A DNA stretch of 64,000 nt from Aureispira anguillae. GTDB taxonomy: Bacteria > Bacteroidota > Bacteroidia > Chitinophagales > Saprospiraceae. Both the position numbers and the translations under genes were made by a program. The notes under the pieces were generated by a model. The model searched no databases. It had not been told where the DNA came from and was given only the letters and a program-made list of their open reading frames with translations. Positions 1 to 64,000 of the stretch are shown piece by piece; positions within the stretch are counted from its first letter, which is position 1; each line of letters opens with the position of its first letter. The stretch lies in assembly GCF_026000115.1 (NCBI RefSeq), contig NZ_AP026867.1, positions 2,585,716 through 2,649,715 of the forward strand, written 5' to 3'.

Positions 1-61
1 CATGAACGAAGTGAGCTAATAGCTAAACAATTAAAATTAAATAAAGCAAGGGGTTAGTCGA
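1..61 (+). other. possible 3' end of an attC-like site (core GTTAGTC at 55-61)
   Basis: ...ggGTTAGTCgagcacccaat resembles the array-wide ending ccGTTAGGCaccatt; gaacgaagtgag at 4-15 resembles gaacgaagtgaa at 58821-58832 inside the attC-like site at 58801-58894. Confidence 0.25.
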
Positions 62-436
62 GCACCCAATATATGTTACGACAACCCCAAACGTAGCACT
101 CAAAAGCTATTCCAAAGCCACACTAATAAACAAACGAAAGACTATTCATTAAAAAAGTTTTTTTTTAATAAATAGTCTCTTTTTGATGAATTAATACTAT
201 TCTTATATACAAAGATTTGAACGTCACTATCAACCTAAAGGTCTTAGAAAGATTGCTTCACGTAATACTTGCCAACGCCCCTCTTCAAATTTTAATTCAA
301 TATTACATAAAAGCTTCATTTCTTCGCCATTCATTCCACTATGTTTGCGGGTTAAAACACAAACAGCTGTGTTTCCCAACAGGTGAAAATCGTGCCATTC
401 TGCCCAGGTATTAAGCTGCGCTTTCCCCTCTTTAGC

Positions 437-751
437 TTATTTGGCAAAGTGTGTTTTAAATTCTTCTTTATTATAAGTAATCACTTCATTGTTTGGCAGC
501 ACTAAAGTGGTATGAAAATCTTTATGATAAATAGTTTCTAACGCTTCTATATCATAATTGGTAGCTCGATCAATAAGATGCTCCATTGCTTTTTTTACCT
601 CTGCTTCCGAGTGTTCTCTTTTTATATCGTTGTTACAAGCTGTCTTTATCGTTAAAGTTATTAGCATGAATAATGCTTTAAATAGGATCATTGTCTTACT
701 TTGTTTGATCCCCAAAAAGGATTCTAAAAAAGTCTTAGTATCACAAATCAA
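437..751 (-). CDS. small secreted protein, possibly SnoaL/NTF2-like
   Basis: 104-aa ORF with N-terminal hydrophobic signal-like segment; fold assignment by composition and length only. Confidence 0.3.
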   Translation of the reverse strand: MICDTKTFLESFLGIKQSKTMILFKALFMLITLTIKTACNNDIKREHSEAEVKKAMEHLIDRATNYDIEALETIYHKDFHTTLVLPNNEVITYNKEEFKTHFAK

Positions 752-1613
752 TACCGTTTTGATAAGCTAATCTAAAATCCGTTGGGGAGTAATTGGTTTT
801 TTGCTTAAAAAATCGTGAAAGATGGTTGGGTTCCGAAAAATTATACCGATCTGCGATTTCAGAAATTGTCATTGTTGTATGTATCAATTTCATCTTAATC
901 TCAAATAGCAACCGAAGTTTTATAAACGATGTCACTGTTACATTAAATTGTTCTTTAACCACCTTATTTAAGGAAATTCGACTTATTCCAAGAAGGGCTG
1001 TATAATCTTCTACTCTATGGAGTTTATTAATATGTTTTTCTACCAACTGCCTAAAGTGATAAGCAGTATTATCCACTGAAATAGCATTTTTCAGATTATT
1101 TTCTACAGCATACAATCGGTTTAAAGAAATTAATATATAATAGAGCAAAGAACGTATCAAATGGACACTATCTGTTTTTGAATGGATTAGTTCTTCTTTT
1201 ATTTTAGCTAATTTCATAAGATTTTCACTTAGAATAACATCAGAAATTTTTAGACTTAATGGAAATTTTGTTTGGTAAAAATATAAGAATCGAAAGATGA
1301 AGAATTGGTCTGAAAAAAAATCATTCAAAAACTCATCTTGAAAAAGTAATAATTGCCCTTCAAATTGAGCATAATCAACATACCACGAGTAGTGCTGATG
1401 CTTTGATATAAATATCACTGAATTGGATTCTAATTCGATTTTTTTATCATTTAATAGAAGATAACCATTTGCTTTTTTTAGAAAATAGATTTGGAAAAAA
1501 TCAGCAGAAGTTGTCCTATAGTCTAATGCAAAAGGGCAATCCGATTGAAAGTCTATTACATTGAGTAATAAATTAACTCCACAAACCGTTTTATTAAATT
1601 CAATATATTTCAT
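741..1613 (-). CDS. AraC family transcriptional regulator
   Basis: C-terminal HTH_AraC signature (ISEIADRYNFSEPNHLSRFFKQKTNYSPTDFR); N-terminal effector-binding domain. Confidence 0.8.
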   Translation of the reverse strand: MKYIEFNKTVCGVNLLLNVIDFQSDCPFALDYRTTSADFFQIYFLKKANGYLLLNDKKIELESNSVIFISKHQHYSWYVDYAQFEGQLLLFQDEFLNDFFSDQFFIFRFLYFYQTKFPLSLKISDVILSENLMKLAKIKEELIHSKTDSVHLIRSLLYYILISLNRLYAVENNLKNAISVDNTAYHFRQLVEKHINKLHRVEDYTALLGISRISLNKVVKEQFNVTVTSFIKLRLLFEIKMKLIHTTMTISEIADRYNFSEPNHLSRFFKQKTNYSPTDFRLAYQNGIDL

Positions 1614-1628
1614 CCTTTAAAAATTTAA

Positions 1629-2459
1629 TTAGAATCTTAAAATTTCACCATCATTTGGTATCACAATATCTACTTGTTCATTTTTTGCCTTCTCACTTAC
1701 CATCTTACGAGTAGTTTTGCAATGATCTAACGCCTCCATATGAACTGCAATAATTTTTGCTGTTGGTGTAAACTTTGCCAATTCTACAACACTATTTTCA
1801 TCCATTAAGATTTTAGATTCCCCCCAAATTGCTCCTCCTGTATTAGCAATAATAATAGCTGGTTGATGTTCTCTTATTGTCTCCTTAATTTCAGCATCAA
1901 ATAAACAATCGCCAATTATATAAATAGTAGGTTGGCTCTTTGCCTTAAGGATATACCCAGAAACCTGCCCTAAATCTTCTAGCAAAGCATCAGGACCGTG
2001 TTTCCCTTTGGTTCTAATTATTGATGTATTCTTAAACTCCGTTTTTTCATTCACAACTGAATAATTAGAAAAAGGACCTTTTGAGAATACTTCTTTATCT
2101 GTAGGCTGGATAAAAAACGGCAGTTCAGAATTTAAATAATCTTTAGCCCCTTGATCAAAATGATCCAAATGACTATGAGTTAGCAAAACAGCATCAACAT
2201 TGTCAACAATATTTTTAATAGACAATGGTAAATCTACTGTTGGATTTAAATTTTCATTAGGAACAACAAATGACATAAATGATTTTGGAGGTGATAATGA
2301 AGGATCTACCATAAAGATAGTACCATTGTAATCAATTTTTAACGTGGCGTTTCTAATAAGTTGAATGCTAATTTTATTAGAATTTTTGTCTGTTAAAACG
2401 GTGCAAGCTCCCATAAGCATAAAGAATACGACTGTAATTAATAAATATTTGTTTTTCAT
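1629..2459 (-). CDS. secreted MBL-fold metallo-hydrolase
   Basis: signal peptide; HSHLDHFDQG (HxHxDH) motif. Confidence 0.8.
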   Translation of the reverse strand: MKNKYLLITVVFFMLMGACTVLTDKNSNKISIQLIRNATLKIDYNGTIFMVDPSLSPPKSFMSFVVPNENLNPTVDLPLSIKNIVDNVDAVLLTHSHLDHFDQGAKDYLNSELPFFIQPTDKEVFSKGPFSNYSVVNEKTEFKNTSIIRTKGKHGPDALLEDLGQVSGYILKAKSQPTIYIIGDCLFDAEIKETIREHQPAIIIANTGGAIWGESKILMDENSVVELAKFTPTAKIIAVHMEALDHCKTTRKMVSEKAKNEQVDIVIPNDGEILRF

Positions 2460-2919
2460 TTTAGTATTATTTTTAATGCAAAATTGAGGCTATTTAACAT
2501 TTTAAATACTACCATTTGTCGAAAAAAAACTACCATTTTGATAAAGATGGATGAAGTCCCATTGTTAATAGCCTTCCTGTACTGAATAATTGGAGCCATT
2601 CAATTAGCATACCTCCTATTCTCTATGCTTCATTCAAGCTATTGCCCCCCTTAGAATTCACCTTATAACTGTTGATTTAACTCTTTAAAGCCTGCAAATA
2701 ATTCGTGACACAGCTCATAGATTATAGTTTACCCTTTATAAAGTCAAGTTAACCAGTAATCTATTGAATATTGCGGTGCTTTTATTTATAATCTACCTTT
2801 AGACTAAAGAAGTAAATACCAAACCCTAGAATCCACAACCCCAATATAAATAAAGAGTCCAAAACCTAACTGTTTTCAAACAGAGTAGGAATTATTAAAA
2901 ATTTATTAAATTTTATATC

Positions 2920-3300
2920 ATGAAAAAATCGCTTTTAATTGCCTTTTTTAGTCTTTTATTTATTATTCCTTTATTCGCTGCGGAGGCGACTATTACGCTT
3001 AGTGGTGGTCGTAAAATCGTTGTCAATGACCCCAATCGTGATTGTCCTGAAATGAGACGAATGCTTGATAAGAAATATGGGGGTAAATGGGAGTTAGATG
3101 ATTGGGACTGTGATAAGGATGGAATCCATTATCCCAATGGAGGCATTGACCCTAATCCAGGTTCAGATATTATTCTTCAAATTGAATTACTTGAGGGAGA
3201 AGATCCTATACAAATTGAAGCAGAGCTTGCTGAACTGATACATTTTTTGACCAATAGTGGCGAAAATGTTCAAGTGCAATTTATCGTTGTTCATCATTAA
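2920..3300 (+). CDS. secreted hypothetical protein
   Basis: signal peptide (MKKSLLIAFFSLLFIIPLFA); followed by terminator hairpin. Confidence 0.5.
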   Translation: MKKSLLIAFFSLLFIIPLFAAEATITLSGGRKIVVNDPNRDCPEMRRMLDKKYGGKWELDDWDCDKDGIHYPNGGIDPNPGSDIILQIELLEGEDPIQIEAELAELIHFLTNSGENVQVQFIVVHH

Positions 3301-3306
3301 TGTAAT

Positions 3307-3336
3307 CTGTTCCCCAACGTATTGAGTTGGGGAACA
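3307..3336 (+). terminator. rho-independent terminator hairpin
   Basis: gttccccaac-gtattga-gttggggaac stem-loop directly after stop of 2920..3300. Confidence 0.5.
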
Positions 3337-3394
3337 TTTCTAAAAACAATATCAATTTTGCTAAATATAAAAACGCTCTAAAAGCCATCTTCAG

Positions 3395-3560
3395 CAACAC
3401 CAACAAACGATCAAAAAGCAGCCCACGATTAGCTTTGCTGCTAGGTTAGCTAGTGCGCTAGCGCTTATGAGCTCCCTAAGGTCGGTTCGTTATCACTCGT
3501 GAGCCAGCAAGCTGGGTTCTGCGTGGTTACTACCTGAGCCTATGGGTTATCAAAGAACCA
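3395..3560. ncRNA. candidate structured RNA (GC-rich island with multiple stems)
   Basis: locally GC-rich in an AT-rich background; stems agcagc/gctgct, gctag/ctagc, ccagc/gctgg; no ORF; not recognisable as tRNA. Confidence 0.2.
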
Positions 3561-3682
3561 AATTTATCAGACACCGTTTAATGAACAGCCCCCTTTTCTT
3601 TCTTATTCCTAAAGAGAAATAAGTGCCAATTGGCGGTTTTGTAACCATGTAATAATTCCGCATTAAGGAATAAAATAGAATT

Positions 3683-4654
3683 ATGAAATTATTGATGTTA
3701 ATAGTACTTTTTGCGCTTCCTAGTGGTTTGTCGGCTACCATGCAAATACCTGATACTGTAATTTATAAAACTAAAAAGTACACTTTAATTTTAAAAGGCT
3801 CTGCACTCCACTATTCTCCGCTGTGTTTCTATTATCTTCAAAATGATATATCAATGCCTTTCAATGCATGGTCATCTGCGGTAAAAAGAAGGCATATTGC
3901 GACATGGCAAATAATTGATAATAAACTTTTCCTAACCAAAGTAAATACCGTTGAAGGTCCTAAGCCTTTAAAAGACTGTCAAGTCCAATCCATCAGCAGT
4001 TCATTCAATACTCCCAATTTACTTTTTGCGGATTGGTTTAGTGGTATCTTCGCCTTTGGTTTTCATTGCTTTCATGTAAAAGAGGGGAAAATTATCCTTG
4101 ATAAAAAAATGTGTGACAATAATAACTACCTTTTCTTCTCTAGATGCATCATGAAGTTTGATTCTATCTATTCCAATAATCAATTGTATAGATTGACTAC
4201 TGGTTATTACAAAAAAAGTCCAATTTTTGATTACTTTGGTCAAGGTAGTAGTTTCTTAGATTGGCCCTATAACTGGGAAAATAAAAATCTATGTGGGGTA
4301 CCACTCTGTAAATGGAAAATAACAAACGATAGTTTATTTTTGGATGTTTTAAACCTATACACCTCAGAAGGAAAATGGATAAATTTCCTACAAGTGGGAG
4401 CAATAAAAAACATTACAAACCATAGCTTTGCGGACTGGGTTAATGGTGTTTATAGAATAGAAAAAGGCAAGATGGTTAAGGAGATTGTTTATGATGATGT
4501 AGAATGGGAGTTTTTTAAAGTTTCAGAATATCAATACATAAGGATTAAGAAAGGAGTAATCGTAGAATCTTTTGTTGTAGAACCTAACTTTGATATAAAA
4601 AATCCTCCTCCCAATACAGATCCTAAGGGCTTACAAATAATAGCAGATTACTAA
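3683..4654 (+). CDS. secreted hypothetical protein
   Basis: 323-aa ORF with signal peptide. Confidence 0.5.
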   Translation: MKLLMLIVLFALPSGLSATMQIPDTVIYKTKKYTLILKGSALHYSPLCFYYLQNDISMPFNAWSSAVKRRHIATWQIIDNKLFLTKVNTVEGPKPLKDCQVQSISSSFNTPNLLFADWFSGIFAFGFHCFHVKEGKIILDKKMCDNNNYLFFSRCIMKFDSIYSNNQLYRLTTGYYKKSPIFDYFGQGSSFLDWPYNWENKNLCGVPLCKWKITNDSLFLDVLNLYTSEGKWINFLQVGAIKNITNHSFADWVNGVYRIEKGKMVKEIVYDDVEWEFFKVSEYQYIRIKKGVIVESFVVEPNFDIKNPPPNTDPKGLQIIADY

Positions 4655-4825
4655 AAATGAGTTATAAAAAGAGCTTTAAAGCGTCTTCTAGATCTGGGGA
4701 TATAAAAAATTGGGCAGCAAAATCCGACGAATCTTGAGGCTAAAAAGTAAACTTTTTGCCCAGTTGCCCCCAATCACACAGAGAGTGTGCTTTAATTTAT
4801 AAATCAAAGCGACCTGTTTCTATCA

Positions 4826-4905
4826 TTCTATCAATCCGCCTTACCCAAAGCATCGTTCATCAGCTTATTAGAAAGATGCAAATAAACCATGGTTGGCAAA
4901 AGACT
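4826..4905 (-). pseudogene. tyrosine recombinase 3'-end remnant (copy A)
   Basis: minus-strand translation gives ...TMIYLHLSNKLMNDALGK; about 75% nucleotide identity to copies at 5926-6000 and 6880-6950. Confidence 0.5.
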
Positions 4906-4937
4906 AAAAACTTACATTTTCAAATAAAGGCAAAAAA

Positions 4938-5627
4938 TCAATCTTTAATACACCTACAAGAATATCCCTCTGTCTTATCATATCCAGCACGACTTACTCC
5001 TCCTAACCCTGTATTTATATCACGAGCAAATCCAGTCGAAGATGTATGTTCTGTTGCTGTCCAAAAGAAAGCACGATACCCAATTTTATTATATCCAGAA
5101 TAATAATTACCCGCAGGAAATGCATTAAAGCCTAAATCATTAGTTCCATTACCAGCATTAACCCATCCTGTTGTAGATTTCATTCCTGTTCCATGAGTAC
5201 CTCGCCATGAGCCATCAAGAGTAGCGGTATCTACAGCGGACATTCCCAATGTCATTTCTAATTCATTCCATTCAGAATCAGAAGGTAAGTGCCAACCAGA
5301 AGGACAAATACCCTGCACGCCACTTGGACTAGCAGAACTAGAAGTCGAACCATTCATTAGCGTTGCCCAGTCATATAAGCGCCCATAAGTAACGGATGGG
5401 TTACTTGGATTTAGCCATGAACCTGATGCATTGTAGCGTAAGTTTTCCGCCATCCAACATTGATCTCCTATTTTAACTACTGAATACGTTTCTCCATCTC
5501 TAGAATCGGTAATAGTAGAACATGCTCCATTATTTTGAGTTGTTATTGGAGCTTTCTCACAGCCTGTCCATAAAATTACCAGACTGGCTAAAATAAAGGT
5601 TAAAACGGTTAGTTTCTGCATCGTCAA
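4938..5627 (-). CDS. FISUMP-domain (Fibrobacter succinogenes major paralogous domain) lipoprotein
   Basis: lipobox LWTGC; GDQCWMAENLRY, LYDW, CPSGWHLPSDSEW and FFWTAT motifs. Confidence 0.7.
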   Translation of the reverse strand: MTMQKLTVLTFILASLVILWTGCEKAPITTQNNGACSTITDSRDGETYSVVKIGDQCWMAENLRYNASGSWLNPSNPSVTYGRLYDWATLMNGSTSSSASPSGVQGICPSGWHLPSDSEWNELEMTLGMSAVDTATLDGSWRGTHGTGMKSTTGWVNAGNGTNDLGFNAFPAGNYYSGYNKIGYRAFFWTATEHTSSTGFARDINTGLGGVSRAGYDKTEGYSCRCIKD

Positions 5628-5925
5628 TTTTTTTCATTAAAAATTGAGCGCTAAAAAAAGAAAGCAGCTCATTAAGTTATAATATACAACCCAATATATG
5701 ATTTTATCACTAAAAGGAAGAATCAACATAACAGGTATTTACAATCCAAATTGAGATACCTCTGGAAAGACTCTTTCAAGTAATAACTTTACTAGTTAAT
5801 ATTTTTTTACTACAAAAAAGCTCGCTCATTACATAATATCATTTGACTAAAACAAACTAAAAAATCATTTTCGGAGTGGACTTAAAATTAAATATTCCTC
5901 CTAAAGGACTAAATAACAACATCCA

Positions 5926-6120
5926 TCAATAATGAGCGAAAAACAGATGCAAATAAATCATGGTTGTTTCGATCTTAGCATGCTGTAGGATTGCCTTTAA
6001 AATATGAATCGGCACCTTAGCCGCCAAATCCGTTGCAAAGGTATGGCGAGCCACATGGCTTGTTACGGGCTTTAGTATCCCTGCGTCATAGGCAATCTTC
6101 TTTGATTTATGGTTTTTCAC
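5926..6120 (-). pseudogene. tyrosine recombinase (phage-integrase family) C-terminal fragment (copy B)
   Basis: 64-aa ORF with catalytic box II HVARHTFAT...LQHAKIETTMIYLHL; no N-terminal domains. Confidence 0.65.
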
Positions 6121-6185
6121 TATAATATTGTATATTTATCTTGATTTAATCCCCTACAAATCTTGTTCACTAAGCCCCCTTACAA

Positions 6186-6770
6186 ATGACAGATAGAGTC
6201 AATACAATACAGAAAAATGAATTAAACAAACATAAGCTTCATCAAAATGTAATTTCAAGCTTGTCTAACAAATTAGGCATTCCTGATTTAAGAGCACGAA
6301 ATATAACCATTCGAGATGAACGAAATTGGAGGATCAATGAGAAACAAATTGACTATTGTTGGTTAATCAATATATCCCGATCTTTGATTGGATCCTGCTG
6401 GTTATTTTCGATAAAATTCAATGAATGTATTTTTAGGGATATTAAAAATGAAACTGAATTGATCCAAGGAATTTTTACGATTGATAAACAAATTGAAATA
6501 GATAAGTTTTATAGCACTGTACAAGCTAAAAATTTTAAGGATAAAATAAAGGAATTAACTTCTTATGATATGTTTGATGTAAACTCTGGAATTACTTTAG
6601 ATGGCACTGGGTATGAATATTTAATTTTTAGCGTTAATGCTGAAATTAAGATGTCATTAAATAACCCAAATTCTAAAAATTGGAAAGTTTGGGAAGCTGA
6701 AGTATGGAGTATTGGTAAAGAATTAGCACAAAAATCAAAAATAAATAACTTAACAGAAATATTTGTATAA
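6186..6770 (+). CDS. hypothetical protein
   Basis: 194-aa ORF; no recognisable motif. Confidence 0.4.
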   Translation: MTDRVNTIQKNELNKHKLHQNVISSLSNKLGIPDLRARNITIRDERNWRINEKQIDYCWLINISRSLIGSCWLFSIKFNECIFRDIKNETELIQGIFTIDKQIEIDKFYSTVQAKNFKDKIKELTSYDMFDVNSGITLDGTGYEYLIFSVNAEIKMSLNNPNSKNWKVWEAEVWSIGKELAQKSKINNLTEIFV

Positions 6771-6840
6771 AACGATACTCATATTCCTTAATAATTGGAC
6801 AAAAAAGGAGTATTTAGGTAAAAAACTATTCGAACTACCC

Positions 6841-6950
6841 CTTTCCTTATCCCTGTGTCCACCCTACCCAGCGCATCATTCACCAACTTATTAAAAGGGT
6901 GCAAATAAATCATCGTTGCTTCAATCTTAGAATGCTGTAGAATCACCTAA
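6841..6950 (-). pseudogene. tyrosine recombinase 3'-end remnant (copy C), abutting first attC-like site
   Basis: gtgcaaataaatcatcgttgcttcaatcttagaatgctgtag parallels copy B; the translation ends as in copy A. Confidence 0.5.
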
Positions 6951-7011
6951 GGTGTGTATATAGTTATTTATAGCACTTGTATATGTAATTGTGTATACAA
7001 GTAAGTTGTGC
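6948..7011 (+). other. attC-like (or attI-like) site at start of cassette array
   Basis: cctaagGTGTGTATATAG ... gtgtatacaag ... GTTGTGC resembles the attC consensus aacaaaGTGTATAT ... catatacac ... GTTRRRY. Confidence 0.35.
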
Positions 7012-7098
7012 TTCATTGAAACTTTAGTTTTAAGAAAATTTAAATTGTGAATCTCATTTATTAATTTAACGTAGATACTTAAAATCTAAAGTAACATT

Positions 7099-10000
7099 AT
7101 GGAATCCCAAAGCAAATCTTTCGCATCTCCTTCTGAATTTTACAAGCTTAAAAGACCAGAATTTTTCTCTGACTCAAAGATTATCTATGAAGTCCAATTA
7201 ACAAAAGAACATCTAGCGTTAGAATTAGATCAAATCACTATCAATCAAAAGCAAGATGAATTTGAAACATTGTGTAGAAAATTAGCAGAAAAATTAATTG
7301 CTCCGAACTTAATCCCACAAGTTGGTCCTACTGGTGGAGGGGATGGTAAAACTGATTTCGAAACTCATCCCGTATCTCATCAAATTTCAGATAGATGGTT
7401 TGTAACTCAAGAGGGATGGAAAGAAACTGAAAAGTGGGCATTCGCAATTAGCGCAAAAAAAACATGGAAGTCCAAAGCTAAATCAGATATCATAAATATC
7501 TTAAGTACTAAACGTCCATACACTCATATTTTTTTCATGACAAATCAAAAACCGTCAAGTAAAAAAAAGAAAGAAGCTCAAGATTCATTTAAAGAAGAAT
7601 ATGGAATAGAGGTCACCATTCTTGATGGGGTCTGGATAATTGAAAAAATACTACAACATAACTTTATTGATTTGGTAGTAGATGCACTCAATTTATCTAA
7701 AGTTTATAAAGAAAAAAAAGTAATATTAGGTGCTAATGATGACTTAAGAGAAAAACAATTACGTGAATTAGAAGAAAAAATTTCAACTCCTAATAGATAC
7801 TTTGAATATGATTTTCAACGTGTAGAAGATGCGATTGAAGCTGCAATCATATCAAGAATGCTTGAAAAGCCAAGAGATGAAATTGAGGGAAAATTTCTAA
7901 GAGCAAAACGTTTTTGTAAAAAACTAAACAATCCTAAACAATGGCAAAGAATATATTATCAAAGGGCGTGGACATATATTCATTGGTTTGATGATTATGA
8001 AGCTTTCATTGAAGATTATAAACAATTTAAAAAACATATTTCCCTTGCTTGTAATATTTCAAGTATGGAATTATTCTTCAATTTTATAAGCCTTCTAAGA
8101 GGCTTAGAAGTTTCTGATGTTTGCAACTTAAATGAGTTAGGTATCTCATTCAAAGAGGAAAAAGCTGAATTCTTAGAATCTCTATCTAAATTCAACGATA
8201 CAAATAAAATTCCTTGTTCAACAGCGATTGCTCATACTTATAAAAATATCCAAAAATTAATTGATGCAAAAGTAGACGAATCCTCTATATACATAAAAGA
8301 GCTCTCTGAAGTATTAGTACAAGGTTCAAAATATTTAGATTATCCATTTGAGTATTTTACCGATATTTTCACCCTAATTGGCAATATTTTCCCAAATAAT
8401 GAAGAATTTGACAACTTAACAGATATCATAGCACAAATTACTTCAAAACGGCAATCAGACTTAGCAAGTGGAGAAGTTTTTTTAAATCGTGGACTTCAAA
8501 AAATTGAAGCTGAGTTGTTTAAAGAAAGTGTAGTTTTCTTTGGCAAAACCATTGTAAAACTAGCAAAAAAAGAAAGTAACGACTTAATGTATTTTGCTCT
8601 AAGAGGACTAGCAGAAGCTTATTATAGATTGGGTTTACTTTGGGCTGCGAATAACTGCCTTACAGCTTCTCTTTCTTTATCATTCAAATCGTGGTATGAA
8701 AAAGGAGTCATTCATAAAAGGGTATATGATTGTATAACTGCTTTAGCAAAGAATGAGTTAATAATTGGAAGAATTCCTTCTTATTTTTCGTGGCACGAAA
8801 ATCTACAAATTATTAGGAGAGAAATAAATCTTGATGAAATTCCAGCTGAAAAGTCCCCTTATAATATCCTAGACGTTTTTCTTGCAATAAAGCTATTAAA
8901 TACAAGTAATTCAGAAAACAAGTATTTAGCCAGAATCCCAAATCTTTTGGATGAAAAACATTTGTGGTTATCTCAAGATGCTTGTTTATACAAACTCGGT
9001 TATCTGGAAAGGATTAAAGAGAATTTCAAATCGGCAGGAATTAAAGATATGAAACAAATCGATGACTATTTCAGAAATTTAGCTACACAACCTGCTCAGA
9101 AAGAATTATTAAACCCAACGAATTTTCTTGGCGATGAAATCATTTATCTATCATCAATTATTTTAGGTTGTGAATTCAAGATTAAATGCATAAATGATAA
9201 AAGTCTAATTATAACTGTTGAAGCTTTCTTAGCATACTTTGAAACTTTTTTAGCTACTTCTTTAAAAAATGTTGTCCCAGCAACAGAGGAAATCTATCTT
9301 CATTTCAAACGAAATGAAGATTGCGAAATATTAACTTTTTCAAACAAAAACAAATCGAATGAGTATGATATTGAAATAGGGCATGCTACCTTTTCAATGG
9401 AAAATAGAAGTAAGTTATGGGAATTAATGATCAACTTAATATCCGATATACTTGGGCGAAATTTCTTTTTCGATGAAATTGAGAAATATCTTAAAAATCT
9501 CTTTCAAAAAGAAGAAATTTCAGAAAGACTGTCTATTGTGTTTGAGCATATTACATTCACTTATAACACATTAGGAGAGTCCCCTAAAATTCTATTAAAA
9601 GACTGGATTGACATTGAAAAAACAGAAAACTATTCTAATAAAAGAAGTACTCCACTAAATTATAAAACTGACCAAAACAACTCATCTTCAGAGCTTAATA
9701 ACCAAACACTTAATAATTATGGTCATAATAAAAGAAAAGCATATTCATTAATTGACGTCCCTCTTTGGGATGAAGCGGGTTGGATTTCTTTTGGTATTTT
9801 TCAGTATCAAAAGGGTATTGGAATTGCTCTAGGATTTAAAGACGCTAATTATGGAAAAAAGATATTTGATGGATGGATTAATAAAATGGGAACAACTGAT
9901 AAAGAAGAAATTATCAAAATATGTATCATCAAAGGTGTAAATAAGGCTCACCCTCATTGGTATAAAGTTTTAATCACATCTAACATGGTAAAAATGAATC

Positions 10001-10320
10001 ATCCTGATACACAAATATTTACTCTAACATCAAGATATAGAGAGTTTTTCCCTAACACTTCAACAAATCTTGACAACTTAATCATGGCCTATAAGCATAC
10101 GAAGAAATATCTACTATGTCCTGCTGAAACCATCAACAACACAGGTATAAAACCTTTTATTAATTACGGAATAATCAAAACAGAATTAACAATTAAAAAT
10201 GCGTGGGAAATCGGTATTCATGATATAGAAAAAGTCGTTATAAACAAAAAAGACATCCCAATTATTCCCAATAACATAAAAGAACCTCCTATCTTAAGTA
10301 TATTAAACTTAAAAGAATAA
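7099..10320 (+). CDS. large (1073 aa) protein with N-terminal Mrr-like (PD-(D/E)xK) restriction-endonuclease-like domain; candidate defense protein
   Basis: N-terminus FETLCRKLAEKLIAPNLIPQVGPTGGGDGKTDFE matches the Mrr_cat pattern (TgGxGDGGiD); rest alpha-helical, unrecognised. Confidence 0.4.
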   Translation: MESQSKSFASPSEFYKLKRPEFFSDSKIIYEVQLTKEHLALELDQITINQKQDEFETLCRKLAEKLIAPNLIPQVGPTGGGDGKTDFETHPVSHQISDRWFVTQEGWKETEKWAFAISAKKTWKSKAKSDIINILSTKRPYTHIFFMTNQKPSSKKKKEAQDSFKEEYGIEVTILDGVWIIEKILQHNFIDLVVDALNLSKVYKEKKVILGANDDLREKQLRELEEKISTPNRYFEYDFQRVEDAIEAAIISRMLEKPRDEIEGKFLRAKRFCKKLNNPKQWQRIYYQRAWTYIHWFDDYEAFIEDYKQFKKHISLACNISSMELFFNFISLLRGLEVSDVCNLNELGISFKEEKAEFLESLSKFNDTNKIPCSTAIAHTYKNIQKLIDAKVDESSIYIKELSEVLVQGSKYLDYPFEYFTDIFTLIGNIFPNNEEFDNLTDIIAQITSKRQSDLASGEVFLNRGLQKIEAELFKESVVFFGKTIVKLAKKESNDLMYFALRGLAEAYYRLGLLWAANNCLTASLSLSFKSWYEKGVIHKRVYDCITALAKNELIIGRIPSYFSWHENLQIIRREINLDEIPAEKSPYNILDVFLAIKLLNTSNSENKYLARIPNLLDEKHLWLSQDACLYKLGYLERIKENFKSAGIKDMKQIDDYFRNLATQPAQKELLNPTNFLGDEIIYLSSIILGCEFKIKCINDKSLIITVEAFLAYFETFLATSLKNVVPATEEIYLHFKRNEDCEILTFSNKNKSNEYDIEIGHATFSMENRSKLWELMINLISDILGRNFFFDEIEKYLKNLFQKEEISERLSIVFEHITFTYNTLGESPKILLKDWIDIEKTENYSNKRSTPLNYKTDQNNSSSELNNQTLNNYGHNKRKAYSLIDVPLWDEAGWISFGIFQYQKGIGIALGFKDANYGKKIFDGWINKMGTTDKEEIIKICIIKGVNKAHPHWYKVLITSNMVKMNHPDTQIFTLTSRYREFFPNTSTNLDNLIMAYKHTKKYLLCPAETINNTGIKPFINYGIIKTELTIKNAWEIGIHDIEKVVINKKDIPIIPNNIKEPPILSILNLKE

Positions 10321-10327
10321 AAACGAA

Positions 10328-10525
10328 GCACAACAAAGTGTATATTTCCATGACAGATTTCGGGAACAATCTTACAAGAATGAACGCATGAATTACACCG
10401 CAAAATCTGCGATTTTGCCACTAGTCGTAAAACAATTTACTGGCAAAATCGCAGATTTTGCTCAGGGAACAGCTATATTTATATTCGCATGACGCCTGTC
10501 ACGGAATATACACGGGCCGTTGTCC
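10328..10525 (+). other. attC-like site (long class)
   Basis: inverse core GCACAAC 8 bp after the stop; core GTTGTCC (reverse complement GGACAAC); internal palindrome caaaatctgcgattttgcc...ggcaaaatcgcagattttg. Confidence 0.6.
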
Positions 10526-10552
10526 ACCATTAAAAAAGAATAAATCATCGAA

Positions 10553-11140
10553 ATGAATTCCGCAGAACAGATATTTCAATTTTTAAACAAGGTTAGTAGG
10601 TTATCATTTCAATCATGGTCGTCTATGGTTGCGTACGCAATGGAGATTCAATTAAAAAAGGATGACTACTTCGTTAAAGAAGGAGAGGTCTCAAAGGAAA
10701 TAGGTTTCTTAACAAAAGGAATTGTTCGCTCCTACTATATTTCAAAGGAAGGAAAGGAATACAACAAAACGCTATTTGCAGCACCTAATATTATTGGCTC
10801 TTATGTTTCAATAATTACAGGGCAACCCAATCGTTTGCCTCAGCAAGCATTAACGGATTGTACGATTACTAAAATTCCCATGAGCGTTATTGAAAATCTA
10901 TCGAAAGAGCAAATAGAAATTGAGCGATTACGCAGAAAAATAGCAGAAATGTTTTTTGTGCTGAAAGAGAAGAGAGAACTCGAAATGGCTCTTTTGCAGG
11001 CAGAAGAACGATATTTAATTTTTCGGGAAGAATATCCAGGTGTAGAACAATTAATACCTCAATACCACATTGCATCTTACCTTGGTATCAGTGCAACTCA
11101 ACTTAGTCGAATCCGAAAAAAAATGAGCCTCCAATCATAG
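10553..11140 (+). CDS. Crp/Fnr-family transcriptional regulator
   Basis: cNMP-binding-like N-terminal domain; C-terminal HTH (ASYLGISATQLSRIRKK). Confidence 0.65.
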   Translation: MNSAEQIFQFLNKVSRLSFQSWSSMVAYAMEIQLKKDDYFVKEGEVSKEIGFLTKGIVRSYYISKEGKEYNKTLFAAPNIIGSYVSIITGQPNRLPQQALTDCTITKIPMSVIENLSKEQIEIERLRRKIAEMFFVLKEKRELEMALLQAEERYLIFREEYPGVEQLIPQYHIASYLGISATQLSRIRKKMSLQS

Positions 11141-11217
11141 TTCTTTACCTATGTAAATGACATTCATGCTCCAAGACTCTAATTTTGTAGTGTATTTTTT
11201 CACCAAAAAGAGTCATC

Positions 11218-11628
11218 ATGAGAAATAAAGATTTTCCACTTTTCACAGGTTTGTTTATACTGGCTGCCCTATGGAATCTTATAGGAGCAGGATTTGGTTA
11301 TTTCAATACCGAATACACTTTTCAGGGATTGTTTGAAAGAGAACTTAATGACCCGCTATTTTACGAAATATATAGAGGCGCATGGGGCACAACTTTGATG
11401 TTTTTCATTGGATATTTATTAGTTGCCTATAATCCGATTAAACATTCAGGTGTGGCATTAATTGGAGGAATAGGAAAATTGGCTTTTGCAATCGCAGAAC
11501 TACAATTATATCTTTCTGGGCTTGCCAATTCCATAATCTTAATCATCGTAGTTGGCGACTTTACCTTTTGTGCATTATTTGTTTATTACTTTATAAAGTT
11601 CTACACCAACAAAAAAGCAATCATATAA
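11218..11628 (+). CDS. integral membrane protein
   Basis: 136 aa, four predicted TM segments. Confidence 0.5.
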   Translation: MRNKDFPLFTGLFILAALWNLIGAGFGYFNTEYTFQGLFERELNDPLFYEIYRGAWGTTLMFFIGYLLVAYNPIKHSGVALIGGIGKLAFAIAELQLYLSGLANSIILIIVVGDFTFCALFVYYFIKFYTNKKAII

Positions 11629-11640
11629 ACCCCATCAATT

Positions 11641-12225
11641 ATGAAAATAGTAGCATTGCTTATATTCACATTGGTCAGCATAATCAATATTTATGCACAG
11701 GATAAATGGAAACTCGTAAAAAATAAAAATGAAATTAAAGTGTATGTTAGCGAAATTTCGGGTAGTAACTATTATGCATTCAAAGCCGTCATGACTGTAA
11801 AATCAACCGAAGCGGAAATAATTGAAGTCCTTAGGAATGTGAGTAATTACCCTGAGTGGTTTGCATTTACTGCATCCGCAAAATTGATTCAACAAACAAC
11901 GAATGAGCAGATCTTCTTCATGGAAACTGACTATCCTTGGCCATTTTCAAATGAATGTATGAACTATAATATGAGATTTGTGAAAGAGCAAGGTAAAAAC
12001 CAAAAAATTACAATTACTGAAACAGACAAAAAGGTAGATTGTAAATATTCATTAAAAAAAGCAAGTGGCTACATTTTGCTCGAACCAGATAAAGGGAATA
12101 CAAGAATAAGCTACTATTTCCATTCCGAACCTTCACAAAATATTCCATCGTGGCTTATTAACCCAAGGATACATGAAATGCCTTATCAAACTTTTATATC
12201 ATTAAAAGAACAGCTAAATATTTAA
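11641..12225 (+). CDS. secreted SRPBCC/START-like lipid-binding domain protein
   Basis: signal peptide; length and pattern (NYPEWF...) similar to START/Bet v1-like proteins. Confidence 0.35.
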   Translation: MKIVALLIFTLVSIINIYAQDKWKLVKNKNEIKVYVSEISGSNYYAFKAVMTVKSTEAEIIEVLRNVSNYPEWFAFTASAKLIQQTTNEQIFFMETDYPWPFSNECMNYNMRFVKEQGKNQKITITETDKKVDCKYSLKKASGYILLEPDKGNTRISYYFHSEPSQNIPSWLINPRIHEMPYQTFISLKEQLNI

Positions 12226-12229
12226 AAAC

Positions 12230-12685
12230 ATGATTCAGGAAAGTATGCTCTTGTTGTCAAGTCTGTCATTAGGTATATTTTTAGGTGCTCAAGTTACCGA
12301 AGCATTGTTATTTGTACCAAATTGGAAATCTTTAGGGGCTGATGATTTTTTTGACTTTTATAAAAATTATGGCAAGAAAATTCACCATTTTTTTGCACCA
12401 TTGACTATCGCAGCTACTGTACTACCCTTGATTACGGTTGTTTACAGCTTTATACATCAAACTAAGTATCAGGTTTTGTTTGGACTAATGGGATTGTTTA
12501 CATTAGCTTTTTTTTTAACTTATTTTTTGTATTTCAAAGAAGCAAATCAGCGGTTCTTTGATGGAAGTTTACCAAATGAAAAACTCCCAAAGGAATTAAA
12601 AAAATGGGGAAATTGGCACTGGATAAGAGTTTGTTTTGAGTTCATAGCTTTTGGATTATCATTATTCCTATTAATGAAAATTTGA
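12230..12685 (+). CDS. DUF1772-like small membrane protein
   Basis: 151 aa, four TM segments, VPNW motif. Confidence 0.3.
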   Translation: MIQESMLLLSSLSLGIFLGAQVTEALLFVPNWKSLGADDFFDFYKNYGKKIHHFFAPLTIAATVLPLITVVYSFIHQTKYQVLFGLMGLFTLAFFLTYFLYFKEANQRFFDGSLPNEKLPKELKKWGNWHWIRVCFEFIAFGLSLFLLMKI

Positions 12686-12692
12686 AAACGTT

Positions 12693-12752
12693 GTACAACA
12701 ATGTATTGTATCGCACACTAATCTAGCACAATCATATATAATAACGTTGCCA
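12693..12752 (+). other. attC-like site (short class, about 60 bp)
   Basis: GTACAACAATGTA ... taaCGTTGCCAat; closes the four-gene cassette 10553-12685. Confidence 0.5.
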
Positions 12753-12790
12753 ATATAGAACAAAAAATTGTACTAATTTAAACATCTAAA

Positions 12791-13258
12791 ATGACCAATC
12801 TAAAAATTACTAAAGATGGAATCTTAATTAATAGTGTTCTTCTTAGATGGGGAACTAAAAGAGAAATAATCAGAAAGAAATTAAACATTTCATTTAAAGA
12901 AGATGAAAGGATAACTGAATATCGCCCCGATTTTACTCTTGAAGTTTGTCGTGATATGTTTGATGATTTTTTCTTAAATTACGATTATCACTCAAAAACA
13001 CTAAAAGAAATTGAAATTCACCAAAACTGCAAAATTGAAATTCAATTGAATAACTCAATGCATTTTAGTACTGGCGATACCTATACGAATATATTAAAAC
13101 TTCTAAAGAAAGAGTTTTCTCTTAAAAAAATTGAAAAGGAAGAACATCTTATTCCAGAATTAAAAATGGTAATAGCTAGTGATAGAGAAATGGGAGGAGA
13201 TGGAAAAGGTCTTCGCTATTTATATCTTGGGGAAAATATCACTCATCTCCAAAACTAA
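12791..13258 (+). CDS. hypothetical protein
   Basis: 155-aa ORF, no motif recognised. Confidence 0.4.
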   Translation: MTNLKITKDGILINSVLLRWGTKREIIRKKLNISFKEDERITEYRPDFTLEVCRDMFDDFFLNYDYHSKTLKEIEIHQNCKIEIQLNNSMHFSTGDTYTNILKLLKKEFSLKKIEKEEHLIPELKMVIASDREMGGDGKGLRYLYLGENITHLQN

Positions 13259-13268
13259 ATTCTAAAGT

Positions 13269-13502
13269 ATGAAAAGAAGACTTAAAGAAATATTCATACT
13301 TCATGACTACATTGATGAAGAGAAAATTCCTACTCAAAAATATTCTAAAAAAGTATATCGATATTTATGCACTTCTCCAATTATTGCCCTTGAGGGCTTA
13401 GGAAGAAATGCTGCAAGAACAGATGGTATTTGGGCTTGGAGTGATTCCCTCGCTGAACCATATAAAAATGGAAAAAATCTGCTTACTAGAAAAATGCATT
13501 AA
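13269..13502 (+). CDS. hypothetical small protein
   Basis: 77-aa ORF, 10 bp after upstream gene. Confidence 0.35.
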   Translation: MKRRLKEIFILHDYIDEEKIPTQKYSKKVYRYLCTSPIIALEGLGRNAARTDGIWAWSDSLAEPYKNGKNLLTRKMH

Positions 13503-13876
13503 AAATGTTCAAGCACACTTATTTTCATACCCCTTCTGGTTTGCTTTTAAAATTTATATTCTGAGATTCAATCTTAGAAATGAAGTAAATCGTCTTATTG
13601 ATGAAAAAATTGAACAAAGAGAAATAAAAACGGTTGACAACAATTAGTGATCAAAATTCAGTAGGTCAAAAAAATACACCTTTTTGTCTTATTTTTTGTT
13701 GTTCCAACTATTATTATTGGCTATATAATTACGAATCTTATTGAGAACCAATTTGTAAGAATAATCTTGTTGTTCCACAAGAAAAAAGAAATCAAATGCC
13801 CCAACTTATGATGAGATTATGAAGGTAATGGTGAATTTCATGAATAAAAAATTAGAAGAAAATGAAGAAGAGAACA

Positions 13877-13947
13877 CGGTAGCCAACAAAGTGTAAAATG
13901 TTCATGCTGGCTATGTGCCAGCACGCCATTTACACGAGACCGTTACC
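13877..13947 (+). other. attC-like site (short class)
   Basis: ggtaGCCAACAAAGTGTAAaatgttcatgctggctatgtgccagc...acacgagacCGTTACCCat; internal hairpin gctggc/gccagc. Confidence 0.55.
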
Positions 13948-14039
13948 CATCATAAAAAATCATTCATTACTACAAAAACAATATTTTTTTTTGTAATTTA
14001 TACTTTCATGGTTACCTAATCCACCTAAACAAACTGCTT

Positions 14040-14294
14040 ATGCCTACTAATGAAAGTAAAAGTTTTCAAACATTCAAGGACAGAATCCATAACCTACGAC
14101 AACATCTTCAAGTAATTGATGCATCATTAAAAAAAACATCTCAATGGTTAGGAAGTTATACCCCAAAAACTGTCGCTATTGCAACTGCTTTGGGTGTATC
14201 ATCTCAAAATTACAATTATCTCAATAAGCCTATCAGCAGTCATAATAGTATGATTAAATACACCAAGAAAAAAATGCTGAATTTGCCATCATAG
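14040..14294 (+). CDS. hypothetical small protein (first gene of five-gene cassette)
   Basis: 84-aa ORF. Confidence 0.35.
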   Translation: MPTNESKSFQTFKDRIHNLRQHLQVIDASLKKTSQWLGSYTPKTVAIATALGVSSQNYNYLNKPISSHNSMIKYTKKKMLNLPS

Positions 14295-14320
14295 AATTAT
14301 TTAATAACTTTTCAATTTAC

Positions 14321-14788
14321 ATGAAAGGTATTTTAAGAGAGATGTACGATCATGACCCTGAAAAAATAATTCATAAAGCTGCTGGCAAAGAGAGAACTCT
14401 TACTTTCAATGAAATCGCTGCTTCAAATAACCTCGCTGATTTAAAAATAATAATGATTGATAAAATTTTCCGGAGCCTTGAAAACGAGAGATCAACCAAA
14501 AAACTTGTAAAAAAGATAATTAATCACACGGGAATAACTATAGATTCAACAATTCTTACAAATGGATTGATGCATCTCGAAATGCGTCACTTATTTATTC
14601 ATAATGATGGCATCGCTGATTTAGATTTTGTAAATATCTATGGAAATCTATTAGTCAGCCCTATATCTCAAGGAGATAAACTACCCAGAAATTTTTCGCA
14701 AACTACTAGAGGTCTCATTGCTGTTGAGAAGTTAGCAAAAGAAATTGACTCTAAATTAATTACAGCAGGTCATTTACAATCCAGATAA
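14321..14788 (+). CDS. hypothetical protein
   Basis: 155-aa ORF. Confidence 0.4.
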   Translation: MKGILREMYDHDPEKIIHKAAGKERTLTFNEIAASNNLADLKIIMIDKIFRSLENERSTKKLVKKIINHTGITIDSTILTNGLMHLEMRHLFIHNDGIADLDFVNIYGNLLVSPISQGDKLPRNFSQTTRGLIAVEKLAKEIDSKLITAGHLQSR

Positions 14789-14824
14789 ATTAATAAAATC
14801 AAAGCCAACAAAACCACATAATAA

Positions 14825-16198
14825 ATGAGTTTAATAAGACCTAGACTAAATGATTTTCATAATATCCCTATTACCCAAGAAGAAGTCGATTTTGCAATTC
14901 CTTTTTTAGATGAGGATATACCTCTTTATGTTGACCCTTTCTTATTATGGAAATCACCTTCTATGCAAGATAATTCTTTGCACCTCACGATAACAAATAG
15001 TTTTAACAATTTAGGTTACTTAGCTTCTCAGAACAAAGAAAAAGAAGCTCTTGAGATATTAATTAGAGCATCAGAATGCAATGAAGTCGGACTAGGTAAC
15101 TCTAAAACAAAAGTAGGAAAACGTATAGGGAAAAAACTAGCCAGTGATGTATTAGATCAATTTTCTACTATTCCCCAATTAAATAAAAACGGATTTATTC
15201 ACTTTGAAGAAATACAGCTATTAGTTGACAATTTTTCAAAAGACAGGGTAAGTGATATTGCATGTAATTTCATTCAATCATTTCTTGTTGATTTCACAAT
15301 CGAACAAGCTGAAAAACATGGCATTCCTATCGAACAAGTTTTATTAAAAAATATCTATAATACTAAAACTCATTCTTTTCAAGAAGAAAAAACTCATTTA
15401 CCAGTTAACCCAATAACCAAAGAACCTATTCTTCTTGTGCCCAAAAGGTGGTTAAAATATATCCCCTGGATTAATTCAGATGATTACTTCAAAAGTTATT
15501 ATTTAAAGAATATTCATAAAAAGGGGGATGCTATTCTTGACAGAGTAAAGCTTCTAAGCTTTAATAGACACAATTACGATATTGTTCAGGCATATACATC
15601 AATTAAAGAAAAGCATTTTGAAAATTGTAAGAATGATCCTCTATTTTCTCAGATACCCATTACATCTGCAAAAAGAAAAATCTCCACAATTCTAAAACTA
15701 CCAACAGGAAAGACAGATAACGCAGATCGTAAATATGAGGATAATACTTGTCAGTTCTTAACATCCTTAGTTTATCCACATTTAGATTTTGCACAAGAAC
15801 AAAGTAGAACTGAGTCAGGTGTTCAAATCAGAGATTTAATTTTTTACAATAATGCTTCTACCCCATTTTTAAAGGAAATATATAACACTTACGATTGTCG
15901 CCAAATTGTGATGGAACTAAAAAATGTGAAAGAAATTCAACAAAGTCACATTCTTCAACTAAACAGATATTTAAAAGATCAATTTGGACGATTTGGAGTT
16001 ATTATTACAAGAAATCCACCACCTAAAAAGGTTATTAAAAATATAATTGATTTATGGTCAGCCTATAGAAAATGTATTTTGGTTTTGGATGATTCAGATT
16101 TTAAAATGATGACTCAAGTATTTGAAAGTAAACAACGTGACCCAATTGAGGTAATCAAAAAAAAATATATAGAATTTACAAGAGCTTGCCCATCATAA
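14825..16198 (+). CDS. hypothetical protein (457 aa)
   Basis: long ORF, no recognisable catalytic motif. Confidence 0.45.
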   Translation: MSLIRPRLNDFHNIPITQEEVDFAIPFLDEDIPLYVDPFLLWKSPSMQDNSLHLTITNSFNNLGYLASQNKEKEALEILIRASECNEVGLGNSKTKVGKRIGKKLASDVLDQFSTIPQLNKNGFIHFEEIQLLVDNFSKDRVSDIACNFIQSFLVDFTIEQAEKHGIPIEQVLLKNIYNTKTHSFQEEKTHLPVNPITKEPILLVPKRWLKYIPWINSDDYFKSYYLKNIHKKGDAILDRVKLLSFNRHNYDIVQAYTSIKEKHFENCKNDPLFSQIPITSAKRKISTILKLPTGKTDNADRKYEDNTCQFLTSLVYPHLDFAQEQSRTESGVQIRDLIFYNNASTPFLKEIYNTYDCRQIVMELKNVKEIQQSHILQLNRYLKDQFGRFGVIITRNPPPKKVIKNIIDLWSAYRKCILVLDDSDFKMMTQVFESKQRDPIEVIKKKYIEFTRACPS

Positions 16199-16208
16199 AA
16201 TAGAAACA

Positions 16209-16589
16209 ATGAATAAAGAGACTGTTAACAAATTTGAAAAAGTTCAAGGACAGATTGAGGGTTTTTATAAAGAAATTGGAATACTTTCTAAAAAAAATCC
16301 CAACGATGCTGTCAATAAATTTAAACTAAAATTTATAAATCAAATTTTAGTAGAAGCAAATGAATTACTCCAAGGTCTTTATAAACCATTAAAAGACTTT
16401 GATTTTTTTGAAGAAGATGATATCCCTACTAACAGCGATGTCACTATGATTTTTGAACAATACCTTGCTTGTTTAGAAAAACTTAGAAGCGATAACATAA
16501 TACTAGATTTTGGAAACTGGTATTGGATAATTAACGGAAAATCTTCTTCAATCAAAACTTCTGAACCAAAAAAAATTAGAAATAAGTAA
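16209..16589 (+). CDS. hypothetical protein, paralog of the next gene
   Basis: shares KKNPNDAVNKFKLKFINQIL ... PTNSD with 16589..16945 (KKKPDEPLNKFKVKNVNRVL ... PTNSD). Confidence 0.45.
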   Translation: MNKETVNKFEKVQGQIEGFYKEIGILSKKNPNDAVNKFKLKFINQILVEANELLQGLYKPLKDFDFFEEDDIPTNSDVTMIFEQYLACLEKLRSDNIILDFGNWYWIINGKSSSIKTSEPKKIRNK

Positions 16590-16945
16590 TGGCAAAAAAT
16601 GAGAACTTACCAACGAATGCTCAAGTTGAATTATTTAAAATGCTTGATGTTTTATTGAATTCTATTTATTTCGAGATGAAAGAATTTTCAAAGAAAAAAC
16701 CAGATGAACCACTCAATAAATTTAAAGTAAAAAATGTAAATAGAGTTTTAGAACAAATAAAAGATATTCTAAAAGCAGAACCTACAAGTCCATTCCTGGA
16801 TATCCTGAATGAGGATACATTACCAACAAACAGTGACGCCATTTTAGTTATTGGACAATTTAGAGCGTCTATGGCAAGGTTTCAAAAGAAATATGCTGCA
16901 AAATATGGTAAATGGAAAACAAAAGAAAACCCTACAGGAATTTAA
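16589..16945 (+). CDS. hypothetical protein, paralog of previous gene
   Basis: start overlaps upstream stop (ATGA-type coupling). Confidence 0.45.
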   Translation: MAKNENLPTNAQVELFKMLDVLLNSIYFEMKEFSKKKPDEPLNKFKVKNVNRVLEQIKDILKAEPTSPFLDILNEDTLPTNSDAILVIGQFRASMARFQKKYAAKYGKWKTKENPTGI

Positions 16946-17207
16946 TAAAACGGTAGGTAACAATATGCCAATTCCATAAAGTTAAGAGCAAAAGCTGGTC
17001 TGTAATTTGCAGAAAATCTGTTTCTAAAGCTGTCACATTTCAGGCAGGAACAATTTTAGAAGGTGCATACCAAATTTGCTATCTATAGGGATAGCACATT
17101 CCTTAGCTCTAAAATCACATATTTTCTTCCGTATCAGTGTAGGCATCCCAAGAGAAGCAACCGTTAGTTAAGAGAAAAAATATTATATTAGATAAAAACT
17201 AACGAAA

Positions 17208-17501
17208 ATGAAGAGGAGTAAATTTAGCACAGCTCAAAAAGCAAAGATATTAGCAGAGCATGACGGCGGAAAAAGTGTAACGGATTTATGCCGTCAATAC
17301 CAAATTAGTGCAGCTACGTTGTATAAATGGAAAAAGGACTATGAAGATAGTCAAGATGAAGATAAACGAAGAATAAAGGAATTAGAGGCAGAAAATGTTC
17401 GTTTAAAAAAGATGTATGCTAATTTAAGTATCGATCATGAGATACTTCAAGAAGGTTATGCAATGGTAAAAAAGTTCCAAGCCCAAAAGAACAAGAAATG
17501 A
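17208..17501 (+). CDS. IS3-family transposase OrfA (HTH, leucine zipper)
   Basis: MKRSKFSTAQKAKILAEHDGGKSVTDLCRQYQISAATLYKWKK. Confidence 0.9.
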   Translation: MKRSKFSTAQKAKILAEHDGGKSVTDLCRQYQISAATLYKWKKDYEDSQDEDKRRIKELEAENVRLKKMYANLSIDHEILQEGYAMVKKFQAQKNKK

Positions 17502-18334
17502 TATTGGATTGCTTGTCAAAAGAATACAGCATTCGTCGTACTTGTGTTGTTTTGGGCTTACGCCGTCAGACATATTATAGTCGTAAATCAGGTCATCGCC
17601 CAGAAGAAAAGGATGAAGAAATAGTGGATTTACTACATCAGTTAACAAAACGTTTTGTATCATGGGGCTTTTGGAAAATTTATCACTATTTGAGAAATCA
17701 AGGCTATGCCTATAATCATAAGAGAATTTATCGTATATGGTGTATAGAGGGTTTAAATTTACGTTTACCGCCCAAACGCAAGAGGATTTATCGAAAATAT
17801 CAACAACTTTTGGCTCCTAAAGAAGTCAACAAAGGTTGGGCTATGGATTTTCTAAGTGATTGGGTTGTTAGCCCAACTAATCATCGTATACGAATTATCA
17901 ATATTATGGATGAAGGTTCTCGCCGAGCCTTATGGACAGAAGCTCATCATAATATTTCAGCTAAAAAGCTAATAGAGGTTTTGGAGAAAGTGATAGAATA
18001 TCGTGGAAAACCATCTTATATTCGTTGTGACAATGGTCCTGAGTTTATTTCAGAAAAGCTCAAATTGTGGGCAAATAAACATGATATTGAATTGAAATTC
18101 ATCCAACCAGGAAAGCCATCTCAGAATGGTTTGATTGAGCGTTTGAATAAAACATTGAGAGCCGAATGTTTGAACTTATGCTGGTTTCAATCTCTAGAAG
18201 AATTAAATGAAGAAATACAGGTTTGGAGTCAGATTTATAATCTAGAACGACCTCATAAGAACTTAGGTAATATTACCCCAGATTCTTTTGAGATTCTAAA
18301 TCAGAAACTCTACTTTTTAGCGGTTGCTGCTTAG
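17498..18334 (+). CDS. IS3-family transposase OrfB (DDE integrase core)
   Basis: rve-domain motifs WAMDF...D, CDNGPEF, KPSQNGLIERLNKTLRAE. Confidence 0.9.
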   Translation: MILDCLSKEYSIRRTCVVLGLRRQTYYSRKSGHRPEEKDEEIVDLLHQLTKRFVSWGFWKIYHYLRNQGYAYNHKRIYRIWCIEGLNLRLPPKRKRIYRKYQQLLAPKEVNKGWAMDFLSDWVVSPTNHRIRIINIMDEGSRRALWTEAHHNISAKKLIEVLEKVIEYRGKPSYIRCDNGPEFISEKLKLWANKHDIELKFIQPGKPSQNGLIERLNKTLRAECLNLCWFQSLEELNEEIQVWSQIYNLERPHKNLGNITPDSFEILNQKLYFLAVAA

Positions 18335-18560
18335 GGGAAGCCTACATCAGGCACTCGAATTCCAGTTCCATCAATCGCCAATAGTCGGTATCCTTTCCAA
18401 TATTTTATTCCTCGATTGCTTCGATAAAAAAGTTGGCAACTATAAGAAAATAAGTCTTCAAAAAAACAAACCTTAATCTTTGAACGAGCTAAGGCTAATG
18501 CTGTCTTTGTTGGTGGGCACCTTGATCTAAATAGTCTTGAGTGGGAGATTAATTCGGCGT

Positions 18561-18755
18561 TTACACTTTTTTTAAAAGACCTAATATCAATCCTACCGTT
18601 GTTGCAAAATCTAATTTGCGATGTCTTGTAAAATCTTGTTCTGGGCGAATCAAATAGGTCGCCCGTTTTTGGGCTGTTAAACTCGCCAAAATTATAAATA
18701 ATTTTAGCTTCTTTAATTGTGCTGTTAAGCTTAGTAGTTTTTTGTCACGTTTCAT
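18561..18755 (-). pseudogene. N-terminal fragment of IS4/IS5-superfamily transposase
   Basis: 64-aa ORF near-identical to 31565..31759. Confidence 0.6.
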
Positions 18756-19095
18756 CCCCTAAATATATGTTTTTTCTGACTACTTTCCTTAACTTTATGG
18801 CAGTGAACAAGAAATATACGTCAATCCCACATCTTGGGCTAAAGCTAAAGTTCATTCGTATGTAACACTACGCAAAATCGCAGATTTTGCTAGTACTCGA
18901 AGAAAAAATTACTAGCAAAATCTGCGATTTTGCTTTGGGATTAGCTATATTCCTATTCGTATAACTTGTGGCACTGCGTATATCAAGACGTTGTCATCAA
19001 TTCAAAGAAAAATCATTACGCAAATACACTGCGCAGCAACTTTTTAACTTTGAGTCTCAGTAAAAAATCTAATCTAGGACTTAAAAATAAAAACT

Positions 19096-20079
19096 ATGGA
19101 CAGAAGAAAATTTAAAGGCATATCTATATTCTTATTGATTAAAGAACGTATTAAAATTGAACTCAATGAATTTCAAGAAATCATTGAAGAGATATCTAGT
19201 GATTTAGAAAGTAAGAAGGCTAAAATTGAAGCCAGTTATGAAAATCTTGAAGCAAGTGGGTATGAAGATCATTACTCTGATATTCTTATTGATGAGTACC
19301 AAAAATATGATAAAACATTCCCTAAATATACTTTTAACCCTCTTCTGCTATCTATCTATGGTTATTTTGAAAATTGGCTCAGAAAACTTTGTGATATTGA
19401 CTCAAGAAAAGGTTTTTCAAAAATTAAAGTATCGGATTTAGCTGGTAGAAACTATATCGAAAAAAGTAAAACCTATTTTCAAAAAGTTGCTGAAATTGAC
19501 TTGAGTATTCTAAATGAAAAATGGCAGCGAGTAAAAGAAATCCAAAAAATAAGAAATTTAATAGCTCATAATGAATCAAATATCGTCAAAAATAAATCTA
19601 AACCTATACACGAACAACCAACTTATCAAATAATCAATGGAGATGAAAATTTAGCTTTAGACCTCCAAAATGGAGATTTTCATATCATGAATAAAACCTT
19701 TCTACTTGAAGCAATTTCATTAGTTCAAGAATATCTCAACGAGGTAATTGAAAAATTATCAAAGAGAAAAGTTATAGCAAAAAATACCGCTGTGCCATAT
19801 GATATGACTCCATGGGGAGAAGAAAAAACAGAAAGTCTCCTTAAAGATATTATACATTGCTTAAACTTAATTGATGGTTATTACGAAAGAGACGATGAAC
19901 ATCGCTTGGAAGATACATTAGGGAATTTAAAAGGAAACCTTGGCGCCATGGCTTGGAATGGCACTAAAATTTTATCCTTTTTTATGAATGGAAAATGGGA
20001 AACAATAGACAGAGATTACATTGTAAACGAAAGATTATCTGGTCTAAAAAAATTGAAAGATCTTTACAAAAAAAACTGA
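19096..20079 (+). CDS. HEPN-like domain protein (putative abortive-infection type)
   Basis: KIRNLIAHNES fits the HEPN Rx4-6H motif (RNxxxH); alpha-helical 327-aa protein in a single-gene cassette. Confidence 0.3.
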   Translation: MDRRKFKGISIFLLIKERIKIELNEFQEIIEEISSDLESKKAKIEASYENLEASGYEDHYSDILIDEYQKYDKTFPKYTFNPLLLSIYGYFENWLRKLCDIDSRKGFSKIKVSDLAGRNYIEKSKTYFQKVAEIDLSILNEKWQRVKEIQKIRNLIAHNESNIVKNKSKPIHEQPTYQIINGDENLALDLQNGDFHIMNKTFLLEAISLVQEYLNEVIEKLSKRKVIAKNTAVPYDMTPWGEEKTESLLKDIIHCLNLIDGYYERDDEHRLEDTLGNLKGNLGAMAWNGTKILSFFMNGKWETIDRDYIVNERLSGLKKLKDLYKKN

Positions 20080-20272
20080 TAACAACAATCTGCATATAGC
20101 CATCCAGAGCACTCTGTAACGCCCAATTCAGGGGCTTTGTCCAAGCGCAAAATCGCAGATTTTGCCAGTACTCTGAACGAAATTTACTGCCAAAATCTAC
20201 GATTTTGCTTATCTGTAACGCACACTTTTCGTATTTTGCTCTTTCTGCACGGTATATGCAGTAACGTTGGCA
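20078..20272 (+). other. attC-like site (long class)
   Basis: GATAACAACAATCTG ... gcaaaatcgcagattttgcc ... ggcaaaatctacgattttgc ... acGTTGGCAtcaat. Confidence 0.6.
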
Positions 20273-20315
20273 TCAATTAGAAAGGAAATATCGTAAAAAT
20301 GTATCCAAGATTCGT

Positions 20316-20345
20316 GATTTTGTTTAAGTGACTTAGCTATACTTA
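20316..20345 (+). promoter_or_regulatory. candidate Bacteroidetes sigma-A promoter for SDR cassette
   Basis: TAACTTTG (-7 TAnnTTTG) about 50 bp upstream of 20395, with a TTTG element about 20 bp further upstream. Confidence 0.3.
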
Positions 20346-20394
20346 GGTATAACTTTGCAGTATTATTTCAACTAAGAAAAATACAATCAATATC

Positions 20395-21342
20395 ATGGAA
20401 AATAGTATTTCAAATATTCATGGATGGACCCCTAAAAGCATAAAAAGCCTTCAGGGGAAAACTTATGTTATTACAGGAGCTAATGTAGGAATTGGTTACG
20501 AAGCTGCAAAAACCTTTTTAAAAAAGGGAGCAAAAGTAGTAATGCTCAATCGCAATGAGCAAAAAACAAAAAATGCAATTGCTCAATTGAAAAAAGACTT
20601 AGGCTCTAAGATTGATGTTTCTTATATCATAATGGATTTAGAATCTTTGGCTTCTGTCAGAAAAGCCGCTGCTAAAGCTATAGAAAGTATCTCCACATTT
20701 GATGCTTTCATTTGCAATGCGGCAGTCGGGCAATTAGCAAAGCAAGAAATATCTAATGACGGTTTTGAAAAACAATTGGGCATCAATCATTATGGTCATT
20801 TTTTACTCTTAAACCTGATGTTCCAAAAAATCAAAGCGGTCAAAGCCAGGATAGTTCTTGTTGGAAGTAATGGCTATAACATGGGATTGAAGAAAATTCA
20901 ATTCGAGGATATGAATTTTGATAAGAATTACAACCCAATGAGAACTTATTGCCATAGCAAATTAGCTCAAATGATGTTTGCCTATGAATTACAGCGAAAG
21001 ATAAAAGCAAACAATGGAGATACCGAAGTTTACGTCTGTCATCCCGGTGCATCAAAAACTACTATGGGGGTAGAAGAAGGCAATCGAATGACAAAAATTA
21101 TGTTTAAGATTATGGCACTTACTCCCCTTGCTCAATCCGCAGAGGCAGGTTCTCATCCGACAGTAATGTGTGCAACAGAAAATAATTTGAAGCAACTGGC
21201 ATATTATGGACCAACGGGGACGATGAATTTAGTTGGTCCATTAGGAGCATGTACATTGGAAGAACATGTATTGGACAAAGCTTCAGCACAGAAGCTTTGG
21301 GAATTATCAGAAAAAGAAACTAATTGCAGTTGGAAATTCTAA
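20395..21342 (+). CDS. short-chain dehydrogenase/reductase (SDR) family oxidoreductase
   Basis: TGANVGIGYEAA (TGxxxGIG) cofactor motif; YCHSK (YxxxK) catalytic motif. Confidence 0.85.
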   Translation: MENSISNIHGWTPKSIKSLQGKTYVITGANVGIGYEAAKTFLKKGAKVVMLNRNEQKTKNAIAQLKKDLGSKIDVSYIIMDLESLASVRKAAAKAIESISTFDAFICNAAVGQLAKQEISNDGFEKQLGINHYGHFLLLNLMFQKIKAVKARIVLVGSNGYNMGLKKIQFEDMNFDKNYNPMRTYCHSKLAQMMFAYELQRKIKANNGDTEVYVCHPGASKTTMGVEEGNRMTKIMFKIMALTPLAQSAEAGSHPTVMCATENNLKQLAYYGPTGTMNLVGPLGACTLEEHVLDKASAQKLWELSEKETNCSWKF

Positions 21343-21379
21343 TTTAGAAATCATATTTAAATCATCAAAAAAAATAATA

Positions 21380-21769
21380 ATGAAAAACACGGGAATGTGG
21401 ATTTGTAGAATAATATTAGGTTTGGTTGGCATTATCCTTTTAGTACAAGGATTTATGTGGTCGTTTTTACCGGAAAGCAATTTAGCAATAAATGATATTG
21501 TTGCAAATTCAACTTTAGGACTGAACATGATTAAAAGTGATATTGGAGGACCTTTAATGGCTGGAGGGTTAATGTTAATTTTATATGCTATTAAATGGAA
21601 AGAATTTTATTTGCCATTAATGATTTTTGTTTCAGGATACTTAATTGTGCGCATAGTTAGTTTCTTTGCTGATGGGTCACATCCTACCATTATTATGGGA
21701 ATAATATTGGAAGCAGTTGTCCTTGTACTAATTGTAGTATTAAACAATCTTCGTAAAAAGGCTTCATAA
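21380..21769 (+). CDS. small integral membrane protein
   Basis: start taken as MKNTGMW after the SDR stop; four TM segments. Confidence 0.5.
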   Translation: MKNTGMWICRIILGLVGIILLVQGFMWSFLPESNLAINDIVANSTLGLNMIKSDIGGPLMAGGLMLILYAIKWKEFYLPLMIFVSGYLIVRIVSFFADGSHPTIIMGIILEAVVLVLIVVLNNLRKKAS

Positions 21770-21772
21770 AAT

Positions 21773-22687
21773 TTGAATATGCAACACTTCAAAACATTAA
21801 GTGAATTTCTCGCATACATAAAATTTCCTGCACCAGAACACCCCATGTTCAGCATAATATCTACCAAAGATGGAGGCTACCTTCCTTGTCCAAAGGAAAG
21901 CTCTCCGCCTATCAGTAATGAATGTTACTCTATTAGTTTAAAAAAAGTGTTATTAGGAGAGGTTAACTATGGTAGAACTAAATATGATTTCAACAACGGT
22001 GCAATGGTTTTTATGTCCCCAAGGCAAGTCATGCAATGGGATAAAGTTATTATTGACCAAAAAGGATTGGTCATCACATTCCATGAAGATTTTATAAGAG
22101 GCACTATCTTAGAGAGACAAATCAAAAAATACGGTTTCTTTTCCTATACTACTAACGAAGCCCTACACCTTTCACCCAAAGAAGAAAAACTGATTGAATC
22201 CATTTTTGATAATATTGAAATGGAGTATCACAACAATCAGGATAAGTTTAGCAAAGACATTATCATTGCTCAATTGGGAACATTGCTAAAATACGCAGAC
22301 CGCTTTTATGAACGACAATTTATCAACAGGAAAGAACTTTCGGGTAGTCTATTAGAAAAGTTCACCAATGAGATTAGAAGCTATTTTGAATCTGATAAAT
22401 TACAAGAATTAGGTATTCCAACGATAGAAGCATTAGCTGATAGTTTATCTGTTTCTCAACGTTATTTAAGCGACACACTTAAAAAGGAAACAGGAAAAAC
22501 AGCCATAGAACATATTCATTTGTACCTAATTGATGAAGCCAAAAATATTCTATTACAACCAAATAAAACAATTTCACAAATAGCTTATGAATTGGGATTT
22601 GAATACCCTCAATATTTTTCGAGATTGTTTAAGAAAAGAGTAGGAGTTAGCCCTTCACATTACAGAAACAAATTTATGTTGAATTGA
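21773..22687 (+). CDS. AraC family transcriptional regulator
   Basis: C-terminal HTH_AraC (ISQIAYELGFEYPQYFSRLFKKRVGVSPSHYR); paralog of 60897..61832. Confidence 0.8.
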   Translation: MNMQHFKTLSEFLAYIKFPAPEHPMFSIISTKDGGYLPCPKESSPPISNECYSISLKKVLLGEVNYGRTKYDFNNGAMVFMSPRQVMQWDKVIIDQKGLVITFHEDFIRGTILERQIKKYGFFSYTTNEALHLSPKEEKLIESIFDNIEMEYHNNQDKFSKDIIIAQLGTLLKYADRFYERQFINRKELSGSLLEKFTNEIRSYFESDKLQELGIPTIEALADSLSVSQRYLSDTLKKETGKTAIEHIHLYLIDEAKNILLQPNKTISQIAYELGFEYPQYFSRLFKKRVGVSPSHYRNKFMLN

Positions 22688-22699
22688 AAAGAAAACTGA

Positions 22700-22767
22700 T
22701 GCCAACAAAGGCTAAAATGTCAATAGCCTCCATCCGTCGGCTACTGCATTTAGCCGGGCCGTTAGGT
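22700..22767 (+). other. attC-like site (short class)
   Basis: TGCCAACAAAGGCtaaaatgtcaatagcc...ggctactgcatttagccgggcCGTTAGGTggcat; core GTTAGGT, reverse complement ACCTAAC. Confidence 0.55.
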
Positions 22768-23127
22768 GGCATTTTCTCTCCTCTCCTAAAAATATAGTTA
22801 TCTAATTCCCTATTTCAAGAATATTTCCCTATTTTACTTTGATTGTAGTTAATTCATTAGCGAAACTAACGACATTTGAAATTATATTTATTTTACGCAT
22901 AAAACAGTGTTTGTCGATACTTGCGGAGATCCAAAAGGAAACTATAAAATTTAGTGTACTAGAGTCTAAAAAATGCTCTAAAAGTGCTTATTTTAATTTT
23001 TTTAGGTCTTTTTTTACTTTTCTAACACCCTATTTTGTCTCGTATATACCATAAATGCTTACTTATAAATTCTAGTTATCGTTAGAACCGCTGTTAATTC
23101 ACATATTAAATATTTATTTATTACATA

Positions 23128-24408
23128 ATGAATATTGATAAACTTAAAAAGCAAATAGATAAATTCCAAAGTTCGATTAGGTATTATGAAATACTCTTTC
23201 AAAGGGATGGCAATATCACTCCTGATGAACAAGCTTTATTGAATAAATTGAATGAGTCTATAGAAAAAATAAACAATAAAATAAAATCCATTCAAAAGAG
23301 TACTATAGAGAAACTTACGCTCAAATACAATGACTGTAAAAGAAGTTTTAATCTTATAAAAGAAAGCCTTGAAAATTATATTAATGACAATCAGGCATTG
23401 TCTAAAAATATAAACTCATTTGATTCAGATTACACTTCTTATTTTAAAAAGTTTGCTAAAAGCGATTTTCATACACAGAATCAAATAAAAAAGCAGAAAG
23501 AACAAATAAAAAAATGGCAAACAGAAGTCCTAGCTGTTAAAGAAAAACATATTAAGCCCGTTAAAGATCTTTCTAAACAGAAAGCTAATCCTAAAATGAA
23601 ATCTGAAACAAAAAAGATTGCGACCTACAAAGATGTTACAAAATATCAAATTGATGCAATCGTTGATTTGTTTAAAAATGGAAATAATCGAAGCATTGAT
23701 AACAATGCAGCAATTCATCATAATGATGTAAAACAAGGAAATCTAGATGACTGTTATTTTTTAGCTGCTTTAGCGGCTGTTGCTAAAGCAAATCCTAGTT
23801 CTATTAAGAATCTTATCACTCCAAAAAAAGATGGAACTTATGATGTAAAGCTATACATTCGAAAGAAAAAGTTCTTAAACCCTAGTGGATTAAATCCCAT
23901 AATTGTAAATGTTTCAACAGAATTACCTATTTCTAACAAAACTGACAACCCTATTTATGCTAGGCATGGAGACAACGAACTATGGGTTTCCTTAGTTGAA
24001 AAAGCGTTTGCTAAATTAAATGGAACTAAATATGATAGTTCCTATAAAAAAGTAGAATGGGGTCATGGTTATGAAGCTATTGAAAATATAACAGGGCATG
24101 CTGCTTCTCATTTTATTCCAAAGAAAAAGACTAGGGAGGACTTAATTGAAATTATACAAAGTGCATTAATAGACGAACGCCCTATTACTGCTGGAACCAA
24201 ACCAAATAAAAAAAACAATTTCAACTTCAAACTAGATGATAATACAGAACTTGTTCCAGCACATGAATACTACATTATAAACATAAACAATAAAGAAATA
24301 GAACTTCGAAACCCACATGGGAATGACACATATATTGGAGGAAATATATTTACTATTGACATCAGTAATTTTATTAGTTATTTTAGTATAGTTTCTTTAA
24401 ATAGTTAA
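23128..24408 (+). CDS. calpain-like cysteine protease (peptidase C2-like) with N-terminal coiled-coil
   Basis: QGNLDDCYFLAALAA matches the calpain active-site Cys motif QGxLGDCWLLAA; HEYYI with ELRNPHGND parallels calpain GHAYSV and RLRNPWG. Confidence 0.55.
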   Translation: MNIDKLKKQIDKFQSSIRYYEILFQRDGNITPDEQALLNKLNESIEKINNKIKSIQKSTIEKLTLKYNDCKRSFNLIKESLENYINDNQALSKNINSFDSDYTSYFKKFAKSDFHTQNQIKKQKEQIKKWQTEVLAVKEKHIKPVKDLSKQKANPKMKSETKKIATYKDVTKYQIDAIVDLFKNGNNRSIDNNAAIHHNDVKQGNLDDCYFLAALAAVAKANPSSIKNLITPKKDGTYDVKLYIRKKKFLNPSGLNPIIVNVSTELPISNKTDNPIYARHGDNELWVSLVEKAFAKLNGTKYDSSYKKVEWGHGYEAIENITGHAASHFIPKKKTREDLIEIIQSALIDERPITAGTKPNKKNNFNFKLDDNTELVPAHEYYIININNKEIELRNPHGNDTYIGGNIFTIDISNFISYFSIVSLNS

Positions 24409-24411
24409 AGT

Positions 24412-24825
24412 ATGAAAGTATGCCTTTTTATTGTTCATACAGTAGCTATTGTTTATCTATTCTGTGGATGTAGCAATAAAGTGAAACTCAATAAAATTGT
24501 ACAGAAATATAAATTCTGTACAGATACAATTATTACTTTTTACTCAGGAAAAGAGTGGGAAGGATTAAGATTTGTTAATCGTTTTGAATACTATTGGGGA
24601 GAGAATAAGGACTTAAAAGTAAGAGGTCCTATTACATACTATTACAAAAAGCATATTGGAAAAGGAAGTATTATTAAGTTAAATGATACAAAATGGATTA
24701 TATCTAAATTTCAATATCAACGCCATATAGAAATTAGTCGTCCTTTTAAAAAAGGTAGGGCTTATCCTACTCCAGAGTATTATAATGTAAGACTAACTTT
24801 AAAACAAATGTGTACAAATAAATAA
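24412..24825 (+). CDS. lipoprotein, putative partner/inhibitor of upstream protease
   Basis: lipobox LFCGCSNK; starts 4 bp after upstream gene. Confidence 0.45.
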   Translation: MKVCLFIVHTVAIVYLFCGCSNKVKLNKIVQKYKFCTDTIITFYSGKEWEGLRFVNRFEYYWGENKDLKVRGPITYYYKKHIGKGSIIKLNDTKWIISKFQYQRHIEISRPFKKGRAYPTPEYYNVRLTLKQMCTNK

Positions 24826-24830
24826 CGCCA

Positions 24831-25024
24831 CTTAACAAGAAATATACGTCAATCCCACATCTTGGGCTAAAGCTAAAGTTCATTCGTATGTAACACTACG
24901 CAAAATCGCAGATTTTGCTAGTACTCGAAGAAAAAATTACTAGCAAAATCTGCGATTTTGCTTTGGGATTAGCTATATTCCTATTCGTATAACTTGTGGC
25001 ACTGCGTATATCAAGACGTTATAG
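24831..25024 (+). other. attC-like site (long class)
   Basis: CTTAACAAgaaatatacg...gcaaaatcgcagattttgctagtactcgaagaaaaaattactagcaaaatctgcgattttgc...gcgtatatcaagacGTTATAG; near-identical to 18811-18996. Confidence 0.65.
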
Positions 25025-25052
25025 CAAACTATGTATCTTAACGAACATTAAA

Positions 25053-25829
25053 ATGGACGAATTCAATAGAACAGAGGTATTCTACTCAATAGTTAACAAT
25101 GACTATGATAAATTTATGAAAGAGCTTGAATTCTTGACAGATATAAATATGGTTGATATAAACGGAATGTCTTTACTCCATTTCTGTGGTGAATATTCAA
25201 ACCTAAAATTTGCTAAAAATCTAATTGAAAAAGGTATCAACGTTGACCTAAAAGATAATTATGGGAATAATGCTTTATGGAAAGCTACATTTAATTCAAG
25301 AGGAAATTATGAATTGGTCGAATTACTAATTGAAAATGAATCTAACCCAAATTCTAAAAATAATGCCAATAAATCACCATTGGACTTAGCACTTAGTTTT
25401 GGAGACGAAAGACTAATCGGATTGCTTAGCGAACCAGAATATAAATACCATGCAGACTGGGAACAATTGGCTGATTTGTTCAATTACAAAATAGACCGAC
25501 ACGACCAAGATTGGACTTATACAATTTCAGAACCTGAAAGAATCGAGGATTACCTAGATGCTTATACAAATATTGAGAATATAGAAGCAAAATATTCTCT
25601 ACTTGAAATGATAATTCAATCCGTTAATGACCAAACTGACAAAGAATTTGATAAGTATTGGAATCGATTAGTTCCATTTCTTGATATTGATTTCGAATTA
25701 AACAAACCAACTATCTATTATTGGTGTGATTGGATGAATGATAATCTGGAAAACTGTTTCGAGGTTAGTGATAAGATGAGAAAATATTGGATTAGTAAAA
25801 TAAAAGAAAAATGCTATAACAATGTATAA
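25053..25829 (+). CDS. ankyrin-repeat protein
   Basis: start taken as MDEF; ANK repeats GMSLLHFCGEYSNLKFAKNLIEKGINVDLKDNYGNNALWKA. Confidence 0.7.
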   Translation: MDEFNRTEVFYSIVNNDYDKFMKELEFLTDINMVDINGMSLLHFCGEYSNLKFAKNLIEKGINVDLKDNYGNNALWKATFNSRGNYELVELLIENESNPNSKNNANKSPLDLALSFGDERLIGLLSEPEYKYHADWEQLADLFNYKIDRHDQDWTYTISEPERIEDYLDAYTNIENIEAKYSLLEMIIQSVNDQTDKEFDKYWNRLVPFLDIDFELNKPTIYYWCDWMNDNLENCFEVSDKMRKYWISKIKEKCYNNV

Positions 25830-25881
25830 CAAATCACAGCCGCCTATCGGCAGGCTACGCTTGTTATACGAGCCGTTGGCG
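25815..25881 (+). other. attC-like site (short class)
   Basis: stop codon inside ATAACAATGTATAA; ...cagccgcctatcggcaggctacg...agcCGTTGGCGgtcatt. Confidence 0.5.
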
Positions 25882-25953
25882 GTCATTAAAACCCAATCTA
25901 AGGATTTAGAAATTAAACATCTTACTTAATAAAAACAAAAAATAGAAAACAAA

Positions 25954-26925
25954 ATGAGAATAGCTTTTTATGGTTCATCTTCTCCAATTTTTTATGATTA
26001 TTCCAAACCAAATGCACAACTCAGCTCGCAAGGGTTATTGCCCAATCCTATTCTTGATAGTGCATGGGGAACTATGATATTATTTGATGAGCTTTGGTTT
26101 TTAGCTGAAGAACTGTGTCCTAAGAACTTAAAATCATTACCTTATATTAAATTTTTGACTAATGAAATAGATTTCAATCATTTAAAAGATTTGAATACTA
26201 ATGCTATTTGGGAAAACTTAGGAAAAGAAAAACAAAAATATTTTGAGCAAAAGAAATTAAACGAAAGCTTGGGGCAATATCAAGAAGTTGTTGATTCATT
26301 AGGAAGCACATGGGAAATATCTCCAGATCACCACTCAAGAGATTTTCACGTTGGTGATTTAAAATTTATGGGAAGCTCTGTTCAAGCAGAAAATGTTGTA
26401 CAAGATTTAGCTATCGTTGAATTTCTAAAACTTCACCTAAAAAAAGATATTCAACTAATTACTAACTCTTTCACCCAAAATTGGCTCGAAAGCCCTGATT
26501 CCATTTTGTCTCAAACAAAACTAACCGAGTTATTAACGATTGAAGGCATACCTAATTATCTAAATCAGGATGGTCCATATCATGAAATAATTGAAACTTT
26601 AAGAGAAGATCAATATCTTAAAAGGTATAGAGAATGGATAATAGAGCAAAAGATTAACTATAACCTGTCTGAATTAAAAGATGTCAAGGAAGAAATAGAA
26701 AACTCTATAAATAAATTCCAAAGAGAATTAATGCTAAAGTACTTAGATCCTAAATCAACTTATAAAAGTATTGGCAAATCTATTATTGGAGCTGGTTCAA
26801 ACTTAATTATCCCTGGTATTTCTGCAATGGTATCGATAGCAGGTGATGTAAAAGAGGGAATTCAAAAAAAGGATTTAATGTGGCAAGGTTTCATTATTTC
26901 TTCAAAAAACAAACTAAACAGATAA
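25954..26925 (+). CDS. hypothetical protein (323 aa)
   Basis: single-gene cassette. Confidence 0.45.
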   Translation: MRIAFYGSSSPIFYDYSKPNAQLSSQGLLPNPILDSAWGTMILFDELWFLAEELCPKNLKSLPYIKFLTNEIDFNHLKDLNTNAIWENLGKEKQKYFEQKKLNESLGQYQEVVDSLGSTWEISPDHHSRDFHVGDLKFMGSSVQAENVVQDLAIVEFLKLHLKKDIQLITNSFTQNWLESPDSILSQTKLTELLTIEGIPNYLNQDGPYHEIIETLREDQYLKRYREWIIEQKINYNLSELKDVKEEIENSINKFQRELMLKYLDPKSTYKSIGKSIIGAGSNLIIPGISAMVSIAGDVKEGIQKKDLMWQGFIISSKNKLNR

Positions 26926-26933
26926 AAAACGAC

Positions 26934-27131
26934 CGCCAACAATGTGTAACATATGACCATTCTAGGTGTAGGGCTAAAGCTAAAGTCTCGGCGTATGTGA
27001 GACGCCGCAAAATCGTAGATTTTGCTAGTAGCTTGAAGCCAGATTACTAGCAAAGTCTACGATTTTGCTTTGGGATTGGCTATATTCAGTACGCATAGCC
27101 TCTAGCACAGGCATATACACTAGACGTTAGG
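26934..27131 (+). other. attC-like site (long class; near-canonical cores)
   Basis: CGCCAACAATGTGTAacatatg...cgcaaaatcgtagattttgctagt...actagcaaagtctacgattttgc...gcatatacactagacGTTAGGCacaat. Confidence 0.7.
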
Positions 27132-27221
27132 CACAATTTTAAAATCTCTGGCTCAAGATTCAAGAAGTTCTTAGGAAATCAATATATTACTTATCATTAT
27201 ATTTCTTACTAAATCGAAAAA

Positions 27222-28067
27222 ATGGAAGAATTAACGATTATTAGTCTAGAATTAGAAAGTTTAATCGAAAAAATAGAATTCTATAAATCATCAGGAAAAG
27301 TTTTTGATTCATGGGACGTCTATAATCATGTTGACATGCCTAAAAACTTTGAGAGCAAGACTTATGGTCCTCTCTTTACCACATATAATGATATCGTTAG
27401 TCGACTAAAAGGTTATGATAAAAAAACATTTTCAAGCTTAAAAAAACTTAAACTTTCTCCACCTTTACTAAGAGAAGATGTAGATAACAATTATAATCAT
27501 TATGACTACTATCTTTACACTTCTGAGCATTTGATAGAAATTCTTTTTGAAACAAAAAAAGCAAAAAAAATCCTTGATAAATTTCTGAATTCAAAAGAAA
27601 AAATAAGTACTCAGCAAGGAGTTGAATTTGTTGCAGAAGATAGTTTAAATTCGGCTATTATTGGAATAATAAAAGAAGCAAGAAGTTTCATCACATTGAT
27701 AGCACCTTATATCAAATTACACGAAAGAATAAAAGATGCATTACTACTAAAGTTAAAAGTTCCTGCATTATCCTTAGTTGTTGTGTTCGGCAAAAACGAA
27801 CAAGACAAGTCTAAAAGTCTAAGTACATCAGATAAAACTTTTTTAAATAAATTTCCCAAACTAAGCTTGTATTACAAAAACAGATTACACGCTAAATGCT
27901 ATTTCAATGAAAAAGAAGTTTTATTAACCTCTATGAACTTATATGATTATTCTCAAAATAACAATATTGAGTTCGGAGTTTTGATAAAAAAAGAGATAAA
28001 CCCCAGTCTTTATGATGAAGTAATAACTTATTTTAAAGATGTAATAGAGAATAGTATAAAACAATAA
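27222..28067 (+). CDS. PLD/HKD-like domain protein (putative Nuc-family nuclease)
   Basis: C-terminal RLHAKCYFNEKEVLLTSMNL approximates HxK(x)4D(x)6GSxN with D to E and G to T substitutions. Confidence 0.4.
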   Translation: MEELTIISLELESLIEKIEFYKSSGKVFDSWDVYNHVDMPKNFESKTYGPLFTTYNDIVSRLKGYDKKTFSSLKKLKLSPPLLREDVDNNYNHYDYYLYTSEHLIEILFETKKAKKILDKFLNSKEKISTQQGVEFVAEDSLNSAIIGIIKEARSFITLIAPYIKLHERIKDALLLKLKVPALSLVVVFGKNEQDKSKSLSTSDKTFLNKFPKLSLYYKNRLHAKCYFNEKEVLLTSMNLYDYSQNNNIEFGVLIKKEINPSLYDEVITYFKDVIENSIKQ

Positions 28068-28134
28068 AAAATCTCATTAAGCCTATTTTTATTAAATCAT
28101 TCAAAATCAATATCTAAAAAATCCAAATCCATAA

Positions 28135-28920
28135 ATGTTAAGAATAGAAAAAACTCAACTAAATATTAGTGCTTTAATCACAATGTCTTCTGGATTAAAA
28201 AAGCTTCAATCTAACACAATTACAGAAATGATGGATAAAGGAGAAAAAGCAGGACAAGTGATAATTACTAGAGAAAAAAGGGAAAATGAAAAAACAGATC
28301 TGCAATTAAGCCTAGAGTTACTAAATAAACTTTTTTTTAGTCTTGTTGGAGGTCCTCCTAGCCCACTTATTCTAAGTGGCGATGAAGAAAGATATCTCAG
28401 AAATTGTTCTTATGCTTATTACTACTATAAGACTGAAGAAGCCGAAATTTCTCCCCTAGATGTTTTTGGTGTATTTCACAAAACGCATTTCAACACACCA
28501 CCGCCAAATGAGTTACATAAAGAATTTCCAAAGATGCTTTTATCCACTTTCGGTCTAAATCCCGAATTATCTCAAGCATTCAATAAATACCAACAAACAT
28601 CACCAATTGCCTTACCCTCTCCAAAGTCTTTTAATCATGTATTTCAAACACTAAAGACTGAATTCGTCAATAATGAAATAAAATTAGTATTGGAAGCAAC
28701 CAATCTTGAAATGACGAAAAGTATAGACTCCTTATTTGCATTAAAAGATTTGTTATTTTGTTGTGAGTTTGATACAAGTTCAATTCTTGAACATCATGAA
28801 TTTTCAAAAATAAGTGGACAAAAAGACACATATAACTGGGGTGCTAAAAATGGGATAAAGCCATCTATAGAGTTTGATTACGATTACCTGAAAGTAGATG
28901 TAACAAAAAACTGTGCCTAA
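28135..28920 (+). CDS. hypothetical protein (261 aa), co-cassette with PLD-like gene
   Basis: ORF immediately followed by attC inverse core. Confidence 0.4.
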   Translation: MLRIEKTQLNISALITMSSGLKKLQSNTITEMMDKGEKAGQVIITREKRENEKTDLQLSLELLNKLFFSLVGGPPSPLILSGDEERYLRNCSYAYYYYKTEEAEISPLDVFGVFHKTHFNTPPPNELHKEFPKMLLSTFGLNPELSQAFNKYQQTSPIALPSPKSFNHVFQTLKTEFVNNEIKLVLEATNLEMTKSIDSLFALKDLLFCCEFDTSSILEHHEFSKISGQKDTYNWGAKNGIKPSIEFDYDYLKVDVTKNCA

Positions 28921-29135
28921 CAATCTGTCAATTCCATAAAGTTAAGAGCAAAAGCTGGTCTGTAATTTGCGGAAAATCTGTTTCTAAAGCTGTCACATTT
29001 CAGGCAGGAACAATTTTAGAAGGTGCATACCAAATTTGCTATCTATAGGGACAGCATATTCCTGAGCTCTAAAATTACATTTCTTTTTAGAGCTTGATTA
29101 TTAATTGTATTCCAATGCTTTATAAGCTACCTATA

Positions 29136-30105
29136 CTAAAAGGCTGGCTTGTAGTTTTTTTCTGTCATATACCGTTCATTCAATCTCATTTGCTTGCGTG
29201 TTCTTTTTGTTGGTGGTCGTATTCGGACGCTTTCATAATAGCGTTTTATTAGGTTAATCGCAGCTTTAACATATACTCCTTGATGCTCTGAAAGCAACAA
29301 ATCAAACCAATCTTTTTTCACTATAGTAATTGCTATATTTCTATTTATTTGACCCTTCAGTTTTTGTCCATTCAATTCTTTTTCTGCTACATGAATAAAC
29401 ATCGAGCGAATATTGTAAAAGATCAACACCGACCATAAATCCTGTAAAACAAATTGGGCTTTGTAACCTGAAAATACACCTAATTTTAGTTGATTTTTAA
29501 GCTCATCAAAAGCTGTTTCCTCTCCCCACCTTTTAGAATATAAATCTTTAAATTCTTCTCTGCTAAACTTATTCTTATCCAATAAATTCGTTGCTAAAAC
29601 CTCGGTTGTTCCATTCGGTAATTCTACTCGAAGTAACCTTATTTTGAAGGTTGAAAATTTTGGATGCTTATTTTTTAAGCCATACTTATCTCTTGCTGAA
29701 TAATAAGCTCTTTCACCTAACCGAAATTCTACTATGCTATCAGTATCTCCACTTTTTAAAAAATTTTCTACTGCTTTTATTCCCTTTATTTTCATTCTTA
29801 TCAAGCAGGGCTTTCTCGATTTTAAGTGGCGGTCTAATAGTAAACTATCGCAATAATGGCGATCATAGATCATGATTGAGTTGCTAGGAAGAATTTCAAA
29901 TTTTTGATGAAGGGCAACCAACTCTGCTACTGATCTTGGATGTAAATGCACATGATAGAATACTCGATTCAATACATCATGTATCGCTAATATCTTGCAG
30001 GCTGCTATTGCTCCATATTGGTTCTTGTGAACACCTATTAAGCATCTATTTTCTTCCGTATCAGGCACTCGAATTCCAATTCCATCAATCGCCAATAGTT
30101 GGTAT
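29136..30105 (-). pseudogene. IS4/IS5-superfamily DDE transposase, 5' part severed by IS3-B insertion
   Basis: the N-terminal MGYTS residues of the tracked ORF come from the IS3-B terminus; DDE_Tnp_1 YREK signature present. Confidence 0.65.
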
Positions 30106-30141
30106 TGAGGTATTGAGGTGTACCCCATTTATAGGACCAGT

Positions 30142-31050
30142 TTAAGCTGATTTTAAATTTATTAGATATTTTTCTTCCAAAATCTCCTCACAGAAATTTT
30201 GGGAGGTTTTGGAAGGGGAATATCGGTCACAAGGACGTTCATCGTCAATCCCCATGTGTCTTCTTTCCCAGTTATATTTGTTAAAATACTTTTTCATTCC
30301 TGTATGCAATGCACTTCCATCCAAATACTCTCGAATATAAGCATCTTCGTATTTCACAGACCACCATAATCGTTCAATAAACACATTATCGATACAGCGC
30401 CCTTTTCCATCCATGCTAAATTTAATTCCATAATCTTTGGTAACACATTTGACAAATTCTTTTGATGTAAATTGACTTCCTTGATCCGTATTCAAAATCT
30501 CTGGCTTCCCATATCTTTCTATCCCTTCTTCTAATGTATTTTTGCACCATAGGGCATCCATCGTATTCGATATTGACCAAGACACTACAAATCGACTATA
30601 AAGGTCAATGACAGCAGTTAAATATAGAAAACCCTTTGGCATAGGAATATAAGTAATATCCATTGCCCAGACTTGGTTAGGTCGTTCTATTTTTAAGCCT
30701 CTCAGTAGATAAGGAAAAACTTGATGGTCTTCTCCTTTTCCTGGTTTTGACGTCTGTGGTCCTGGTAAAATGGATCGCAAGCCCATTACAGAATAATACA
30801 ATCGATTAATACGCTTTCGATTCACCTTAAAACCTTTATCCGCCGTCAACCATAAATGCATGGCACGAGCTCCTTTATAGGGATGCTTTAGGTAATGTTC
30901 ATCCATTAATCGCATCAACTCCATATTTAATTCGCTCTCTTCTTTTGGTTGATAATAAATACCAGAGCGATGAATACCTATCAACTTGCATTGACGGCGA
31001 ACACTCAAAATTGGGTGATTAGAATTAATATGTTGACGTTTCTCGGACAA
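30142..31050 (-). CDS. IS3-family transposase OrfB
   Basis: rve DDE core (WAMDITYIP, TDQGSQFTS, IERLWWSVKYE). Confidence 0.9.
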   Translation of the reverse strand: MSEKRQHINSNHPILSVRRQCKLIGIHRSGIYYQPKEESELNMELMRLMDEHYLKHPYKGARAMHLWLTADKGFKVNRKRINRLYYSVMGLRSILPGPQTSKPGKGEDHQVFPYLLRGLKIERPNQVWAMDITYIPMPKGFLYLTAVIDLYSRFVVSWSISNTMDALWCKNTLEEGIERYGKPEILNTDQGSQFTSKEFVKCVTKDYGIKFSMDGKGRCIDNVFIERLWWSVKYEDAYIREYLDGSALHTGMKKYFNKYNWERRHMGIDDERPCDRYSPSKTSQNFCEEILEEKYLINLKSA

Positions 31051-31055
31051 GGGCT

Positions 31056-31334
31056 TTATTTCAACACTTTTTTTAAAAAGTCATTCTCGACTTTTAGCTT
31101 ACCTATAGTCTGTAAAAGTTTGTCTTTTTCCTTCTCCTCCTCGGTCTGCTTAGAAGTTGGTTTTTCAAATATGTCTTCTGCTCCTTCCAAAAATTGTTTC
31201 TTCCAAGTACGAATTTGTGTTGGTGCAAGCTCATATTTTTGAGCTAACTCTGATAAAGTAGATTGCTCTTTTAGAGCCTCTAATACTACTTCTGTTTTGA
31301 ACTTTGCTGTGAATTTTCTTTTCTTCATAATCAC
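31056..31334 (-). CDS. IS3-family transposase OrfA
   Basis: HTH then leucine zipper (MKKRKFTAKFKTEVVLEALKEQSTLSELAQKYELAPTQIRTWKK). Confidence 0.9.
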   Translation of the reverse strand: MIMKKRKFTAKFKTEVVLEALKEQSTLSELAQKYELAPTQIRTWKKQFLEGAEDIFEKPTSKQTEEEKEKDKLLQTIGKLKVENDFLKKVLK

Positions 31335-31564
31335 TAATTTAAGCTTTTTTTCCGAACTTAACTAGTGGTCCTATTTTTGGGGTATACCGTAGTATCCTTT
31401 CCAATATTTTATTCCTCGATTGCTTCGATAAAAAAGTTGGCAACTATAAGAAAATAAGTCTTCAAAAAAACAAACCTTAATCTTTAAACGAGCTAAGGCT
31501 AATGCTGTCTTTGTTGGTGGGCATCTTGATCTAAATAGTCTTGAGTGGGAGATTAATTCAGCGT

Positions 31565-31759
31565 TTACACTTTTTTTAAAAGACCTAATATCAATCCTAC
31601 CGTTGTTGCAAAATCTAATTTGTGATGTCTTGTAAAATCTTGTTCTGGGCGAATCAAATAGGTCGCCCGTTTTTGGGCTGTTAAACTCGCTAAAATTATA
31701 AATAATTTTAGCCTCTTTAATTGTGCTGTTAAGCTTAGTAGTTTTTTGTCACGTTTCAT
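31565..31759 (-). pseudogene. N-terminal fragment of the IS4/IS5-superfamily transposase
   Basis: MKRDKKLLSLTAQLKRLKLF...; separated from the transposase body by a stop and by the IS3-B insertion. Confidence 0.55.
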
Positions 31760-31985
31760 CCTCTAAATATATGTTTTTTCTGACTACTTTCCTTAACTTT
31801 ATGGCAGTGAACAATGTGTATGCAGCAATACTAGATTTCGGGCTAAAGCTAAATATTCGTCTTTTGCCTAGCACCGCAAAATCGCAGATTTTGCTCTAAG
31901 GAATAGCTATATTTAAGTTCGCATAGCTTCTAGTTCTGTACATACACGCACGTTAGCTCTCATTAAAAAAAAGAAAAACCCAAAT

Positions 31986-33719
31986 ATGGCAAATACAAAA
32001 ATCAAAGCCTTTTTCAACAGTCGATACTTCGAGATTCCAAAATATCAAAGAGGATACGCTTGGGAAAAGAAGAATATTAGAGAATTGTTTGAAGATATTG
32101 AAGAAGCGATAGAGGTAAAAGCAAGTCACTATATTGGAACAATTGTTCTATCAAAAACGGAAAAAGGAGAAGATGTTTTTTATGTAGTTGACGGACAACA
32201 AAGAATTACAACAACTACAATGATAATCAATGAATTGGTTAAACATTTAGATGCGGACGATTCAAGTTTTTACAAAAGATTTTATATTAATCGAGGAGAA
32301 AGATTTAGATTATTACCATTGGGAAAAGAAAAAGACTTTTTTAAAGAGTTACTAACTAATGGTGAATCTGATTTGATACCCGTAAATAGAAGCCAACGAC
32401 TTCTGATTGAAGCTTACCAAGAAATTCAAGGAAAAGTTTCGCAAATTGTTAAAGAGAAAAGCGCCTTAGATTATCTCGAACAAATAGAAAATTTGCAGAT
32501 AATGGAATTTGTTGAAGATAGCGAAGGTGATGCAATACGAATTTTTCAAACTGTCAACGATAGAGGAAAACCGTTGACAAATATGGAGAAAGCAAAAAGT
32601 CTTTTAGTATATTTTTCAAATCGGTATTTGGTAAGAAAACTTGATAAAGATATTAATGACAAGTTTGGGCAGATGTTTGAAATATATGACCAAATAAAGC
32701 ATGTAGGAACAAAAAATAGTATTGATTTGATTTCAGGGAGATACGGAGAGTTCAATGAAGACAATATAATGCGATACCATTTTGTAACTTTCAGTAATGA
32801 AGATTACGACCCAACAGCAAGTTATGTACTGGGCTTTCTAAAAAGGAAACTTAAAGAGTTCCGAAAAAGCAAAACATCAAAAGAGCAAATAGAGAACTTC
32901 ATCAACTCTTATGTGAATAGTTTACTATCATTTTTTACCTGCCTCAATAAGTTGGTTCAAAAGACGGAAATTAATGAAAAGTACTTTAAAATATTTTCGA
33001 TTTTAGGCTTATCTGCAACCTTATATCCTGTAATTGCAAAATTTGAAGAATTCGGGATTCTCGACACTTCACTTGAAGGAGAAGAACTTGAATCTTATAA
33101 TTTTCTTGATTTAATTGAATTGATTGATGTTAGAGTTTATAAGGTAAGAGGAACTGACCCCAAAGCAGATATTGGCAGGTTTTCATATCAAATAGCCAAT
33201 GAAAAATGGGATAATGCAGATATGGAAAACTGGTTAGTTTGGTTCAACGAGCGTTGGATGCCAGAAGATGAATTTAGAAATAATTTGTACAGCTCAATTT
33301 ATAAAAGAAGTCGAGCTGTATTACCACATATACTTTTAGATTATTCAGAAACTATAAGTGATACTAAATTGACTATCGAAGAATTAAAAGATTTTGTAAA
33401 GAAGAAGGCTTTTAGCATTGAGCATATTTTATCACAGAAACCGAAGTTTACTTTAAAAACACATGGGTTTAAAAGTACGGAAGAATATCTTGAATTTGAG
33501 CATACAATTGGAAACCTAACTTTGCTTGAAAAGTCATTAAATAGTAGTGTCAATAACAAAAATGTTTATGACAAGATAGATTATTATGATAGAAGTATTT
33601 TCAGAATTACCAAAGAGTTGGCAACCGAAATAACTCATAACAATCAATTCAAAAAAGAAGATATTGAAAATCGTACAGAGAAAATGGTTGAATTTCTAAT
33701 TGAAAAATGGTGGTGTTAA
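31986..33719 (+). CDS. GmrSD-like type IV restriction enzyme (DUF262 + DUF1524)
   Basis: N-terminal DUF262 hallmark YVVDGQQRITT; C-terminal DUF1524/HNH-like FSIEHILSQ ... GNLTLLEKSLNSSVNNKN. Confidence 0.7.
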   Translation: MANTKIKAFFNSRYFEIPKYQRGYAWEKKNIRELFEDIEEAIEVKASHYIGTIVLSKTEKGEDVFYVVDGQQRITTTTMIINELVKHLDADDSSFYKRFYINRGERFRLLPLGKEKDFFKELLTNGESDLIPVNRSQRLLIEAYQEIQGKVSQIVKEKSALDYLEQIENLQIMEFVEDSEGDAIRIFQTVNDRGKPLTNMEKAKSLLVYFSNRYLVRKLDKDINDKFGQMFEIYDQIKHVGTKNSIDLISGRYGEFNEDNIMRYHFVTFSNEDYDPTASYVLGFLKRKLKEFRKSKTSKEQIENFINSYVNSLLSFFTCLNKLVQKTEINEKYFKIFSILGLSATLYPVIAKFEEFGILDTSLEGEELESYNFLDLIELIDVRVYKVRGTDPKADIGRFSYQIANEKWDNADMENWLVWFNERWMPEDEFRNNLYSSIYKRSRAVLPHILLDYSETISDTKLTIEELKDFVKKKAFSIEHILSQKPKFTLKTHGFKSTEEYLEFEHTIGNLTLLEKSLNSSVNNKNVYDKIDYYDRSIFRITKELATEITHNNQFKKEDIENRTEKMVEFLIEKWWC

Positions 33720-33729
33720 AATTGAAAAA

Positions 33730-33748
33730 GAAAACGAGACCGTTAGCT
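33730..33748 (+). other. possible degenerate attC remnant (core half only)
   Basis: aaacgagacCGTTAGCTggcat matches the 3' ends of other attC-like sites (cf. 13935-13950). Confidence 0.25.
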
Positions 33749-33769
33749 GGCATATAAAAAACGACACGA

Positions 33770-34315
33770 ATGAATCTAAATGAACTAAATACGACAGAAT
33801 TAATTCAAGCGTATTCTGGAATAATTAAACAGTTAAAAAAACGCAAAGTTATTCGGACTAAAAATCTCTTAGGTGATTTAGGAGAATATTTGGCGATAGA
33901 ACATTTTAATAAAACTGCTGGAATGTCAAATCTTCAAGCTGCTCCAGCAGGAACTCAAAAGATTGATGCAATTAGTAGAAACGGAGACCGATATAGTATT
34001 AAATCTACAACTGGAAATTTAACAGGAGTATTTTACGGACTTGAACCACCAAATTCCGAGAATATTGACAGGCAAAAATTTGAATATGTTCTAATCGTCA
34101 AATTTGACAATGACTATCAACTTGAAAAAATAATTCAACTTGACTGGAATTTGTTTCATAAATATAAACGTTGGCACAAAACAATGAATGCTTGGAATAT
34201 ATCTATTACAAAATCATTGACAGACGAAGCAAAAGTGCTTTACGAAAGAATACCCGAAAAGGCTTACGACATATCTGAAATTAGAAAAACTCACAAACAA
34301 GCATATGAACCCTAG
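33770..34315 (+). CDS. hypothetical protein (181 aa)
   Basis: ORF between GmrSD-like gene and attC. Confidence 0.4.
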   Translation: MNLNELNTTELIQAYSGIIKQLKKRKVIRTKNLLGDLGEYLAIEHFNKTAGMSNLQAAPAGTQKIDAISRNGDRYSIKSTTGNLTGVFYGLEPPNSENIDRQKFEYVLIVKFDNDYQLEKIIQLDWNLFHKYKRWHKTMNAWNISITKSLTDEAKVLYERIPEKAYDISEIRKTHKQAYEP

Positions 34316-34454
34316 ACAGAAGAAGCTGACGAAAAGCTAGAGTTGCTATCTTGTGAAGGCAAAAACATAAAAGAGATGAGTGAGATTTTTGGGAGAAATG
34401 AAGGAGCAATCCGTTCTCGCATAAAAAAGCTCGAACTAAAAGAAAAATACGCCA

Positions 34455-34519
34455 GCTAACAACATGTATAAGTAATGCTCGCTCAACCGCTCGCACTACT
34501 CATACACTCACCGTTAGGC
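34455..34519 (+). other. attC-like site (short class; near-canonical cores)
   Basis: GCTAACAACATGTATAAgtaatgctcgctcaaccgctcgcactactcatacactcacCGTTAGGCaccatt. Confidence 0.65.
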
Positions 34520-34528
34520 ACCATTCAC

Positions 34529-34861
34529 TTAATTAGGGGCTTTTAGGAGTAAAACAAAACATTAGTTTGAAATTATTTAACTTTATAAATAAGTGATATT
34601 TTTTTTAATTTATGGCAAGTATTATTGTTTCTTACTCATAACACTTACTTGGGGAACTCTAATTCGTACCCCGCTTTTAAAGGTTTTGCTTCAAAAGCGG
34701 GGTAATGGCTTCTTTAAGATTCAACAACAGATTATTTCTGATTGTGTGTAGGTATACCTATAAGCTCTTAACAGACTTATATTCAATACTTTTGTTGTAA
34801 AACAAGTATTAGAAGTGCCAAAACAAACACATTTGTTTTACTCCTGAATCTCCCTAATTAA
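34529..34861. repeat. MITE-like element bounded by 30-bp terminal inverted repeats
   Basis: ttaattaggggcttttaggagtaaaacaaa at 34529-34558 and reverse complement of tttgttttactcctgaatctccctaattaa at 34832-34861; internal hairpin ccccgctttt...aaaagcgggg; related solo end at 61967-62000. Confidence 0.4.
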
Positions 34862-34957
34862 AGCTGGAGTTTTCTTCTTATTGGGAACGAATTGTAAATG
34901 TATAATTCATTTAGCATACCTTTGTAAAAGATAATTATTCATTGTTAAATTTACTCA

Positions 34958-35422
34958 TTGATGCCCAAAAAAAATACTAATTCAAAACCTAAACAAGAGA
35001 AAGGAATATTATTGATTTTAATTCTACTTGTCATTTTTGCTAGTGCCTCATTTTGGGAAGCATTAAAGTTAAGTCCAAGAATAAAAACTAAACAGGATTT
35101 AGCAGATTATTATGGCATTACTAGAAAAACATTGAATAAATGGATAACTCATTTCACTACAATCAATTTAGAAGAGTTTAAAAAGATTCGAAAAATTACT
35201 TTTTCAGATTTATCTCAAATATTAAATCAACTAGGGCGTGTAAAAGAAAATTCTCAACCTCTCTCGAAGAAGGAAATAAAAAAACGATGTGAGACATCTG
35301 ACAGGGTACTTAGAGAAAATATTTCTGAAAAATATTGTGGCATATCCCTAGAAACATATAAACAAGTAAACATTTTTCCACCAAATATTTCAAAGAAAAT
35401 TCTTTCTCATATTGGTGTATAA
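34958..35422 (+). CDS. membrane-anchored putative HTH protein
   Basis: N-terminal TM; LADYYGITRKTLNKWI helix-turn-helix-like segment. Confidence 0.3.
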   Translation: MMPKKNTNSKPKQEKGILLILILLVIFASASFWEALKLSPRIKTKQDLADYYGITRKTLNKWITHFTTINLEEFKKIRKITFSDLSQILNQLGRVKENSQPLSKKEIKKRCETSDRVLRENISEKYCGISLETYKQVNIFPPNISKKILSHIGV

Positions 35423-35478
35423 AGCTAATATTAAACTAAAGATTAAAATTTATTCATTAACACTAAACTTTTTAAAGT

Positions 35479-35898
35479 ATGAAAATTGACTTTACAAAAT
35501 TAAAAATTGGAGACCGACTTATTAGAGAAAAAGGTGGCATTTTTTCTAAACACCATGTACTCTATGCTGGGCGAGATTCAATTACAGGGAAACATATTAT
35601 AGCAGAAAATCAAAGAAATTATGGTGTGAGAATTATTTCTCTTGAGCAATTCCTTAAAGAAGGAAAATTAGTTCAAATTGACTATAATAATTTTTCTTAT
35701 CCCCAACAAACAAAAACTACTCTAAGAATAAAAACTCGTTTAGGGAAATCATATGACCTTTTGAAGTATAATTGTGAACAATTTGTAAATGATGTGCTTC
35801 ATGGCATTATAGAAAGTAAACAGGTTCAAAATGCATTGTTTGCTAGTTTTGGGGTATTAGTTCTCTTTATGGTTCTCTTACTCAGCAAACAGCACTAA
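35479..35898 (+). CDS. NlpC/P60-LRAT-like domain protein with C-terminal TM
   Basis: HHVLYAG (His box) and YNCEQFVNDVLHG (Cys box) spacing as in the LRAT/NlpC-P60 superfamily. Confidence 0.4.
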   Translation: MKIDFTKLKIGDRLIREKGGIFSKHHVLYAGRDSITGKHIIAENQRNYGVRIISLEQFLKEGKLVQIDYNNFSYPQQTKTTLRIKTRLGKSYDLLKYNCEQFVNDVLHGIIESKQVQNALFASFGVLVLFMVLLLSKQH

Positions 35899-35911
35899 AA
35901 AATAAAACAAT

Positions 35912-36692
35912 GCCTAATAATGTGTCAATTCCATAAAGTTAAGAGTAAAAGCTGGTCTGTAATTTGCAGAAAATCTGTTTCTAAAGCTGTCACATTTCAG
36001 GCAGGAACAATTTTAGAAGGTGCATACCAAATTTGCTATCTATAGGGATAGCACATTCCTGAGCTCTAAAATCACATATTTTCTTCCGTATCAGGCACTC
36101 GAATTCCAGTTCCATCAATCGCCAATAGTTGGTATCCTTTCCAATATTTTATCCCTCGATTGCTTCGATAAAAAAGTTGGCAACTATAAGAAAATAAGTC
36201 TTCAAAAAAACAAACCTTAATCTTTGAACGAGCTAAGGATAATGCTGTCTTTGTTGGTGGGCATCTTGATCTAAACAGTCTTGAGTGGGAGATTAATTCA
36301 GCGTTTACACTTTTTTTAAAAGACCTATATCAATCCTACCGTTGTTGCAAAATCTAATTTGCGATGTCTTGTAAAATCTTGTTCTGGGCGAATCAAATAG
36401 GTCGCCCGTTTTTGGGCTGTTAAGCTTAGTAGTTTTTTGTCACGTTTCATCCTCTAAATATATGTTTTTTCTGACTACTTCCCTTAACTTTATGGCAGTG
36501 AACAATATGCATATGGTCATGGGGAGTATACAGAACCGCCTAACAGCATCCTCTGCCCCAGAAGTCACAAAATCACAGATTTTGCTAGTGCCTGAAGCTA
36601 AATTACTATCAAAATCTGCGATTTTGCTTGGGGAATAGCTATATTTAGTATCGCATATCTTGTGGCACAGGCATATACACAAACCGTTATGG
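35912..36692 (+). other. attC-like site disrupted by IS4-like deletion derivative
   Basis: GCCTAATAA at 35912-35920; remainder at 36506-36692 (tatgcatatgg ... caaaatcacagattttgctagt ... atcaaaatctgcgattttgc ... gcatatacacaaacCGTTATGGgcaag). Confidence 0.55.
35921..36505 (-). mobile_element. IS4/IS5-superfamily element, internal-deletion derivative (585 bp)
   Basis: same two ends as the full copy; junction ...ttcttccgtatcag|gcactcgaattcc joins the left end to the transposase 5' region. Confidence 0.6.
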
Positions 36693-36775
36693 GCAAGTGG
36701 AATATGACTGGAAATATTCAATCACTTTGAACCTTATGGCAAGAACTGAGTAATACTGGATAAACAATATATTTT

Positions 36776-37276
36776 ATGAGCCTGTCTTTTTATTCAATTT
36801 TGATTTTTTCCATTTTTTGTTTCTCATATTCCATCGATTCAAATTCCTGCGGTGGTGAGTTAAGTGAGAGTTTTGTACAAGACGATTCGCAGAGCTTCGG
36901 TATTAATTTTGAGAACGATACAATTATTGATGAAGCAATGGATGCTCTCAATACAATTCAAATAACTGGAGATGGTGGAATGAAGCTTTATCTAACTTTT
37001 CCTAACATTCACCATAATGAATGTCAAGGAGTAGTGCGTATATCTGAAATTTCACAAGAAGAATTCCGTGACGCCCTTCTTGAGGTAATGGCTGAGAATA
37101 ACCTTACACTGACAGAACATGAGAGATCTAAGATTGCGGCTACTGCTTCGAAGCCAAGGGGCATATACACGGTAAAAACTTGTGGCTCAACAACCGAAGG
37201 TGAAACTCCTCGGCGCAAAGGCACTTGGATAATCATGGCTATTTTTGGTAGAAGTGACCTCCTGATCAATTGGTAA
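36776..37276 (+). CDS. secreted hypothetical protein
   Basis: signal peptide MSLSFYSILIFSIFCFSYS. Confidence 0.5.
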   Translation: MSLSFYSILIFSIFCFSYSIDSNSCGGELSESFVQDDSQSFGINFENDTIIDEAMDALNTIQITGDGGMKLYLTFPNIHHNECQGVVRISEISQEEFRDALLEVMAENNLTLTEHERSKIAATASKPRGIYTVKTCGSTTEGETPRRKGTWIIMAIFGRSDLLINW

Positions 37277-37283
37277 ACCAGCC

Positions 37284-37412
37284 TATAACAACGGCTAAAA
37301 AGCATACGGGTATATGCTGCGTTTCATTAATTATAGTTGGAAAACTATACCTAACTTTAAAAGAAAATCTTGGTTGAAAGTCCGTACGACTTCCTAGCCT
37401 TGAACGTTATCA
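37284..37412 (+). other. attC-like site (intermediate length)
   Basis: CTATAACAACGGC 7 bp after stop ... gcatacgggtatatgc ... tgaaCGTTATCAgtc. Confidence 0.4.
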
Positions 37413-37440
37413 GTCATTAAATTCACCTCCTTACACTTAC

Positions 37441-38430
37441 ATGGATTACAAGAAAAAACTTAGTGAATTAATTGATTCAGGAATAGAGTCAAATGTTAAG
37501 CTTGCTATTCAGCTAAGTAAATCGACAAATACTCCATTAAATGTAAACGAATATGAGGAAATTTTTAATTGGATTTTAGAGTATGGAGAATATGACACAA
37601 TCGAACCAACAACTCGACTTGAAACAAAAATAATTCGATTAATATCTCTAACAAAACTCTGGTGGTCAGTGAAAAATACTACCAAAATACCTGCTAGTAT
37701 TAGAAAAATAAAAAACTTGGAAGTACTACAGCTCTCGGGCTCTAGGCTAAAAACACTTCCTGAGTCATTTGGCGAACTCTCCAATTTAGAATCGATACTT
37801 CTAAATGGAAATCAAATAAAATCATTACCTAAAAGTTTCATTAAATTGTCTAATCTCGAAGAACTTGTACTTAGCTCAAATCAATTAGAAAATTTACCTC
37901 AAAATTGGGCGCAGCTAAAAAAGCTAAAGTCAATTAAAATGCAAAACAATAAGTTCAAAGAATTTCCGAGCGAATTTTTATCATTGCCCAGTTTAGAACT
38001 CTTAGATTTATCCAACAACCCAATTGAGCAATTATCAGATAAAATTTATAAACTATATCCGATTAAAAAATTACGACTAAGTCAAACAAAAATAAATTCG
38101 GTTCCAGCTTCTATTGGTGAACTAATAAATTTAGAGACATTAGATCTAAGCCAAAACTATATTTCTCATATTCCAGATTCGATATGTAATTTAAAAACTC
38201 TTGAAATATTAAACTTATTTAATAACAACCTAAACTCATTACCAGTAAGGTTTGAAAATCTAAATAAACTCCGTGTTCTAAATATAGCTGAAAATAACTT
38301 TGATAACCTACCTCCCCAAATATTCAAATTAAAAAACCTTGAAGTTTTGAATATTACAGGAAATAATATTCCACAACATCAAATCATTCGATTCAAAATA
38401 AAACAACCTAACTGTACTCTCAGAAAATAA
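37441..38430 (+). CDS. leucine-rich repeat (LRR) protein
   Basis: about 12 tandem LxxLxLxxNxL repeats (e.g. LEVLQLSGSRLKTLPESFGELSNLESILLNGNQIKSLP). Confidence 0.8.
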   Translation: MDYKKKLSELIDSGIESNVKLAIQLSKSTNTPLNVNEYEEIFNWILEYGEYDTIEPTTRLETKIIRLISLTKLWWSVKNTTKIPASIRKIKNLEVLQLSGSRLKTLPESFGELSNLESILLNGNQIKSLPKSFIKLSNLEELVLSSNQLENLPQNWAQLKKLKSIKMQNNKFKEFPSEFLSLPSLELLDLSNNPIEQLSDKIYKLYPIKKLRLSQTKINSVPASIGELINLETLDLSQNYISHIPDSICNLKTLEILNLFNNNLNSLPVRFENLNKLRVLNIAENNFDNLPPQIFKLKNLEVLNITGNNIPQHQIIRFKIKQPNCTLRK

Positions 38431-38437
38431 AACGACT

Positions 38438-38629
38438 GATAACAATCTGCAATAGCCATCCAGAGCACTATGTAACACCTAATTCAAGGGTTTTGTCCAA
38501 GCGCAAAATCACAGATTTTGCTAGTGCTTGAAGAAAAAATACTAGCAAAATCTATGCTTTTGCTCTAGGGTTGGTGCCATATTTCTTATCTTACTTCTCC
38601 CCCACATGCATATGCACAAACATTGTGGG
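38438..38629 (+). other. attC-like site (long class), core mutated to ATTGTGG
   Basis: GATAACAATCTGCAATAGCCATCCAGAGCAC (same head as 20078-20110) ... gcaaaatcacagattttgctagt ... actagcaaaatctatgcttttgc ... catatgcacaaacATTGTGGgtaat. Confidence 0.55.
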
Positions 38630-38645
38630 TAATAATAAAAAAACA

Positions 38646-39758
38646 ATGAAATTTAAAACACTAATATATATTCTATTGCTTATATCTTTTCAAAGTTGTA
38701 ATGCTCAAACGAAGAAGCAAACTTTATCAATTATTGTTGATGAAGAAGCGCAACTTTTTTTAGAAGACGATAGATTTAATTCATTATCAATTGCTATTTT
38801 TTATAATGGCGAAAGTTACGTTGAACATTTTGGAGAATTGGATAAAGGGAAAGGTAATAAACCGACCAATAAAACACTTTATGAGATAGCGTCAGTATCT
38901 AAGACAATGACTGGGTATCTTGTGGCTAGTGCAGTTGAAGAAGGTAAATTGAAATTAGATGATGCAGTTTATGATATACTTGGGGATAAGTATAAAAATC
39001 TTGAATATGGTGGAGAACCTGTTCGAATTGAACATTTAATCACGCATACAAGTGGCTTACCTTTAAATGTTCGAGGAGTTTCAGAATTATATCAGAATCC
39101 TAGTTCAAATAATTATCACGAAGCGCAAAGAATATTATCTCAATATTCTAAGGAGGATTTATTGTCTGAAATACAATCCTTAAAATTGACTCAAAAACCT
39201 GGAGAAAATTATGGCTACTCTAATGTTGCACCTAACTTAATCGCCCATATTTTAGAAGTTGTTTTTGACAAAACATTTGAAGAACTCTTGCAGGAAAAAC
39301 TGTTTAATCCTGCAAAAATGCCCAATACTTACATTAACCTTAATGATAAGCAAAAAGGTTTTCTTGCCAATGGATATAACGGAAATAATGAAATGATGCC
39401 CAATTTTAAAGAACCAATACAATTATGGGGAGCAGCAGGTCGCATTAAATCAAATTCTGAAGATTTATTGAATTATATAAAATGGCAACTCAATGAAAAA
39501 AATCCAATAACAAAACTATCGCACAAGAAGTTATTTCACGATGTAGAAAATATTTGGATAGGTTATTATTGGGAAATTATTGATAGTAATGCAGAAAAAC
39601 ACATTGAACATCACGGAGGAATCTATGGAAGTCAAAACTGGATAATGATATTTCCAGAGCAAAATATTGGAATATCTATTATTACAAATTCCAGTTTTCC
39701 TGAGGCTAATCAATTAATTAAGGAAACTACAAAAAAAATTATTAATAGATTGAAATAA
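38646..39758 (+). CDS. class C beta-lactamase-like serine hydrolase (beta-lactamase/PBP4*/esterase family), secreted
   Basis: SVSKT (SxxK) active site, YSN second motif, signal peptide from MKFKTLIYILLL; start about 38646 inferred from frame. Confidence 0.75.
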   Translation: MKFKTLIYILLLISFQSCNAQTKKQTLSIIVDEEAQLFLEDDRFNSLSIAIFYNGESYVEHFGELDKGKGNKPTNKTLYEIASVSKTMTGYLVASAVEEGKLKLDDAVYDILGDKYKNLEYGGEPVRIEHLITHTSGLPLNVRGVSELYQNPSSNNYHEAQRILSQYSKEDLLSEIQSLKLTQKPGENYGYSNVAPNLIAHILEVVFDKTFEELLQEKLFNPAKMPNTYINLNDKQKGFLANGYNGNNEMMPNFKEPIQLWGAAGRIKSNSEDLLNYIKWQLNEKNPITKLSHKKLFHDVENIWIGYYWEIIDSNAEKHIEHHGGIYGSQNWIMIFPEQNIGISIITNSSFPEANQLIKETTKKIINRLK

Positions 39759-39763
39759 ACACT

Positions 39764-39855
39764 ACCCACAATCGAGTAGACGGCTCCGCCCAAAATTGAG
39801 CGGAGTGCACCTCTCACAGCACCGTACATACGGGTCTCGTATACAGCGGTTCAAT
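39764..39855 (+). other. attC-like site
   Basis: ACCCACAATcgagtagacggctccgcccaaaattgagcggagtgcacc ... tacatacgggtctcgtatacagcGGTTCAATaatg; internal hairpin ctccgc/gcggag. Confidence 0.45.
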
Positions 39856-40152
39856 AATGATACCTTAACGATTATAGTACGCTGTTAAACTAAGGTATCC
39901 TCGCATTTTCAACCGTTTTACAGTAATTGTCGTTCCTAGAATCGGGCTTTGAGCTACTGCCCAACCTCCTATTCTAACCCTACTCCATGCCTAAGCCATT
40001 CCCTTTTCTACACCTCATCTTATTCTGTTTTTCTTCCTTCGATCAACCACCTTGCCACTTGCTTCACTTAGAGATGTTACCCTCTCGTGTCTGGGACTTA
40101 CACCCTTTGGGGTTCTTTTCTTTTTGGAAAAGAACTATATTCACCATTCAAG

Positions 40153-40220
40153 GCACACACAAAGGCTAAAATGTTCATAGCGGCTATGCGCCGCTACGCC
40201 ATTTAGCCAGACCGTTCTGC
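40153..40220 (+). other. attC-like site (short class) closing an ORF-less cassette
   Basis: gcacacacaaaggctaaaatgttcatagcggctatgcgccgctacgccatttagccagacCGTTCTGCat; paralogous to sites at 13877 and 22700. Confidence 0.55.
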
Positions 40221-40251
40221 ATTATTACTCAAAAATTTCACCTCAAACCTC

Positions 40252-40938
40252 ATGAATAAAATATTGTCCTTACTATTTATTTTAGCATTCATCAATCTAA
40301 GTTGTAATAATTCAGCGGACAACAATCAACTAAGTCACGATAATGAAAGTAAACCTGATATAGATAAATCAGTTTCAAAGCATTCTGTACCCCTGAAAAA
40401 ATTACTAGCAGATTCGAAAGAAAAATTTCCATTTGAGCATTTAGAAATTGAACCGTTTTCATTCTTCAAGACTTTTAGACTTCATGAAAGTTCTAAAAAT
40501 GCATTTTACATCAAATTAGGTGAAAATGATAAATTTTTCGAAATTGAGATTTATGAGTTAAAAAATAAAGAATGGTTCTTGATTGCTAAAAATGATATAT
40601 TGGAAGCTGATTATTTTCAGTTTGACCTAAAGATTGAAGATTATAATTTTGATGGATTTAAAGATTTTTATATCCAAACTAACGCATCAAATGGGCTAAC
40701 ATTATCTCATGGCTACCTTCTTGTTTATGATAAAGAAAAAAACAGACTCTTGCCACTTCCTTATGGTTTTCTGCACTCAAATATAAGACCAGATAGAAGT
40801 TCAAAAAACGTAAAGTCTGATGAAAAAATTATGTGCAAAGAAGATGGTGATTGGGCTTACTGTGAAAAAACACTAAAATGGGAAAAAGATTCACTCATAG
40901 AAATAAATAAAACTTGTCCATGTACTCCTGAATTGTAA
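40252..40938 (+). CDS. lipoprotein, hypothetical
   Basis: lipobox INLSCNNS. Confidence 0.5.
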   Translation: MNKILSLLFILAFINLSCNNSADNNQLSHDNESKPDIDKSVSKHSVPLKKLLADSKEKFPFEHLEIEPFSFFKTFRLHESSKNAFYIKLGENDKFFEIEIYELKNKEWFLIAKNDILEADYFQFDLKIEDYNFDGFKDFYIQTNASNGLTLSHGYLLVYDKEKNRLLPLPYGFLHSNIRPDRSSKNVKSDEKIMCKEDGDWAYCEKTLKWEKDSLIEINKTCPCTPEL

Positions 40939-40969
40939 ACTAAATATAACTATCCACAACAATACGCAC

Positions 40970-42271
40970 ATGCCAATTAAAATCATATTAACATTGATGT
41001 TTAATAGAATACTACTTCCTATCCTTTTTGCTTTTTCCCCATTCTGTATTCACGCACAAATCAATCAAATTTCGAAAGATTTACATCAAGCGCTAAAAAA
41101 GCAATCATTAGAGCCCATTTCTCAGTACTTCCTAAAAACAGCACAAACTATTAAAGTTTTGAGCTGGCCTGCAAGTCCAAGAACTACTGCACGTGTGGAC
41201 TCTATGAATAAATCATATCAAGATTCACTCATCAGGCAAATCAAAAAACTAAATCTAAACTTAAAAAAGAAAGGATTTAATTTGAAAAAAAGTAAACTCA
41301 TCAAAGTGGAAAGATCACTGGGGGCTTTCGCACAAATGACATTATATCTATCCAACAAAAAGAAAACAGCCACTATTTATATAAGTGTAATGGATTTAAA
41401 TGAAAAGGATTACTTTTTAGAATCTTATCCGTCTACCTCTCCAAAAGAAGGCTCTAATTACTCTTCTTCCACTATGCTTAATAACAAACGTTACTTTCTT
41501 TGGCACCTAAGGAAATCTGAAATAAAAAAAGCTCTAAACATAATAAAAAAAGAAGAGCCCATTGTGTTTAAAGGAAAAACTTATCCTAATTATGGGTGGA
41601 TTGGATTAATCCATGGTATCATAACAGAAGAAGGGAAACGCTATGTATACACTAAAGGTTTTAGAGCTGGAGATGACACCAAAATTGTTATTATCGTTGA
41701 TCTCCTAAAAGGGGAAATTTTCAAAATTGAAAAAGATATTCCTTATAAAGAACCACAAGCAAATCCTTCTGATACGCTTAGTTTAGATGATATATTGAAT
41801 AAAATAGAGATAAACAATGATACATCCCAAGTCAATAAGTTTATATTATTGAGAAAAAAAATTATATCATTTAACACCTTTCTTGACTCACTAAGGATAG
41901 AATTAGTGTCCCAATCTGGAGGATACATTGAAAAAGATGGTCGAAAAATTCCTAAGGGTAAAAAAGATAAAGAAACACCTCATAAAATTTTCATTACGGA
42001 ACGAAAAGGAAATGAATTAAAACAAAAAATACTTCAACTAGAAAAGGATTTCATTAATTTCTTTGACGACTCAAAAATTAAAAACATTGTAAAAAGAGAA
42101 ATAACCATCGGAATTAACGAAAGTGGGCCTAAAGAGAGAGGAAAAACATGGGAGGAATTTACGTTTGGTCATATGCCAATCGCTGCGATATTTCCGATGC
42201 TAAGGAAATTTCAAAATGATGTAAAAACTTCTGAAGCTGTTATCATACAATTACTTCTGAAGGAAAAATGA
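40970..42271 (+). CDS. secreted hypothetical protein (433 aa)
   Basis: signal peptide; same cassette as upstream lipoprotein. Confidence 0.5.
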   Translation: MPIKIILTLMFNRILLPILFAFSPFCIHAQINQISKDLHQALKKQSLEPISQYFLKTAQTIKVLSWPASPRTTARVDSMNKSYQDSLIRQIKKLNLNLKKKGFNLKKSKLIKVERSLGAFAQMTLYLSNKKKTATIYISVMDLNEKDYFLESYPSTSPKEGSNYSSSTMLNNKRYFLWHLRKSEIKKALNIIKKEEPIVFKGKTYPNYGWIGLIHGIITEEGKRYVYTKGFRAGDDTKIVIIVDLLKGEIFKIEKDIPYKEPQANPSDTLSLDDILNKIEINNDTSQVNKFILLRKKIISFNTFLDSLRIELVSQSGGYIEKDGRKIPKGKKDKETPHKIFITERKGNELKQKILQLEKDFINFFDDSKIKNIVKREITIGINESGPKERGKTWEEFTFGHMPIAAIFPMLRKFQNDVKTSEAVIIQLLLKEK

Positions 42272-42276
42272 AAGAG

Positions 42277-42429
42277 GTCATAACAATGTCTATAATCCAT
42301 GCTAGATTTTCGTCGGATGCTCTACAACTCGTGGCATGACTAACACTGCAAAATCTGTGATTTTGCTCAATTGCAACACCATTATTTCGTATTTTACTCT
42401 TCCATACATTATATACAATAATGTTGTCA
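42277..42429 (+). other. attC-like site
   Basis: GTCATAACAATGTCTATAATCCATGC ... ctgcaaaatctgtgattttgc ... tacaataatGTTGTCAacaat. Confidence 0.5.
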
Positions 42430-42545
42430 ACAATTAAAGGTTAACACTCAAAATAGTGACAGAAAATCCATAAAACACCAAAAAAATGTAACAACAAGTT
42501 TCTAAATCCGTTCCATAGCTCTTTAAGTAACTAAAAATATATTAT

Positions 42546-43004
42546 ATGAAAAGAACAGTACAAAGTGCTGTAGTTTGTGGAACCACAATGACAGTGTTAA
42601 ACATTTTAAATCAACTATTTTTCAACCCCAAAGAAAAATTTGATTTCGAAGAATTATTTGAATGTACTTTAATTGGAGCTGGAATTGGGGCTACGGTAGG
42701 AGTTACGATTGATACCGTGGAATATTTATCTAAAAATGATGAAAAATCAGAACTTTCACTTCCTGATAAAGTTTGGAATAAAGGGGACAAAGTTTGGTAT
42801 TTAGATTCTAATGTTTGGAGAAAAGATAAGTATGGAAATACTATTAAATATTCTGAATACGGTAACAGAAAATCCGATTATGGCTGGGAAAAGGACCATT
42901 CAAAACCTAAATCAAAAGGTGGTAAAGATCATCTAAATAATTTCCAACCATTACAATGGAAAGAGAATCTAAAAAAAAGTAATAAATATCCATATAAGAA
43001 ATAA
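42546..43004 (+). CDS. small HNH-endonuclease-motif protein with N-terminal hydrophobic/Gly-zipper region
   Basis: YGWEKDHSKPKSKGGKDHLNNFQPLQWKENLKKSNK fits the HNH pattern WExDHxxPxSxGGxD ... N ... N. Confidence 0.5.
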   Translation: MKRTVQSAVVCGTTMTVLNILNQLFFNPKEKFDFEELFECTLIGAGIGATVGVTIDTVEYLSKNDEKSELSLPDKVWNKGDKVWYLDSNVWRKDKYGNTIKYSEYGNRKSDYGWEKDHSKPKSKGGKDHLNNFQPLQWKENLKKSNKYPYKK

Positions 43005-43022
43005 GTAATTAAATAGATGCTA

Positions 43023-43055
43023 AAGATCTCAGATCAACAATAGATCTGAGATCTT
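43023..43055. terminator. perfect 13-bp-arm palindrome (hairpin) after HNH gene
   Basis: aagatctcagatc-aacaata-gatctgagatctt. Confidence 0.4.
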
Positions 43056-43482
43056 GAAATAGGATACTTAAAAGTTGAAGACACGGAATAGTAAAAACTT
43101 CATGCAATGTATGGACTGCAAGTGAGAAGGACTTTGGTTGATAATTTTGGATTGAAACAAACTATGCAAAACTGAAAATAAAACGCCTAAGCAAATTTTA
43201 TACAACAATGAATTATTGCACGAATACAGAAAACAAAGAGCACCAAGAATTGGCTTACAAAATCTAATTTACAGCATTTAACGAATGCTGGTGGAATTTA
43301 TGGCGAAAGGCTTTGCTGTCGTTCAAAGAAAACTCTCGGTTATGATTTATTTCTCATTCAAAAACAATAGTGCTTTTGATCCAGATTTTCATAAAATTCA
43401 AGCAATTAAACATAATCTGAAATAACAACAACAGCACATGATATGCAATAACGTTGTAGTGCATTCCTAAACAAAGAAAATA

Positions 43483-44310
43483 ATGAAGACAGTTAAAATT
43501 GAAAGGAATATTATCGAGTATCAGGATTTAGGTAAAGGTCAACCAATTATATTCATACACGGTGCGTTCTCAAATGGGAATACTTGGAGAAAGGTAATTC
43601 CTCAGCTTTCAAATAATTATCGTTGCATCATACCAGAATGGCCATTTGGTGGTCATAAGGTACCAATATTAAATGAATTGGACTTCTCTCCTGATGGCAT
43701 TGCAGAATTAATTGCCAAACTTATTACAAAACTTGGACTCCATAACTCCATTATAATTGCCAATGACACAGGTGGTGCTTACGCACAAGTGTTTGCGTCT
43801 AAGTATAATGAAATGATTTCTCATTTGATTTTAAGTAATTGTGAAGGGTTTGAGATATTCCCTCCTAAAAAATTCAAATCTCTATCAACAATGGTTAAAA
43901 TTCCTGGATATATGTGGCTTATGGCAAAACTCTTTAGTTATAAAGCTTCATTAAAGTGGGATATGACATTCGGACTATTGAGTCATAAACTGACAAAAGA
44001 AGATATATCTGAATTGTATGTAAAAAACTTCGTGAAAAATAATTTAATCCGAGAAGATTTCAGGAAAATGGCTGTTCAATGGGATCCACTATATACAGAA
44101 AGAGCAGCTATCAAGTTAGTGGAATTCAATAAACCAGTATTAATTACTTGGGGGAAAGACGATTTCAAATTATTTCCTATGGAGTTAGGAAAAAAGCTAA
44201 AAACCATTTTTCCAAATGTAAAATTCGTAGAAATCGAAAACTCCAAGACTTATGTTCAAGAAGATAACCCTATCGCTCTTGTGGAAAGTATAAACCAATT
44301 TTTAAAATAA
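43483..44310 (+). CDS. alpha/beta hydrolase (haloalkane dehalogenase/epoxide hydrolase-like)
   Basis: HGxxxxxxxW motif (IIFIHGAFSNGNTWRK); nucleophile elbow IIANDTGGAYA with Asp nucleophile. Confidence 0.6.
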   Translation: MKTVKIERNIIEYQDLGKGQPIIFIHGAFSNGNTWRKVIPQLSNNYRCIIPEWPFGGHKVPILNELDFSPDGIAELIAKLITKLGLHNSIIIANDTGGAYAQVFASKYNEMISHLILSNCEGFEIFPPKKFKSLSTMVKIPGYMWLMAKLFSYKASLKWDMTFGLLSHKLTKEDISELYVKNFVKNNLIREDFRKMAVQWDPLYTERAAIKLVEFNKPVLITWGKDDFKLFPMELGKKLKTIFPNVKFVEIENSKTYVQEDNPIALVESINQFLK

Positions 44311-44382
44311 AAAATCTAAAAAATTGTTACTTTTACAGTAAAACAAAACCACTAAATAAAATCAGATTTTTAATCAAAAACC

Positions 44383-45186
44383 ATGAGAGAAATCACACTA
44401 CTTTTCCTTTTGTTTTGTACAATCAATACTACTTTTTCTCAAGTAATTATAAAACAAAAAAAGGATAGATATGCTATTGTTAAGAAAGGTACTAAAGCTA
44501 AAAAGAAAAACTTTGTATATTCCTCAGTAAAAGAAGACTATAATGATTTTTTTCTTGTAAAAGAAAATTCTAAATGGGGACTACTAAATTCTTCGGGCAA
44601 AAAAATAGCTAAATCAATATATGATACAATCTATACATCTGGTTATTGCTACATTGCTAAATTAGAAAACCATTTTGGTGCAATTGATACATCTGGAAAA
44701 AGCGTAATACCTTTTAAATATGAGCAAATACATTGGGCATCTATAAATGGCGATGGAACCGTAAAAAAAGATGGCAAATGGGCTTCACTTGAAGATGGAG
44801 AGTTATTTTTTGAAAAAGAGAAAGTTATCTTTTCATCTCCTCATAAACTTCCTATGTTTAAAAACTGTCCAAGTGCTCCTCAGAATTATAAAGATTTAAA
44901 ATCTTGCGCTGACAAAAAATTACTAGAGTTTATTTATCAAAATATTCACTATCCTAAAAAAGCTATTGCTAAAGGCATTGAGGGAATGGTTGTTATTTCA
45001 TTTACTGTAACAGATAAAGGATACATTAAAAATATAAAAATCCTTAGAGAAATTGGTGGAGGATGTGGTGATGCTGCAAAAGATTTATTTAAGGATCAAG
45101 AACAATGGATTCCTGCTGTTCATGATGGAGAAAATGTTTACTGCAAGTATAATATTCCAATAAGATTCAAGCTCTCAAAAAAATAA
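44383..45186 (+). CDS. secreted WG-repeat protein with TonB C-terminal-like domain
   Basis: signal peptide; KWGLLNSSGKKIAKSIYDTI-type WG repeats; C-terminal YPKKAIAKGIEGMVVISFTVTDKGYIKNIKILREIGGGCGDAAKDLF ... WIPAV resembles TonB_C. Confidence 0.5.
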   Translation: MREITLLFLLFCTINTTFSQVIIKQKKDRYAIVKKGTKAKKKNFVYSSVKEDYNDFFLVKENSKWGLLNSSGKKIAKSIYDTIYTSGYCYIAKLENHFGAIDTSGKSVIPFKYEQIHWASINGDGTVKKDGKWASLEDGELFFEKEKVIFSSPHKLPMFKNCPSAPQNYKDLKSCADKKLLEFIYQNIHYPKKAIAKGIEGMVVISFTVTDKGYIKNIKILREIGGGCGDAAKDLFKDQEQWIPAVHDGENVYCKYNIPIRFKLSKK

Positions 45187-45825
45187 AAACGGCCTCTCTG
45201 ATTTAAATCTTTATGGAAAAGTAAAGTCGATAAAGGAAATCACCTATCATGTAAAAGATGACTCTGGTAAAATTTATAAAGATAGGGTCTATTCTTTTTT
45301 AGAAAAAAACTATTTATCATAGGGGATTAACTAATTTTAATTAGATTGATTTTATATTTTATCTAATCAAGATACCTTTTTCTATGGATGATAACCTATT
45401 AGATTATAATGAAATGGACAAATTGGAAGACCACCTTAATATAGATGGCTACTATTTAGAAGATGTTGTAGAACTGTTGATTGAGAATAACATTGACCAT
45501 AAAGTAAGGGAAATCAGAAGATTAAACGATGATCATGATCATACTAGACTAGGCTTAAAACCTAATGACATCCAATTAGGTGATAAACGCTATGTCATTC
45601 AAGTAGCTAAAAATAAAAAACTAGAGGTTACTGATTTAGTCAAAATCAAAATTGAAGCTCTCGATAACTGTCGAGAAATTAGGAAAGCTTTTTTTCAAGA
45701 ATCAATGGACGATCAAGGCTTGATTGATGTCTTATTGTATTCTGAAGATTGGAATGATGATGACATAGTACGGTATACCCCAAAAATAGGACCACTAGTT
45801 AAGTTCGGAAAAAAAGCTTAAATTA

Positions 45826-46104
45826 GTGATTATGAAGAAAAGAAAATTCACAGCAAAGTTCAAAACAGAAGTAGTATTAGAGGCTCTAAAAGAGCAATCT
45901 ACTTTATCAGAGTTAGCTCAAAAATATGAGCTTGCACCAACACAAATTCGTACTTGGAAGAAACAATTTTTGGAAGGAGCAGAAGACATATTTGAAAAAC
46001 CAACTTCTAAGCAGACCGAGGAGGAGAAGGAAAAAGACAAACTTTTACAGACTATAGGTAAGCTAAAAGTCGAGAATGACTTTTTAAAAAAAGTGTTGAA
46101 ATAA
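45826..46104 (+). CDS. IS3-family transposase OrfA
   Basis: identical to 31056..31334. Confidence 0.9.
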   Translation: MIMKKRKFTAKFKTEVVLEALKEQSTLSELAQKYELAPTQIRTWKKQFLEGAEDIFEKPTSKQTEEEKEKDKLLQTIGKLKVENDFLKKVLK

Positions 46105-46109
46105 AGCCC

Positions 46110-47018
46110 TTGTCCGAGAAACGTCAACATATTAATTCTAATCACCCAATTTTGAGTGTTCGCCGTCAATGCAAGTTGATAGGTATTCATCGCTCTGGTA
46201 TTTATTATCAACCAAAAGAAGAGAGCGAATTAAATATGGAGTTGATGCGATTAATGGATGAACATTACCTAAAGCATCCCTATAAAGGAGCTCGTGCCAT
46301 GCATTTATGGTTGACGGCGGATAAAGGTTTTAAGGTGAATCGAAAGCGTATTAATCGATTGTATTATTCTGTAATGGGCTTGCGATCCATTTTACCAGGA
46401 CCACAGACGTCAAAACCAGGAAAAGGAGAAGACCATCAAGTTTTTCCTTATCTACTGAGAGGCTTAAAAATAGAACGACCTAACCAAGTCTGGGCAATGG
46501 ATATTACTTATATTCCTATGCCAAAGGGTTTTCTATATTTAACTGCTGTCATTGACCTTTATAGTCGATTTGTAGTGTCTTGGTCAATATCGAATACGAT
46601 GGATGCCCTATGGTGCAAAAATACATTAGAAGAAGGGATAGAAAGATATGGGAAGCCAGAGATTTTGAATACGGATCAAGGAAGTCAATTTACATCAAAA
46701 GAATTTGTCAAATGTGTTACCAAAGATTATGGAATTAAATTTAGCATGGATGGAAAAGGGCGCTGTATCGATAATGTGTTTATTGAACGATTATGGTGGT
46801 CTGTGAAATACGAAGATGCTTATATTCGAGAGTATTTGGATGGAAGTGCATTGCATACAGGAATGAAAAAGTATTTTAACAAATATAACTGGGAAAGAAG
46901 ACACATGGGGATTGACGATGAACGTCCTTGTGACCGATATTCCCCTTCCAAAACCTCCCAAAATTTCTGTGAGGAGATTTTGGAAGAAAAATATCTAATA
47001 AATTTAAAATCAGCTTAA
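46110..47018 (+). CDS. IS3-family transposase OrfB
   Basis: identical to 30142..31050. Confidence 0.9.
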   Translation: MSEKRQHINSNHPILSVRRQCKLIGIHRSGIYYQPKEESELNMELMRLMDEHYLKHPYKGARAMHLWLTADKGFKVNRKRINRLYYSVMGLRSILPGPQTSKPGKGEDHQVFPYLLRGLKIERPNQVWAMDITYIPMPKGFLYLTAVIDLYSRFVVSWSISNTMDALWCKNTLEEGIERYGKPEILNTDQGSQFTSKEFVKCVTKDYGIKFSMDGKGRCIDNVFIERLWWSVKYEDAYIREYLDGSALHTGMKKYFNKYNWERRHMGIDDERPCDRYSPSKTSQNFCEEILEEKYLINLKSA

Positions 47019-47330
47019 ACTGGTCCTATAAATGGGGTACACCTCAATAGAAATTGTCCAGCAACTATTAGCCAATAAAAATATTATACTTTCAGAAACA
47101 GAATTAGCTCAATTAAGACTTGAAAAAGGTCCTAAAAAGAAACACTCACCAGAAGATACGAGGAAATGGGCAGCCTTATTAATAATTGGTTTGCCATTGC
47201 TTTATATTTTAATAGTTTTATGGGGATAATTCTTAGAGAAAAAACAAAACAATTGGCGATCAAAATTAGCTGCGCTGATTTTTTAAATTCGGTGGGGCAA
47301 AGAGACCTCTCCATTTTTATCTAGTTAATG

Positions 47331-47978
47331 CTAATAAACTAAATGATCATAAGAATCATAAGGATCATCAATTATAGGTTCCTTTATTTCTTCTTCCTTT
47401 AATTCGGGCATCAAACCAATAGACCATAAAACAAAGAGAATAAATCCATGAAATGCCATTCCATAAACCAAATCAAGGTTGAGGTGTGTTAAACTAAATT
47501 CATAAAGTATTCGATGTGGATCATCATTTAGAGTCATCCCCTCTATGTATCGATGTTCACAAAAGAAAAGTACGGCATTATAAGCATCTATATCCCAGAA
47601 CGGATTGTGTAACAAAAGTATAAGACAAGTAAAAGGAATACTTAAAAATATTCGACGAATCAGAAAGATTAGTGTCAAAAGAAAAGCGGGAAGATACCCA
47701 TAAAATATCATTTGAAAAATATAACAATTGAATGCTTCCGAAGCAGTAAATTCTAAAGCCAAGTCTTGAGAAAAGGGGATATAGTATTTGTTATATCTAT
47801 AAATGTTTAAGGCAAATAATGTGCTCGCCCCAAGTAAAAACAATAAATTACTGGCTCCAAGCAATTTACGAGCAGTTTTGGAATTCAAAAAAATTATTGC
47901 AATGAATAAACATAGGGTTATATAAAAGTAAGCATAGGGATAAGCATATCCTATCCTTACAAAAGAAAATGAGCGCAT
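47331..47978 (-). CDS. integral membrane protein
   Basis: 215 aa, 5-6 TM segments; opposite strand to cassette ORFs. Confidence 0.5.
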   Translation of the reverse strand: MRSFSFVRIGYAYPYAYFYITLCLFIAIIFLNSKTARKLLGASNLLFLLGASTLFALNIYRYNKYYIPFSQDLALEFTASEAFNCYIFQMIFYGYLPAFLLTLIFLIRRIFLSIPFTCLILLLHNPFWDIDAYNAVLFFCEHRYIEGMTLNDDPHRILYEFSLTHLNLDLVYGMAFHGFILFVLWSIGLMPELKEEEIKEPIIDDPYDSYDHLVY

Positions 47979-48209
47979 ATTAGAATAAGGAAATTGTATG
48001 TAATGGACGAGTATTATTCGATAATAAAATAACTAAATATAAATATTTTTATCGTCTAAATAACAACTTCGTATATATTCATCCAGCTCATCGGGAAAAG
48101 AATCATAGATTTGGCTATTTTGTAAAATTAGACTTCGTCCTTTGTTTTGCTTCTCCCCTACACGCATTTAGCGGCAATAAAAAAATGATAAAATGAACCT
48201 TTCTAATTT

Positions 48210-49169
48210 TTGAGTGTATTACGGAAAAACTATAAAATGAAACATACCTTTTTTATATTATTTTCCATGATTACTCAAATGGCAATTGGGCAAAAAATTG
48301 AAAAGATTTATCTCAATGAGAACGATAGCACAACAAACTGTTATTTGACCGTTTCTCCTCAAGAAATCCCATGTAAGGGATACCTATTTCTTATACCAAG
48401 TTTCTATGAATCACCTGAGCACGTAATGGAACAAACGGACTTGCCTATTTTAGCAGCCCAAAAGGGTATCTTAACAATAATACCAACATTTAAAACAGGA
48501 CTTGCATCTTTTGGAATAGATAGCTTAACCCAGCTTTCTCTTAAAGAAATTATAGAAGATGCTCACATTAGATATAACTTGAAAAATTTAAAATTCTATA
48601 TTGGAGGATTTTCAATTGGAGGGAGTTGTGTTGTTAAATTTGCAGAAGATGCTGTAAAAGACAATTATCAACATCAACCTAATGGAATTTTTGTAGTTGA
48701 CCCACCATTAGATTTTATAAGGTTTTATAATTCTTACAAGCGAACTTTGAGAATTGCTCCGAATTCAGGACTTCGAAAAGAAGCCATTTACATGACAGAA
48801 AGGATTGAAAAAGAAATGGGAGGAACGCCCTCTACTAATCTACAAAACTATATAGACAAATCACCTTACTGCTTTACTGACACCAATCAAACAGCCATAA
48901 AACAAATTACGAATATTCCAATCCGATATTATACTGAACCCGAATTAAATTGGAAAATGAAAAAATATGGTAGTAGCGATTTTTCTGATATAAATGGATT
49001 GGATGGTTCTTGTATGATTAATGAATTAGTACTTTTAGGTAACACAAATGCACAATTGATTCTTACAAAAAACAAAGGATATCGAAAACCAAATCATAGG
49101 AAACAGCCTCATTCTTGGAGCATTATAGATGATGAGGAATTAATTCAATGGTTACAAAGTTTGCAATAA
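48210..49169 (+). CDS. secreted alpha/beta-hydrolase (esterase/lipase-like)
   Basis: signal peptide; GFSIGG (GxSxG) nucleophile elbow. Confidence 0.5.
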   Translation: MSVLRKNYKMKHTFFILFSMITQMAIGQKIEKIYLNENDSTTNCYLTVSPQEIPCKGYLFLIPSFYESPEHVMEQTDLPILAAQKGILTIIPTFKTGLASFGIDSLTQLSLKEIIEDAHIRYNLKNLKFYIGGFSIGGSCVVKFAEDAVKDNYQHQPNGIFVVDPPLDFIRFYNSYKRTLRIAPNSGLRKEAIYMTERIEKEMGGTPSTNLQNYIDKSPYCFTDTNQTAIKQITNIPIRYYTEPELNWKMKKYGSSDFSDINGLDGSCMINELVLLGNTNAQLILTKNKGYRKPNHRKQPHSWSIIDDEELIQWLQSLQ

Positions 49170-49239
49170 TCTGAATTTGTCTTACTCTCCAAATAAATCA
49201 TGAGTTCTATAAATAAGGTGAGTATTACTTATTTTAATA

Positions 49240-49345
49240 CTCCGCTGATTAGTTCCCTGTGGTCATGAGCGCTACGCTTAGTTATTCCCTACGGTCATGA
49301 GATAGTTTTTTAGTTCGCTATGCTCATGAGACAGTTAACAAAAAA
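49240..49345. repeat. three imperfect about 30-bp direct repeats
   Basis: tagttccctgtggtcatgagcgctacgct / tagttattccctacggtcatgagatag / tagttcgctatgctcatgagacag. Confidence 0.5.
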
Positions 49346-49393
49346 ACCATTTCATTGATTATCAAGTTGATACAATTTTCTAACGGAGTAATG

Positions 49394-52267
49394 TTATTCT
49401 GAAATAAACCGTTTTGCTAAAACTGTAGTAGAGGGATATTTTAAGAGATTAGCCCAAGGAACTAACAAGTCATATTTTTGATTTTTTGTCTTCTCATTTT
49501 TAAGGTGTAAAAAGACACCTTCTTTTGATAATGAAAAATCTTCATTGATTTCATCAACCCACTTTTCGGGATTCGCACAATCCAATAATAAATCATCTCT
49601 AGCTTGGATAGATTTGACTAATTCATTAAGTAAAATATCACGATTCCCAAAAACATCTAAGATGGATAGTTCTTTTACTTTCTCGTCGATTAACGCATAG
49701 TTTTTCCACTCGTAAATAAGGCGATGGGTAAAGTAGCCTCCATCAAAGCTCATTTCGTCAACCCTCTGACATATTTGATAGGAATAAGCTTTTTGGTTAG
49801 CATATTTAACATCAATTTCTGGTTTTCTAAGTATATCTCCCGACCAAAGGTTAACCCCTTTGGTTGGTTTAAAATCAACGTCATTTACTCTTAATAATTC
49901 AAAGGATAAATGTTCGCCAATTTTAGTATTGGCTAAAGACCTAAATAAAGTTGTATCTCTATGCATTGATTCTAATCTTTTTAAGATTAGTGCTTGTATT
50001 CGATTGTCTGTAAATAGTTTAGGGTTACCTTCCTCATAGGCAATTAATTTTCCTTTTTTGTTGATCAATAGACGAATAAGTTTGCGTCCTAAGTAAAAAC
50101 TAGAAAAATTTTGGTAAGAAGTTGGAGAGATAGCTTTAAGTAGTTTTTTTCCTTCGAAATCTATAATTTGATAATCCGTATCGTTTGTTTTGACCAAGTG
50201 GCTCATCTGCCCCATGTCGCAAAATTCTTGATATTTAGGTTTTATAACCCAATTGAAGTTTTTATCTAGCTTTCCAAACTTTCCTTTATATTTAGCAGAA
50301 TATCCCTTTGGTACTTCATCTAAAACAATATTAGAGATTAGGTTACCTAAAGTATCATAAGGTATATAGCCATTTTTTGTGCGTACAAATAAGCAATTAT
50401 AACTCCACCTTTCATGTTGAAATACGATTTCAGTACCAACTGTATCAAGCACAAGTTTTGAATTGAAAACATCTAAAATACCAATTTTTCCTGTCTTTGT
50501 TCTGATCCTGATTTTATTAGAGGATTTTTGTATTTTAACTATTTTGTCAATAAACTTTTTTGCTTTCCACTGATTATTTTCTTTTGCAAATACTAGGCAT
50601 TCTAAATTATCCCAATGGTTGCAGTTAAGGCACAATAAATTTCCAATTTTTTGAACCTGCTTTTGCTGAATTTTTTTTTGTTTATCCTCTGAACGGACAC
50701 TGAAGGCATAAAGTCTTGGATGGTTGTCTATTTCTAAGATATAAGTCTGAGCATCCTTGTAGGCTATTTTGTAATTCACTCTTGCTAAGGATGGAATAGT
50801 GAAAATATCTATTTTGTTTTCCCTATAAAAAAGTATCATTGGATGATGTGACTGATCCTTAAAATAAAGGTTAGGATATGCTATCTGAGCATCATAAATT
50901 GGATCAATCGTTTCTTCTAAGGATACAAGCCCGTATTTATTGCCCTTTCTTGTTATAAAAATAGTACCACGATTCCTGTAAAAACTGATGTATTCATCAT
51001 AGATCGGAGGGATGGTTTTATTAGGATAGACAAAGCCATACTTGTCGTTTTTCTTTGTTAGGAAAATGAAATCATTCTTTCTCTTGTAAGTAATCAATTT
51101 ATCGTAGGCAACTTCAAGTAAAAATTGATTTTTTTGGGTATCAAAAATACCTAGCTTTTTATTTTGTAATACATGAAAATATCTATTGGAATCAACATAA
51201 TTATAACTAAAGTAAATTGAATCGTATTTGGGTTTTAAGTATTCTGTACCATCCAAAGCGTAAAGCCCCCATTTATTCTCAGGGGTTTTAATCAACAAGT
51301 AGTTGTTTTTGTACCTTAATAAATTGTATTGTTTGAATGCTATCGGGCCAAGAATCGTTTTATTCTCTTCAATTATACTTAATTTTTTATCCGTAAACGT
51401 AAGTCTTCTATTTTTGCCAATACGAATGATTAGATCATATTTGGGAGGTAATATAACCCTTCCATCGCAACCTAGGACACCCTTTTTATTATTTTGTTGG
51501 ATAGAGATTCCATCATTATTATTGCATTTACAGTTGCAGCTATAGCCAGTGTTTCTTCCTATATTGTATGGATAATGAGCTAGTTTTTTTCCTTCGTAAT
51601 TGTATAAAGTAGAAGTGTTGTTTTGATATAAAAAAAAGGCACTTGTATCGTTACAATACCTAAGGTCATCATAGATCAAAGGAATGATTATTTCTCCTTT
51701 TCTATTCATGATGCCTACTTTGTGTACATTATCTTTGTTTTTGGAATAAGTACCAGTTATTGGCCTTGTTCGGAATGCACTATATTTAATTTTTTTTCTA
51801 GGAAGAATTACCTTAAAAGCACTATCAACATAAGTTGTGAATTCATTTTCATGAAGAATAAAAGAAGAAGGAAAATCCCTTTCTATTCCATTATAAATAG
51901 GAGGAAGTTTTTTAGAGCCATCTTGGTTGGATATACCACAAGTTTGGTCTTTATAATATAAAATAAAAACTTGATTTCCATGCCTCCAAAAATCCAACCT
52001 CCCATAGAGAGGAGGCAATATTTCTTTGCCAAAAAGATCTAGTAATCCTTTTCCTTCGTGCCCTAAAGATTCGTAAAAAGTAAGCCCATTAGGAGCAAAG
52101 GTTTTATGTAAAAGAATAAATTGAGGTTTTACAACCCACTCTCCTAAATTGTTTTTAAGACCATAAGTACAAGCTATATTGTCTTTCACAATTTTGAGCT
52201 GACTCAATGCACTAGGAATTAAAAAAATAATGAGGATAAAGGAAAAAAATAATGATTTTAGGCTCAT
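49394..52267 (-). CDS. large secreted WG-repeat (KWG-like) protein
   Basis: signal peptide; more than 10 repeats of the type NKWGLYALDGTEYLKPKYDSI, DKYGFVYPNKTIPPIYDEY, GNKYGLVSLEETIDPIYD. Confidence 0.6.
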   Translation of the reverse strand: MSLKSLFFSFILIIFLIPSALSQLKIVKDNIACTYGLKNNLGEWVVKPQFILLHKTFAPNGLTFYESLGHEGKGLLDLFGKEILPPLYGRLDFWRHGNQVFILYYKDQTCGISNQDGSKKLPPIYNGIERDFPSSFILHENEFTTYVDSAFKVILPRKKIKYSAFRTRPITGTYSKNKDNVHKVGIMNRKGEIIIPLIYDDLRYCNDTSAFFLYQNNTSTLYNYEGKKLAHYPYNIGRNTGYSCNCKCNNNDGISIQQNNKKGVLGCDGRVILPPKYDLIIRIGKNRRLTFTDKKLSIIEENKTILGPIAFKQYNLLRYKNNYLLIKTPENKWGLYALDGTEYLKPKYDSIYFSYNYVDSNRYFHVLQNKKLGIFDTQKNQFLLEVAYDKLITYKRKNDFIFLTKKNDKYGFVYPNKTIPPIYDEYISFYRNRGTIFITRKGNKYGLVSLEETIDPIYDAQIAYPNLYFKDQSHHPMILFYRENKIDIFTIPSLARVNYKIAYKDAQTYILEIDNHPRLYAFSVRSEDKQKKIQQKQVQKIGNLLCLNCNHWDNLECLVFAKENNQWKAKKFIDKIVKIQKSSNKIRIRTKTGKIGILDVFNSKLVLDTVGTEIVFQHERWSYNCLFVRTKNGYIPYDTLGNLISNIVLDEVPKGYSAKYKGKFGKLDKNFNWVIKPKYQEFCDMGQMSHLVKTNDTDYQIIDFEGKKLLKAISPTSYQNFSSFYLGRKLIRLLINKKGKLIAYEEGNPKLFTDNRIQALILKRLESMHRDTTLFRSLANTKIGEHLSFELLRVNDVDFKPTKGVNLWSGDILRKPEIDVKYANQKAYSYQICQRVDEMSFDGGYFTHRLIYEWKNYALIDEKVKELSILDVFGNRDILLNELVKSIQARDDLLLDCANPEKWVDEINEDFSLSKEGVFLHLKNEKTKNQKYDLLVPWANLLKYPSTTVLAKRFISE

Positions 52268-52523
52268 GTTTAATATTGAAGGTGTTTAAAATATTATTAA
52301 AACTTGTACTTCAACCGTAGCATTTCTAGAATCTTTAGCTATTTTTAGTCCCATAATTCCATGCATGAAACAAAAAATAAGCTTTGCTCAAAACACTACT
52401 ATCATTTTATTAATGCTAATTATAAAAAAGGATACAGTTTGATTTTTATGAAACCTTTTTTAGATATAAGACACTCAAGAGTTCGAAAAGTGAATAGATG
52501 CTCCATCAATAAAATTGTCAACT

Positions 52524-52650
52524 GATAACAATAGGTTGATGGTGATAGAGATCATTTTTTGACGAAAACGCCTAAGCTGTAAAATACATGATTTTGCTTG
52601 AGTTTTGAGCTAAATTTCGTACTTTACTTCTTCTCCACTCCATATGTGCA
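52524..52650 (+). other. degenerate attC-like site
   Basis: GATAACAATAGG ... gctgtaaaatacatgattttgc ... catatgtgcaaccatt; core not recognisable. Confidence 0.25.
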
Positions 52651-52696
52651 ACCATTAATCGCCAATTAATATATATAAACCTTGTAAGAAATCTCC

Positions 52697-53374
52697 ATGA
52701 AAAAATTTGATCAATTCTTGACTGAATATCAAAAAACATATCGAGAATATGAAAACTTCAACTTAAAGTATATTGAGGATGAAGAAAAAGGTATCGTTAT
52801 TGACGAAGAAAAAAACTTTACAGAATATCAAAAACTTCAAAAAAATTATACGAAAGCCTACGAAAAATTTCACAACTCATTTCTTCAAGAAATTAAAAAC
52901 CAAAACTTATCCCATGAAGTAGAATTCTCTAAAATTCTAACAAAGACAATCAACTCAAAAAACTGGGAACACTTTTACTTAATTAAAGATATTGCTGTTC
53001 CCTATAATACCTATCAAAGTGAACAATATATTAAAATCATAACTTGGACAATTAGCGAAATATTAGAAAGCTCAGCTCTCAGCATAGAAATTGAAAACGG
53101 TAAATTAGAATGGTCAAAAGGCGCAATGCTTGAAGCATTAATTAATGCTCTAAATCTAAAACTAAATCAAGATTTTATTTCAAAAGCTGTTGGTAAAATT
53201 CTCCAAGTAGTAGATGAAGACAACATTGGAAACTACCACTTACTAAAAAAATGTATTTCTATCCTCTCCTATATAAACAATAAAACTGCACGAAAATATC
53301 TAAAGGCAAAAATTCAACTATCTAACGATGAAGAAATTATCACCCACATAAAAAAAGTACTGGATAAAAAATAA
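52697..53374 (+). CDS. hypothetical protein (225 aa)
   Basis: ORF followed by attC inverse core cgacgacaacaa. Confidence 0.45.
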   Translation: MKKFDQFLTEYQKTYREYENFNLKYIEDEEKGIVIDEEKNFTEYQKLQKNYTKAYEKFHNSFLQEIKNQNLSHEVEFSKILTKTINSKNWEHFYLIKDIAVPYNTYQSEQYIKIITWTISEILESSALSIEIENGKLEWSKGAMLEALINALNLKLNQDFISKAVGKILQVVDEDNIGNYHLLKKCISILSYINNKTARKYLKAKIQLSNDEEIITHIKKVLDKK

Positions 53375-53389
53375 ACCGACGACAACAAC

Positions 53390-53704
53390 GTATCAATTTC
53401 ATCAAATTAAGAGCAAAAGCTGGGCTATAATTTGTAAAAAATCTATTTTTAAAGATATTACATTTTAGGTAGGAACACTTTTAAAAGGAGCATACTAAAT
53501 TTGCTATCTATAGGGACAGCACATTCCTTATCTCTAAAATTACATTCTTATCAAGCAAGGTTTCCTCGATTTTAAGTGGCGGTCTAATAGCAAGCTATCG
53601 CAATAAGGGCCATCATCGTTAAACTCAGTAGTTTTTTGTCACGTTTCACACTCTAAACATATGTTTTTTTTGACTATTCTTCTTAACTTTATGGCAGTGA
53701 ACAA
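53390..53704 (-). mobile_element. IS4/IS5-superfamily element, diverged deletion derivative (315 bp)
   Basis: left end atcaatttcatcaaattaagagcaaaagctggg, an internal piece matching the transposase region at 29806-29880, and right end cttaactttatggcagtgaacaa. Confidence 0.5.
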
Positions 53705-53839
53705 TCTGTATGTCTAAACTTCGTGGCATGACCAACGCTGTAAAATCATAAATTTTGTTTGGAGACAGAGCCAATTAGATTCAGTGCATGGCCTTTTGCA
53801 CAGTTTATATATCTGCAAGCAGAACAAAACGAAAATAAT

Positions 53840-54622
53840 ATGACAAAAATTTATCATCTAAATTGTGTTAAAATTGAGTCGCCAATGGGTTCCGCTATTG
53901 GGCATTGTTTACTCATTCAAGAAAATGAAAAACTTGTATTAATAGACTCAGGAATTGGACTTATGGAGTTCAGAGAACCTGAGAAAAGATTAGGAAAAGA
54001 ATTAATTGCCATTACTGGATTTAAATTTGAAGAACGTTTAACAGCAATACGACAAATTGAAAATTTAGGTCTTAACCCTCAGAATGTAGAGCATATAATT
54101 TGTTCACATCTTGACCCTGATCACATCGGAGGACTTGCAGACTTTCCGAACGCAAAAGTTCACGTCTCAAATGAGGAATATGAAAGTTTTAAAAATGGAA
54201 ATGAAAGATACCTACAACAACAACTTTCTCATAATCCAGATTTAAAACTTTACGAATCAAACGATAAAGAATGGTTCGGTCTTCCTGCTCGAAAAGTTCA
54301 TCTAAACTTACAAATAGAAACATATTTAATCCCTTTGTTTGGTCATACTCATGGACATTGTGGAGTTGCAATAAAAGTAAACAATCAATGGATTTTTTAT
54401 ATTGGAGATGCTTATTATTTGCGTGCTGAATTAGAAGATAAAAATCATCCTGTTGATCAATTAGCAACAATTAGAGCAGTAGATAATAATCTGAGATTAG
54501 AGTCCTTAGATAAAATACGAGAAATTATTAAAAACTTTGGTGACCAAATGGAGTATTTTGGTTATCACGATCCAACTGAATTTACAATAGAAAAGCCAGT
54601 AAGTAGCAATCTGCGTAAGTAA
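53840..54622 (+). CDS. MBL-fold metallo-hydrolase
   Basis: start taken as MTKIYHL; CSHLDPDHIGG (HxHxDH) motif. Confidence 0.75.
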   Translation: MTKIYHLNCVKIESPMGSAIGHCLLIQENEKLVLIDSGIGLMEFREPEKRLGKELIAITGFKFEERLTAIRQIENLGLNPQNVEHIICSHLDPDHIGGLADFPNAKVHVSNEEYESFKNGNERYLQQQLSHNPDLKLYESNDKEWFGLPARKVHLNLQIETYLIPLFGHTHGHCGVAIKVNNQWIFYIGDAYYLRAELEDKNHPVDQLATIRAVDNNLRLESLDKIREIIKNFGDQMEYFGYHDPTEFTIEKPVSSNLRK

Positions 54623-54894
54623 TAATGACTTAAGTGATAAAAAAACCTTCCTATAATCGTTTTCCTCCATTGCTTCTTCCAACATCGTATGCATTAGCGT
54701 TATGATAAAAAAGGAAATTCTGATAAAAAAAAGGAATTTTAAATTGATAAAGAAAAAAGGCGTAGAGGGTAGAATTTCCGTTGGTATATTCCTTATTGGC
54801 AAAAAAGGAAAATGAATAAGTGCTCTGTATAAGTATATCACAAAACGAAAATGTAGCATTATTTTTTCAAATAATTCTAAGGAAAAGAAATAAT

Positions 54895-55066
54895 GCAGCA
54901 AAGTGTACAATTTATATCGTTACTCCATGGATACATATTACAAAATCATAGATTTTGCTGCTGGTTTGAAAACAAGTTTACCATCAAAATCTATGATTTT
55001 GCTCAAGGAAAAACTATATTTAAACTGCATATGGTCTACACTCAGTCTATACACGAATCGTTGTAA
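54895..55066 (+). other. attC-like site (long class)
   Basis: GCAGCAAAGTGTACAA ... cAAAATCATAGATTTTGctgctgg ... catCAAAATCTATGATTTTGctc ... tatacacgaatcGTTGTAAat. Confidence 0.5.
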
Positions 55067-55166
55067 ATAATTAAATAGCTGCAAAAGGTTTCAACTATAT
55101 TAGCCATATTTCATGACGGAGAAATCTAAGGTAATTTTACAGAACTTATTGAAATAAAATTGAAAA

Positions 55167-55511
55167 ATGAATAATTCAGAACTCATATTAGTTAAGGCAA
55201 GACTGAAGATGCGGACATCAAACGATGGAGGACGTAAAACTGGGTTTTTATCTGGATTGAGACCTAATCATGTTTTTGAGTATTATGACGATGGATTTTT
55301 AAGGACCTACATTGGTGATATTCAATTTGAAGGGCAAGAACTAATCATGCCTGGAGAGGAAAAGGAAGTGCTTGTTCGATTCCTTGATCATCCATCCATT
55401 CATGTATATCTTCAGATTGGTCGAAAGTGGTGGATACATGAAGGTGCTAGATGTACAGGTGAAGCAGAAATATTAGAAATAAAATTACCTACAACAATAA
55501 CTAAAAAATAA
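55167..55511 (+). CDS. stand-alone EF-Tu domain 3-like (GTP_EFTU_D3 beta-barrel) protein
   Basis: GGRKTGFLSGLRPNHVFEYYDDG ... IMPGEEKEVLVRFLDHP ... IHEGARCTGEAEILEI aligns with EF-Tu domain III [24 protein letters not shown] ... VMPGDNIKMVVTLIHP ... IREGGRTVGAGVVAKV. Confidence 0.5.
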   Translation: MNNSELILVKARLKMRTSNDGGRKTGFLSGLRPNHVFEYYDDGFLRTYIGDIQFEGQELIMPGEEKEVLVRFLDHPSIHVYLQIGRKWWIHEGARCTGEAEILEIKLPTTITKK

Positions 55512-55585
55512 TAGCTACCCTGTAGAACGGCAGTGTTTTTTAACCGAAACATTAGAGAGCTTTATAAATCTCAAAACTAAACCTA

Positions 55586-56572
55586 ATGAAATTTTTATTA
55601 GTCCTAATAATATTATTTTTCGTTAAATATCCTAAAGCTCAAAACTTCAACATCAACAAGCAATTAGGATATTACCATCATGGGAAAATTGATTTTGGTT
55701 ATGATACACTCATTACCCATCATCTAAAATTTAATGATAAAACTGTTCATTTAATACGATCCTATCCAAATGGAAACAAACATTACGAATTCTATAAATT
55801 TGGAGATACTACATTCGTTTATAAAGAGTACTACGAAACTCCCAAAGTAATTGTAGATAATTTTTGGGGAGAAACTACTTGGGATTTAAAAAAGGAAGGG
55901 TTAGTTTATATCAGTGATTCAACTTTAAATGACACAATTACTCTATTTGACCCCGAAACTTTTGAAGCATTCAAATATCTTGATACATTATTGCTACCTA
56001 TTGGAAAATGGGAATTTTATAATCCTAATGGATCACTGCATCAAACTGCCTACTTCTCCACTAAAGGAAGGACTGGAAAATGGGAGATATACAAAAGAGG
56101 TAAAGCTTTCTCATATCCTCAAATTAATCAAATCATCACTTATAAAAATGATTCTATTTTCAAAGATTCGCTTATTAACCGAGTGTTAGAAAAGAATATT
56201 GAAAAAACAGCAGAGAGCTTAAAAGGAATTTGGATTTTTTATGACCCTAAACATAATGGAGGATATGAAATTGATTCAAACTTTCTGCACATGGTCAAAA
56301 TTGAAGCCATGATGGGAATAGGTGATATTTACCAATTTTTGGATAATCAAAAAATTTATTTCCTAAAAACAGATGTCTATAAGACAGAATACAAAAAAGA
56401 AGAAAAGAAAGGCTTAGTAATAAAAAGACATACTAATATAGTTGATGAACTATGGGAAGAATGGACTCTACTTGATTTTGAAACATTGGAAATAACGTTT
56501 AGAAACGAAATTAGAACCTATAAAATAGGTTACTTATCAGAGAGGGAAATCAGTTTAGAAAAAATAAAATAA
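55586..56572 (+). CDS. secreted MORN/YwqK-like repeat protein
   Basis: signal peptide; repeats of the type GKWEFYNPNGSLHQTAYFSTKGRTGKWEIY. Confidence 0.4.
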   Translation: MKFLLVLIILFFVKYPKAQNFNINKQLGYYHHGKIDFGYDTLITHHLKFNDKTVHLIRSYPNGNKHYEFYKFGDTTFVYKEYYETPKVIVDNFWGETTWDLKKEGLVYISDSTLNDTITLFDPETFEAFKYLDTLLLPIGKWEFYNPNGSLHQTAYFSTKGRTGKWEIYKRGKAFSYPQINQIITYKNDSIFKDSLINRVLEKNIEKTAESLKGIWIFYDPKHNGGYEIDSNFLHMVKIEAMMGIGDIYQFLDNQKIYFLKTDVYKTEYKKEEKKGLVIKRHTNIVDELWEEWTLLDFETLEITFRNEIRTYKIGYLSEREISLEKIK

Positions 56573-56796
56573 ACTTCCTATAGCTATTCAGACCACGATA
56601 AGCTCTTAAATTTAGGGTTTGCGCTCCAACCATAAAATCGTAGGGTTTGCTCTTTGGGAAAGCTTATAGTGTAATGTGCACTATTGTCAGGCAGTTGAAA
56701 ACTCCATAAAAACAGCCTTTAATAGCTATCTAAGCAAGATAGGTTATTCAACAGCCTGACGTTAACGGTAATCTAAAAAAATCAAATTATACAAAA

Positions 56797-58200
56797 CTAC
56801 TTTCGTATGATTTTTTGCCCGATAGAACTGCCTTCATCAGTTGCAATACTCATCACATAGGTTCCTTTTTCAAGGTTTAAATTTTGAAGTGTCACAGCAT
56901 TACGATTAGCATCAATAGCTTGGCTAAATACAACCGTACCCGTTATTGAAGATATTATTAACATAGGATTGGAACCTTTGGTTTTGTACTCTACTTTAAA
57001 TTCATGTTCGAATGGGTTAGGATAGCTCTTGATAATTTCAGAAGTTGCGTCTTTTAAATATTTGGTTTCTTTTCGCTTTCTAAATAAAAACACCAAGCTT
57101 CCTGCTAGTAACACCGCTGCAATCCCTAGTCCTGAATAAGTATACATCCGTTGAGCGACTTCATCTTCCTTTTGCTTGAGATACGATACAACGCTTTCTG
57201 GCAAATTTACTTCTATTTCATTGTTGTCTAAATAAATAGAATCAATATTATATACTAACCTAAAGTCTCTTTGGGCCGTTGAAGAAAGATTTTCAGAGGT
57301 ATATCCAAGTTCGTATATAGAAAGTATTTTTTTAGCAATTTTATCATAAATTTCGCTAAGTGTTTTAGAGGATTTTGTATAATGAAAATCTCCCCCAGTT
57401 TCATTACTCATTTTTGAAAGTGCCTCTTGGTTAGCTTGCCCTAAAGCAACTGTATAAATAGGAACTTCTATTGATTTTGCCAAAGCAATTACGTCTTCAT
57501 TTGTTATGGTTGAGCTATTATCCAATCCATCTGACAAAGCAATAATTACTTTGATACCATCTTCCTCTTTTATATTATCTAATGAAACTTTTACTGCATC
57601 ATAAAACGCTGTTGTTGAGCTTGGTTTCATTTTTGAGATTTGTTTGTTGATAACCTCTCTACTATTTGAAAAATCTATTACTTTATCAACGGTATCTGAA
57701 AAACCAACTACTTGAATGAAGTCTTTTTCAATATCCATGGAGCGTACAAATCCTTTAACAGCATTTTTTGCATTGTCAATAGGACTTGCATAATCCTTTG
57801 GGTAAATCTTTTGTCCATATTTTCCATAGGTTCCTAAAAAATTACCCTCATCATCATAAAGTTGATCTTTATCAATCGCCATAGACCCCGAATGATCTAC
57901 GACCAAACCTATTTTTACGGATTCATTTTCTGATATTCTCTTAAGACAATGTATCGGGCAAGAGCTTGACCCTTCAAAAATTTGGACTTGATTTCTACTT
58001 AAATTCCAAATTGGTTCTCCATCCTTAGTTTCTGCATTAAAAACAATTGAAATTTTCGGAAATTCATCAGGATAAACGCCTATGATATTAAGTGAAGCAG
58101 TATCTTTACTTTGAAGATTTAAATCAATATTTTCTTGAGCTTGACCAGAGAAACATAGAAAGATAATAGATAGTATTACAATAAAAAACTTCGTGTTCAT
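56797..58200 (-). CDS. vWA-domain protein with T9SS C-terminal sorting domain
   Basis: signal peptide; vWA MIDAS motif VVDHSGSM; C-terminal YPNPFEHEFKVEY ... GTYVMSIATDEG typical of the T9SS C-terminal domain. Confidence 0.7.
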   Translation of the reverse strand: MNTKFFIVILSIIFLCFSGQAQENIDLNLQSKDTASLNIIGVYPDEFPKISIVFNAETKDGEPIWNLSRNQVQIFEGSSSCPIHCLKRISENESVKIGLVVDHSGSMAIDKDQLYDDEGNFLGTYGKYGQKIYPKDYASPIDNAKNAVKGFVRSMDIEKDFIQVVGFSDTVDKVIDFSNSREVINKQISKMKPSSTTAFYDAVKVSLDNIKEEDGIKVIIALSDGLDNSSTITNEDVIALAKSIEVPIYTVALGQANQEALSKMSNETGGDFHYTKSSKTLSEIYDKIAKKILSIYELGYTSENLSSTAQRDFRLVYNIDSIYLDNNEIEVNLPESVVSYLKQKEDEVAQRMYTYSGLGIAAVLLAGSLVFLFRKRKETKYLKDATSEIIKSYPNPFEHEFKVEYKTKGSNPMLIISSITGTVVFSQAIDANRNAVTLQNLNLEKGTYVMSIATDEGSSIGQKIIRK

Positions 58201-58406
58201 GTTGAAAGGATTATAGGATTAGATTCAATTAATTACCTAGTACAACCTCATTACCATCAAAATAATTCTAATTTATTGTTTTTATCGGTAAAAAAGTAGT
58301 GCTTTAATCCTATTCTAACCTTAAAACAAACAGGTTTATTAACAATGTAGCACATCCGCTACCGTTAGACTCCATCAACCACTACTCAAAAGAAATGCAC
58401 TAAAAA

Positions 58407-58736
58407 ATGATGAATAAAAAATGGGATTGGTATGAATCAAAATACCATTTAGCTGAGATTATAATTCCTATTTTGGAAGCGTATAAAAAAGAATATAACT
58501 TGGAAGGTAGATCTATTCCTTCTTGGTTATTGGATAAAGAAAAGAAAACTCTAACTAACCATGAAATTGAAAAATTGCAAAAACATTGGAATGAAGAGCT
58601 TGACAAAATGATTCTTGCCTTTAAACAAATATTAAATTATAAAATTAGTTTTGATTCCAATCTTGGATATGATGAAAATAAAATTCAAGATGGTCTAAAT
58701 TTGTTTTCTAAATATTTTATGCATCTTTGGGATTAA
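58407..58736 (+). CDS. hypothetical protein (109 aa)
   Basis: ORF. Confidence 0.4.
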   Translation: MMNKKWDWYESKYHLAEIIIPILEAYKKEYNLEGRSIPSWLLDKEKKTLTNHEIEKLQKHWNEELDKMILAFKQILNYKISFDSNLGYDENKIQDGLNLFSKYFMHLWD

Positions 58737-58800
58737 ATCTAAAAATCTGAGTACAGGACAAACTTAAAGCGCCCCTAACTTACTGGTTCATAAACGAAGT

Positions 58801-58894
58801 GCACAACAAAGTGCTCACTATAAGTATGAACGAAGTGAACGATGTAAACTTGCAGTCAAAGCTACAGGGGCAAAGTATTTAGACAAAGTTGCAC
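58801..58894 (+). other. attC-like site
   Basis: GCACAACAAAGTGCtcactataagtatgaacgaagtgaacgatg ... caaaGTTGCACatt; head identical to that at 10328. Confidence 0.4.
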
Positions 58895-59086
58895 ATTTTA
58901 TAATCTTCTTTTTTCTTTCGATTAATATATGCTATAAGTACCAACAAAATGAAAAACTAATTGGTCGAAAACGACCTCACCAAGTACTCCATAAGAAAAC
59001 TCCTTATCAGGTTTGTCAAGATTTTCAAAGAGCTTTATTTAACCTTAAGCTAAGTTGGTAATACAATAGTAATGATGTTATAGCTA

Positions 59087-59281
59087 ATGAAAATTCTAAT
59101 AAACATATCGATACTTTTCTTTTGCATCTCTTGCAAAAAGATTAAAACTTATGAAGAAATAGATAGTTTTAGCCTAATTACTATTGAAAACCATGGAGAT
59201 GTTCAACGCAAATCTTACTATACTGAGTTTAAATTTAAAAATGATACATTTTCCATATTGCGAACCTCTCCTCTTTTCTAA
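59087..59281 (+). CDS. small lipoprotein
   Basis: lipobox FFCISCKK. Confidence 0.35.
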   Translation: MKILINISILFFCISCKKIKTYEEIDSFSLITIENHGDVQRKSYYTEFKFKNDTFSILRTSPLF

Positions 59282-59528
59282 CTCTTTCTAGTTTAAAAAA
59301 ATCAGAATTCTACAAAAATCAACGTATTAGTAATTGGGGAGTTTTAAATTCAATAATTAGATTCTGTGCATGACTTTTCGCACGCCTTTATTCACTCACG
59401 TTGTACGCAATTAACACCAACACCTTCCAAAATGTATAAACCTTATACAAAAATGTTTAAGTGTAAAGACTAACAGATGAAGTAATTTTGTATTAAAATA
59501 ATTTAACAACGCTTAAAACAGATAGAAT

Positions 59529-60464
59529 ATGAAATTACAAGCAGGAAAAAATAAAGTAACTTTTAAATCCTTTGGAGTAGATTTAGTCGGCAATTTATAT
59601 CTCCCAGAAGGTTTTGAGGAAAACAAAAAATACAAAGCAATCGTTGGTGCAAGTCCATTTCCTCAAGTAAAAGAACAAGTTTTAGCAACTTATGGACCAG
59701 AAATGACTAAAAGAGGGTTTGTCTTTTTAGGATTTGATTATTTAGGAATGGGAGATTCACCCGCATTGCCTGGAGAATTTAAACAATCTAGATATATGTT
59801 TAGGCTTATAGAAAATACATGGGATGCCGTTTCTTATTTAGGAACACTTCCTTTTGTAGATGAGATTTTCGGAATGGGGGTATGTCAAGGTGGTTCTATT
59901 ATTTCATCGGTAGCAGTAACAGACCACAGAATTAAGAAAATTGCTATGGTTTCAGGTATGATGGCTGCAGATGCTTTCCAATGGGCTGATAAAACGGTTG
60001 TAAACCAAATGATTGCTGCTGCAAATGCTTCTAGACAAAAGATTTATGAAACAGGACAACCAGATTATGTTGCTCCTTTCGGACTTGACGATGAACAATC
60101 AAGAGAAGAACATATTGAATTAATAGGTACGCCAATGGCTGGTGAATCTTATGACTACTATGGAAAAGATGGGATTAAAGGACCTAAAGCGGTTGAAAAC
60201 TTTACAAATATGCATATAGGTGACCAAGCAATGGAATCTCTAATTTCTATCGGAGAACATTATGCAGATAAGATTACACAACCTACATTAGTTGTATATG
60301 GTAAAGATGCTCCGACAGCTATTTGCTCAACTGCATTTATTGATAAGCTAACAAATGAACACGAAGTTTTAGCTGTACCTGAGTTTGGGCATGTAGATTT
60401 CTACCACAAACCAGCGGCTGTAAAAGTATCAACGGATGCTGTGGCAGAATTTTTCAATAAATAA
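59529..60464 (+). CDS. alpha/beta hydrolase, dienelactone-hydrolase-like
   Basis: GMGVCQGGS nucleophile elbow with Cys (GxCxG). Confidence 0.5.
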   Translation: MKLQAGKNKVTFKSFGVDLVGNLYLPEGFEENKKYKAIVGASPFPQVKEQVLATYGPEMTKRGFVFLGFDYLGMGDSPALPGEFKQSRYMFRLIENTWDAVSYLGTLPFVDEIFGMGVCQGGSIISSVAVTDHRIKKIAMVSGMMAADAFQWADKTVVNQMIAAANASRQKIYETGQPDYVAPFGLDDEQSREEHIELIGTPMAGESYDYYGKDGIKGPKAVENFTNMHIGDQAMESLISIGEHYADKITQPTLVVYGKDAPTAICSTAFIDKLTNEHEVLAVPEFGHVDFYHKPAAVKVSTDAVAEFFNK

Positions 60465-60525
60465 TCAAATAATGGAGAGTTGAAAAGGGAAAATGTCGTT
60501 TTCAACTTTCCACTTTTAATAAAAA

Positions 60526-60900
60526 ATGAATAAAGAAGAAATAGAAAAATTAGTAAAATCAAAGTACGTTCACCAAATAAGGGCAGGCAGAACGCATAGA
60601 TTCATAGACATTACCATTGTAAGTACAGAAGGTCGTTTTTTTGTTCGCCAGTATAAATTTGGAACCCAAAGCTGGTATGATGCTTTTTTAGCAAATTCTG
60701 ACGGACAAATGAAAATTGGCGATAGCATAATTGATATTGATGGCATGCAACCTATAGATTTAAACGAAATCAATCCAAAAGTAAATAAAGCATATTTTAG
60801 GAAATTCAACATTTTTTATCCACTTATGCGATTAACATATAATAGGGCAAAACATGAAGCATCGACATTAGAACTGATACCAAAAAAATTAAGAGAATGA
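60526..60900 (+). CDS. hypothetical protein (124 aa)
   Basis: ORF whose stop overlaps the start of the AraC gene. Confidence 0.4.
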   Translation: MNKEEIEKLVKSKYVHQIRAGRTHRFIDITIVSTEGRFFVRQYKFGTQSWYDAFLANSDGQMKIGDSIIDIDGMQPIDLNEINPKVNKAYFRKFNIFYPLMRLTYNRAKHEASTLELIPKKLRE

Positions 60901-61832
60901 AAAAGACAAGCTATACATTCAAAAATATTTCAGCGTTCCACAGACAATTTGGACTACCCGAACCCGAAAATCCGCTATTTAGCATTTTGCGTTCTGCACC
61001 AAAAGAACCTGAAGCCAATTCTAACGAACAACCTTTGGATAATGCTATTATGGAAATCACTTGTGAGTACTATGCTATTAGTTTAAAAAACATTATTTCT
61101 GGTGAGATCGTCTATGGTCGTACTAAATACGATTGTAGCAAGGGTTCATTATTATTCACAGCCCCCAGTCAAACTTTGTCTTTTAAGGAGGTGGTCGTAA
61201 GTTCAGACAGTTATCATATCGCTTTTCACAAAGACTATTTGAACGGCAGCTCATTGTTCGAAGCAATTAAGAAGTACAGCTTTTTCAATTATCACGTCAA
61301 TGAAGCGCTTCATTTGTCTCCCAAAGAAGAGGAGTTAATAAAGACAATTTTCAAAAACATAGAAGCCGAATATCAAAACAACCAAGACGAGTTTAGCAAG
61401 AAAATTATTCTTTCACACCTAGAAACTTTGATGCAATATGCCAACCGTTTTTACAAACGTCAATTTTTGAATAGAAAGGAAATAAATAAAGCCTTGTTCA
61501 CTCGTTTCAAAAGCATTTTAGATAACTACTATGGAGAAGGTAAACTAATGACATTAGGAATTCCGTCCGTAGAGTGGTTAGCGAGTCAATTAGGAGTAAG
61601 CCACCGCTATATGAGCGATACCATAAAAACAGAAACAGGAAAAACAGCCATTGACCAAATCAATCTTTATCTGATAGAGCAAGCCAAAAACTTATTATTA
61701 GCTCCAAATGTTTCTATATCTGAAACGGCATATAAATTGGGATTTGAATATCCACAATATTTTTCAAGAATATTTAAAAAGAAAGTAGGTATAAGTCCTA
61801 AAAAGTATATTGAAAATGCACAACTAAATTGA
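60897..61832 (+). CDS. AraC family transcriptional regulator (paralog of 21773..22687)
   Basis: C-terminal HTH_AraC (ISETAYKLGFEYPQYFSRIFKKKVGISPKKY); shared YGRTKYD and EALHLSPKEE blocks. Confidence 0.8.
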   Translation: MKKTSYTFKNISAFHRQFGLPEPENPLFSILRSAPKEPEANSNEQPLDNAIMEITCEYYAISLKNIISGEIVYGRTKYDCSKGSLLFTAPSQTLSFKEVVVSSDSYHIAFHKDYLNGSSLFEAIKKYSFFNYHVNEALHLSPKEEELIKTIFKNIEAEYQNNQDEFSKKIILSHLETLMQYANRFYKRQFLNRKEINKALFTRFKSILDNYYGEGKLMTLGIPSVEWLASQLGVSHRYMSDTIKTETGKTAIDQINLYLIEQAKNLLLAPNVSISETAYKLGFEYPQYFSRIFKKKVGISPKKYIENAQLN

Positions 61833-61844
61833 GTAACAGTGCAC

Positions 61845-61930
61845 ACAATGTATATAAGGTTCGCTTGCAACGCCACAAGAGATCATTCATTCAATCGTAG
61901 AACATTATTTCGCCATCAACATTCATGATT
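61845..61930 (+). other. possible degenerate attC-like site
   Basis: GTGCACACAATGTATATAAGG head fits the consensus; no clear GTTRRRY core. Confidence 0.25.
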
Positions 61931-62237
61931 CTTATACTAAATTAAGCCTTACCTAAAAAGGCTATTTTTGTTTTACTCCTAAATCCCCCTATTTAATCCC
62001 ATATCTAGCAATACAGATATAACAATCACATTCAACTTGCAGAAGTTTTATACCTATTATTTTTCTTTACGAGAAAACTAATATATATTCCATTAAATGA
62101 ATAGAATAATATTGGTACTGAGTTTTTTGAATTAAGTTGCACCAATTCAAATATCAAAAGAACAACACTTTTGAAGTCAAAAAACTTAGATTGGAAAACG
62201 ACAGTAAAAAAACATATTAGCACAAAACAAAACTATT

Positions 62238-62636
62238 ATGAAAAATCAAATGATTAGATCGCTAACGTTTCAAGATGGAAATGCAGAAAATGCAATGAAT
62301 TTTTATGTGGAGTTGTTCGATAATTCTAAAATCATTAAGGTAAGCCGTTGGGGAAAAGGTGCGCCTACTGCTGAGGGAAAAATTATGCAAGCCACATTCG
62401 AATTGGACGGCAATTTATTTATGTGTAGTGATAGCCCTCCAATTCACGATTGGAGTTTTACCCCAGCCGTTTCTAACTACTTAGAGTGTGACAATGAACG
62501 TGAGATTGAAAGATTATTTTCGAAATTATCTGAAAACGGAAAAGTGATGATGGCATTAGATAATTATGGTTTCAGTCAAAAATTTGGATTTATTCAAGAC
62601 CAATTTGGGGTTTCTTGGCAATTGAACTTACATTAA
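62238..62636 (+). CDS. PhnB-like / VOC-superfamily (3-demethylubiquinone-9 3-methyltransferase domain) protein
   Basis: AENAMNFYVELF ... ATFELDGNLFMCSD ... FGFIQDQFGVSWQL pattern typical of PF06983. Confidence 0.55.
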   Translation: MKNQMIRSLTFQDGNAENAMNFYVELFDNSKIIKVSRWGKGAPTAEGKIMQATFELDGNLFMCSDSPPIHDWSFTPAVSNYLECDNEREIERLFSKLSENGKVMMALDNYGFSQKFGFIQDQFGVSWQLNLH

Positions 62637-62896
62637 GGGTGCCCGTTTTTTATGATGTAGGTGTTCCTATTATATTTAGACCTATAAGCCAATTTTTTTC
62701 AAGTTTTAATTAATTGGTCATGCTAGATTTTGGAAGAAATTTTGTGTTAAAACTTTTTCCTGAGTTTGCAAAAGCTGCGACTTAACTTTGATAAACAGCG
62801 AATTAAATAAGCACACATCCATTTCTCCTTGTACAGCATTCCCTATATAACCTTAGGTGTTAAGTGTGATAAGGGTTTTAGATTAAAAACATCACT

Positions 62897-63598
62897 ATGT
62901 ATTTCAAATGTACAAAACATGGAACTCAAGGATTTCAAGAAATGTGTTCTCATCTGTTCAAAAAAATAAAGGACTTAGAATATCCTAAAATCTACACTCT
63001 GCCTATTTGGGATCTAAAAGTTTGTAAAGATTGCTACGAAAAACATGCAATTCATAAACTGGAAGATTTAAAAGATCTATTTTTTTGCGACTTACCTGAA
63101 ATGGAAGTAAGCCAAGCTATAAAAATTGAAAAAAGGACCTACCCTATTTATGAAAAAATTGATCGACAAATTTACTGTCTGGAATGTATTAATGAAGCTA
63201 GGTTACACCAAGCACGAAAAGATGGAAATAAAGAACCTTTTACTCCTTATGAAAAGACTTTAATCTACAAAGACAAACCTAAGATTGATGAACTTAAGGC
63301 TTTACTTAAATCCAAGTTTACATTTAAAAAAGTATGGGTTGATGAATTGGGTTTAGAGTTAAGTTCATGCCTTATTGTCCCAGGTTCAATTAGCTATCCT
63401 CTAAAAGTTATTATCCACCATATTGAAGATCAGTATACCCAAAATAGAATACTAGATACTATAGATAGCTTCCTAAAAAGCAAAAAACTTAAGCAAAGAG
63501 TTGTATTCTTTTACAAAGAATATGTCTTTGAAAGCGGAAATAATGCTTTTCAAAAAGGGAAAGAAGTTTTATTGAGAAAGGAAGAATATCTCGATTAA
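62897..63598 (+). CDS. hypothetical Cys-rich protein (233 aa)
   Basis: CxxH ... CxxC ... CxxC spacing suggests a zinc-binding module. Confidence 0.4.
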   Translation: MYFKCTKHGTQGFQEMCSHLFKKIKDLEYPKIYTLPIWDLKVCKDCYEKHAIHKLEDLKDLFFCDLPEMEVSQAIKIEKRTYPIYEKIDRQIYCLECINEARLHQARKDGNKEPFTPYEKTLIYKDKPKIDELKALLKSKFTFKKVWVDELGLELSSCLIVPGSISYPLKVIIHHIEDQYTQNRILDTIDSFLKSKKLKQRVVFFYKEYVFESGNNAFQKGKEVLLRKEEYLD

Positions 63599-64000
63599 AA
63601 ATAGTAAACACAGAAATTATGGAAACATACCTGTAAAAATACGCATATGCGAGCCCATTTCAAAATCTGCAATCTTGTTTTGAGAATAACTACATTTATT
63701 AGGGTGTGGCTTTGCGCACAAAGTATATGCTAATGTTATCGTTAATCACCCCACCCAACAACCAGTGCATAATTTTAGAAATGGTTCATGTTTTAAGTTG
63801 TTCTAAACTCATTTCTCAATGCTTTGAGTCAAATTCGGAAGACGTTTGGAAGAATCTATCCGCAAAAATTGCAAATTTTGCTATATTAGTTGGCGTAAAT
63901 GAATGGCTTCGCCCTTCTCCTACAATCTGTATATACACATTATCAGTAATTCCCCCCAATTATGAATGAAAAAAAAGTACAATTTTCACTAACAGCAGAA

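Follow-up and report, generated by a model that had tools for sequence, protein, structure and literature searches.

Three adjacent, co-oriented genes of Aureispira anguillae belong, judged by their profile matches, to PDC-M36, a catalogued family of candidate phage defence systems. The first encodes a protein, A, that ends in a FokI-like nuclease domain; the other two encode small paralogs, B1 and B2. The trio passes between distantly related microbes in the form of one integron gene cassette. We describe it here in a window of 64,000 nucleotides, the whole stretch of DNA that was analysed (contig NZ_AP026867.1, positions 2,585,716 to 2,649,715). Our best explanation is that A-B1-B2 (14825-16945) is a functional unit, a cassette-borne, nuclease-based module directed against phages or other mobile elements; we hold the chances for and against this to be about equal.

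Gene layout and cassette boundaries

The initial annotation of this DNA described a cassette of five tightly packed + strand genes. Five such ORFs are present at exactly those coordinates (Table 1). The successive gaps are 26, 36, 10 and -1 nt, none above 36 nt, and at the last junction, TAATG, stop and start codons overlap. Every gap is too short to accommodate an attC, so the claim that none lies between the ORFs stands as well.

Table 1. Features of the cassette and its surroundings, numbered from the first letter of the window
Feature	Position	Strand	Remarks
Short attC-like site	13877..13950	+	Closes upstream cassette; imperfect palindrome; from sequence and DNA fold
R'-type box GTTACCT	14011-14017	+	7/7 complementary to R'' at 16955-16961
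One ~249-aa gene, rare family, split in two ORFs	14040..14788	+	-1 frameshift in A7 run 14268-14274
ORF, 84 aa	14040-14294	+	5' half of frameshifted gene
ORF, 155 aa	14321-14788	+	3' half of frameshifted gene
Protein A, 457 aa	14825-16198	+	PDC-M36A, Pfam DUF8370
Protein B1, 126 aa	16209-16589	+	PDC-M36B (PDLC04599)
Protein B2, 118 aa	16589-16945	+	PDC-M36B (PDLC04600)
5' part of the cassette's own attC	16948..16968	+	R'' box AGGTAAC at 16955-16961, 3' of last stop codon
Composite IS insertion in attC	16969..18805		Repeat families D1, D2, D4, D10; from flank alignment
IS3-family IS, nested in DDE_Tnp_1-type copy	17138..18346	+	rve, rve_3 and HTH_21 domains
IS3-family orfA	17208-17501	+	
IS3-family orfB	17498-18334	+	
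Long (~190 nt) attC-like repeat	18806..18996	+	Conserved central hairpin; families D3, D5, D6, D8

Where does the cassette begin and end? We called cassette ends by inspecting junctions and by testing the 5' end against the cassette's own R'' box. On the upstream side, the short attC-like site ends in the R' box GTTACCC (13944-13950); an 81%-identical copy of this site lies at 40159-40205 (repeat family D16). A second box, GTTACCT, is found 29 nt upstream of the first ORF and is probably the cassette's ancestral 5' boundary. Its counterpart AGGTAAC lies after the last stop codon, within a fragment that matches the sequence 3' of the B2 stop codon in other genomes (aaaCGTTGGGTAACAA). Because the two boxes are perfectly complementary, all five ORFs lie within one cassette, and the R'' end of the single attC that had been said to close the block is indeed there.

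That attC has also been invaded by IS elements, as the annotation proposed. Its R'' end is intact, the site is split by a composite insertion of ~1.8 kb, and beyond the insertion comes a full attC-like repeat. On the outside, the insertion consists of a deletion copy of a DDE_Tnp_1-type IS (16969-17137 plus 18351 to ~18805, the right boundary being approximate). Four copies of this IS are found in the window, the others starting at ~28925, ~35922 and ~53390; all four sit directly 3' of an attC-type AACAA box, and a DDE_Tnp_1 transposase is present in the long copy. The IS3-family element nested in the outer copy has TG...CA ends, imperfect inverted repeats (27/40 positions) and a 4-bp target duplication, TCAG, ends and duplication having been verified against an uninterrupted copy at 36085-36110. 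The long repeat beyond the insertion ends in the R' box GTTGTCA (18990-18996), closes the block before the next cassette and has a 99-100% identical copy at 24829-25020. The nested hits on the attC would have come later and probably immobilised the cassette.

General-purpose searches were less informative than these junctions. An Rfam scan of the whole window (attC, group II intron and other RNA families) gave zero matches, and a consensus search for attC starts, CGGTWRSYAACAA, gave 13 matches against 9.8 expected, which is chance level. An attC detector demanding at least 6/7 R-box pairing inside one site returned nothing, and found matches in shuffled sequence. Sigma-70 promoter and terminator scans, whose range does not extend to Bacteroidota promoters, agreed with the shuffled expectation. 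No tyrosine recombinase or IntI was found among the window ORFs scanned, and the array extends beyond the window, which may be the interior of a large cassette array, or a CALIN.

The count of five genes had to be reduced: the first two ORFs are halves of one frameshifted gene, and the conserved unit is three genes. In alignments, the first ORF covers the N-terminal and the second the C-terminal part of a single ~245-aa protein family, and one A added to the A7 run restores a 249-aa frame. Homologs number only 8 in 5.8 billion proteins, and 7 of the 8 are 243-269 aa long. The C-terminal part holds the motif LEMRHLFIHN (Rx4H), conserved in all family members covering the region. HEPN-domain toxins share such an R-x4-6-H motif; the frameshifted gene, for its part, has no HEPN model above threshold and is broken here. 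One homolog gave a sub-threshold match to HEPN_RiboL-PSP (E 0.006, 16.9 bits against a cut-off of 28.4), and a profile search of the family against PDB sequences returned noise only. The frameshifted gene is at most weakly HEPN-like. A link through HEPN to the neighbouring HEPN-like 327-aa protein was considered and found unsupported (hhalign probability 0.1%).

Identity, conservation and mobility of the trio

Protein A matches PDLC04597, the PDC-M36A model, from end to end (E 2.4e-245, 812 bits, residues 1-457 on model positions 1-457). B1 and B2 match two separate PDC-M36B models, with E-values of 4.7e-57 and 9e-44, respectively. Both features of PDC-M36 membership, A itself and adjacent, co-oriented M36B proteins, are therefore present, and the precomputed Pfam annotation places DUF8370 on A and on every homolog.

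PDC-M36 is a 'phage defence candidate', multi-gene number 36, of PADLOC-DB v2 (Payne et al. 2024 preprint, 10.1101/2024.01.29.577857). It is one of 145 PADLOC candidates, all bioinformatic, whose defining feature is their location inside BREX, DISARM or type I RM loci. About 7/9 of the candidates tested from the same method (Hma loci) gave defence. Our literature search found no paper mentioning PDC-M36 or DUF8370. The initial annotation had thought the system plausibly new; as a candidate it is already catalogued. The accompanying description of the five proteins as entirely uncharacterised is right only in part, since three of them match candidate-defence models and DUF8370.

Gene content is stable across the family. 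Of 23 full-length genome loci, 17 have a B1-type gene and next a B2-type gene after A; five more have a single B gene, and locus L018 carries A without a detectable B. The order A-B1-B2 also occurs on two plasmids and on further contigs, and among the neighbours of A only the B1 and B2 families recur. Spacing within the trio is conserved (7-14 nt, then -1 to +6 nt), the B1-B2 order and the second spacing being kept in most two-B loci, and order and spacing hold across Bacteroidota, Acidobacteriota, Cyanobacteria, Proteobacteria and archaea. Identity is ~80% within and beyond Bacteroidota and 54% to Acidobacteriota. Values of dN/dS are 0.07-0.20 for the trio (0.13-0.18 for B1, 0.09-0.20 for B2), with synonymous sites saturated, which indicates strong purifying selection. 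Defence genes as a rule evolve fast and are seldom so conserved in sequence, and this counts against a role in defence.

The trio is mobile in its own right. Co-varying R'/R'' boxes flank it, and it alone, at five loci (L001, L003, L004, L006 and L011). At L006 the pair is the GTTACCT/AGGTAAC of the window; elsewhere compensatory pairs are found (GTTACCA/TGGTAAC, GTTACCC/GGGTAAC and GTTGTGC/GCACAAC). Intact attCs lie 3' of the trio in L003-L006, and at L038 it is the first cassette beside an integrase (TIGR02249, 269 bits against a cut-off of 265). The earlier idea of a compact operon mobilised as one cassette therefore holds for the last three genes, which form stand-alone cassettes elsewhere (Wandonia haliotis and Flavobacterium petrolei have intact ones), and fails for a five-gene unit. 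Nor is the cassette 'unusually large' except in relative terms: the trio alone makes cassettes of ~2.2-2.4 kb elsewhere, and the window also contains a cassette for a 1073-aa protein.

Defence genes are found beside the trio at several loci. At L033, a CBASS cyclase and a 4TM effector immediately precede the trio and an MmeI-type RM enzyme comes after it; at L032, a type I RM and Abi_2 are near; at L038, Ppl-like and PDC-S73 cassettes follow. GajB (Gabija) adjoins a distant A homolog. Four loci (L031, L036, L037 and L039) have zero defence genes in the context of the trio. A check for homologs in conserved housekeeping contexts and for metabolic annotations turned up neither. The proposal of a plausible defence or toxin system thus survives for the trio, as PDC-M36 and as a neighbour of CBASS, RM, Ppl-like and PDC-S73 genes, though not for the five ORFs together.

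Protein A and its small partners

Protein A consists of a family-specific N-terminal region (residues ~1-290) and a C-terminal FokI-like PD-(D/E)XK domain (~290-457). In the latter, a D...(D/E)-x-K motif is set on a conserved alpha-beta-beta-beta-alpha-beta core, with D337 and E364-L-K366 as putative catalytic residues, and Q378xxxY382 also lies in the domain. The PDDEXK_3 model gives the window protein 20.6 bits against a cut-off of 22 and is matched at E<=0.01 by 43 of 48 A homologs (best 2.4e-6). The structure model is moderate (pLDDT 68.7), the invariant N-terminal 49 residues being unmodelled. The N-terminal region has no recognisable fold and no match to SRA, winged-helix or other known DNA-reading domains, and a profile search of A against PDB sequences returned noise only.

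No methyltransferase domain occurs in the cassette ORFs, and none consistently adjoins the trio elsewhere. The lack in the cassette of a methyltransferase or other obvious means of self/non-self discrimination counts against defence. Phage genomes contain no full-length A homolog; a 27% partial match was found in two Klebsiella phage-plasmids only. Many enterobacterial plasmids also match A, and these matches were set aside as distant and limited to the nuclease domain. They are annotated as 'ATP-binding protein' or 'hypothetical protein', or coincide with no listed gene.

The last two ORFs had been recognised as paralogs, and we agree. B1 and B2 are 28% identical, share the motifs KKxP..NKFK(L/V)K..N and PTNSD, and match different PDC-M36B models; we regard them as ancient paralogs. 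The AlphaFold model of B1 is a three-helix bundle with a three-stranded sheet (pLDDT 93.7). Searched against the PDB with Foldseek, it came closest to the proteasome activator Bpa (E 0.05, TM 0.48), a generic helical-bundle likeness that was rejected as non-specific. Neither Foldseek against the PDB nor a profile search against PDB sequences, which gave noise, yielded a relative of B that points to a role. The median pI of B1-like proteins, 5.1, is on the acidic side, and the pI of B1 and B2 is not extreme enough to argue for either a DNA mimic or a nucleic-acid binder.

Possible functions and relation to known systems

How might these parts act together? In our preferred reading, A would be the effector. 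Its ~290-aa N-terminal region would serve in target recognition or regulation, and its FokI/BspD6I-type domain would cleave DNA, probably pairing up, as FokI does, to cut both strands. B1 and B2, which are translationally coupled, would most likely form a heterodimer that senses the invader or gates A; in the single-B variants a B homodimer would take its place. The targets of the module would be phage DNA or that of other mobile elements; alternatively, it would cleave host DNA as an abortive response. More tentatively, and with rather less than an even chance of being right, PDC-M36 could be an immune system that works in a new way, its FokI-like nuclease having a new, near-invariant N-terminal sensor and being gated by a heterodimer of unseen fold, and the whole being spread as a three-gene cassette across bacterial phyla and to archaea. 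Its conservation would then be that of a co-adapted machine and not of an arms-race target.

The strongest competitor, though an unlikely one, is a toxin-antitoxin (TA) or addiction module in which A is a nuclease toxin restrained by B1 and B2 as antitoxin(s). Loss of the module would kill the cell, so that it would stabilise arrays and plasmids and not act against phages. The trio occurs on plasmids and within large sedentary-type cassette arrays, the window included; TA cassettes are common in arrays of this kind, as in Vibrio superintegrons. The tight, translationally coupled operon with small partner proteins, the nuclease fold of A and the acidic tendency of B1-like proteins would all suit such a module. 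However, a 457-aa toxin with two downstream paralogous partners is atypical for type II TA; B has no known antitoxin DNA-binding fold (RHH, HTH or AbrB); and locus L018, where no B was detected, keeps its A. TA and abortive defence are, moreover, compatible with each other.

Somewhat less probable again is a stand-alone restriction-like enzyme (type IV/IIS-like), with the A N-terminus reading modified or specific foreign DNA, the FokI-like domain cutting, and B1 and B2 as accessory specificity or assembly factors. The absence of any DNA-reading domain match in the N-terminal region speaks against this, and the near-constant retention of the B genes under purifying selection marks them as core parts. 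This reading is a sub-case of our best explanation and not a true alternative to it.

Could the trio instead serve mobile elements as an accessory in DNA damage or repair, tied to translesion polymerase (umuDC) operons and not to immunity? We think this very unlikely. On two unrelated plasmids umuD/umuC-type genes directly precede the trio on its own strand, the umuC-like gene in Methylobacterium being 39 nt away; in Flavobacterium petrolei the trio is within ~3 kb of Peptidase_S24, IMS and SRAP genes. Its strong sequence conservation is also more housekeeping-like. However, umuC or umuD is near the trio at only 3 of 35 loci searched (L032, L034 and L035) and at 0 of 28 genome loci within about 6 kb, and we rejected an association on these counts. 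Plasmids and islands commonly carry umuDC in any case, and the trio moves alone as a cassette without repair genes.

A co-evolved system made up of all five ORFs, as their packing inside one complementary boundary pair might suggest, is scarcely credible and is refuted by co-occurrence: the first two ORFs are a single frameshifted gene that is absent from 40 of 40 other loci carrying A, and its two other occurrences are without A. In one of these (L030) it sits in another cassette, where its partner is of the Bflower family. Since it is absent from all of these related loci, the frameshifted gene is a passenger trapped in the cassette, unrelated to the conserved system.

Should the trio be validated as a defence module, one of PADLOC's 145 candidates would become a characterised system, compact and programmable-looking, with a FokI-type domain and small regulators. 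The idea of integrons as a 'defence biobank', which concerns Vibrio and clinical mobile integrons, would also be carried over to environmental Bacteroidota and to cassettes of several genes. Co-varying R'/R'' boxes offer a sequence-only way to define cassette ends, and hence system boundaries; here they separate cargo (the trio) from passenger (the broken gene). Annotation gains too: a split pseudogene is corrected, and three 'hypothetical proteins' receive a candidate role.

Among known systems, the type IIS cleavage domains of FokI and BspD6I are those that A resembles in fold, at a sequence identity of just 9-12%. A DNA-recognition domain of the FokI type is not recognisable in A, which also lacks a partner methyltransferase; instead, it has two small obligatory partner proteins. 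Other defence systems with PD-(D/E)XK effectors, namely Shedu SduA, the effectors Cap4, NucC and Can2, the Avs4 nuclease domain and the type IV enzymes MspJI/AspBHI, are not matched by A in sequence through PADLOC models. A lacks CARF, SAVED, STAND and DUF4263 domains, and its N-terminal region and partners differ from theirs.

With PDC-M36 itself the gene content is identical: a full-length M36A and two M36B proteins, adjacent and co-oriented. PDC-M36 is a computational candidate without a described mechanism, to which we add its vehicle, an integron cassette, the assignment of A as a FokI-like nuclease, the fold of B and data on selection. It is well established that integron cassettes serve as a reservoir for defence systems, and the published defence cassettes likewise carry a defence-type function between attC sites, arrayed with unrelated cassettes. 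Those, however, come from Vibrio and from mobile integrons of Proteobacteria, whereas the trio comprises three genes in ~2.3 kb, is found mainly in Bacteroidota integrons and has a candidate function.

Genes and boundaries of the cassette

All five + strand open reading frames (ORFs) lie where the initial annotation had placed them, packed as tightly as it described, with gaps of 26, 36, 10 and -1 nt and a TAATG at the final stop/start junction. The encoded proteins agree at 100% identity with hypothetical proteins annotated in Aureispira anguillae (Bacteroidota). They make up four genes, not five. Only eight homologs of the 155-aa protein were found among 5.8 billion proteins, and seven of these are 243-269 aa long. 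In alignments the 84-aa ORF corresponds to the first ~80 residues of these homologs (61% identity to the nearest) and the 155-aa ORF to the rest. The break between the two is an A7 homopolymer (14268-14274); one added A gives an unbroken 249-aa protein whose junction, KKKNAEFAIIELFNNFSIYMKGIL, agrees with the homologs' KGKNSEYAIIELFNAFSNYMNGIL. The two ORFs are thus one frameshifted gene, either a pseudogene or the product of a homopolymer sequencing error.

The family of this broken gene conserves the motif LEMRHLFIHN, in keeping with the Rx4-6H pattern of HEPN proteins. Since the HEPN model matched a single homolog below threshold (E 0.006) and profile searches of the family gave no added HEPN support, we call the gene HEPN-like only tentatively. 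In a metagenomic integron (L030, 5570-6765) an intact relative shares a separate two-gene cassette (GTTATAA/TTATAAC) with a 122-aa '4-fold beta flower' protein (PF21784, Bflower family, E 2e-26), adjoining fragments of an integron integrase. The two may form a toxin-partner pair; the Aureispira cassette, with its broken copy of the gene, lacks the beta flower protein.

The remaining genes, the 457-aa A and the smaller B1 (126 aa) and B2 (118 aa), form a trio. B1 and B2 are paralogs, as had been claimed, with 28% identity and the motifs KKxP..NKFK(L/V)K..N and PTNSD in common.

How is this unit bounded? The window is an array running in one direction, and its intergenic regions have in common long (~190 nt) repeats resembling attC, the integron cassette recombination site, laid out as AACAAT-TG-ATAT, a conserved central hairpin and ATATACAC..CGTTRNN; a second, shorter attC type also occurs. 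The window ORFs scanned yielded no integrase. A cassette can circularise only if its 5' end complements the R'' box in the attC that it carries. The GTTACCT/AGGTAAC pair encloses all five ORFs in one cassette, as first proposed, and the 36-nt spacer before A holds no R' box, which places the frameshifted gene inside the boundaries of the trio's cassette. The 60 AT-rich nt between the boxes GTTACCC and GTTACCT may be what is left of a degenerate cassette lacking an ORF, or else a 5' leader.

Features of the cassette and its array (window positions)
Feature	Position	Remark
R' box GTTACCC	13944-13950	end of preceding short attC
AT-rich stretch	13951-14010	60 nt
R' box GTTACCT	14011-14017	perfect partner of R'' AGGTAAC; 29 nt upstream of 84-aa ORF
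84-aa ORF	14040-14294	frameshifted gene
155-aa ORF	14321-14788	frameshifted gene
A (457 aa)	14825-16198
A residues 1-49	14825-14971	IPFLDEDIPLYVDPFLLWKSP
B1 (126 aa)	16209-16589
B2 (118 aa)	16589-16945
R'' box AGGTAAC	16955-16961	trio cassette
DDE_Tnp_1-type IS copies	16969, ~28925, ~35922, ~53390	long copy 28904-31821, itself invaded
IS3-family element	17138-18346	splits the DDE_Tnp_1-type IS; inverted repeats imperfect (27/40 positions match); TCAG target duplication
Complete attC-like repeat	18806-18996	after IS composite
Near-identical attC-like repeats	18801-18992, 24829-25020	6 kb apart
1073-aa protein	7099-10320	own large cassette
327-aa protein	19096-20079	next cassette
Calpain-like cysteine peptidase	23128-24408	E 1.4e-25
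GmrSD-family type IV restriction enzyme	31986-33719	GmrSD_N E 1e-38, GmrSD_C E 2e-21; PADLOC HEC-06/Orf5/SspE-like
Serine beta-lactamase-family protein	38571-39758	PF00144, E 6.5e-52

Identity and inheritance of the trio

The trio belongs to PDC-M36 / DUF8370, a candidate family that is catalogued but uncharacterised. A matches the PADLOC model PDC-M36A end to end (812 bits), the small proteins match the two PDC-M36B models, and precomputed Pfam matches assign A to DUF8370; local Pfam and NCBIfam libraries gave no match except near-threshold PDDEXK_3 / GxxExxY. The genes had been called entirely uncharacterised, which holds for the family's function and not for its place in the catalogues.

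Among 28 fetched genome loci encoding relatives of A, 23 have A at full length; it is followed by a B1-type and then a B2-type gene in 17 of these, by a single B in five and by none in one. All-against-all clustering of every neighbouring ORF returned A and B as the sole recurring families, with spacing kept at 7-14 nt (A-B1) and -1 to +6 nt (B1-B2). The trio is also found on a Methylobacterium plasmid, a Leptolyngbya plasmid and further long contigs. In Acidobacteriota (L018, L020-L022) A has one B gene 150-270 nt downstream, or, in L018, none detected, so duplication and tight coupling of B are not universal.

The broken gene, by contrast, occurs in none of 40 loci carrying A, and A is absent at its two other occurrences. 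The supposed five-gene system is therefore one passenger plus a three-gene system, and the original five-gene reading, refuted by this co-occurrence, is highly improbable. We infer that the trio's cassette acquired this passenger in the Aureispira lineage, by capture or by fusion.

Elsewhere attC-like sites bound the trio alone, with '..CCGTTACCCAACATT..ATG' upstream and 'TAAaaaCGTTGGGTAACAA', a hairpin and '..CCGTTAKSC' downstream. The two ends of the cassette co-vary, with compensatory changes, each pair matching 7/7: GTTACCA/TGGTAAC (L001), GTTACCC/GGGTAAC (L003, L004), GTTACCT/AGGTAAC (L006) and GTTGTGC/GCACAAC (L011). The first cassette next to a divergent recombinase in L038 is the trio; this recombinase scores 269 bits, above the NCBIfam integron-integrase cut-off of 265.

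About 2,800 homologs of A are detectable. Identity is 75-83% across many Bacteroidota and metagenome-assembled genomes labelled Rhizobiaceae, Desulfobacterales and Chlorobiales, falling to about 65% against a contig labelled Methanoregula and about 54% against Acidobacteriota. Recent transfer is not the cause of this wide conservation, given that the nucleotide sequences are only 69-76% identical and that changes at synonymous sites have reached saturation. With dN/dS of about 0.07-0.10 (A), 0.13-0.18 (B1) and 0.09-0.20 (B2), the trio is under purifying selection, and all three are functional, strongly constrained genes.

Insertions and neighbouring cassettes

The attC closing the cassette had been described as invaded by IS elements, and it is: a nested IS pair directly follows the R'' box, the inner element's ends and target duplication having been checked against an uninterrupted copy. 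The outer element, ~600 bp long, arose by deletion from a DDE_Tnp_1-type IS. All four copies of this IS in the window lie directly 3' of an attC-type AACAA box ('..GCCTAACAAT.TG'), with similar, not identical, flanking repeats, which suggests that it targets the 5' ends of attC sites. Two attC-like repeats are 99-100% identical over 192 nt, other copies being far less alike; this hints at recent duplication or recombination within the array. In the Draconibacterium array (L033, 4315-7467 and 18581-21374) the strand that does not encode the cassettes carries four reverse transcriptase genes of group II introns (RVT_1 + GIIM), recalling group IIC-attC introns, which target attC sites.

The window array is mixed, with regulators and many unknowns beside the peptidase and beta-lactamase-family cassettes. 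Its GmrSD-family cassette is a clear defence gene. The 327-aa protein, possibly a further RNase-type toxin or defence gene, has a canonical RNxxxH motif (IQKIRNLIAHN) and weak HEPN matches (Swt1-like HEPN E 0.084; PADLOC RTasHEPN E 0.001); the 1073-aa protein had no match in Pfam, NCBIfam or PADLOC.

In Draconibacterium the trio has a CBASS pair (4TM effector E 1e-58, cyclase E 1e-104) on one side and an MmeI-type restriction-modification (RM) enzyme on the other, and RhuM is close by. Its neighbourhood in Flavobacterium petrolei includes type I RM and Abi_2, and Ppl-like and PDC-S73 cassettes follow it in L038. Other trio contexts lack defence genes. On two unrelated plasmids umuD/umuC-type Y-family polymerase genes lie directly upstream on the same strand (Methylobacterium, L034 3928-7128; Leptolyngbya, L035 4163-8191), and F. 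petrolei has Peptidase_S24, IMS and SRAP genes ~3 kb away (L032 14709-17061).

Proposed function

The best-supported model, which we hold at about even confidence, is that the trio is a nuclease-based module against phages or mobile elements. A would act as effector through a FokI-type cleavage domain, for which dimerisation is probably required; the B1-B2 pair would be a heterodimer serving as sensor or gate, its place taken by a homodimer in single-B variants. The earlier proposal of a defence or toxin operon survives in part, as a module in one mobile cassette with three genes rather than five. The data show its gene content, joint inheritance, purifying selection and mobility as a cassette, together with the nuclease fold and motifs of A; the defence role, the dimer and the gating are what we infer.

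The ~290 N-terminal residues of A have no recognisable relative. Residues 1-49 are near-invariant across phyla (R5-P6-R7, F23..P26-F27-D29-E30-D31..Y35-D37-P38-F39-L40-W42-K43-S44-P45), yet AlphaFold gives them a pLDDT of ~30, a combination that points to a segment ordered only when bound to a partner; B1/B2 might dock there, or it might serve oligomerisation. Plasmid proteins of Sinorhizobium and Acinetobacter carry the N-terminal module (~200 residues) with neither nuclease domain nor B genes, and a distant full-length homolog of A adjoins a Gabija helicase on a Bacillus mycoides plasmid. B1 is predicted to fold as a three-helix bundle with a small three-stranded sheet (pLDDT 93.7), for which sequence search gave no match and the PDB no meaningful structural one (best E 0.05, TM 0.48). 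A profile search gathers 830 cluster representatives of the B family, nearly all stand-alone and 90-190 aa long.

It is unlikely, though conceivable, that the trio is instead a toxin-antitoxin or addiction module stabilising arrays and plasmids. It seems rather unlikely that the trio is a type IV/IIS-like restriction enzyme aided by accessory factors, a reading that amounts to a sub-case of the nuclease model. Improbable, too, is a DNA-damage accessory linked to umuDC: across 35 loci searched, umuC/umuD occur only in L032, L034 and L035, directly adjacent on the two plasmids only.

Phage defence candidates such as PDC-M36 were nominated by 'guilt by embedding', their genes lying inside BREX, DISARM or type I RM loci, and are stated to be untested (Payne et al. 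2024, preprint 10.1101/2024.01.29.577857); neither PDC-M36 nor DUF8370 is mentioned in the literature searched. Storage of defence systems in integron cassettes is established for Vibrio and mobile integrons. To this the present analysis adds an integron cassette with co-varying ends as the trio's vehicle in several phyla, a FokI-like nuclease as its predicted effector, a predicted fold of the B partners that has no relatives, and a single broken passenger in place of the extra 'two genes'. The trio is a good, cheap target for experiment but no surprise to specialists.

What the first reader, a model, noticed from the sequence alone, without database searches (positions are those of the whole stretch)
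26934..27131. Lineage-specific attC family with a long conserved palindrome (VCR-like), plus a 60-70 bp short class
At least nine sites of 190-200 bp share the head AACAA-TGTGTA, a central near-perfect palindrome GCAAAATCGCAGATTTTGC-tagt...acta-GCAAAATCTGCGATTTTGC, and the tail GCATATACAC...CGTTRRRY. Two of them (18811-18996 and 24831-25024) are nearly identical. A second class of 60-70 bp sites (12693, 13877, 22700, 25815, 34455, 40153) has the same cores but minimal spacers. The long family is reminiscent of Vibrio VCRs and suggests one cognate integrase with a large homogeneous attC family.
Basis: seen in the sequence. Interest (0 to 1): 0.5.

Follow-up and report, generated by a model that had tools for sequence, protein, structure and literature searches.

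The report
Long-hairpin integron cassette sites, Aureispira
The repeats are genuine integron-type cassette recombination sites (attC) that punctuate a gene-cassette array of more than 57 kb in a marine Bacteroidota bacterium, a phylum where integrons are almost unknown. The long version carries an unusually conserved nested palindrome at its hairpin tip.

Summary
Observation confirmed and the attC reading supported. The window most likely comes from the Aureispira anguillae chromosome (Saprospiraceae, Bacteroidota). It holds about 20 intact and at least 8 decayed attC sites, all on the + strand, from a first boundary at 7005 to at least 63737.

Evidence for attC:
- The AAC/GTT R boxes are near-invariant.
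- The L boxes covary.
- There is an asymmetric unpaired spacer and a bulged base on the 3' arm.
- The bottom strand folds better (44 G.T against 9 A.C pair cells).
- Sites start 4-16 nt after stop codons.
- The 7 nt after each GTT are the reverse complement of the 7 nt before the next AAC (5.4/7 against 2.3/7; 0 of 200,000 permutations). This is the footprint of cassettes cut as circles at G|TT.

The long class (144-191 nt) has a tip palindrome, GCAAAATC-NNN-GATTTTGC, single or as an inverted pair. It is as conserved as the R box (0.96-0.97), while the rest of the site is only 49-73% identical. The family is therefore not VCR-like in homogeneity.

The same family forms same-orientation arrays on about 35 marine metagenome contigs and in Aureispira/Saprospiraceae MAGs. 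No integron integrase lies in the window, only remnants of a Bacteroidetes-type integrase. An IS4-family element sits at one fixed position of four attC sites.

The parts
26938..27128 (+). The attC site of the finding. 191 nt from AAC to GTT, long class with two inverted 19-mers at 27007-27025 and 27050-27068. The R box extends to 26929-27137.
   Evidence: The bottom-strand DNA fold is -36.4 kcal/mol, z = -4.9. It starts 12 nt after the stop of ORF 25954-26925.
6950..7011 (+). First cassette boundary (G|TT at 7005-7007), preceded by three TGTATA direct repeats. Candidate attI-like or decayed attC region.
   Evidence: GTTGTGCTTC at 7005 is the only perfect match in 1-10400 to the reverse complement of the R'' flank of the attC at 10332. 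The attI role is inference.
10332..10521 (+). Long attC, 190 nt. The centre triplets of its two 19-mers are swapped (TGC...GCA) relative to the other copies.
   Evidence: (bottom-strand fold -41.8 kcal/mol, z = -6.8).
12697..12748 (+). Short, weak attC (52 nt).
   Evidence: It folds poorly (about -2 kcal/mol). Support is its position 11 nt after a stop codon and partial flank complementarity.
13885..13944 (+). Short attC (60 nt).
   Evidence: 78.8 bits.
16959..16968 (+). Head (first 10 nt) of an attC cut off by IS4-family copy A.
16969..18805 (+). IS4-family element copy A. Its interior is replaced by an IS3-type element (ORFs 17208-17501 and 17498-18334).
18806..18992 (+). Long attC (187 nt), 96-99% identical to 24834-25020. 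Its first 10 nt are the duplicated target of IS copy A.
20084..20268 (+). Long attC (185 nt).
22704..22763 (+). Short attC (60 nt).
   Evidence: 76.7 bits.
24834..25020 (+). Long attC (187 nt).
25818..25877 (+). Short attC (60 nt).
   Evidence: 64.5 bits. Both flanks are perfectly complementary to those of the neighbouring sites.
28919..28928 (+). Head of an attC cut off by IS4-family copy B. Its R'' flank GTGCCTAAC matches the R' flank of 27128.
28929..31809 (-). IS4-family element copy B. The transposase is on the - strand (29136-30128 plus the N-terminal part at about 31400-31760) and is interrupted by a nested IS3 copy at 30111-31395.
   Evidence: (NF033592, 120.6 bits against a cutoff of 115).
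31810..31954 (+). Long attC with a single 19-mer (145 nt).
34458..34515 (+). Short attC (58 nt).
   Evidence: 61.5 bits.
35926..36500 (-). IS4-family copy C, internally deleted. It is preceded by an attC head at 35916-35925.
36501..36688 (+). Long attC (188 nt).
37287..37408 (+). Intermediate attC (122 nt) with no 19-mer.
   Evidence: Flank complementarity is 5/7 with the preceding site and 7/7 with the following one.
38441..38624 (+). Long attC (184 nt). R' is ATT instead of GTT.
40157..40216 (+). Short attC (60 nt). R'' is CAC instead of AAC.
   Evidence: 76 bits.
42282..42425 (+). Long attC with a single 19-mer (144 nt).
52527..52656 (+). Decayed long attC with one degenerate 19-mer. R' is ATT.
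53394..53699 (-). IS4-family copy D, a deleted remnant. It lies between an attC head at 53384-53393 and a decayed attC body from 53700 to about 53825.
54898..55062 (+). Long attC (165 nt, two 19-mers). R'' has decayed to GCA.
55493..55551 (+). Short attC (59 nt). R' is ATT.
   Evidence: (18.4 bits, E = 0.002; not in the training set).
56575..56763 (+). Decayed long attC with a degenerate 19-mer. The start coordinate is approximate.
63600..63737 (+). Decayed long attC near the end of the window. The start coordinate is approximate.
   Evidence: (family D5).
5926..6120 (-). C-terminal remnant (about 65 aa) of a Bacteroidetes-type tyrosine recombinase. A second, shorter remnant lies at 6857-6946 (-).
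   Evidence: (PF00589, positions 112-171).

Best explanation
The repeats are integron-type attC sites that separate gene cassettes in a large chromosomal array. The array runs from 7005 to at least 63737, with genes and sites on the + strand. The host is most likely Aureispira anguillae (Saprospiraceae, Bacteroidota).

Anatomy of a site, on the bottom strand:
- An R box, AACG paired with TGTT, extended to about 12 bp by the cassette's own flanks.
- A small asymmetric unpaired spacer.
- A covarying L box of about 9 bp.
- A single bulged base on the 3' arm.
- A variable stem.

In the long class that stem is 3-4 times longer than in the short class. It ends in a near-invariant palindrome, GCAAAATC-NNN-GATTTTGC, present once or as an inverted pair that zips into a duplex of 19-24 bp.

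Shown here: the repeat family, its structure with compensatory changes, the strand bias, one orientation, the position after stop codons, and the flank complementarity that records excision and insertion at G|TT.

Inferred from established integron biology:
- A tyrosine recombinase of the IntI type, encoded outside this window, binds the folded bottom strand and cuts between G and TT, moving cassettes as circles.
- The conserved tip palindrome either nucleates folding of an otherwise very long, imperfect hairpin or binds an accessory protein. Its sequence-level conservation is shown; its role is not.
For: Repeat family far above chance: 29 matches against 0.01 expected.

Structure:
- 93% of cells paired, against 33-46% in slid controls, and 15 pairs with double changes against 7.4 in shuffles, on 12 sequences.
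- On 60 sequences the L box shows UA:35/CG:23, GC:46/AU:11 and similar splits. The 19-mer centre shows GC:25/AU:17/GU:13.

Bottom-strand bias:
- 44 G.T against 9 A.C cells.
- The bottom strand is more stable in 15 of 18 sites, Wilcoxon p = 0.0013.

Bulged base: 28 cases with extra base(s) on the 3' arm against 2 on the 5' arm.

Position and orientation:
- 10 sites start 4-16 nt after a + strand stop codon. Two more overlap the end of the upstream ORF. The four IS-interrupted heads lie from an overlap to 16 nt after a stop. None lies inside a real ORF.
- A heuristic scan gives 16 hits on the + strand against 2 on the - strand.

Cassette-circle logic:
- In the window, 5.39/7 against 2.29/7, with 0 of 200,000 permutations reaching the observed value.
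- In independent metagenome arrays, 6.09/7 against 2.58/7, and 15 of 15 multi-copy loci have a single orientation.

Other support:
- The short and long classes co-occur in another Aureispira MAG.
- Conservation (frequency of the commonest base) is 0.99 for the R box, 0.96-0.97 for the 19-mer arms, 0.78 for the L box and 0.61-0.63 for the spacers.
- Cassette cargo includes candidate defence genes, as reported for sedentary integrons (bioRxiv 10.1101/2024.07.02.601686).
Against: - No integron integrase is present in the 64-kb window. Pfam scans of essentially all ORFs of 75 aa or more found PF00589 only in a 65-aa remnant of a different integrase subfamily.
- No canonical IntI was seen on any of the related AT-rich contigs, using a motif scan.
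- Many 'cassettes' are large (1-3.5 kb) and hold several ORFs, unlike typical single-gene cassettes.
- One 11-kb stretch (42425-53384) has minus-strand genes and few sites.
- Several sites have mutated cores (ATT, CAC, GCA), so part of the array is probably no longer mobile.
- Recombination itself was not and cannot be tested here.
Confidence: 0.85

Rival explanations
1. The sites are attC-like, but the recombinase that serves them is not a canonical integron integrase. It is instead the multi-copy Bacteroidetes-type integrase with an arm-binding domain (Arm-DNA-bind_5 + Phage_int_SAM_5 + Phage_integrase). The invariant 19-mer would be its arm-type or accessory binding site.
For: - This is the only tyrosine recombinase family seen next to this attC family.
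- In L142 and L190 an attC abuts the integrase gene's terminator within 0-3 nt.
- In L024 the integrase lies 2.5 kb from a long attC.
- In the window, remnants lie 59 nt and about 0.9 kb left of the first cassette boundary.
- The family is multi-copy in Aureispira genomes.
- The 19-mer arms are conserved at the sequence level, beyond what pairing alone requires.
Against: - Six other fetched loci with the same integrase family carry no attC of this family: L122, L123, L189 and L191-L193.
- In L190-L193 the integrase sits at the end of what looks like an ordinary integrated element, with excisionase-like HTH_17 genes.
- Short-class sites with the same R and L boxes lack the 19-mer.
- The site features (bulged base, bottom-strand bias, GTT core) are those that the IntI-specific domain is known to read.
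- The window copies are only 5'-truncated remnants.
Confidence: 0.08
2. The sites are ordinary attC sites, but the central palindrome is a selfish or hitch-hiking insert. A small palindromic element entered the loop of an ancestral attC and has been copied along with it. Its conservation would then reflect recent spread or gene conversion rather than a function.
For: - Versions with one and with two 19-mers coexist. The two-19-mer form equals the single form plus a 43-nt inverted duplication.
- A 122-nt attC and the short attCs work with the same boxes and no 19-mer.
- The same 19-mer occurs in unrelated repeat families of Oscillospiraceae, Methanovirga, Saccharibacteria and Treponema.
Against: - The 19-mer arms stay at 0.96-0.97 conservation across 60 copies from many contigs, while flanking spacers drop to 0.61-0.63 and the L box covaries freely. 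That is not expected for a neutral passenger.
- The centre triplets covary between the two 19-mers, which indicates selection on pairing.
- In the window the 19-mer is never found outside an attC.
Confidence: 0.05
3. The repeats are not recombination sites at all. They are intergenic palindromic repeats (REP/BIME-like, MITEs) or transcription terminators.
For: - They are intergenic hairpins placed after stop codons.
- Rfam gives only weak generic hairpin (miRNA precursor) matches.
Against: - Nothing but excision and insertion at G|TT explains why the flank after one site is the reverse complement of the flank before the next, both here and in independent arrays.
- The sites have no T-run after the stem.
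- They have no terminal inverted repeats with target duplications.
- Orientation is strictly uniform.
Confidence: 0.02

Closest known systems
[quoted passage not shown]
   Same: - R''/R' cores AAC...GTT.
- Covarying L boxes, an unpaired central spacer and a bulged base on the bottom strand.
- A variable terminal stem.
- Sites lie at the 3' end of promoterless-looking genes, all in one orientation.
- More than 19 sites, with mostly unknown or defence-type cargo.
   Different: - The host phylum. IntegronFinder 2.0 reports only one complete integron in Bacteroidetes (Salinibacter ruber).
- Length of 184-191 nt. From my own recollection the usual range is about 57-141 nt; the papers read here did not state a range.
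- An island of sequence conservation at the hairpin tip.
- Many multi-gene cassettes of 1-3.5 kb.
- No intI within at least 7 kb of the first boundary.
Vibrio cholerae repeats (VCRs) and other species-specific attC families (PMC13638679, PMC8352920)
   Same: - A lineage-associated attC family with a long imperfect stem.
- Many copies in one array.
- The same family recurs across related genomes.
   Different: - VCRs are about 123-129 nt and highly similar over their whole length (my own knowledge).
- Here pairwise identity is 49-73%. Only the R box and the 19-mer palindrome are near-invariant.
- The array mixes at least three length classes.
attC-targeting mobile elements: IS1111-attC insertion sequences and group IIC-attC introns (PMC11187229, PMC3001079)
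   Same: The IS in this window sits in four attC sites at one fixed position and in one orientation.
   Different: - It encodes an IS4-family DDE transposase (NF033592), has 18-20-bp terminal inverted repeats and makes a 10-bp target duplication.
- IS1111-attC elements use a DEDD transposase guided by an RNA.
- Group IIC introns retrohome into their targets.

Membership tests
integron attC site | Inverse core and core sites (RYYYAAC ... GTTRRRY), with conserved AAC and GTT at the two ends. | tested here: met
   R-box columns are 0.99 conserved in 60 copies. 14 of the 18 window sites have both AAC and GTT. Four have one mutated core: ATT (38441, 55493), CAC (40157) and GCA (54898).
integron attC site | L''/L' imperfect inverted repeats that pair, with structure rather than sequence conserved. 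| tested here: met
   L-box pairs show UA:35/CG:23, UA:39/CG:15 and GC:46/AU:11. 15 pairs have double changes against 7.4 in shuffles.
integron attC site | An unpaired central spacer and extrahelical base(s) on the bottom strand, on the '' arm. | tested here: met
   Predicted folds of 58 copies give an asymmetric first internal loop, most often 3 nt against 2 nt. The next irregularity is a 3'-arm bulge in 28 cases against 2 on the 5' arm. This rests on energy-model folds, not on experiment.
integron attC site | The bottom strand is the better-folding, recombinogenic strand. | tested here: met
   There are 44 G.T against 9 A.C cells in the long class. The bottom strand is more stable in 15 of 18 sites, p = 0.0013. 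No bias was seen in the five short sites. Which strand recombines is not testable here.
integron attC site | Located at the 3' end of cassette ORFs, in arrays, all in one orientation. | tested here: met
   for the window. 15 of 15 multi-copy loci have one orientation.
integron attC site | Cassette boundaries at G|TT, so that each cassette's two ends are complementary (circular intermediate). | tested here: met
   5.39/7 against 2.29/7, with 0 of 200,000 permutations reaching the observed value. 6.09/7 against 2.58/7 in metagenome arrays.
integron attC site | Detected by the IntegronFinder attC covariance model, and recombined by an IntI. | not testable with these tools
   Rfam holds no matching family. 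IntegronFinder and wet assays are not available.
complete integron (intI + attI + Pc + cassettes) | An integron integrase gene (PF00589 plus the IntI-specific extra domain) next to the array. | tested here: not met
   No PF00589 hit in the ORFs of the window, except for a 65-aa C-terminal remnant. Full-length relatives of that remnant carry Arm-DNA-bind_5 and Phage_int_SAM_5 domains, so they are not IntI. The rest of the genome was not available.
complete integron (intI + attI + Pc + cassettes) | An attI site and a cassette promoter upstream of the first cassette. | tested here: inconclusive
   There is a unique boundary GTTGTGCTTC at 7005, preceded by three TGTATA repeats. A sigma-70 scan is not above chance and does not cover Bacteroidota promoters.
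CALIN / sedentary-size array | A cluster of attC sites without an adjacent integrase. Sedentary-size means more than 10 (or more than 19) sites. | tested here: met
   About 20 intact and at least 8 decayed sites over 57 kb. Criteria are from PMC4889954 and PMC9024848.
Vibrio VCR-type homogeneous attC family | Near-identical repeats over their full length. | tested here: not met
   Pairwise identity is 49-73%, except for one 96% pair.
REP/BIME, MITE or intrinsic terminator | Terminal inverted repeats with a target duplication (MITE), or a G+C-rich stem followed by a T-run (terminator), with no cassette logic. | tested here: not met
   There is no T-run and no TIR or TSD. Flank complementarity between successive sites argues against these families.

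The most novel reading that the evidence does not exclude
The Saprospiraceae arrays form an integron-like system that is run by a heterobivalent, arm-binding Bacteroidetes-type integrase instead of a canonical IntI. That integrase is the only tyrosine recombinase seen beside these arrays. In two contigs its terminator abuts the last attC, and remnants lie at the array start here. The near-invariant 19-mer palindrome in the hairpin tip would serve as its arm-type or accessory binding site. This would be a second recombinase solution for cassette capture, in a phylum thought to be almost free of integrons.
Probability: 0.08. Interest if true: 0.9.

Novelty: new variant of a known kind. Interest (0 to 1): 0.58.

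Why it matters
Large surveys report Bacteroidetes as nearly devoid of integrons: one complete integron, in Salinibacter (PMC9024848). No paper in the searched library mentions Aureispira together with integrons.

Here a sedentary-size cassette array sits in a Saprospiraceae chromosome. The same attC family builds arrays on dozens of marine metagenome contigs, so cassette-based gene shuffling seems to be active in an abundant marine Bacteroidota lineage.

The sites also stretch the known design space:
- They are about 190 nt long.
- Their tip palindrome is conserved as strongly as the cleavage box.

Very long stems are reported to depress recombination during replication and to block cruciform extrusion (PMC8946536). 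The palindrome is therefore a testable candidate for a folding nucleator or a protein-binding site.

Three further points add value:
- The missing integrase is an open question.
- An IS4-family element targets the sites.
- The defence-gene cargo gives the array practical interest for cassette and defence-system mining.

Tried and rejected
- **Rfam.** Nothing at gathering thresholds. At permissive E-values only generic miRNA-hairpin matches to the palindrome appeared. Rfam returned no attC family.
- **Short-class covariance model (R1).** It recovered its five training sites plus 55493, but not the long sites, because of the 130-nt insertion. I used nhmmer profiles and RNAalifold alignments for the long class instead.
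- **First MAFFT 'mini-attC' alignment (A1).** It was misaligned on the tail side and was dropped.
- **Genome-collection scan with the single 19-mer.** Only L024, L054, L061, L062 and L099 were family members.
- **Look-ups of three A. anguillae integrase paralogues.** They were not on record. The look-up of the leftmost window gene returned only a 3.5-kb Logan contig.
- **Motif scan for tyrosine recombinases on all related contigs.** It found only the Bacteroidetes-type family.
- **3' flanks of the integrase genes.** What they share is a terminator hairpin, not an att-like sequence.
- **Viral-contig scan with the double 19-mer.** It returned nothing.
- **Sigma-70 promoter scan upstream of the first cassette.** It was not above chance.

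Full report
**The observation**

The stretch 26934-27131 holds a 191-nt element running from AAC (26938) to GTT (27128). Its centre is GCAAAATCGTAGATTTTGC-tagt...acta-GCAAAGTCTACGATTTTGC. The consensus 19-mer occurs 29 times in the window at up to 3 mismatches, against 0.01 expected. Every occurrence is inside one of the long elements.

A profile search with the element finds it only in + orientation. The minus-strand hits cover just the self-complementary core. I mapped these sites:
- eight sites with two inverted 19-mers (165-191 nt);
- two sites with a single 19-mer (144-145 nt);
- one 122-nt site without it;
- seven short sites (52-60 nt);
- at least eight decayed copies.

All are on the + strand, between 7005 and about 63737. 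The pair 18806/24834 is 96-99% identical.

**What the sites are**

Each site begins with xxxxxxAAC-AA and ends with C-GTTxxxxxx. As single-stranded DNA the long sites fold far better than shuffled controls (z = -4.9 and -6.8).

On a 12-sequence alignment:
- 93% of cells in the consensus structure are paired, against 33-46% when the partners are slid.
- 15 pairs carry compensatory double changes, against 7.4 in shuffles.

On 60 copies from the window, MAGs and metagenomes:
- The L box covaries freely (for example UA:35/CG:23).
- The tip stem covaries.
- The centre triplets of the two 19-mers covary with each other (GC:25, AU:17, GU:13, UA:3). The two 19-mers therefore pair with one another in one long hairpin.

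The folded strand is the bottom strand:
- Paired cells hold 44 G.T against 9 A.C in the long class.
- Three G.T pairs are fixed or nearly so.
- The bottom strand is more stable in 15 of 18 sites (p = 0.0013).

Predicted folds show a short asymmetric unpaired spacer after the 4-bp R box, then an L box of about 9 bp. A bulge follows on the 3' arm in 28 copies, against 2 on the 5' arm. These are the features described for attC sites: the unpaired central spacer, extrahelical bases and variable terminal structure (PMC8946536).

**Context**

Ten sites start 4-16 nt after the stop codon of a + strand ORF, and two more overlap the end of the upstream ORF. The four sites interrupted by an insertion sequence have their true heads from an overlap to 16 nt after a stop. 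No site lies inside a credible gene. A simple AACAA...GTT duplex scan gives 16 strong hits on the + strand and 2 on the - strand.

**The decisive test**

If cassettes move as circles cut at G|TT, the bases after one GTT and the bases before the next AAC belong to the same cassette. They should then be complementary.
- They are: 5.39 of 7 for consecutive sites against 2.29 of 7 for all other pairings. None of 200,000 permutations reached the observed value.
- Several junctions are perfect over 10 nt, for example GTTGGCGGTC / GACCGCCAAC.
- The same test locates the first boundary of the array at a unique GTTGTGCTTC at 7005.
- It holds in independent metagenome arrays (6.09/7 against 2.58/7).

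The pairing extends to ACG-N6-AAC ... GTT-N6-CAT. That gives a T.G wobble on the bottom strand and a mismatch on the top strand. I know of no repeat type other than integron cassettes that predicts this pattern.

**Host and distribution**

A 64-aa product encoded at 5926-6120 is on record from the 7.58-Mb Aureispira anguillae chromosome. T9SS and Fib_succ_major domains fit Bacteroidota.

Full-length members of the long family occur in:
- a Saprospiraceae MAG;
- Aureispira MAGs;
- a low-GC contig binned as Clostridium;
- about 35 AT-rich, mostly marine metagenome contigs.

That makes 64 copies in all. Arrays are uniform in orientation: 15 of 15 loci, including 8 copies in 8.7 kb on L133. A short-class site lies beside a long one in another Aureispira MAG. 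None was found in viral contigs.

**The palindrome**

Across 60 copies the frequency of the commonest base is:

| Region | Frequency |
|---|---|
| R box | 0.99 |
| Four 8-nt arms of the 19-mers | 0.96-0.97 |
| L box | 0.78 |
| Rest of the stem | 0.61-0.63 |

The tip is thus constrained at the sequence level, not only for pairing. In the window the long sites are otherwise just 49-73% identical, so the family is not homogeneous in the VCR sense.

The single-19-mer form is a stem of 8 bp with a 3-nt loop. The double form adds a 43-nt inverted duplication.

Published work reports that long variable stems lower recombination under replicative conditions and prevent cruciform extrusion (PMC8946536). 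A perfect palindrome at the tip could therefore nucleate folding, or it could bind a dimeric protein. Both are inferences.

The same 19-mer turns up in unrelated repeat families of other phyla. This may be chance among very many AT-rich hairpins.

**The integrase question**

Pfam scans of essentially all ORFs of 75 aa or more found no tyrosine recombinase, apart from two C-terminal remnants on the - strand at 5926-6120 and 6857-6946. Full-length relatives (about 390 aa) carry Arm-DNA-bind_5 and Phage_int_SAM_5 domains. They are multi-copy in Aureispira genomes, and in L190-L193 they sit at the end of integrated elements. That is not what an integron integrase looks like.

Even so, this is the only recombinase family seen near these arrays:
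- In L142 and L190 an attC abuts its terminator.
- In L024 it lies 2.5 kb from a long attC.
- Six other loci with the same integrase family have no such sites.

I treat a functional link as a low-probability lead. The array is best filed as a sedentary-size CALIN whose integrase lies elsewhere or has been lost.

**Other elements in the array**

An IS4-family element has terminal repeats CAATTCCATAAAGTTAAG / CTTAACTTTATGGCAGTG and matches NF033592 above its cutoff. It occurs four times. Each copy is inserted after position 10 of an attC, in the same orientation, with a 10-bp duplication.

The duplications are permuted between copies: A-left equals C-right, and B-left equals D-right. This suggests that blocks of cassettes were reshuffled by recombination between IS copies. 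Attc heads resemble each other, however, so chance matches are possible.

Two 99.9% identical IS3 copies, and a third IS3-type element, are also present.

Cargo includes PDC-M36A, a GmrSD/HEC-06 nuclease, a methyl-directed restriction enzyme, a PLD-type protein, a class C-type beta-lactamase fold and AraC regulators.

**Comparison and novelty**

The sites meet every sequence-level criterion of attC sites that could be tested. The window fails the test for a complete integron and the test for VCR-type homogeneity.

IntegronFinder surveys list a single complete integron in Bacteroidetes (PMC9024848). Taxon-specific attC models published so far do not include this phylum (PMC8352920). No paper in the library links Aureispira with integrons.

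I rate this a new variant of a known kind. The mechanism class is canonical. The host lineage, the site length, the conserved tip module and the IS4-type parasite of the sites are new.

Noticed in passing
window 16969-18805, 28929-31809, 35926-36500, 53394-53699: Four copies of an IS4-family element, one near-complete and three deleted or invaded. All are inserted after position 10 of an attC (AACAATNTGT|IS|AACAATNTGT), in the same orientation, with 10-bp target duplications. The duplications are permuted between copies (A-left = C-right AACAATATGC; B-left = D-right AACAATCTGT). This hints at cassette-block shuffling by recombination between IS copies.
   Followed up: partly
window 30111-31395 (-) and 45765-47049 (+); also about 17150-18340 (+): Two 99.9% identical IS3-family copies. 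One is nested inside IS4 copy B. A third, different IS3-type element replaces the interior of IS4 copy A.
   Followed up: partly
window 5926-6120 (-), 6857-6946 (-); direct repeat 5941-5996 / 6893-6948: Two 5'-truncated C-terminal remnants of a Bacteroidetes-type tyrosine recombinase lie just left of the first cassette boundary. Their coding sequence forms an 82% identical 56-nt direct repeat that flanks ORF 6186-6770.
   Followed up: partly
L142 24-1465; L190 10001-11406; L024 1444-5319: Full-length integrases of that family (Arm-DNA-bind_5 + SAM_5 + Phage_integrase) have an attC of this family starting 0-3 nt after their terminator hairpin in two contigs. In a third contig the attC is 2.5 kb away. 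The family has at least five paralogues in A. anguillae.
   Followed up: partly
loci L011, L026, L031 and others (Oscillospiraceae MAGs); L003, L009 and others (Methanovirga); L016, L034 and others (Saccharibacteria); L006, L083 (Treponema): The same 19-mer, GCAAAATC-NNN-GATTTTGC, sits inside unrelated multi-copy intergenic repeat families of distant phyla. In Cellulophaga it forms a terminator after what looks like the 3' end of a tRNA gene.
   Followed up: no
window 14825-16198, 27222-28067, 31986-33719, 33770-34315: Cassettes encode candidate anti-phage defence proteins: PDC-M36A (full-length, 812 bits), a PLD/DrmC-like protein, a GmrSD/HEC-06 nuclease, and a type II methyl-directed restriction enzyme.
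   Followed up: partly
window, all cassette junctions (for example 25877-25886 / 26929-26940): The R-box pairing extends beyond the canonical 7 bp, to ACG-N6-AAC ... GTT-N6-CAT. A conserved position there is a T.G wobble on the bottom strand and a C.A mismatch on the top strand.
   Followed up: partly
window 42425-53384: An 11-kb stretch inside the array has several minus-strand genes (215 aa, and 957 aa with WG repeats), an IS3 copy, and only remnants of attC sites (43427-43455, 52527-52656). It may be a non-cassette insertion or a heavily decayed part of the array.
   Followed up: no
window 21773-22687 and 60897-61832 (repeat 22457-22654 / 61602-61799): Two paralogous AraC-family regulator genes share a stretch of 73% DNA identity and lie far apart in the array.
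   Followed up: no
window 58805-59402: A good attC head (GTGCACAAC-AAAGTGC) and a good tail (CTCAC-GTT-GTACGC) lie about 600 nt apart. This may be a site split by an unidentified insertion.
   Followed up: no

What the first reader, a model, noticed from the sequence alone, without database searches (positions are those of the whole stretch)
28924..31814. IS4/IS5-superfamily element inserted at the same nucleotide and in the same orientation in four attC sites
A 1.6-kb element carries a DDE_Tnp_1 transposase with the YSKRWGEETAFDELK signature and ends CAATTCCATAAAGTTAAG / CTTAACTTTATGGCAGTGAACA. It occurs once in full (28924-31814) and three times as internal-deletion derivatives (16963-18810, 35921-36505, 53390-53704). 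In all four cases it lies immediately after the AACAA of the attC inverse core. All are in the same orientation relative to the cassettes and no clean target duplication is visible. Its left end (T-TGTCAATTCC) imitates the attC sequence that normally follows AACAA (TGTGTA). attC-specific targeting is known for IS1111-attC elements, which have DEDD transposases, and for group IIC-attC introns. It has not been described for a DDE_Tnp_1 element.
Basis: partly seen in the sequence, partly recalled or inferred. Interest (0 to 1): 0.75.

Follow-up and report, generated by a model that had tools for sequence, protein, structure and literature searches.

The report
attC-targeting IS4-family insertion sequence
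A 1.6-kb insertion sequence with an ordinary DDE (IS4-family) transposase sits at exactly the same position and orientation in four integron attC sites of Aureispira anguillae, and its relatives do the same in marine metagenomes, so this looks like a third, mechanistically different kind of mobile element that homes to attC sites.

Summary
Four copies of one element lie in four different attC sites of a cassette array, same orientation, same nucleotide. The window is Aureispira anguillae.

The element proper is 1,591 bp with 18-bp inverted repeats. It has a 64-aa orfA and a 380-aa DDE orfB (IS4 family, NF033592 above cut-off), joined at a conserved A7 slippery site. None of the four copies is intact. 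The "full" copy carries a nested IS3-family element, and so does copy 1.

Every copy reads Y-AACAA-N5-[IS]-AACAA-N5-attC.

Ten relatives (60-72% identical orfB) on metagenome contigs occupy the same site and orientation. Two of them have a perfect 10-bp duplication, AACAATGCAT. One decayed relative sits inside an ORF, so the specificity is not absolute. A Clostridium relative (32% identity) makes ordinary 10-bp duplications at unrelated sites.

In most copies the two N5 halves differ. The likeliest cause is later exchange, since one attC is 100% identical to another from the IS tip to GTT. Carry-over of donor bases is not excluded.

I found no published DDE element that targets attC.

The parts
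28929..31809 (-). Copy c2. This is the only full-length element: 1,591 bp once the nested IS3 element, its duplication and 8 extra bp (30106-31395) are removed. IRdown tip is CAATTCC at 28929. IRup tip is CAGTG at 31809.
31565..31759 (-). orfA, 64 aa. It has no family match. It aligns with the N-terminal extension of the fused relatives P0032, P0038 and P0042.
31570..31582 (-). Conserved CTTTTAAAAAAAG at the orfA/orfB junction. A -1 shift gives ...LLKKSVNAELI..., as in the fused relatives.
29136..31573 (-). orfB, the DDE transposase (about 380 aa in relatives), interrupted at 30106-31395. The D, D, E and Y-R-E-K residues are present.
30114..31391 (-). Nested IS3-family element (orfA 31056-31334, orfB 30142-31050). 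Its duplication is GTAT. An 8-bp extra TGAGGTAT lies at 30106-30113.
28919..28928 (+). c2 left 10-mer, AACAAtctgt: the R'' AAC of the interrupted attC plus N5.
31810..31957 (+). c2 right 10-mer, AACAAtgtgt, followed by the rest of the attC. It folds, and R' is GTTAGCT.
16969..18805 (-). Copy c1, an internal-deletion derivative. About 624 bp of the element remain. It carries a nested IS3-family element.
17138..18346 (+). Nested IS3-family element in c1 (orfA 17208-17501, orfB 17498-18334). Its duplication is tcag.
16959..16968 (+). c1 left 10-mer, AACAAtatgc.
18806..18992 (+). c1 right attC, starting AACAAgaaat. It is 100% identical to the uninterrupted attC at 24834-25020, from AACAA to the R' GTT.
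35926..36500 (-). Copy c3. It has the same deletion junction as c1 plus a private 48-bp deletion.
35916..35925 (+). c3 left 10-mer, AATAAtgtgt.
36501..36688 (+). c3 right attC, starting AACAAtatgc.
53394..53699 (-). Copy c4, an old remnant with two internal deletions.
53384..53393 (+). c4 left 10-mer, AACAAcgtat.
53700..53805 (+). c4 right flank, starting AACAAtctgt. It is a weakly folding, apparently degenerate attC.

Best explanation
**What it is.** An insertion sequence of the IS4 family, 1.59 kb long, with 18-bp terminal inverted repeats. It has a small orfA and a DDE orfB, probably fused by a -1 frameshift on A AAA AAA G. Its transposase selects a 10-bp asymmetric target, AACAA-N5.

**Where it lands.** In these Bacteroidota cassette arrays that target is the AAC of the attC R'' box plus the spacer and first bases of L''.

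**How it inserts.** A 10-bp staggered cut duplicates the target, giving R''-AACAA-N5-[IS]-AACAA-N5-rest of attC. IRup always abuts AACAA, and the transposase gene runs antisense to the cassettes.

**Consequences.**
- The AAC core is regenerated next to the IS, so the right-hand attC stays nearly whole.
- Deletion derivatives are mobilised in trans, as the shared deletion in c1 and c3 suggests.
- The two N5 halves later come to differ, through mutation, IS-IS recombination or attC-attC conversion.

**Shown.** Family, anatomy, site, orientation, recurrence in other organisms, and the 10-bp duplication in two intact relatives.

**Inferred.** That the transposase itself reads the target rather than selection filtering random hits. 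Also the frameshift, the causes of the N5 mismatches, and any continued function of the attC.
For: **Family.**
- NF033592 scores 145 bits against a cut-off of 115. PF01609 gives E = 1e-16.
- D, D, E and YREK columns are invariant in 27 sequences.

**Site in the window.** Four copies have identical architecture.

**Site in relatives.**
- L019, L023, L024, L025, L026, L027, L028, L040, L041 and L042 all have IRdown followed by N5-TTGTT, or TTGTT before IRup.
- The right flanks of L023, L027 and L028 fold as attC of 61, 59 and 130 nt. L042's right flank has complementary arms by inspection.
- L028 lies at the head of an array of further candidate attC sites.
- Neighbouring genes are small and antisense to the transposase.

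**Ten-base-pair stagger.**
- Perfect AACAATGCAT duplications flank intact elements in L041 and L042.
- c2 and L027 match at 9 of 10 positions.
- The Clostridium relative has perfect 10-bp duplications in 4 of 10 copies.

**Derived specificity.**
- The Clostridium relative's flanks carry no AACAA.
- In other phyla, 17 sites share the same 19-nt terminus, and none is followed by AACAA.

**Later exchange is real.** c1's right attC is 100% identical over 187 bp to attC 24834-25020. The identity stops at the IS tip and at the R' GTT.
Against: - Of about 12 copies with both flanks, only 2 have a perfect duplication. Two intact elements (L023, L028) differ at 3 of 5 N5 positions, which mutation alone cannot explain.
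- L039 lies in an ORF, and its two flanking 10-mers differ at 4 of 10 positions.
- A degenerate sequence motif alone, YAACAAWRNRY, has 18 sites in the window, and I count 7 of them in attC (the script listed 6; a seventh, at 26938, was missed because my curated coordinate was off by 2). So sequence, structure and selection cannot be separated here.
- No intact copy was seen in this genome. The only proteins above 72% identity are the 330-aa fragment itself and an 84% metagenome protein. Activity is therefore unproven.
- I called the attC sites by hand and by hairpin folding, not with IntegronFinder. Only a tyrosine-recombinase remnant lies next to the array.
- The rest of the genome could not be scanned.
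Confidence: 0.75

Rival explanations
1. **Donor carry-over.** The targeting is the same, but only AACAA is duplicated. The 5 nt next to IRdown are brought from the previous site. A circle or tandem junction, IRup-AACAA-N5(donor)-IRdown with a 10-bp spacer, integrates. The spacer strands remain as 5' flaps that anneal to the AACAA-N5 gaps and are ligated. This leaves donor N5 on one side and target N5 on the other, as with the coupling sequences of Tn916.
For: - In the window, L1 = R3 (tatgc), L3 = R2 (tgtgt) and L2 = R4 (tctgt). That gives the chain c4 to c2 to c3 to c1.
- The chain fits c2 being full length and c3 and c1 sharing one deletion.
- Head-to-tail junctions with exactly N5+TTGTT between the ends occur in L020 and L021.
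- N5a differs from N5b in intact L023 and L028.
- The two perfect cases lie in attCs that share the same first 20 nt, so they do not discriminate.
Against: - The matches are weak statistically, because targeted attCs share a TNTGY-like N5. My rough estimate is p of 0.02 to 0.2, depending on the null.
- The Clostridium relative shows a similar share of mismatched duplications with no such mechanism.
- c1's right attC needs a separate exchange event anyway.
- L023 and L024 carry the same R''+N5a combination, which suggests N5a is native to the left side.
- From memory, no DDE element is known to retain junction spacers, and IS10 and IS50 of this family do not form circles.
Confidence: 0.22
2. 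**Survivorship, not targeting.** The transposase needs only AACAA or a short motif and inserts widely. Insertions in genes are purged. Only those in the neutral, repeated attC sites persist.
For: - L039 lies in an ORF.
- L022, a 32% relative, is in a non-attC site with AACAA/AACAC flanks.
- Motif counts show many non-attC candidate sites.
Against: - The window has many intergenic AACAA outside attC, yet 4 of 4 copies here use the R'' AACAA, preceded by Y. Of the nine relatives above 60% identity with usable flanks, eight do the same.
- All are in one orientation, which selection alone does not obviously impose.
Confidence: 0.12
3. **One insertion, then spread.** The element inserted once and reached other attCs by cassette duplication, homologous recombination or integrase activity. 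The four copies would then not be independent events.
For: - c1 and c3 share a deletion.
- attC sequence has been exchanged between cassettes.
Against: - The left-flank cassettes are unrelated.
- c4 is far more diverged than c1 to c3.
- Relatives in other samples occupy the same site in unrelated attCs of 59 to 190 nt.
- Integrase crossover is at R' (established knowledge, from memory) and cannot move the IS away from its upstream ORF.
Confidence: 0.04
4. **Integrase capture.** The abutted IS ends (CTTAAC...GTTAAG) act as a pseudo-attC, and the integron integrase inserts the element like a cassette.
For: The ends contain AAC and GTT triplets in a palindrome (read directly from the sequence).
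Against: - Copy homology runs to the IR tips, not to the GTT 13 nt inside them.
- The insertion point is at R'', not at the R' crossover.
- The same ends occur on elements far from any attC.
- Only an integrase remnant is present.
Confidence: 0.02

Closest known systems
IS1111-attC group (ISPa21, ISPst6, ISKpn4 and others)
   Same: These are insertion sequences found at one specific position near one end of attC sites, in one orientation, in several hosts (PMC11187229, citing Tetu & Holmes 2008 and Post & Hall 2009).
   Different: They use a DEDD transposase guided by a seekRNA. They have subterminal repeats, a circular intermediate and no classical duplication. The element here has a DDE_Tnp_1 transposase, terminal inverted repeats and a 10-bp duplication geometry. 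No long non-coding region is evident.
Group IIC-attC introns
   Same: They insert into attC sites in a fixed orientation (PMC3001079).
   Different: They are retroelements with a ribozyme and a reverse transcriptase. Neither is present here: there are no Rfam hits in the window, and the ORFs are transposases.
IS4 family, 10-bp-duplication relatives (IS1675; Clostridium element P0070; IS231 from memory)
   Same: They share the transposase fold and motifs, the size, the CA...AAGTTAAG-type ends and the 10-bp stagger.
   Different: Identity is only about 32%. Those relatives insert at varied sites (the Clostridium copies). They show no AACAA requirement and no attC association. The fused relatives lack the A7 split.
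IS1397 / ISKpn1 (IS3 family), which target REP/BIME palindromes (from memory, not tested)
   Same: They are DDE insertion sequences that home to a repeated imperfect palindrome in intergenic DNA.
   Different: The family, the target and the duplication length (3-4 bp) all differ.
Tn916 coupling sequences (from memory; relevant only to the carry-over reading)
   Same: Donor flank bases appear beside the new insertion.
   Different: Tn916 uses a tyrosine recombinase, not a DDE enzyme.

Membership tests
IS4 family | DDE transposase of the DDE_Tnp_1 type that matches a curated IS4 model | tested here: met
   NF033592 scores 145 bits against a cut-off of 115. PF01609 scores 61.8 bits against a cut-off of 23.
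IS4 family | Y-(2)-R-(3)-E-(6)-K motif after the third catalytic residue | tested here: met
   YSKRWGEETAFDELK is present. Y247, R250, E254 and K261 are invariant in alignment A1.
IS4 family | Terminal inverted repeats | tested here: met
   The 18-bp repeats match at 15 of 18 positions and are conserved in relatives.
IS4 family | Direct target duplication of about 8-13 bp | tested here: inconclusive
   The duplication is a perfect 10 bp in L041 and L042, 9/10 in c2 and L027, and 6-7/10 in the rest.
IS1111-attC group (IS110/IS1111) | DEDD transposase (DEDD_Tnp_IS110 / Transposase_20) | tested here: not met
   Only PF01609 was found in the element's ORFs.
IS1111-attC group (IS110/IS1111) | Insertion at a fixed position and orientation in attC | tested here: met
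   This is a shared behaviour, not membership.
Group IIC-attC intron | Group II ribozyme and a reverse-transcriptase ORF | tested here: not met
   There are no Rfam matches at gathering score in the window. There is no RT among the ORFs of the element.
Integron gene cassette array (the setting) | Co-oriented ORFs, each followed by an imperfect palindrome bounded by RYYYAAC and GTTRRRY | tested here: met
   The sites are of 60-nt and roughly 190-nt types.
Integron gene cassette array (the setting) | Adjacent integron integrase gene | tested here: not met
   Only a 64-aa C-terminal tyrosine-recombinase fragment is present, at 5926-6120(-). It matches TIGR02249 at E = 2.7e-10, far below cut-off and no better than Xer models. 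The array behaves as a CALIN within this window.

The most novel reading that the evidence does not exclude
A DDE transposase that duplicates only the AACAA core and carries 5 bp of its previous attC to the next one. It would do this through a 10-bp-spacer circle or tandem junction whose spacer strands are ligated into the new site. Each copy would then record the site it came from (c4 to c2 to c3 to c1). The element would also ride inside cassettes whose attC it leaves usable.
Probability: 0.2. Interest if true: 0.8.

Novelty: new variant of a known kind. Interest (0 to 1): 0.62.

Why it matters
attC sites are the recombination sites that make integron cassettes mobile. Only two kinds of element are known to home to them, and both use unusual machinery: an RNA-guided DEDD recombinase, and a retro-homing ribozyme.

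A plain DDE transposase doing the same would be a third, independent solution. It inserts in one orientation into an asymmetric 10-bp target.

- It raises the question of how a nominally symmetric transpososome reads an asymmetric site.
- It offers a marker for cassette arrays in Bacteroidota, where integrons are little studied.
- It bears on array stability. Co-oriented copies invite deletions, and insertion separates R'' from the rest of the attC.
- If the carry-over reading is right, insertion order could be read directly from the flanks.

Tried and rejected
**Searches that fell short.**
- Scanning genome contigs with the right end was meant to find every copy in the genome. It returned 16 unrelated stretches in Legionella, Methylococcales and others, and none from Aureispira. 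The source genome is absent or masked, so no census was possible.
- Exact-protein look-ups of the 330-aa fragment found nothing.
- The look-up of the neighbouring GmrSD cassette returned only a contig that is identical to the window over the aligned 260 nt and breaks at the IS end. It gave no empty site.
- The metagenome scan with the alignment gave only 5 loci. The viral scans gave nothing useful.

**Methods that underperformed.**
- My own attC finder was too strict, then incomplete. The attC list is therefore partly manual.

**Ideas I dropped.**
- The transposase in c2 is not frameshift-decayed. The shift sits on a motif conserved in all relatives.
- The N5 is not part of the element, because it varies among 95-98% identical copies.
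- The right AACAA-N5 is not carried with the element. It is native to the attC: it pairs with L', and c1R equals an uninterrupted attC.
- Insertion into a folded single-strand hairpin would not give the observed product.
- Integrase-mediated exchange has its crossover at R' (from memory), so it cannot separate the flanks.
Full report
**Setting.** The window is 31% G+C. From about 10 kb onward it is a run of mostly plus-strand ORFs, each followed by an imperfect palindrome that starts ...YAAC-AA and ends GTTRRRY. These palindromes come in a 60-nt form and a roughly 190-nt form, which makes this an integron-type cassette array. The 330-aa transposase fragment is 100% identical to an "IS4 family transposase" of Aureispira anguillae, recorded on a 7.58-Mb contig. 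Only a 64-aa C-terminal fragment of a tyrosine recombinase lies upstream, on the opposite strand. It matches Xer and integron-integrase models about equally and far below cut-off. Within the window the array is therefore a cluster of attC sites without a working integrase.

**The observation.** Repeat finding and blastn show exactly four copies and no other fragments. The tips are c1 16969-18805, c2 28929-31809, c3 35926-36500 and c4 53394-53699.
- c2 is long only because an IS3-family element is nested at 30114-31391. That element has a GTAT duplication and 8 extra bp. A second copy of it, at 45771-47047, interrupts a cassette ORF.
- Removing the nested element restores a 1,591-bp element, the same size as relatives at 1,588-1,601 bp.
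- c1 holds a different IS3-family element at 17138-18346, with a tcag duplication.
- c1 and c3 share one internal deletion junction and six SNPs against c2. c3 has a further private 48-bp deletion. c4 is old: 86-90% identical over short blastn segments and 76-83% over the longer ungapped repeat families, with other deletions.

**The element.** The conceptual protein passes the curated IS4 model (NF033592, 145 bits against 115) and PF01609. Alignment with 26 relatives shows invariant D, D and E residues and the Y-R-E-K motif.
- Relatives are called as a 64-aa orfA plus a 380-aa orfB.
- The junction CTTTTAAAAAAAG is identical in c1-c3 and in L018, L019, L023, L026, L027 and L039. The bases after it vary, and several copies lack any orfB start codon.
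- A -1 shift there gives LLKKS..., which matches the fused proteins P0032, P0038 and P0042.
- I therefore read the "frameshift" in c2 as the normal, probably programmed, arrangement. This is an inference.
- No other close copy appears among proteins. As far as I can see, the element is dead in this genome.

**Target architecture.** Every copy reads Y-AACAA-N5a-[CAATTCC...CAGTG]-AACAA-N5b-attC.
- N5a differs among 95-98% identical copies (tatgc, tctgt, tgtgt), so it is flank and not element.
- The right AACAA-N5b is native attC sequence. c1's right attC equals the uninterrupted attC at 24834-25020, which reads cttAACAAgaaat. In c2, L023 and L027, N5b pairs with L'.
- The inserted material is therefore the IS plus 10 bp. 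Five of those are a repeat of AACAA, and five look like the start of an attC.

**Relatives.** orfB homologues at 60-72% identity occur on short marine metagenome contigs.
- L019, L023, L024, L025, L026, L027, L028, L040, L041 and L042 have the same arrangement and orientation, usually behind a TAAAAAC-N7-AACAA context.
- The right flanks of L023, L027 and L028 fold as attC of 61, 59 and 130 nt. L028 heads an array of further candidate attCs.
- L041 and L042 carry intact elements with the identical transposase in different cassettes. Both have a perfect AACAATGCAT on each side.
- L039 is decayed, and its orfB, at 84%, is the closest to the window's element. It interrupts an open reading frame rather than an attC.
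- A 32% relative (L021, L022) has TTGTT/GTGTT-type flanks outside any attC.
- A Clostridium relative at 32% (P0070) makes ordinary 10-bp duplications at unrelated sites: 4 of 10 perfect, no AACAA.
- In Legionella, Methylococcales and others, 17 sites carry the same 19-nt terminus as this element, and none is followed by AACAA.
- So the 10-bp stagger is ancestral, and the AACAA/attC preference is a derived trait of this clade.

**Chance and independence.** The window has 357 AACAA pentamers and about 16 attCs (my count). Four of four copies at R'' AACAAs gives about 4e-6. The left-flank cassettes are unrelated. Together with the metagenome loci, this excludes a single insertion that merely spread.

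**The mismatched halves.** Only 2 of about 12 copies have identical 10-mers. c2 and L027 differ at one base, and the rest at 3-4 bases, including intact L023 and L028.

One explanation is exchange after insertion. c1's right attC is 100% identical over 187 bp to another attC, and the identity ends exactly at the IS tip and at the R' GTT. That is what conversion or recombination bounded by heterology would produce. Co-oriented copies also invite IS-IS recombination. The Clostridium relative shows a comparable share of mismatched duplications.

The other explanation is carry-over of donor bases.
- In the window, L1 = R3, L3 = R2 and L2 = R4. This orders the copies c4, c2, c3, c1, in agreement with the deletion genealogy.
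- L020 and L021 contain head-to-tail ends separated by exactly N5+TTGTT.
- A circle or tandem junction whose 10-nt spacer strands anneal to the AACAA-N5 gaps and are ligated would give this pattern.
- However, the matches are not strongly significant, because the targeted N5s share a consensus.

I put carry-over at about 0.2. L041's attC is itself chimeric: its 5' arm equals L042's, but its 3' arm is not complementary to it. That remains unexplained.

**What reads the target.** This is open. The positions before AACAA (Y) and within N5 (W-R-N-R-Y) are biased. That motif alone has 18 sites in the window, and I count 7 of them in attC. Sequence, hairpin structure and purifying selection may all contribute. 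The fixed orientation argues for recognition by an asymmetric complex. The two tips differ consistently: CACTG/CATTA at IRup, next to AACAA, against CAATT at IRdown.

**Comparison and novelty.** Full-text searches returned only the IS1111-attC group and group IIC-attC introns as attC-targeting elements. One paper notes an IS4-family transposase in a Treponema cassette amplicon without comment. The element fails the defining features of both known groups: it has no DEDD enzyme and no ribozyme or reverse transcriptase. It is a member of the IS4 family with a new behaviour. The literature held is incomplete, and ISfinder could not be consulted.

**Verdict.** The main interpretation stands and is strengthened by independent loci. 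The "no duplication / mimicry" part is replaced by a 10-bp target duplication whose distal half is often not preserved.

Noticed in passing
window 31570-31582 (minus strand); also L018, L019, L023, L026, L027, L039: CTTTTAAAAAAAG is strictly conserved between the 64-aa orfA and the 380-aa orfB. Several copies have no orfB start codon. Relatives with A6 are fused in frame. This looks like programmed -1 frameshifting or transcriptional slippage, which from memory is not a usual feature of IS4-family elements.
   Followed up: partly
window 18806-18992 and 24834-25020: Two attC sites behind unrelated ORFs are 100% identical over 187 bp. The identity begins at AACAA and ends at the R' GTT. Other long attCs in the window are only 72-86% alike.
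   Followed up: partly
window 30114-31391 (-) and 45771-47047 (+): Two copies of one IS3-family element are present. One is nested in c2 (duplication GTAT, plus an 8-bp TGAGGTAT that looks like a footprint). The other splits a cassette ORF (duplication ATAG). A different IS3-family element lies at 17138-18346 in c1.
   Followed up: partly
window 5926-6120 (-) and 6788-6946 (-): Two short fragments encode the C-terminal end of a tyrosine recombinase (…HTFAT…LQHAKIETTMIYLH). They are 82% alike at the DNA level and lie upstream of the array on the opposite strand. They may be remains of the integron integrase.
   Followed up: partly
window attC left ends (for example 10320, 12685, 26925) and L019, L023-L028, L040, L041: A conserved TAAAAAC lies 7 nt before the R'' AACAA, so the cassette stop codon sits at a fixed distance from the attC. 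The same pattern appears in unrelated metagenome contigs.
   Followed up: no
window, for example 18871-18935, 24899-24963, 10399-10463, 36568-36628: The long (~190-nt) attCs contain an inner near-perfect inverted pair, GCAAAATCGCAGATTTTGC ... GCAAAATCTGCGATTTTGC, each half itself palindromic. The 60-nt attCs lack it.
   Followed up: no
L001-L016 (genome-contig hits): The 19-nt terminus YCTTAACTTTATGGCAGTG is conserved at the ends of short elements with REP-like hairpins in Legionella, Methylococcales, Opitutia, Prosthecobacter, Caldilineales and others. L014 holds a MITE of about 125 bp flanked by a roughly 10-bp repeat.
   Followed up: partly
L020 1714-1759; L021 4-49: Head-to-tail junctions of element ends are separated by exactly 10 bp (atacaTTGTT, gtacgTTGTT). 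They are either tandem copies or circle junctions.
   Followed up: partly
L041 right flank versus L042 right flank: The first 20 nt after the element are identical in both loci. In L041 the 3' arm of the attC is not complementary to that 5' arm. Instead it resembles the 3' arm of the window attC at 13885-13944. This is a chimeric attC of unknown origin.
   Followed up: no
window 31986-33719: The cassette directly downstream of c2 encodes a GmrSD-type (DUF262/DUF1524) protein. That fits the view of cassette arrays as stores of defence genes.
   Followed up: no

What the first reader, a model, noticed from the sequence alone, without database searches (positions are those of the whole stretch)
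55167..55511. Stand-alone EF-Tu domain-III-like protein in its own cassette
The 114-aa protein aligns along its length with domain 3 of EF-Tu: GGRKTGFLSGLRPNHVFEYYDDG / IMPGEEKEVLV / IHEGARCTGEAEI against [24 protein letters not shown] / VMPGDNIKMVV / IREGGRTVGAGVV. It has no GTPase domain and no domain 2. A free domain III could mimic EF-Tu surfaces used by EF-Ts, tRNA or phage and toxin factors. EF-Tu is a known target of the phage-exclusion protease Lit and of CdiA toxins, so a decoy or immunity role is plausible.
Basis: partly seen in the sequence, partly recalled or inferred. Interest (0 to 1): 0.6.

Follow-up and report, generated by a model that had tools for sequence, protein, structure and literature searches.

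The report
Mobile stand-alone EF-Tu domain III protein
This is a real, conserved gene for a free-standing copy of the third domain of translation factor EF-Tu; in Bacteroidota it travels on small integron-like gene cassettes, its function has never been tested, and it most likely works by binding a partner rather than by catalysis.

Summary
Window 55167-55511 (+) encodes a 114-aa protein, identical to an Aureispira anguillae hypothetical protein. It is homologous to bacterial EF-Tu domain III only (family profile vs PDB E=2e-8; AlphaFold pLDDT 90; Foldseek E=5e-7). The window holds no GTPase domain or domain II.

It belongs to an undescribed Bacteroidota family inside a wider superfamily of stand-alone D3-like proteins. 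The family is under purifying selection.

The main new result concerns context. In several genomes the gene is an integron-type cassette. In Lacinutrix it lies in an array behind a Xer/integron-integrase-like recombinase, bounded by complementary GTTGTAGG/CCTACAAC cores. Cassettes of 0.5-0.8 kb are 90-98% identical between loci named to different genera and families. In the window, a related repeated hairpin element precedes the gene and eleven other genes.

The decoy/immunity reading is only partly supported:
- No toxin neighbour was found in 77 loci.
- There is no PADLOC or phage hit.
- Lit's cleavage site lies in domain I.
- Doc's Thr382 position is hypervariable here.
- Distant relatives are fused to SUKH and ankyrin domains, which favours a conflict role.

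Best guess (about 0.35): a self-sufficient protective binder that mimics EF-Tu domain III.

The parts
55167..55511 (+). ORF for the 114-aa stand-alone EF-Tu domain-III-like protein (stop codon included)
   Evidence: ORF list. 100% match to an A. anguillae hypothetical protein. dN/dS of about 0.1-0.2 among relatives.
55194..55481 (+). Residues 10-105: the six-stranded beta-barrel homologous to EF-Tu residues ~305-392
   Evidence: Pfam and NCBIfam envelopes cover residues 10-105. PDB alignments. AF2 strands E6-15, E34-40, E43-53, E65-73, E87-92, E95-106. Foldseek match.
54940..55002 (.). Hairpin of the repeated upstream element. Two 17-nt palindromic boxes (54941-54957 and 54985-55001) are reverse complements of each other.
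   Evidence: 23 matches of CAAAATCNNNGATTTTG in the window against 1.3 expected. 23-pair consensus hairpin with 5 compensatory pairs. DNA fold z = -3.8.
55003..55067 (+). Conserved 3' part of the repeated element (..ACTATATTT..TATACAC..), ending in the core CGTTGTAAA at 55059-55067, 100 nt before the start codon
   Evidence: Alignment of 12 copies. Cores located 57-59 nt after box 2 in 11 of 12 copies. The same ..ATACA..AACGTTGT ending is seen in the Lacinutrix cassette repeats.

Best explanation
The gene encodes a small cytoplasmic protein that is a free-standing, diverged copy of the domain III beta-barrel of bacterial EF-Tu. It has no nucleotide-binding or catalytic parts, so it can only act by binding something. 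It is carried on small integron-type gene cassettes that move between Bacteroidota, usually as a single gene, so it must give a benefit on its own.

The most likely mode of action is a protective competitive binder (a decoy or target mimic). It would offer an EF-Tu domain-III-like surface to a factor that normally docks on EF-Tu. The relevant face is probably the one built from the GGRxTGF, G(Y/L)RPN and xEG motifs. By my recollection of the literature, that face meets domain I and the tRNA T-stem in EF-Tu. The factor could be an interbacterial toxin, a phage protein or an EF-Tu-directed antibiotic.

Shown here: homology, fold, stand-alone architecture, purifying selection, cassette mobility, and fusions to immunity-type domains in distant relatives. 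Inferred: the partner, the binding face and the protective effect.
For: Homology and fold:
- The protein matches EF-Tu D3 only, by sequence and by fold.
- Profile hits are bacterial EF-Tu, not eEF1A or SelB.
- Conserved EF-Tu positions are retained: G316, G317, R318, T320, G325, R327, P328, F332, P352, G353, G371, E378 and G384. Q329 is conservatively replaced by Asn.

Real gene under selection:
- dN/dS is about 0.1-0.2 for moderately diverged pairs.
- 142 loci were found among GTDB species representatives.
- 802 clusters at 50% identity match the family profile.

Mobility as an autonomous unit:
- Blocks of 0.5-0.8 kb are 90-98% identical between loci whose record titles place them in different genera and families, with no flank similarity.
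- Complementary GTTNNNNN / NNNNNAAC cores sit just before the start and 4-8 nt after the stop in 11-12 of 77 loci, against 1-6 at control offsets.
- The Lacinutrix cassette lies in a recombinase-headed array with 11 repeat copies.
- The repeat folds end-to-end like an attC site.

Conflict-type associations:
- Fusions to SMI1_KNR4/SUKH (E=2.8e-7), to ankyrin repeats, and a tandem D3-D3 protein.
- Near-identical or 80%-identical second copies in three genomes.
- In the window, the shared upstream element also heads GmrSD, PLD-like and HNH genes.
- Recombinase-associated arrays with integron-like intergenic repeats in Bacteroidales are experimentally shown orphan-immunity arrays (10.1101/471110).
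- EF-Tu is a recurrent hub for toxins and defence systems (PMC7690452; 10.1101/2025.10.28.685041; PMC13581612).
Against: - No cognate toxin or other recurrent partner gene was found in 77 loci. The only cross-taxon neighbour is a tyrosine recombinase.
- Known immunity families are not enriched among 150 neighbours. The Lacinutrix array ORFs have no Pfam hits at all.
- There is no PADLOC match, no close relative in IMG/VR and no phage homologue in BFVD.
- In Pedobacter, Mucilaginibacter and Flavobacterium the gene is syntenic between housekeeping genes.
- 18 of the 34 most conserved family positions differ from EF-Tu. Examples are F330H, R333E, F374W and V387E. This points to a surface of the family's own.
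- Very high conservation across the phylum is unusual for immunity proteins.
- EF-Tu is extremely abundant, so a decoy would need much higher affinity than EF-Tu itself.
- The structurally described toxin contacts on EF-Tu are mostly on domains I and II.
Confidence: 0.35

Rival explanations
1. Neofunctionalised scaffold. The EF-Tu D3 barrel was recruited as a stable small fold and now binds a ligand unrelated to EF-Tu biology. The retained EF-Tu motifs would be fold determinants only.
For: - 18 of 34 highly conserved positions are family-specific polar or aromatic residues: H35, E38, Y39, D51, R71, Y81, W88, H91 and E101.
- Most retained EF-Tu residues are Gly, Pro or Arg, typical of turns and salt bridges.
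- There are two insertions relative to EF-Tu.
- Neighbourhoods give no translation link.
Against: The three most conserved EF-Tu D3 motifs have been kept for a very long time in a protein free of domains I and II. The match is specific to bacterial EF-Tu rather than to the generic barrel.
Confidence: 0.3
2. Translation-linked host factor. The free domain III binds a conserved cellular partner of EF-Tu D3 (tRNA T-arm, EF-Tu domain I or EF-Ts) and tunes or protects translation, for example under stress.
For: - Positions equivalent to R318, Q329 (as Asn), E378 and G379 are invariant or nearly so. By my recollection of the literature these are T-stem and domain I interface residues, and they coincide with kirromycin-resistance sites.
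- Strong conservation across the phylum fits an invariant cellular ligand.
- Synteny with housekeeping genes in Pedobacter.
Against: - Family pI has a median of 6.2 and the window protein 6.9, so it is not basic.
- An isolated D3 gives only a fraction of EF-Tu's tRNA contacts (established knowledge).
- The distribution is sporadic and cassette-borne, unlike a core translation factor.
Confidence: 0.2
3. Toxin of a small toxin-antitoxin-like cassette. The conserved D3-like protein poisons translation and the variable small upstream genes, or the fused N-module, neutralise it.
For: Short forms often follow a tightly spaced or overlapping small gene of varying family. Examples are a 153-aa ORF, DUF7660, 125-, 129- and 107-aa ORFs. 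TA cassettes are common in integrons (established knowledge).
Against: The window copy and many others are solitary single-gene cassettes. Upstream partners are not shared across taxa. Nothing indicates toxicity.
Confidence: 0.05
4. Non-functional remnant of a tuf gene duplication.
For: It is annotated only as a hypothetical protein, and Pfam is sub-threshold.
Against: It is an intact ORF in a family of hundreds of clusters with dN/dS of about 0.1-0.2. The predicted fold is confident. No domain I or II relics flank it.
Confidence: 0.02

Closest known systems
EF-Tu domain III (Pfam PF03143, GTP_EFTU_D3)
   Same: It is a homologous six-stranded beta-barrel. It shares the GGRxT(P/G)F, GYRP and EG..G motifs. 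The best sequence and structure matches are all bacterial EF-Tu residues ~305-392.
   Different: It stands alone, with no GTPase domain and no domain II. It has two insertions. Half of its conserved positions are family-specific. It is below the Pfam gathering score. It is encoded on mobile cassettes, not in the tuf or str operon.
Recombinase-associated orphan immunity arrays (rAID-1) of Bacteroidales (Ross et al., 10.1101/471110)
   Same: A XerD-like tyrosine recombinase heads an array of many small same-strand genes separated by repetitive, integron-like intergenic sequences. This is seen around the family gene in L006 and partly in L074 and the window.
   Different: No known T6SS immunity homologues were detected in the arrays examined here. 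The hosts are Flavobacteriia, Cytophagia and Saprospiria rather than gut Bacteroidales. No toxin has been matched.
Integron gene cassettes with attC sites
   Same: Each unit is a single ORF followed by a ~140-170-nt imperfect inverted repeat. The repeat's ends (NNNNNAAC ... GTTNNNNN) are complementary, and the cassette's first bases complete the 3' core. The units transfer as discrete blocks.
   Different: The recombinase has the same orientation as the cassettes. It scores below the integron-integrase (TIGR02249) cutoff and matches that model in two pieces. The cores fit GTTRRRY only loosely. In the window the gene has only the 5' element.
SUKH / SMI1_KNR4 and ankyrin immunity proteins of polymorphic toxin systems
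   Same: Both are small cytoplasmic binding proteins found in arrays. Distant D3-like proteins are fused to these domains, as immunity domains often are to one another (PMC3113570, title and abstract listed; the statement about fusions is my recollection of that work).
   Different: There is no sequence or fold relation, and no adjacent toxin gene was found for the D3-like family.

Membership tests
Elongation factor Tu (TIGR00485 / PRK00049) | N-terminal GTPase (G) domain | tested here: not met
   The protein is 114 aa. NCBIfam EF-Tu models match only at their positions ~307-394, at 28 bits against cutoffs of ~450-520. No G-domain similarity was found in the window.
Elongation factor Tu (TIGR00485 / PRK00049) | Domain II beta-barrel | tested here: not met
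Elongation factor Tu (TIGR00485 / PRK00049) | Domain III beta-barrel | tested here: met
Pfam PF03143 GTP_EFTU_D3 | Score at or above the gathering threshold (27 bits) | tested here: not met
   The window protein scores 13.7 bits. Some relatives pass: P0170 at 29.6 and P0205 at 31.9 bits. Homology is established by other searches.
Polymorphic-toxin immunity protein | Encoded directly downstream of a toxin gene in at least some members | tested here: not met
   No recurrent upstream protein or shared C-terminal domain in 77 loci.
Polymorphic-toxin immunity protein | Neutralises a cognate toxin | not testable with these tools
   Needs co-expression or competition experiments.
rAID-1-like orphan immunity array | XerD-family recombinase followed by an array with repetitive intergenic sequences | tested here: inconclusive
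   Met in L006. A recombinase lies directly upstream in L074 and L032. In the window, repeats are present but only a ~55-aa recombinase fragment at 5893-6114(-).
rAID-1-like orphan immunity array | The array holds homologues of known immunity genes | tested here: not met
   No Imm or SUKH families appear among the top families of 150 neighbours. The L006 array ORFs have no Pfam hits. Only the 25 most frequent families could be seen.
Integron gene cassette | 3' attC-like imperfect inverted repeat with complementary R''/R' cores, where the cassette's first bases complete R' | tested here: inconclusive
   Met for relatives (L006, L009, L023, L024, L039, L040, L044, L072, L074). For the window gene only the upstream core CGTTGTAAA was found, with no R'' downstream.
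Integron gene cassette | Integron integrase (IntI) at the head of the array | tested here: inconclusive
   The L006 recombinase passes NF040815 'site-specific tyrosine recombinase/integron integrase' (230.5 bits against 220). It is below the TIGR02249 cutoff (191 against 265) and matches that model in two stretches.
Mimic of the Doc kinase target site | Thr at the position of EF-Tu Thr382 | tested here: not met
   The aligned residue is Cys96. The loop 93-97 that holds it is poorly conserved in the family. That Thr382 is Doc's target is my knowledge of the literature.
Known anti-phage defence proteins (PADLOC) | Match to a PADLOC model | tested here: not met
   No hit at E<=0.1.

The most novel reading that the evidence does not exclude
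A whole superfamily of free EF-Tu domain-III mimics is spread by integron-like cassettes in Bacteroidota, with relatives in other phyla. These would act as single-gene protection against agents that must dock on EF-Tu: interbacterial toxins, phage proteins such as capsid or replicase subunits, or elfamycin-type antibiotics. That would be a new class of target-mimic immunity. The cassette arrays that carry it would be a little-studied integron-like system in this phylum.
Probability: 0.2. Interest if true: 0.8.

Novelty: new variant of a known kind. Interest (0 to 1): 0.5.

Why it matters
EF-Tu is emerging as a hub of bacterial conflict. It is cleaved by Lit and type IV Thoeris and built into Avs7. 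It is required by CdiA tRNases and bound by Tse6. It is required for bacterial intoxication by the T6SS effector Rhs2.

A widespread, mobile, stand-alone copy of one EF-Tu domain is a ready candidate for a counter-measure, or for a new small regulator of translation. It is easy to test because it is a single small gene. No curated family model or paper covering it was found in the libraries searched.

The context also points to integron-like cassette arrays in Flavobacteriia, Cytophagia and Saprospiria. Their cargo is almost entirely unannotated.

Tried and rejected
1. Degenerate N-terminal module or EF-Tu domain relic upstream of the ORF. The in-frame upstream translation looked faintly similar. 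An HMM of the N-module against all six frames of the window found nothing, so this was rejected.
2. Conserved gene neighbour or cognate toxin. All-vs-all clustering of ORFs in 80 loci and of the immediate neighbours found only within-genus synteny and a tyrosine recombinase. Upstream proteins inspected by sequence look like housekeeping types, such as a prolyl oligopeptidase, a TonB-dependent receptor and YidC. These identifications rest on my reading of the sequences, not on a search.
3. Immunity-family enrichment among 150 neighbours was not seen. Only the 25 most frequent families could be viewed.
4. No signal came from PADLOC, IMG/VR, BFVD or Rfam on the window.
6. Contexts of distant superfamily members (Novosphingobium and two MAGs) were uninformative.
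7. PDB sequence searches of two upstream partner proteins gave nothing.
8. A 3' cassette boundary for the window gene was not found.
9. Unavailable or empty: the look-up of the exact NCBI protein was not on record, and the afdb50 library was unavailable.
11. Literature searches for a described stand-alone D3 family found none.

Full report
**1. The observation**

Window 55167-55511 (+) is an intact 114-aa ORF with an ATG start. Its last 100 residues are identical to an NCBI 'hypothetical protein' of Aureispira anguillae (Bacteroidota, Saprospiria), on a 7.58-Mb contig. NCBI starts the protein at Met15. That removes a first beta-strand that is conserved in all relatives, where V9 and A11 are nearly invariant. 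It corresponds to the first strand of EF-Tu domain III.

The similarity to EF-Tu is significant and specific:
- phmmer against all PDB sequences gives E=3.1e-5. The 56 best hits are all EF-Tu chains, aligned at residues ~305-392.
- NCBIfam EF-Tu models match only at their C-terminal ~90 positions, E=6.8e-7.
- A profile of 54 family members raises this to E=2.1e-8. Bacterial EF-Tu comes far ahead of mitochondrial EF-Tu, and no eEF1A or SelB appears.
- Pfam PF03143 is below threshold for this protein.

**2. The family**

Sixty-two close relatives (47-86% identity) come from Flavobacteriia, Sphingobacteriia, Cytophagia, Chitinophagia and Saprospiria. Nearly all are unnamed or 'hypothetical'.
- A scan of one genome per GTDB species found 142 loci.
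- A profile search of 1.84 billion representatives found 802 clusters at E<=1e-3.
- dN/dS between moderately diverged pairs is about 0.1-0.2, so this is a functional gene and not a tuf remnant.

There are two architectures:
- Short forms of ~105-115 aa, like the window protein.
- Long forms of ~152-167 aa, with an extra conserved 52-aa N-terminal module.

That module is itself a widespread stand-alone 51-aa protein in Bacteroidota (502 hits). It is also found with other C-terminal domains. The long form folds as one compact unit (pTM 0.83), but the module does not resemble EF-Tu domain II. No copy or relic of the module is in the window.

Beyond the Bacteroidota clade lies a broader superfamily of ~100-120-aa stand-alone D3-like proteins with the motif GGR..P..GYRPNHNF...PGE...W.IQEG..VG.G. 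One is from Novosphingobium. A few are fused to other modules:
- SMI1_KNR4/SUKH (E=2.8e-7);
- ankyrin repeats;
- N-terminal hydrophobic, apparently transmembrane, stretches (my reading of the sequences);
- a second D3 copy.

**3. What is kept and what is changed relative to EF-Tu**

The numbering follows E. coli and was checked against the PDB alignment ranges. Of the 34 positions conserved at 80% or more in the family, 16 carry the EF-Tu residue. These are G316, G317, R318, T320, G325, R327, P328, F332, G339, I341, P352, G353, V360, G371, E378 and G384. The other 18 do not: Q329N, F330H, Y331V, R333E, T334Y, T340D, L343F, T361R, A367Y, F374W, R377H, G386A, V387E and others.

From my knowledge of the literature, G316, Q329, A375 and E378 line the domain I-III interface where kirromycin binds. 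R318/H319, Q329, E378 and G379 correspond to tRNA T-stem contacts. These statements were not verified with the tools (one search found no paper).

The residue aligned with Thr382, the Doc kinase target, is Cys96. It lies in the loop 93-97, one of several poorly conserved stretches of the family. The family is mildly acidic to neutral (median pI 6.2).

The protein thus keeps the most conserved motif face of domain III but has also evolved a conserved surface of its own.

**4. Genomic context**

No gene is a conserved neighbour across the 80 loci. Synteny is seen only within genera. The one neighbour that recurs across taxa is a tyrosine recombinase: it lies within 8 kb in 10 loci and directly upstream in three. 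Neighbours' Pfam hits are miscellaneous.

The informative signal is at the DNA level. Blocks of only 0.5-0.8 kb that carry the gene, sometimes with one small upstream ORF, are 90-98% identical between loci whose record titles place them in different genera and families. No flanking similarity accompanies them.

In Lacinutrix algicola (L006):
- A recombinase passes NCBIfam's 'site-specific tyrosine recombinase/integron integrase' model.
- It is followed by at least ten small same-strand ORFs without Pfam hits.
- These ORFs are separated by eleven copies of a ~170-nt repeat.
- The D3-like gene there is bounded by ...AACG|TTGTAGG, 20 nt before its GTG start, and by CCTACAAC, 8 nt after its stop. 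These are exact reverse complements.
- The downstream repeat folds end-to-end into a long imperfect hairpin (z=-3.9).

This is the logic of integron cassettes, where R''/R' cores are complementary and the first bases of the cassette complete R'. Exact complementary 8-mers in these positions occur in 11-12 of 77 loci, against 1-6 at control offsets. Six different core sequences are involved.

These arrays resemble the recombinase-associated orphan-immunity arrays (rAID-1) of Bacteroidales. Those have a XerD-like recombinase and integron-like intergenic repeats (10.1101/471110).

**5. Context in the window**

A ~150-nt element precedes the gene at 54912-55067. It consists of two 17-nt palindromic boxes that are reverse complements of each other and form a 23-bp hairpin. 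A conserved tail follows and ends in CGTTGTAAA.

The box motif occurs 23 times in the window, against 1.3 expected. The element lies 50-190 nt upstream of twelve + strand genes of unrelated function:
- a cNMP-binding protein, an SDR, an ankyrin protein and a PLD-like protein;
- GmrSD, a beta-lactamase, an HNH protein and an MBL-fold protein;
- the D3-like protein and three proteins of unknown function.

Its tail resembles the 3' end of the Lacinutrix repeat (..ATACA..AACGTTGT). Four or five other window cassettes show the expected complementary core right at the end of their last ORF. A 194-nt repeat that starts with GCCTAAC-type cores follows four ORF ends.

For the D3-like gene itself I found only the upstream element and no downstream core. 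The window also holds three IS3 copies and only a ~55-aa recombinase fragment at 5893-6114(-). No sigma-70-type promoter excess or intrinsic terminator was detected. Bacteroidota promoters are not covered by that scan.

**6. Interpretation**

The protein has no catalytic apparatus and must act by binding. As a single-gene mobile cassette under strong purifying selection, it must be useful on its own.

I favour, at about 0.35, a protective competitive binder that mimics EF-Tu domain III. In favour:
- its origin from EF-Tu and the motifs it retains;
- its cassette and array ecology;
- second copies in three genomes;
- the SUKH and ankyrin fusions;
- the growing list of toxins and defence systems that dock on EF-Tu.

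Against it:
- no cognate toxin;
- no known immunity or defence signature;
- housekeeping synteny in some genera;
- very high conservation;
- the abundance of EF-Tu;
- the family-specific surface.

The main rivals are a neofunctionalised barrel with an unrelated ligand (0.3) and a host translation-linked binder of tRNA, EF-Tu or EF-Ts (0.2). A TA-type toxin (0.05) and a dead remnant (0.02) are unlikely.

Lit's site is in domain I. The Doc site is not conserved. The described toxin interfaces lie mainly on domains I and II.

**7. Novelty**

The fold is known. The stand-alone architecture, the family and its cassette-borne mobility are not described in any library or paper I could search. I rate it a new variant of a known kind, of moderate interest. 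It becomes high interest if the target-mimic function is shown.

Noticed in passing
window 10401-10460, 18873-18932, 20148-20207, 24901-24960, 27008-27067, 31877-31893, 36568-36626, 38504-38562, 42349-42365, 53741-53757, 54941-55001, 63661-63677: A repeated ~150-nt element with a 23-bp hairpin (two mutually complementary palindromic boxes CAAAATCNNNGATTTTG) and a conserved tail ending in (A/C)CGTTR. It is always in + orientation, 50-190 nt upstream of a + strand gene of unrelated function. There are 23 box matches against 1.3 expected, and compensatory changes in the hairpin. No Rfam family matches. It could be the 3' half of an attC-like site, a promoter or operator module, or both.
   Followed up: partly
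window 16944-17137, 28904-29097, 35901-36094, 53369-53562; also 22699, 25813, 28914, 39765: A 194-nt repeat begins exactly at four ORF ends with GCCTAAC-type cores. Several cassettes have a core after their last ORF that is the reverse complement of the GTTNNNNN core upstream of their first ORF. The window therefore looks like a partly decayed integron-like cassette array.
   Followed up: partly
window 5893-6114 (-): A fragment (~55 aa, C-terminal part) of a tyrosine recombinase of the type found at the head of cassette arrays in other Bacteroidota. No intact recombinase of this type was found in the window.
   Followed up: partly
window 17208-18334 (+) and 29136-31050 (-); third copy not located: Pfam finds three ORFs in the window with IS3-type integrase core domains (rve, rve_3, HTH_21). 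From ORF sizes, two copies appear to be at the listed coordinates. Both sit next to the cassette repeats, which suggests IS insertion into or beside the recombination sites.
   Followed up: no
window 55167 vs 55209: The NCBI annotation starts the protein at Met15, giving 100 aa. Family conservation shows the true start is the upstream ATG at 55167.
   Followed up: yes
L081:5001-5156, L082:5001-5156, L085:5001-5156 and long-form family members: The 52-aa N-terminal module of the long forms is itself a widespread stand-alone 51-aa protein of Bacteroidota (502 hits). It is also found in small-ORF arrays next to integrases and transposases. All members tested give a weak, sub-threshold hit to DUF1583_N. 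Its function is unknown.
   Followed up: partly
L054/L055/L058 ~7520-8342; L072/L009; L013/L016; L044/L065: Cassettes of 0.5-0.8 kb carrying the D3-like gene are 90-98% identical in DNA between loci named to different genera and families, with no flanking similarity. This indicates recent horizontal transfer of the bare cassette.
   Followed up: yes
L054 2878-3165, 4770-5062, 8820-9108, 10301-10592 and L059 16024-16315: One Bacteroidales MAG has ~290-nt and ~150-nt repeats dispersed between the small ORFs of two arrays. Each array holds a D3-like gene, and the two copies are 80% identical.
   Followed up: no
window 27222-28067, 31986-33719, 42546-43004: PLD-like, GmrSD (type IV restriction) and HNH genes each sit behind a copy of the repeated element. 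The array therefore carries defence-type cargo.
   Followed up: no
L006:4245-11672: All nine cassette ORFs of the Lacinutrix array that were scanned lack significant Pfam hits. The array cargo is essentially unannotated protein space.
   Followed up: partly
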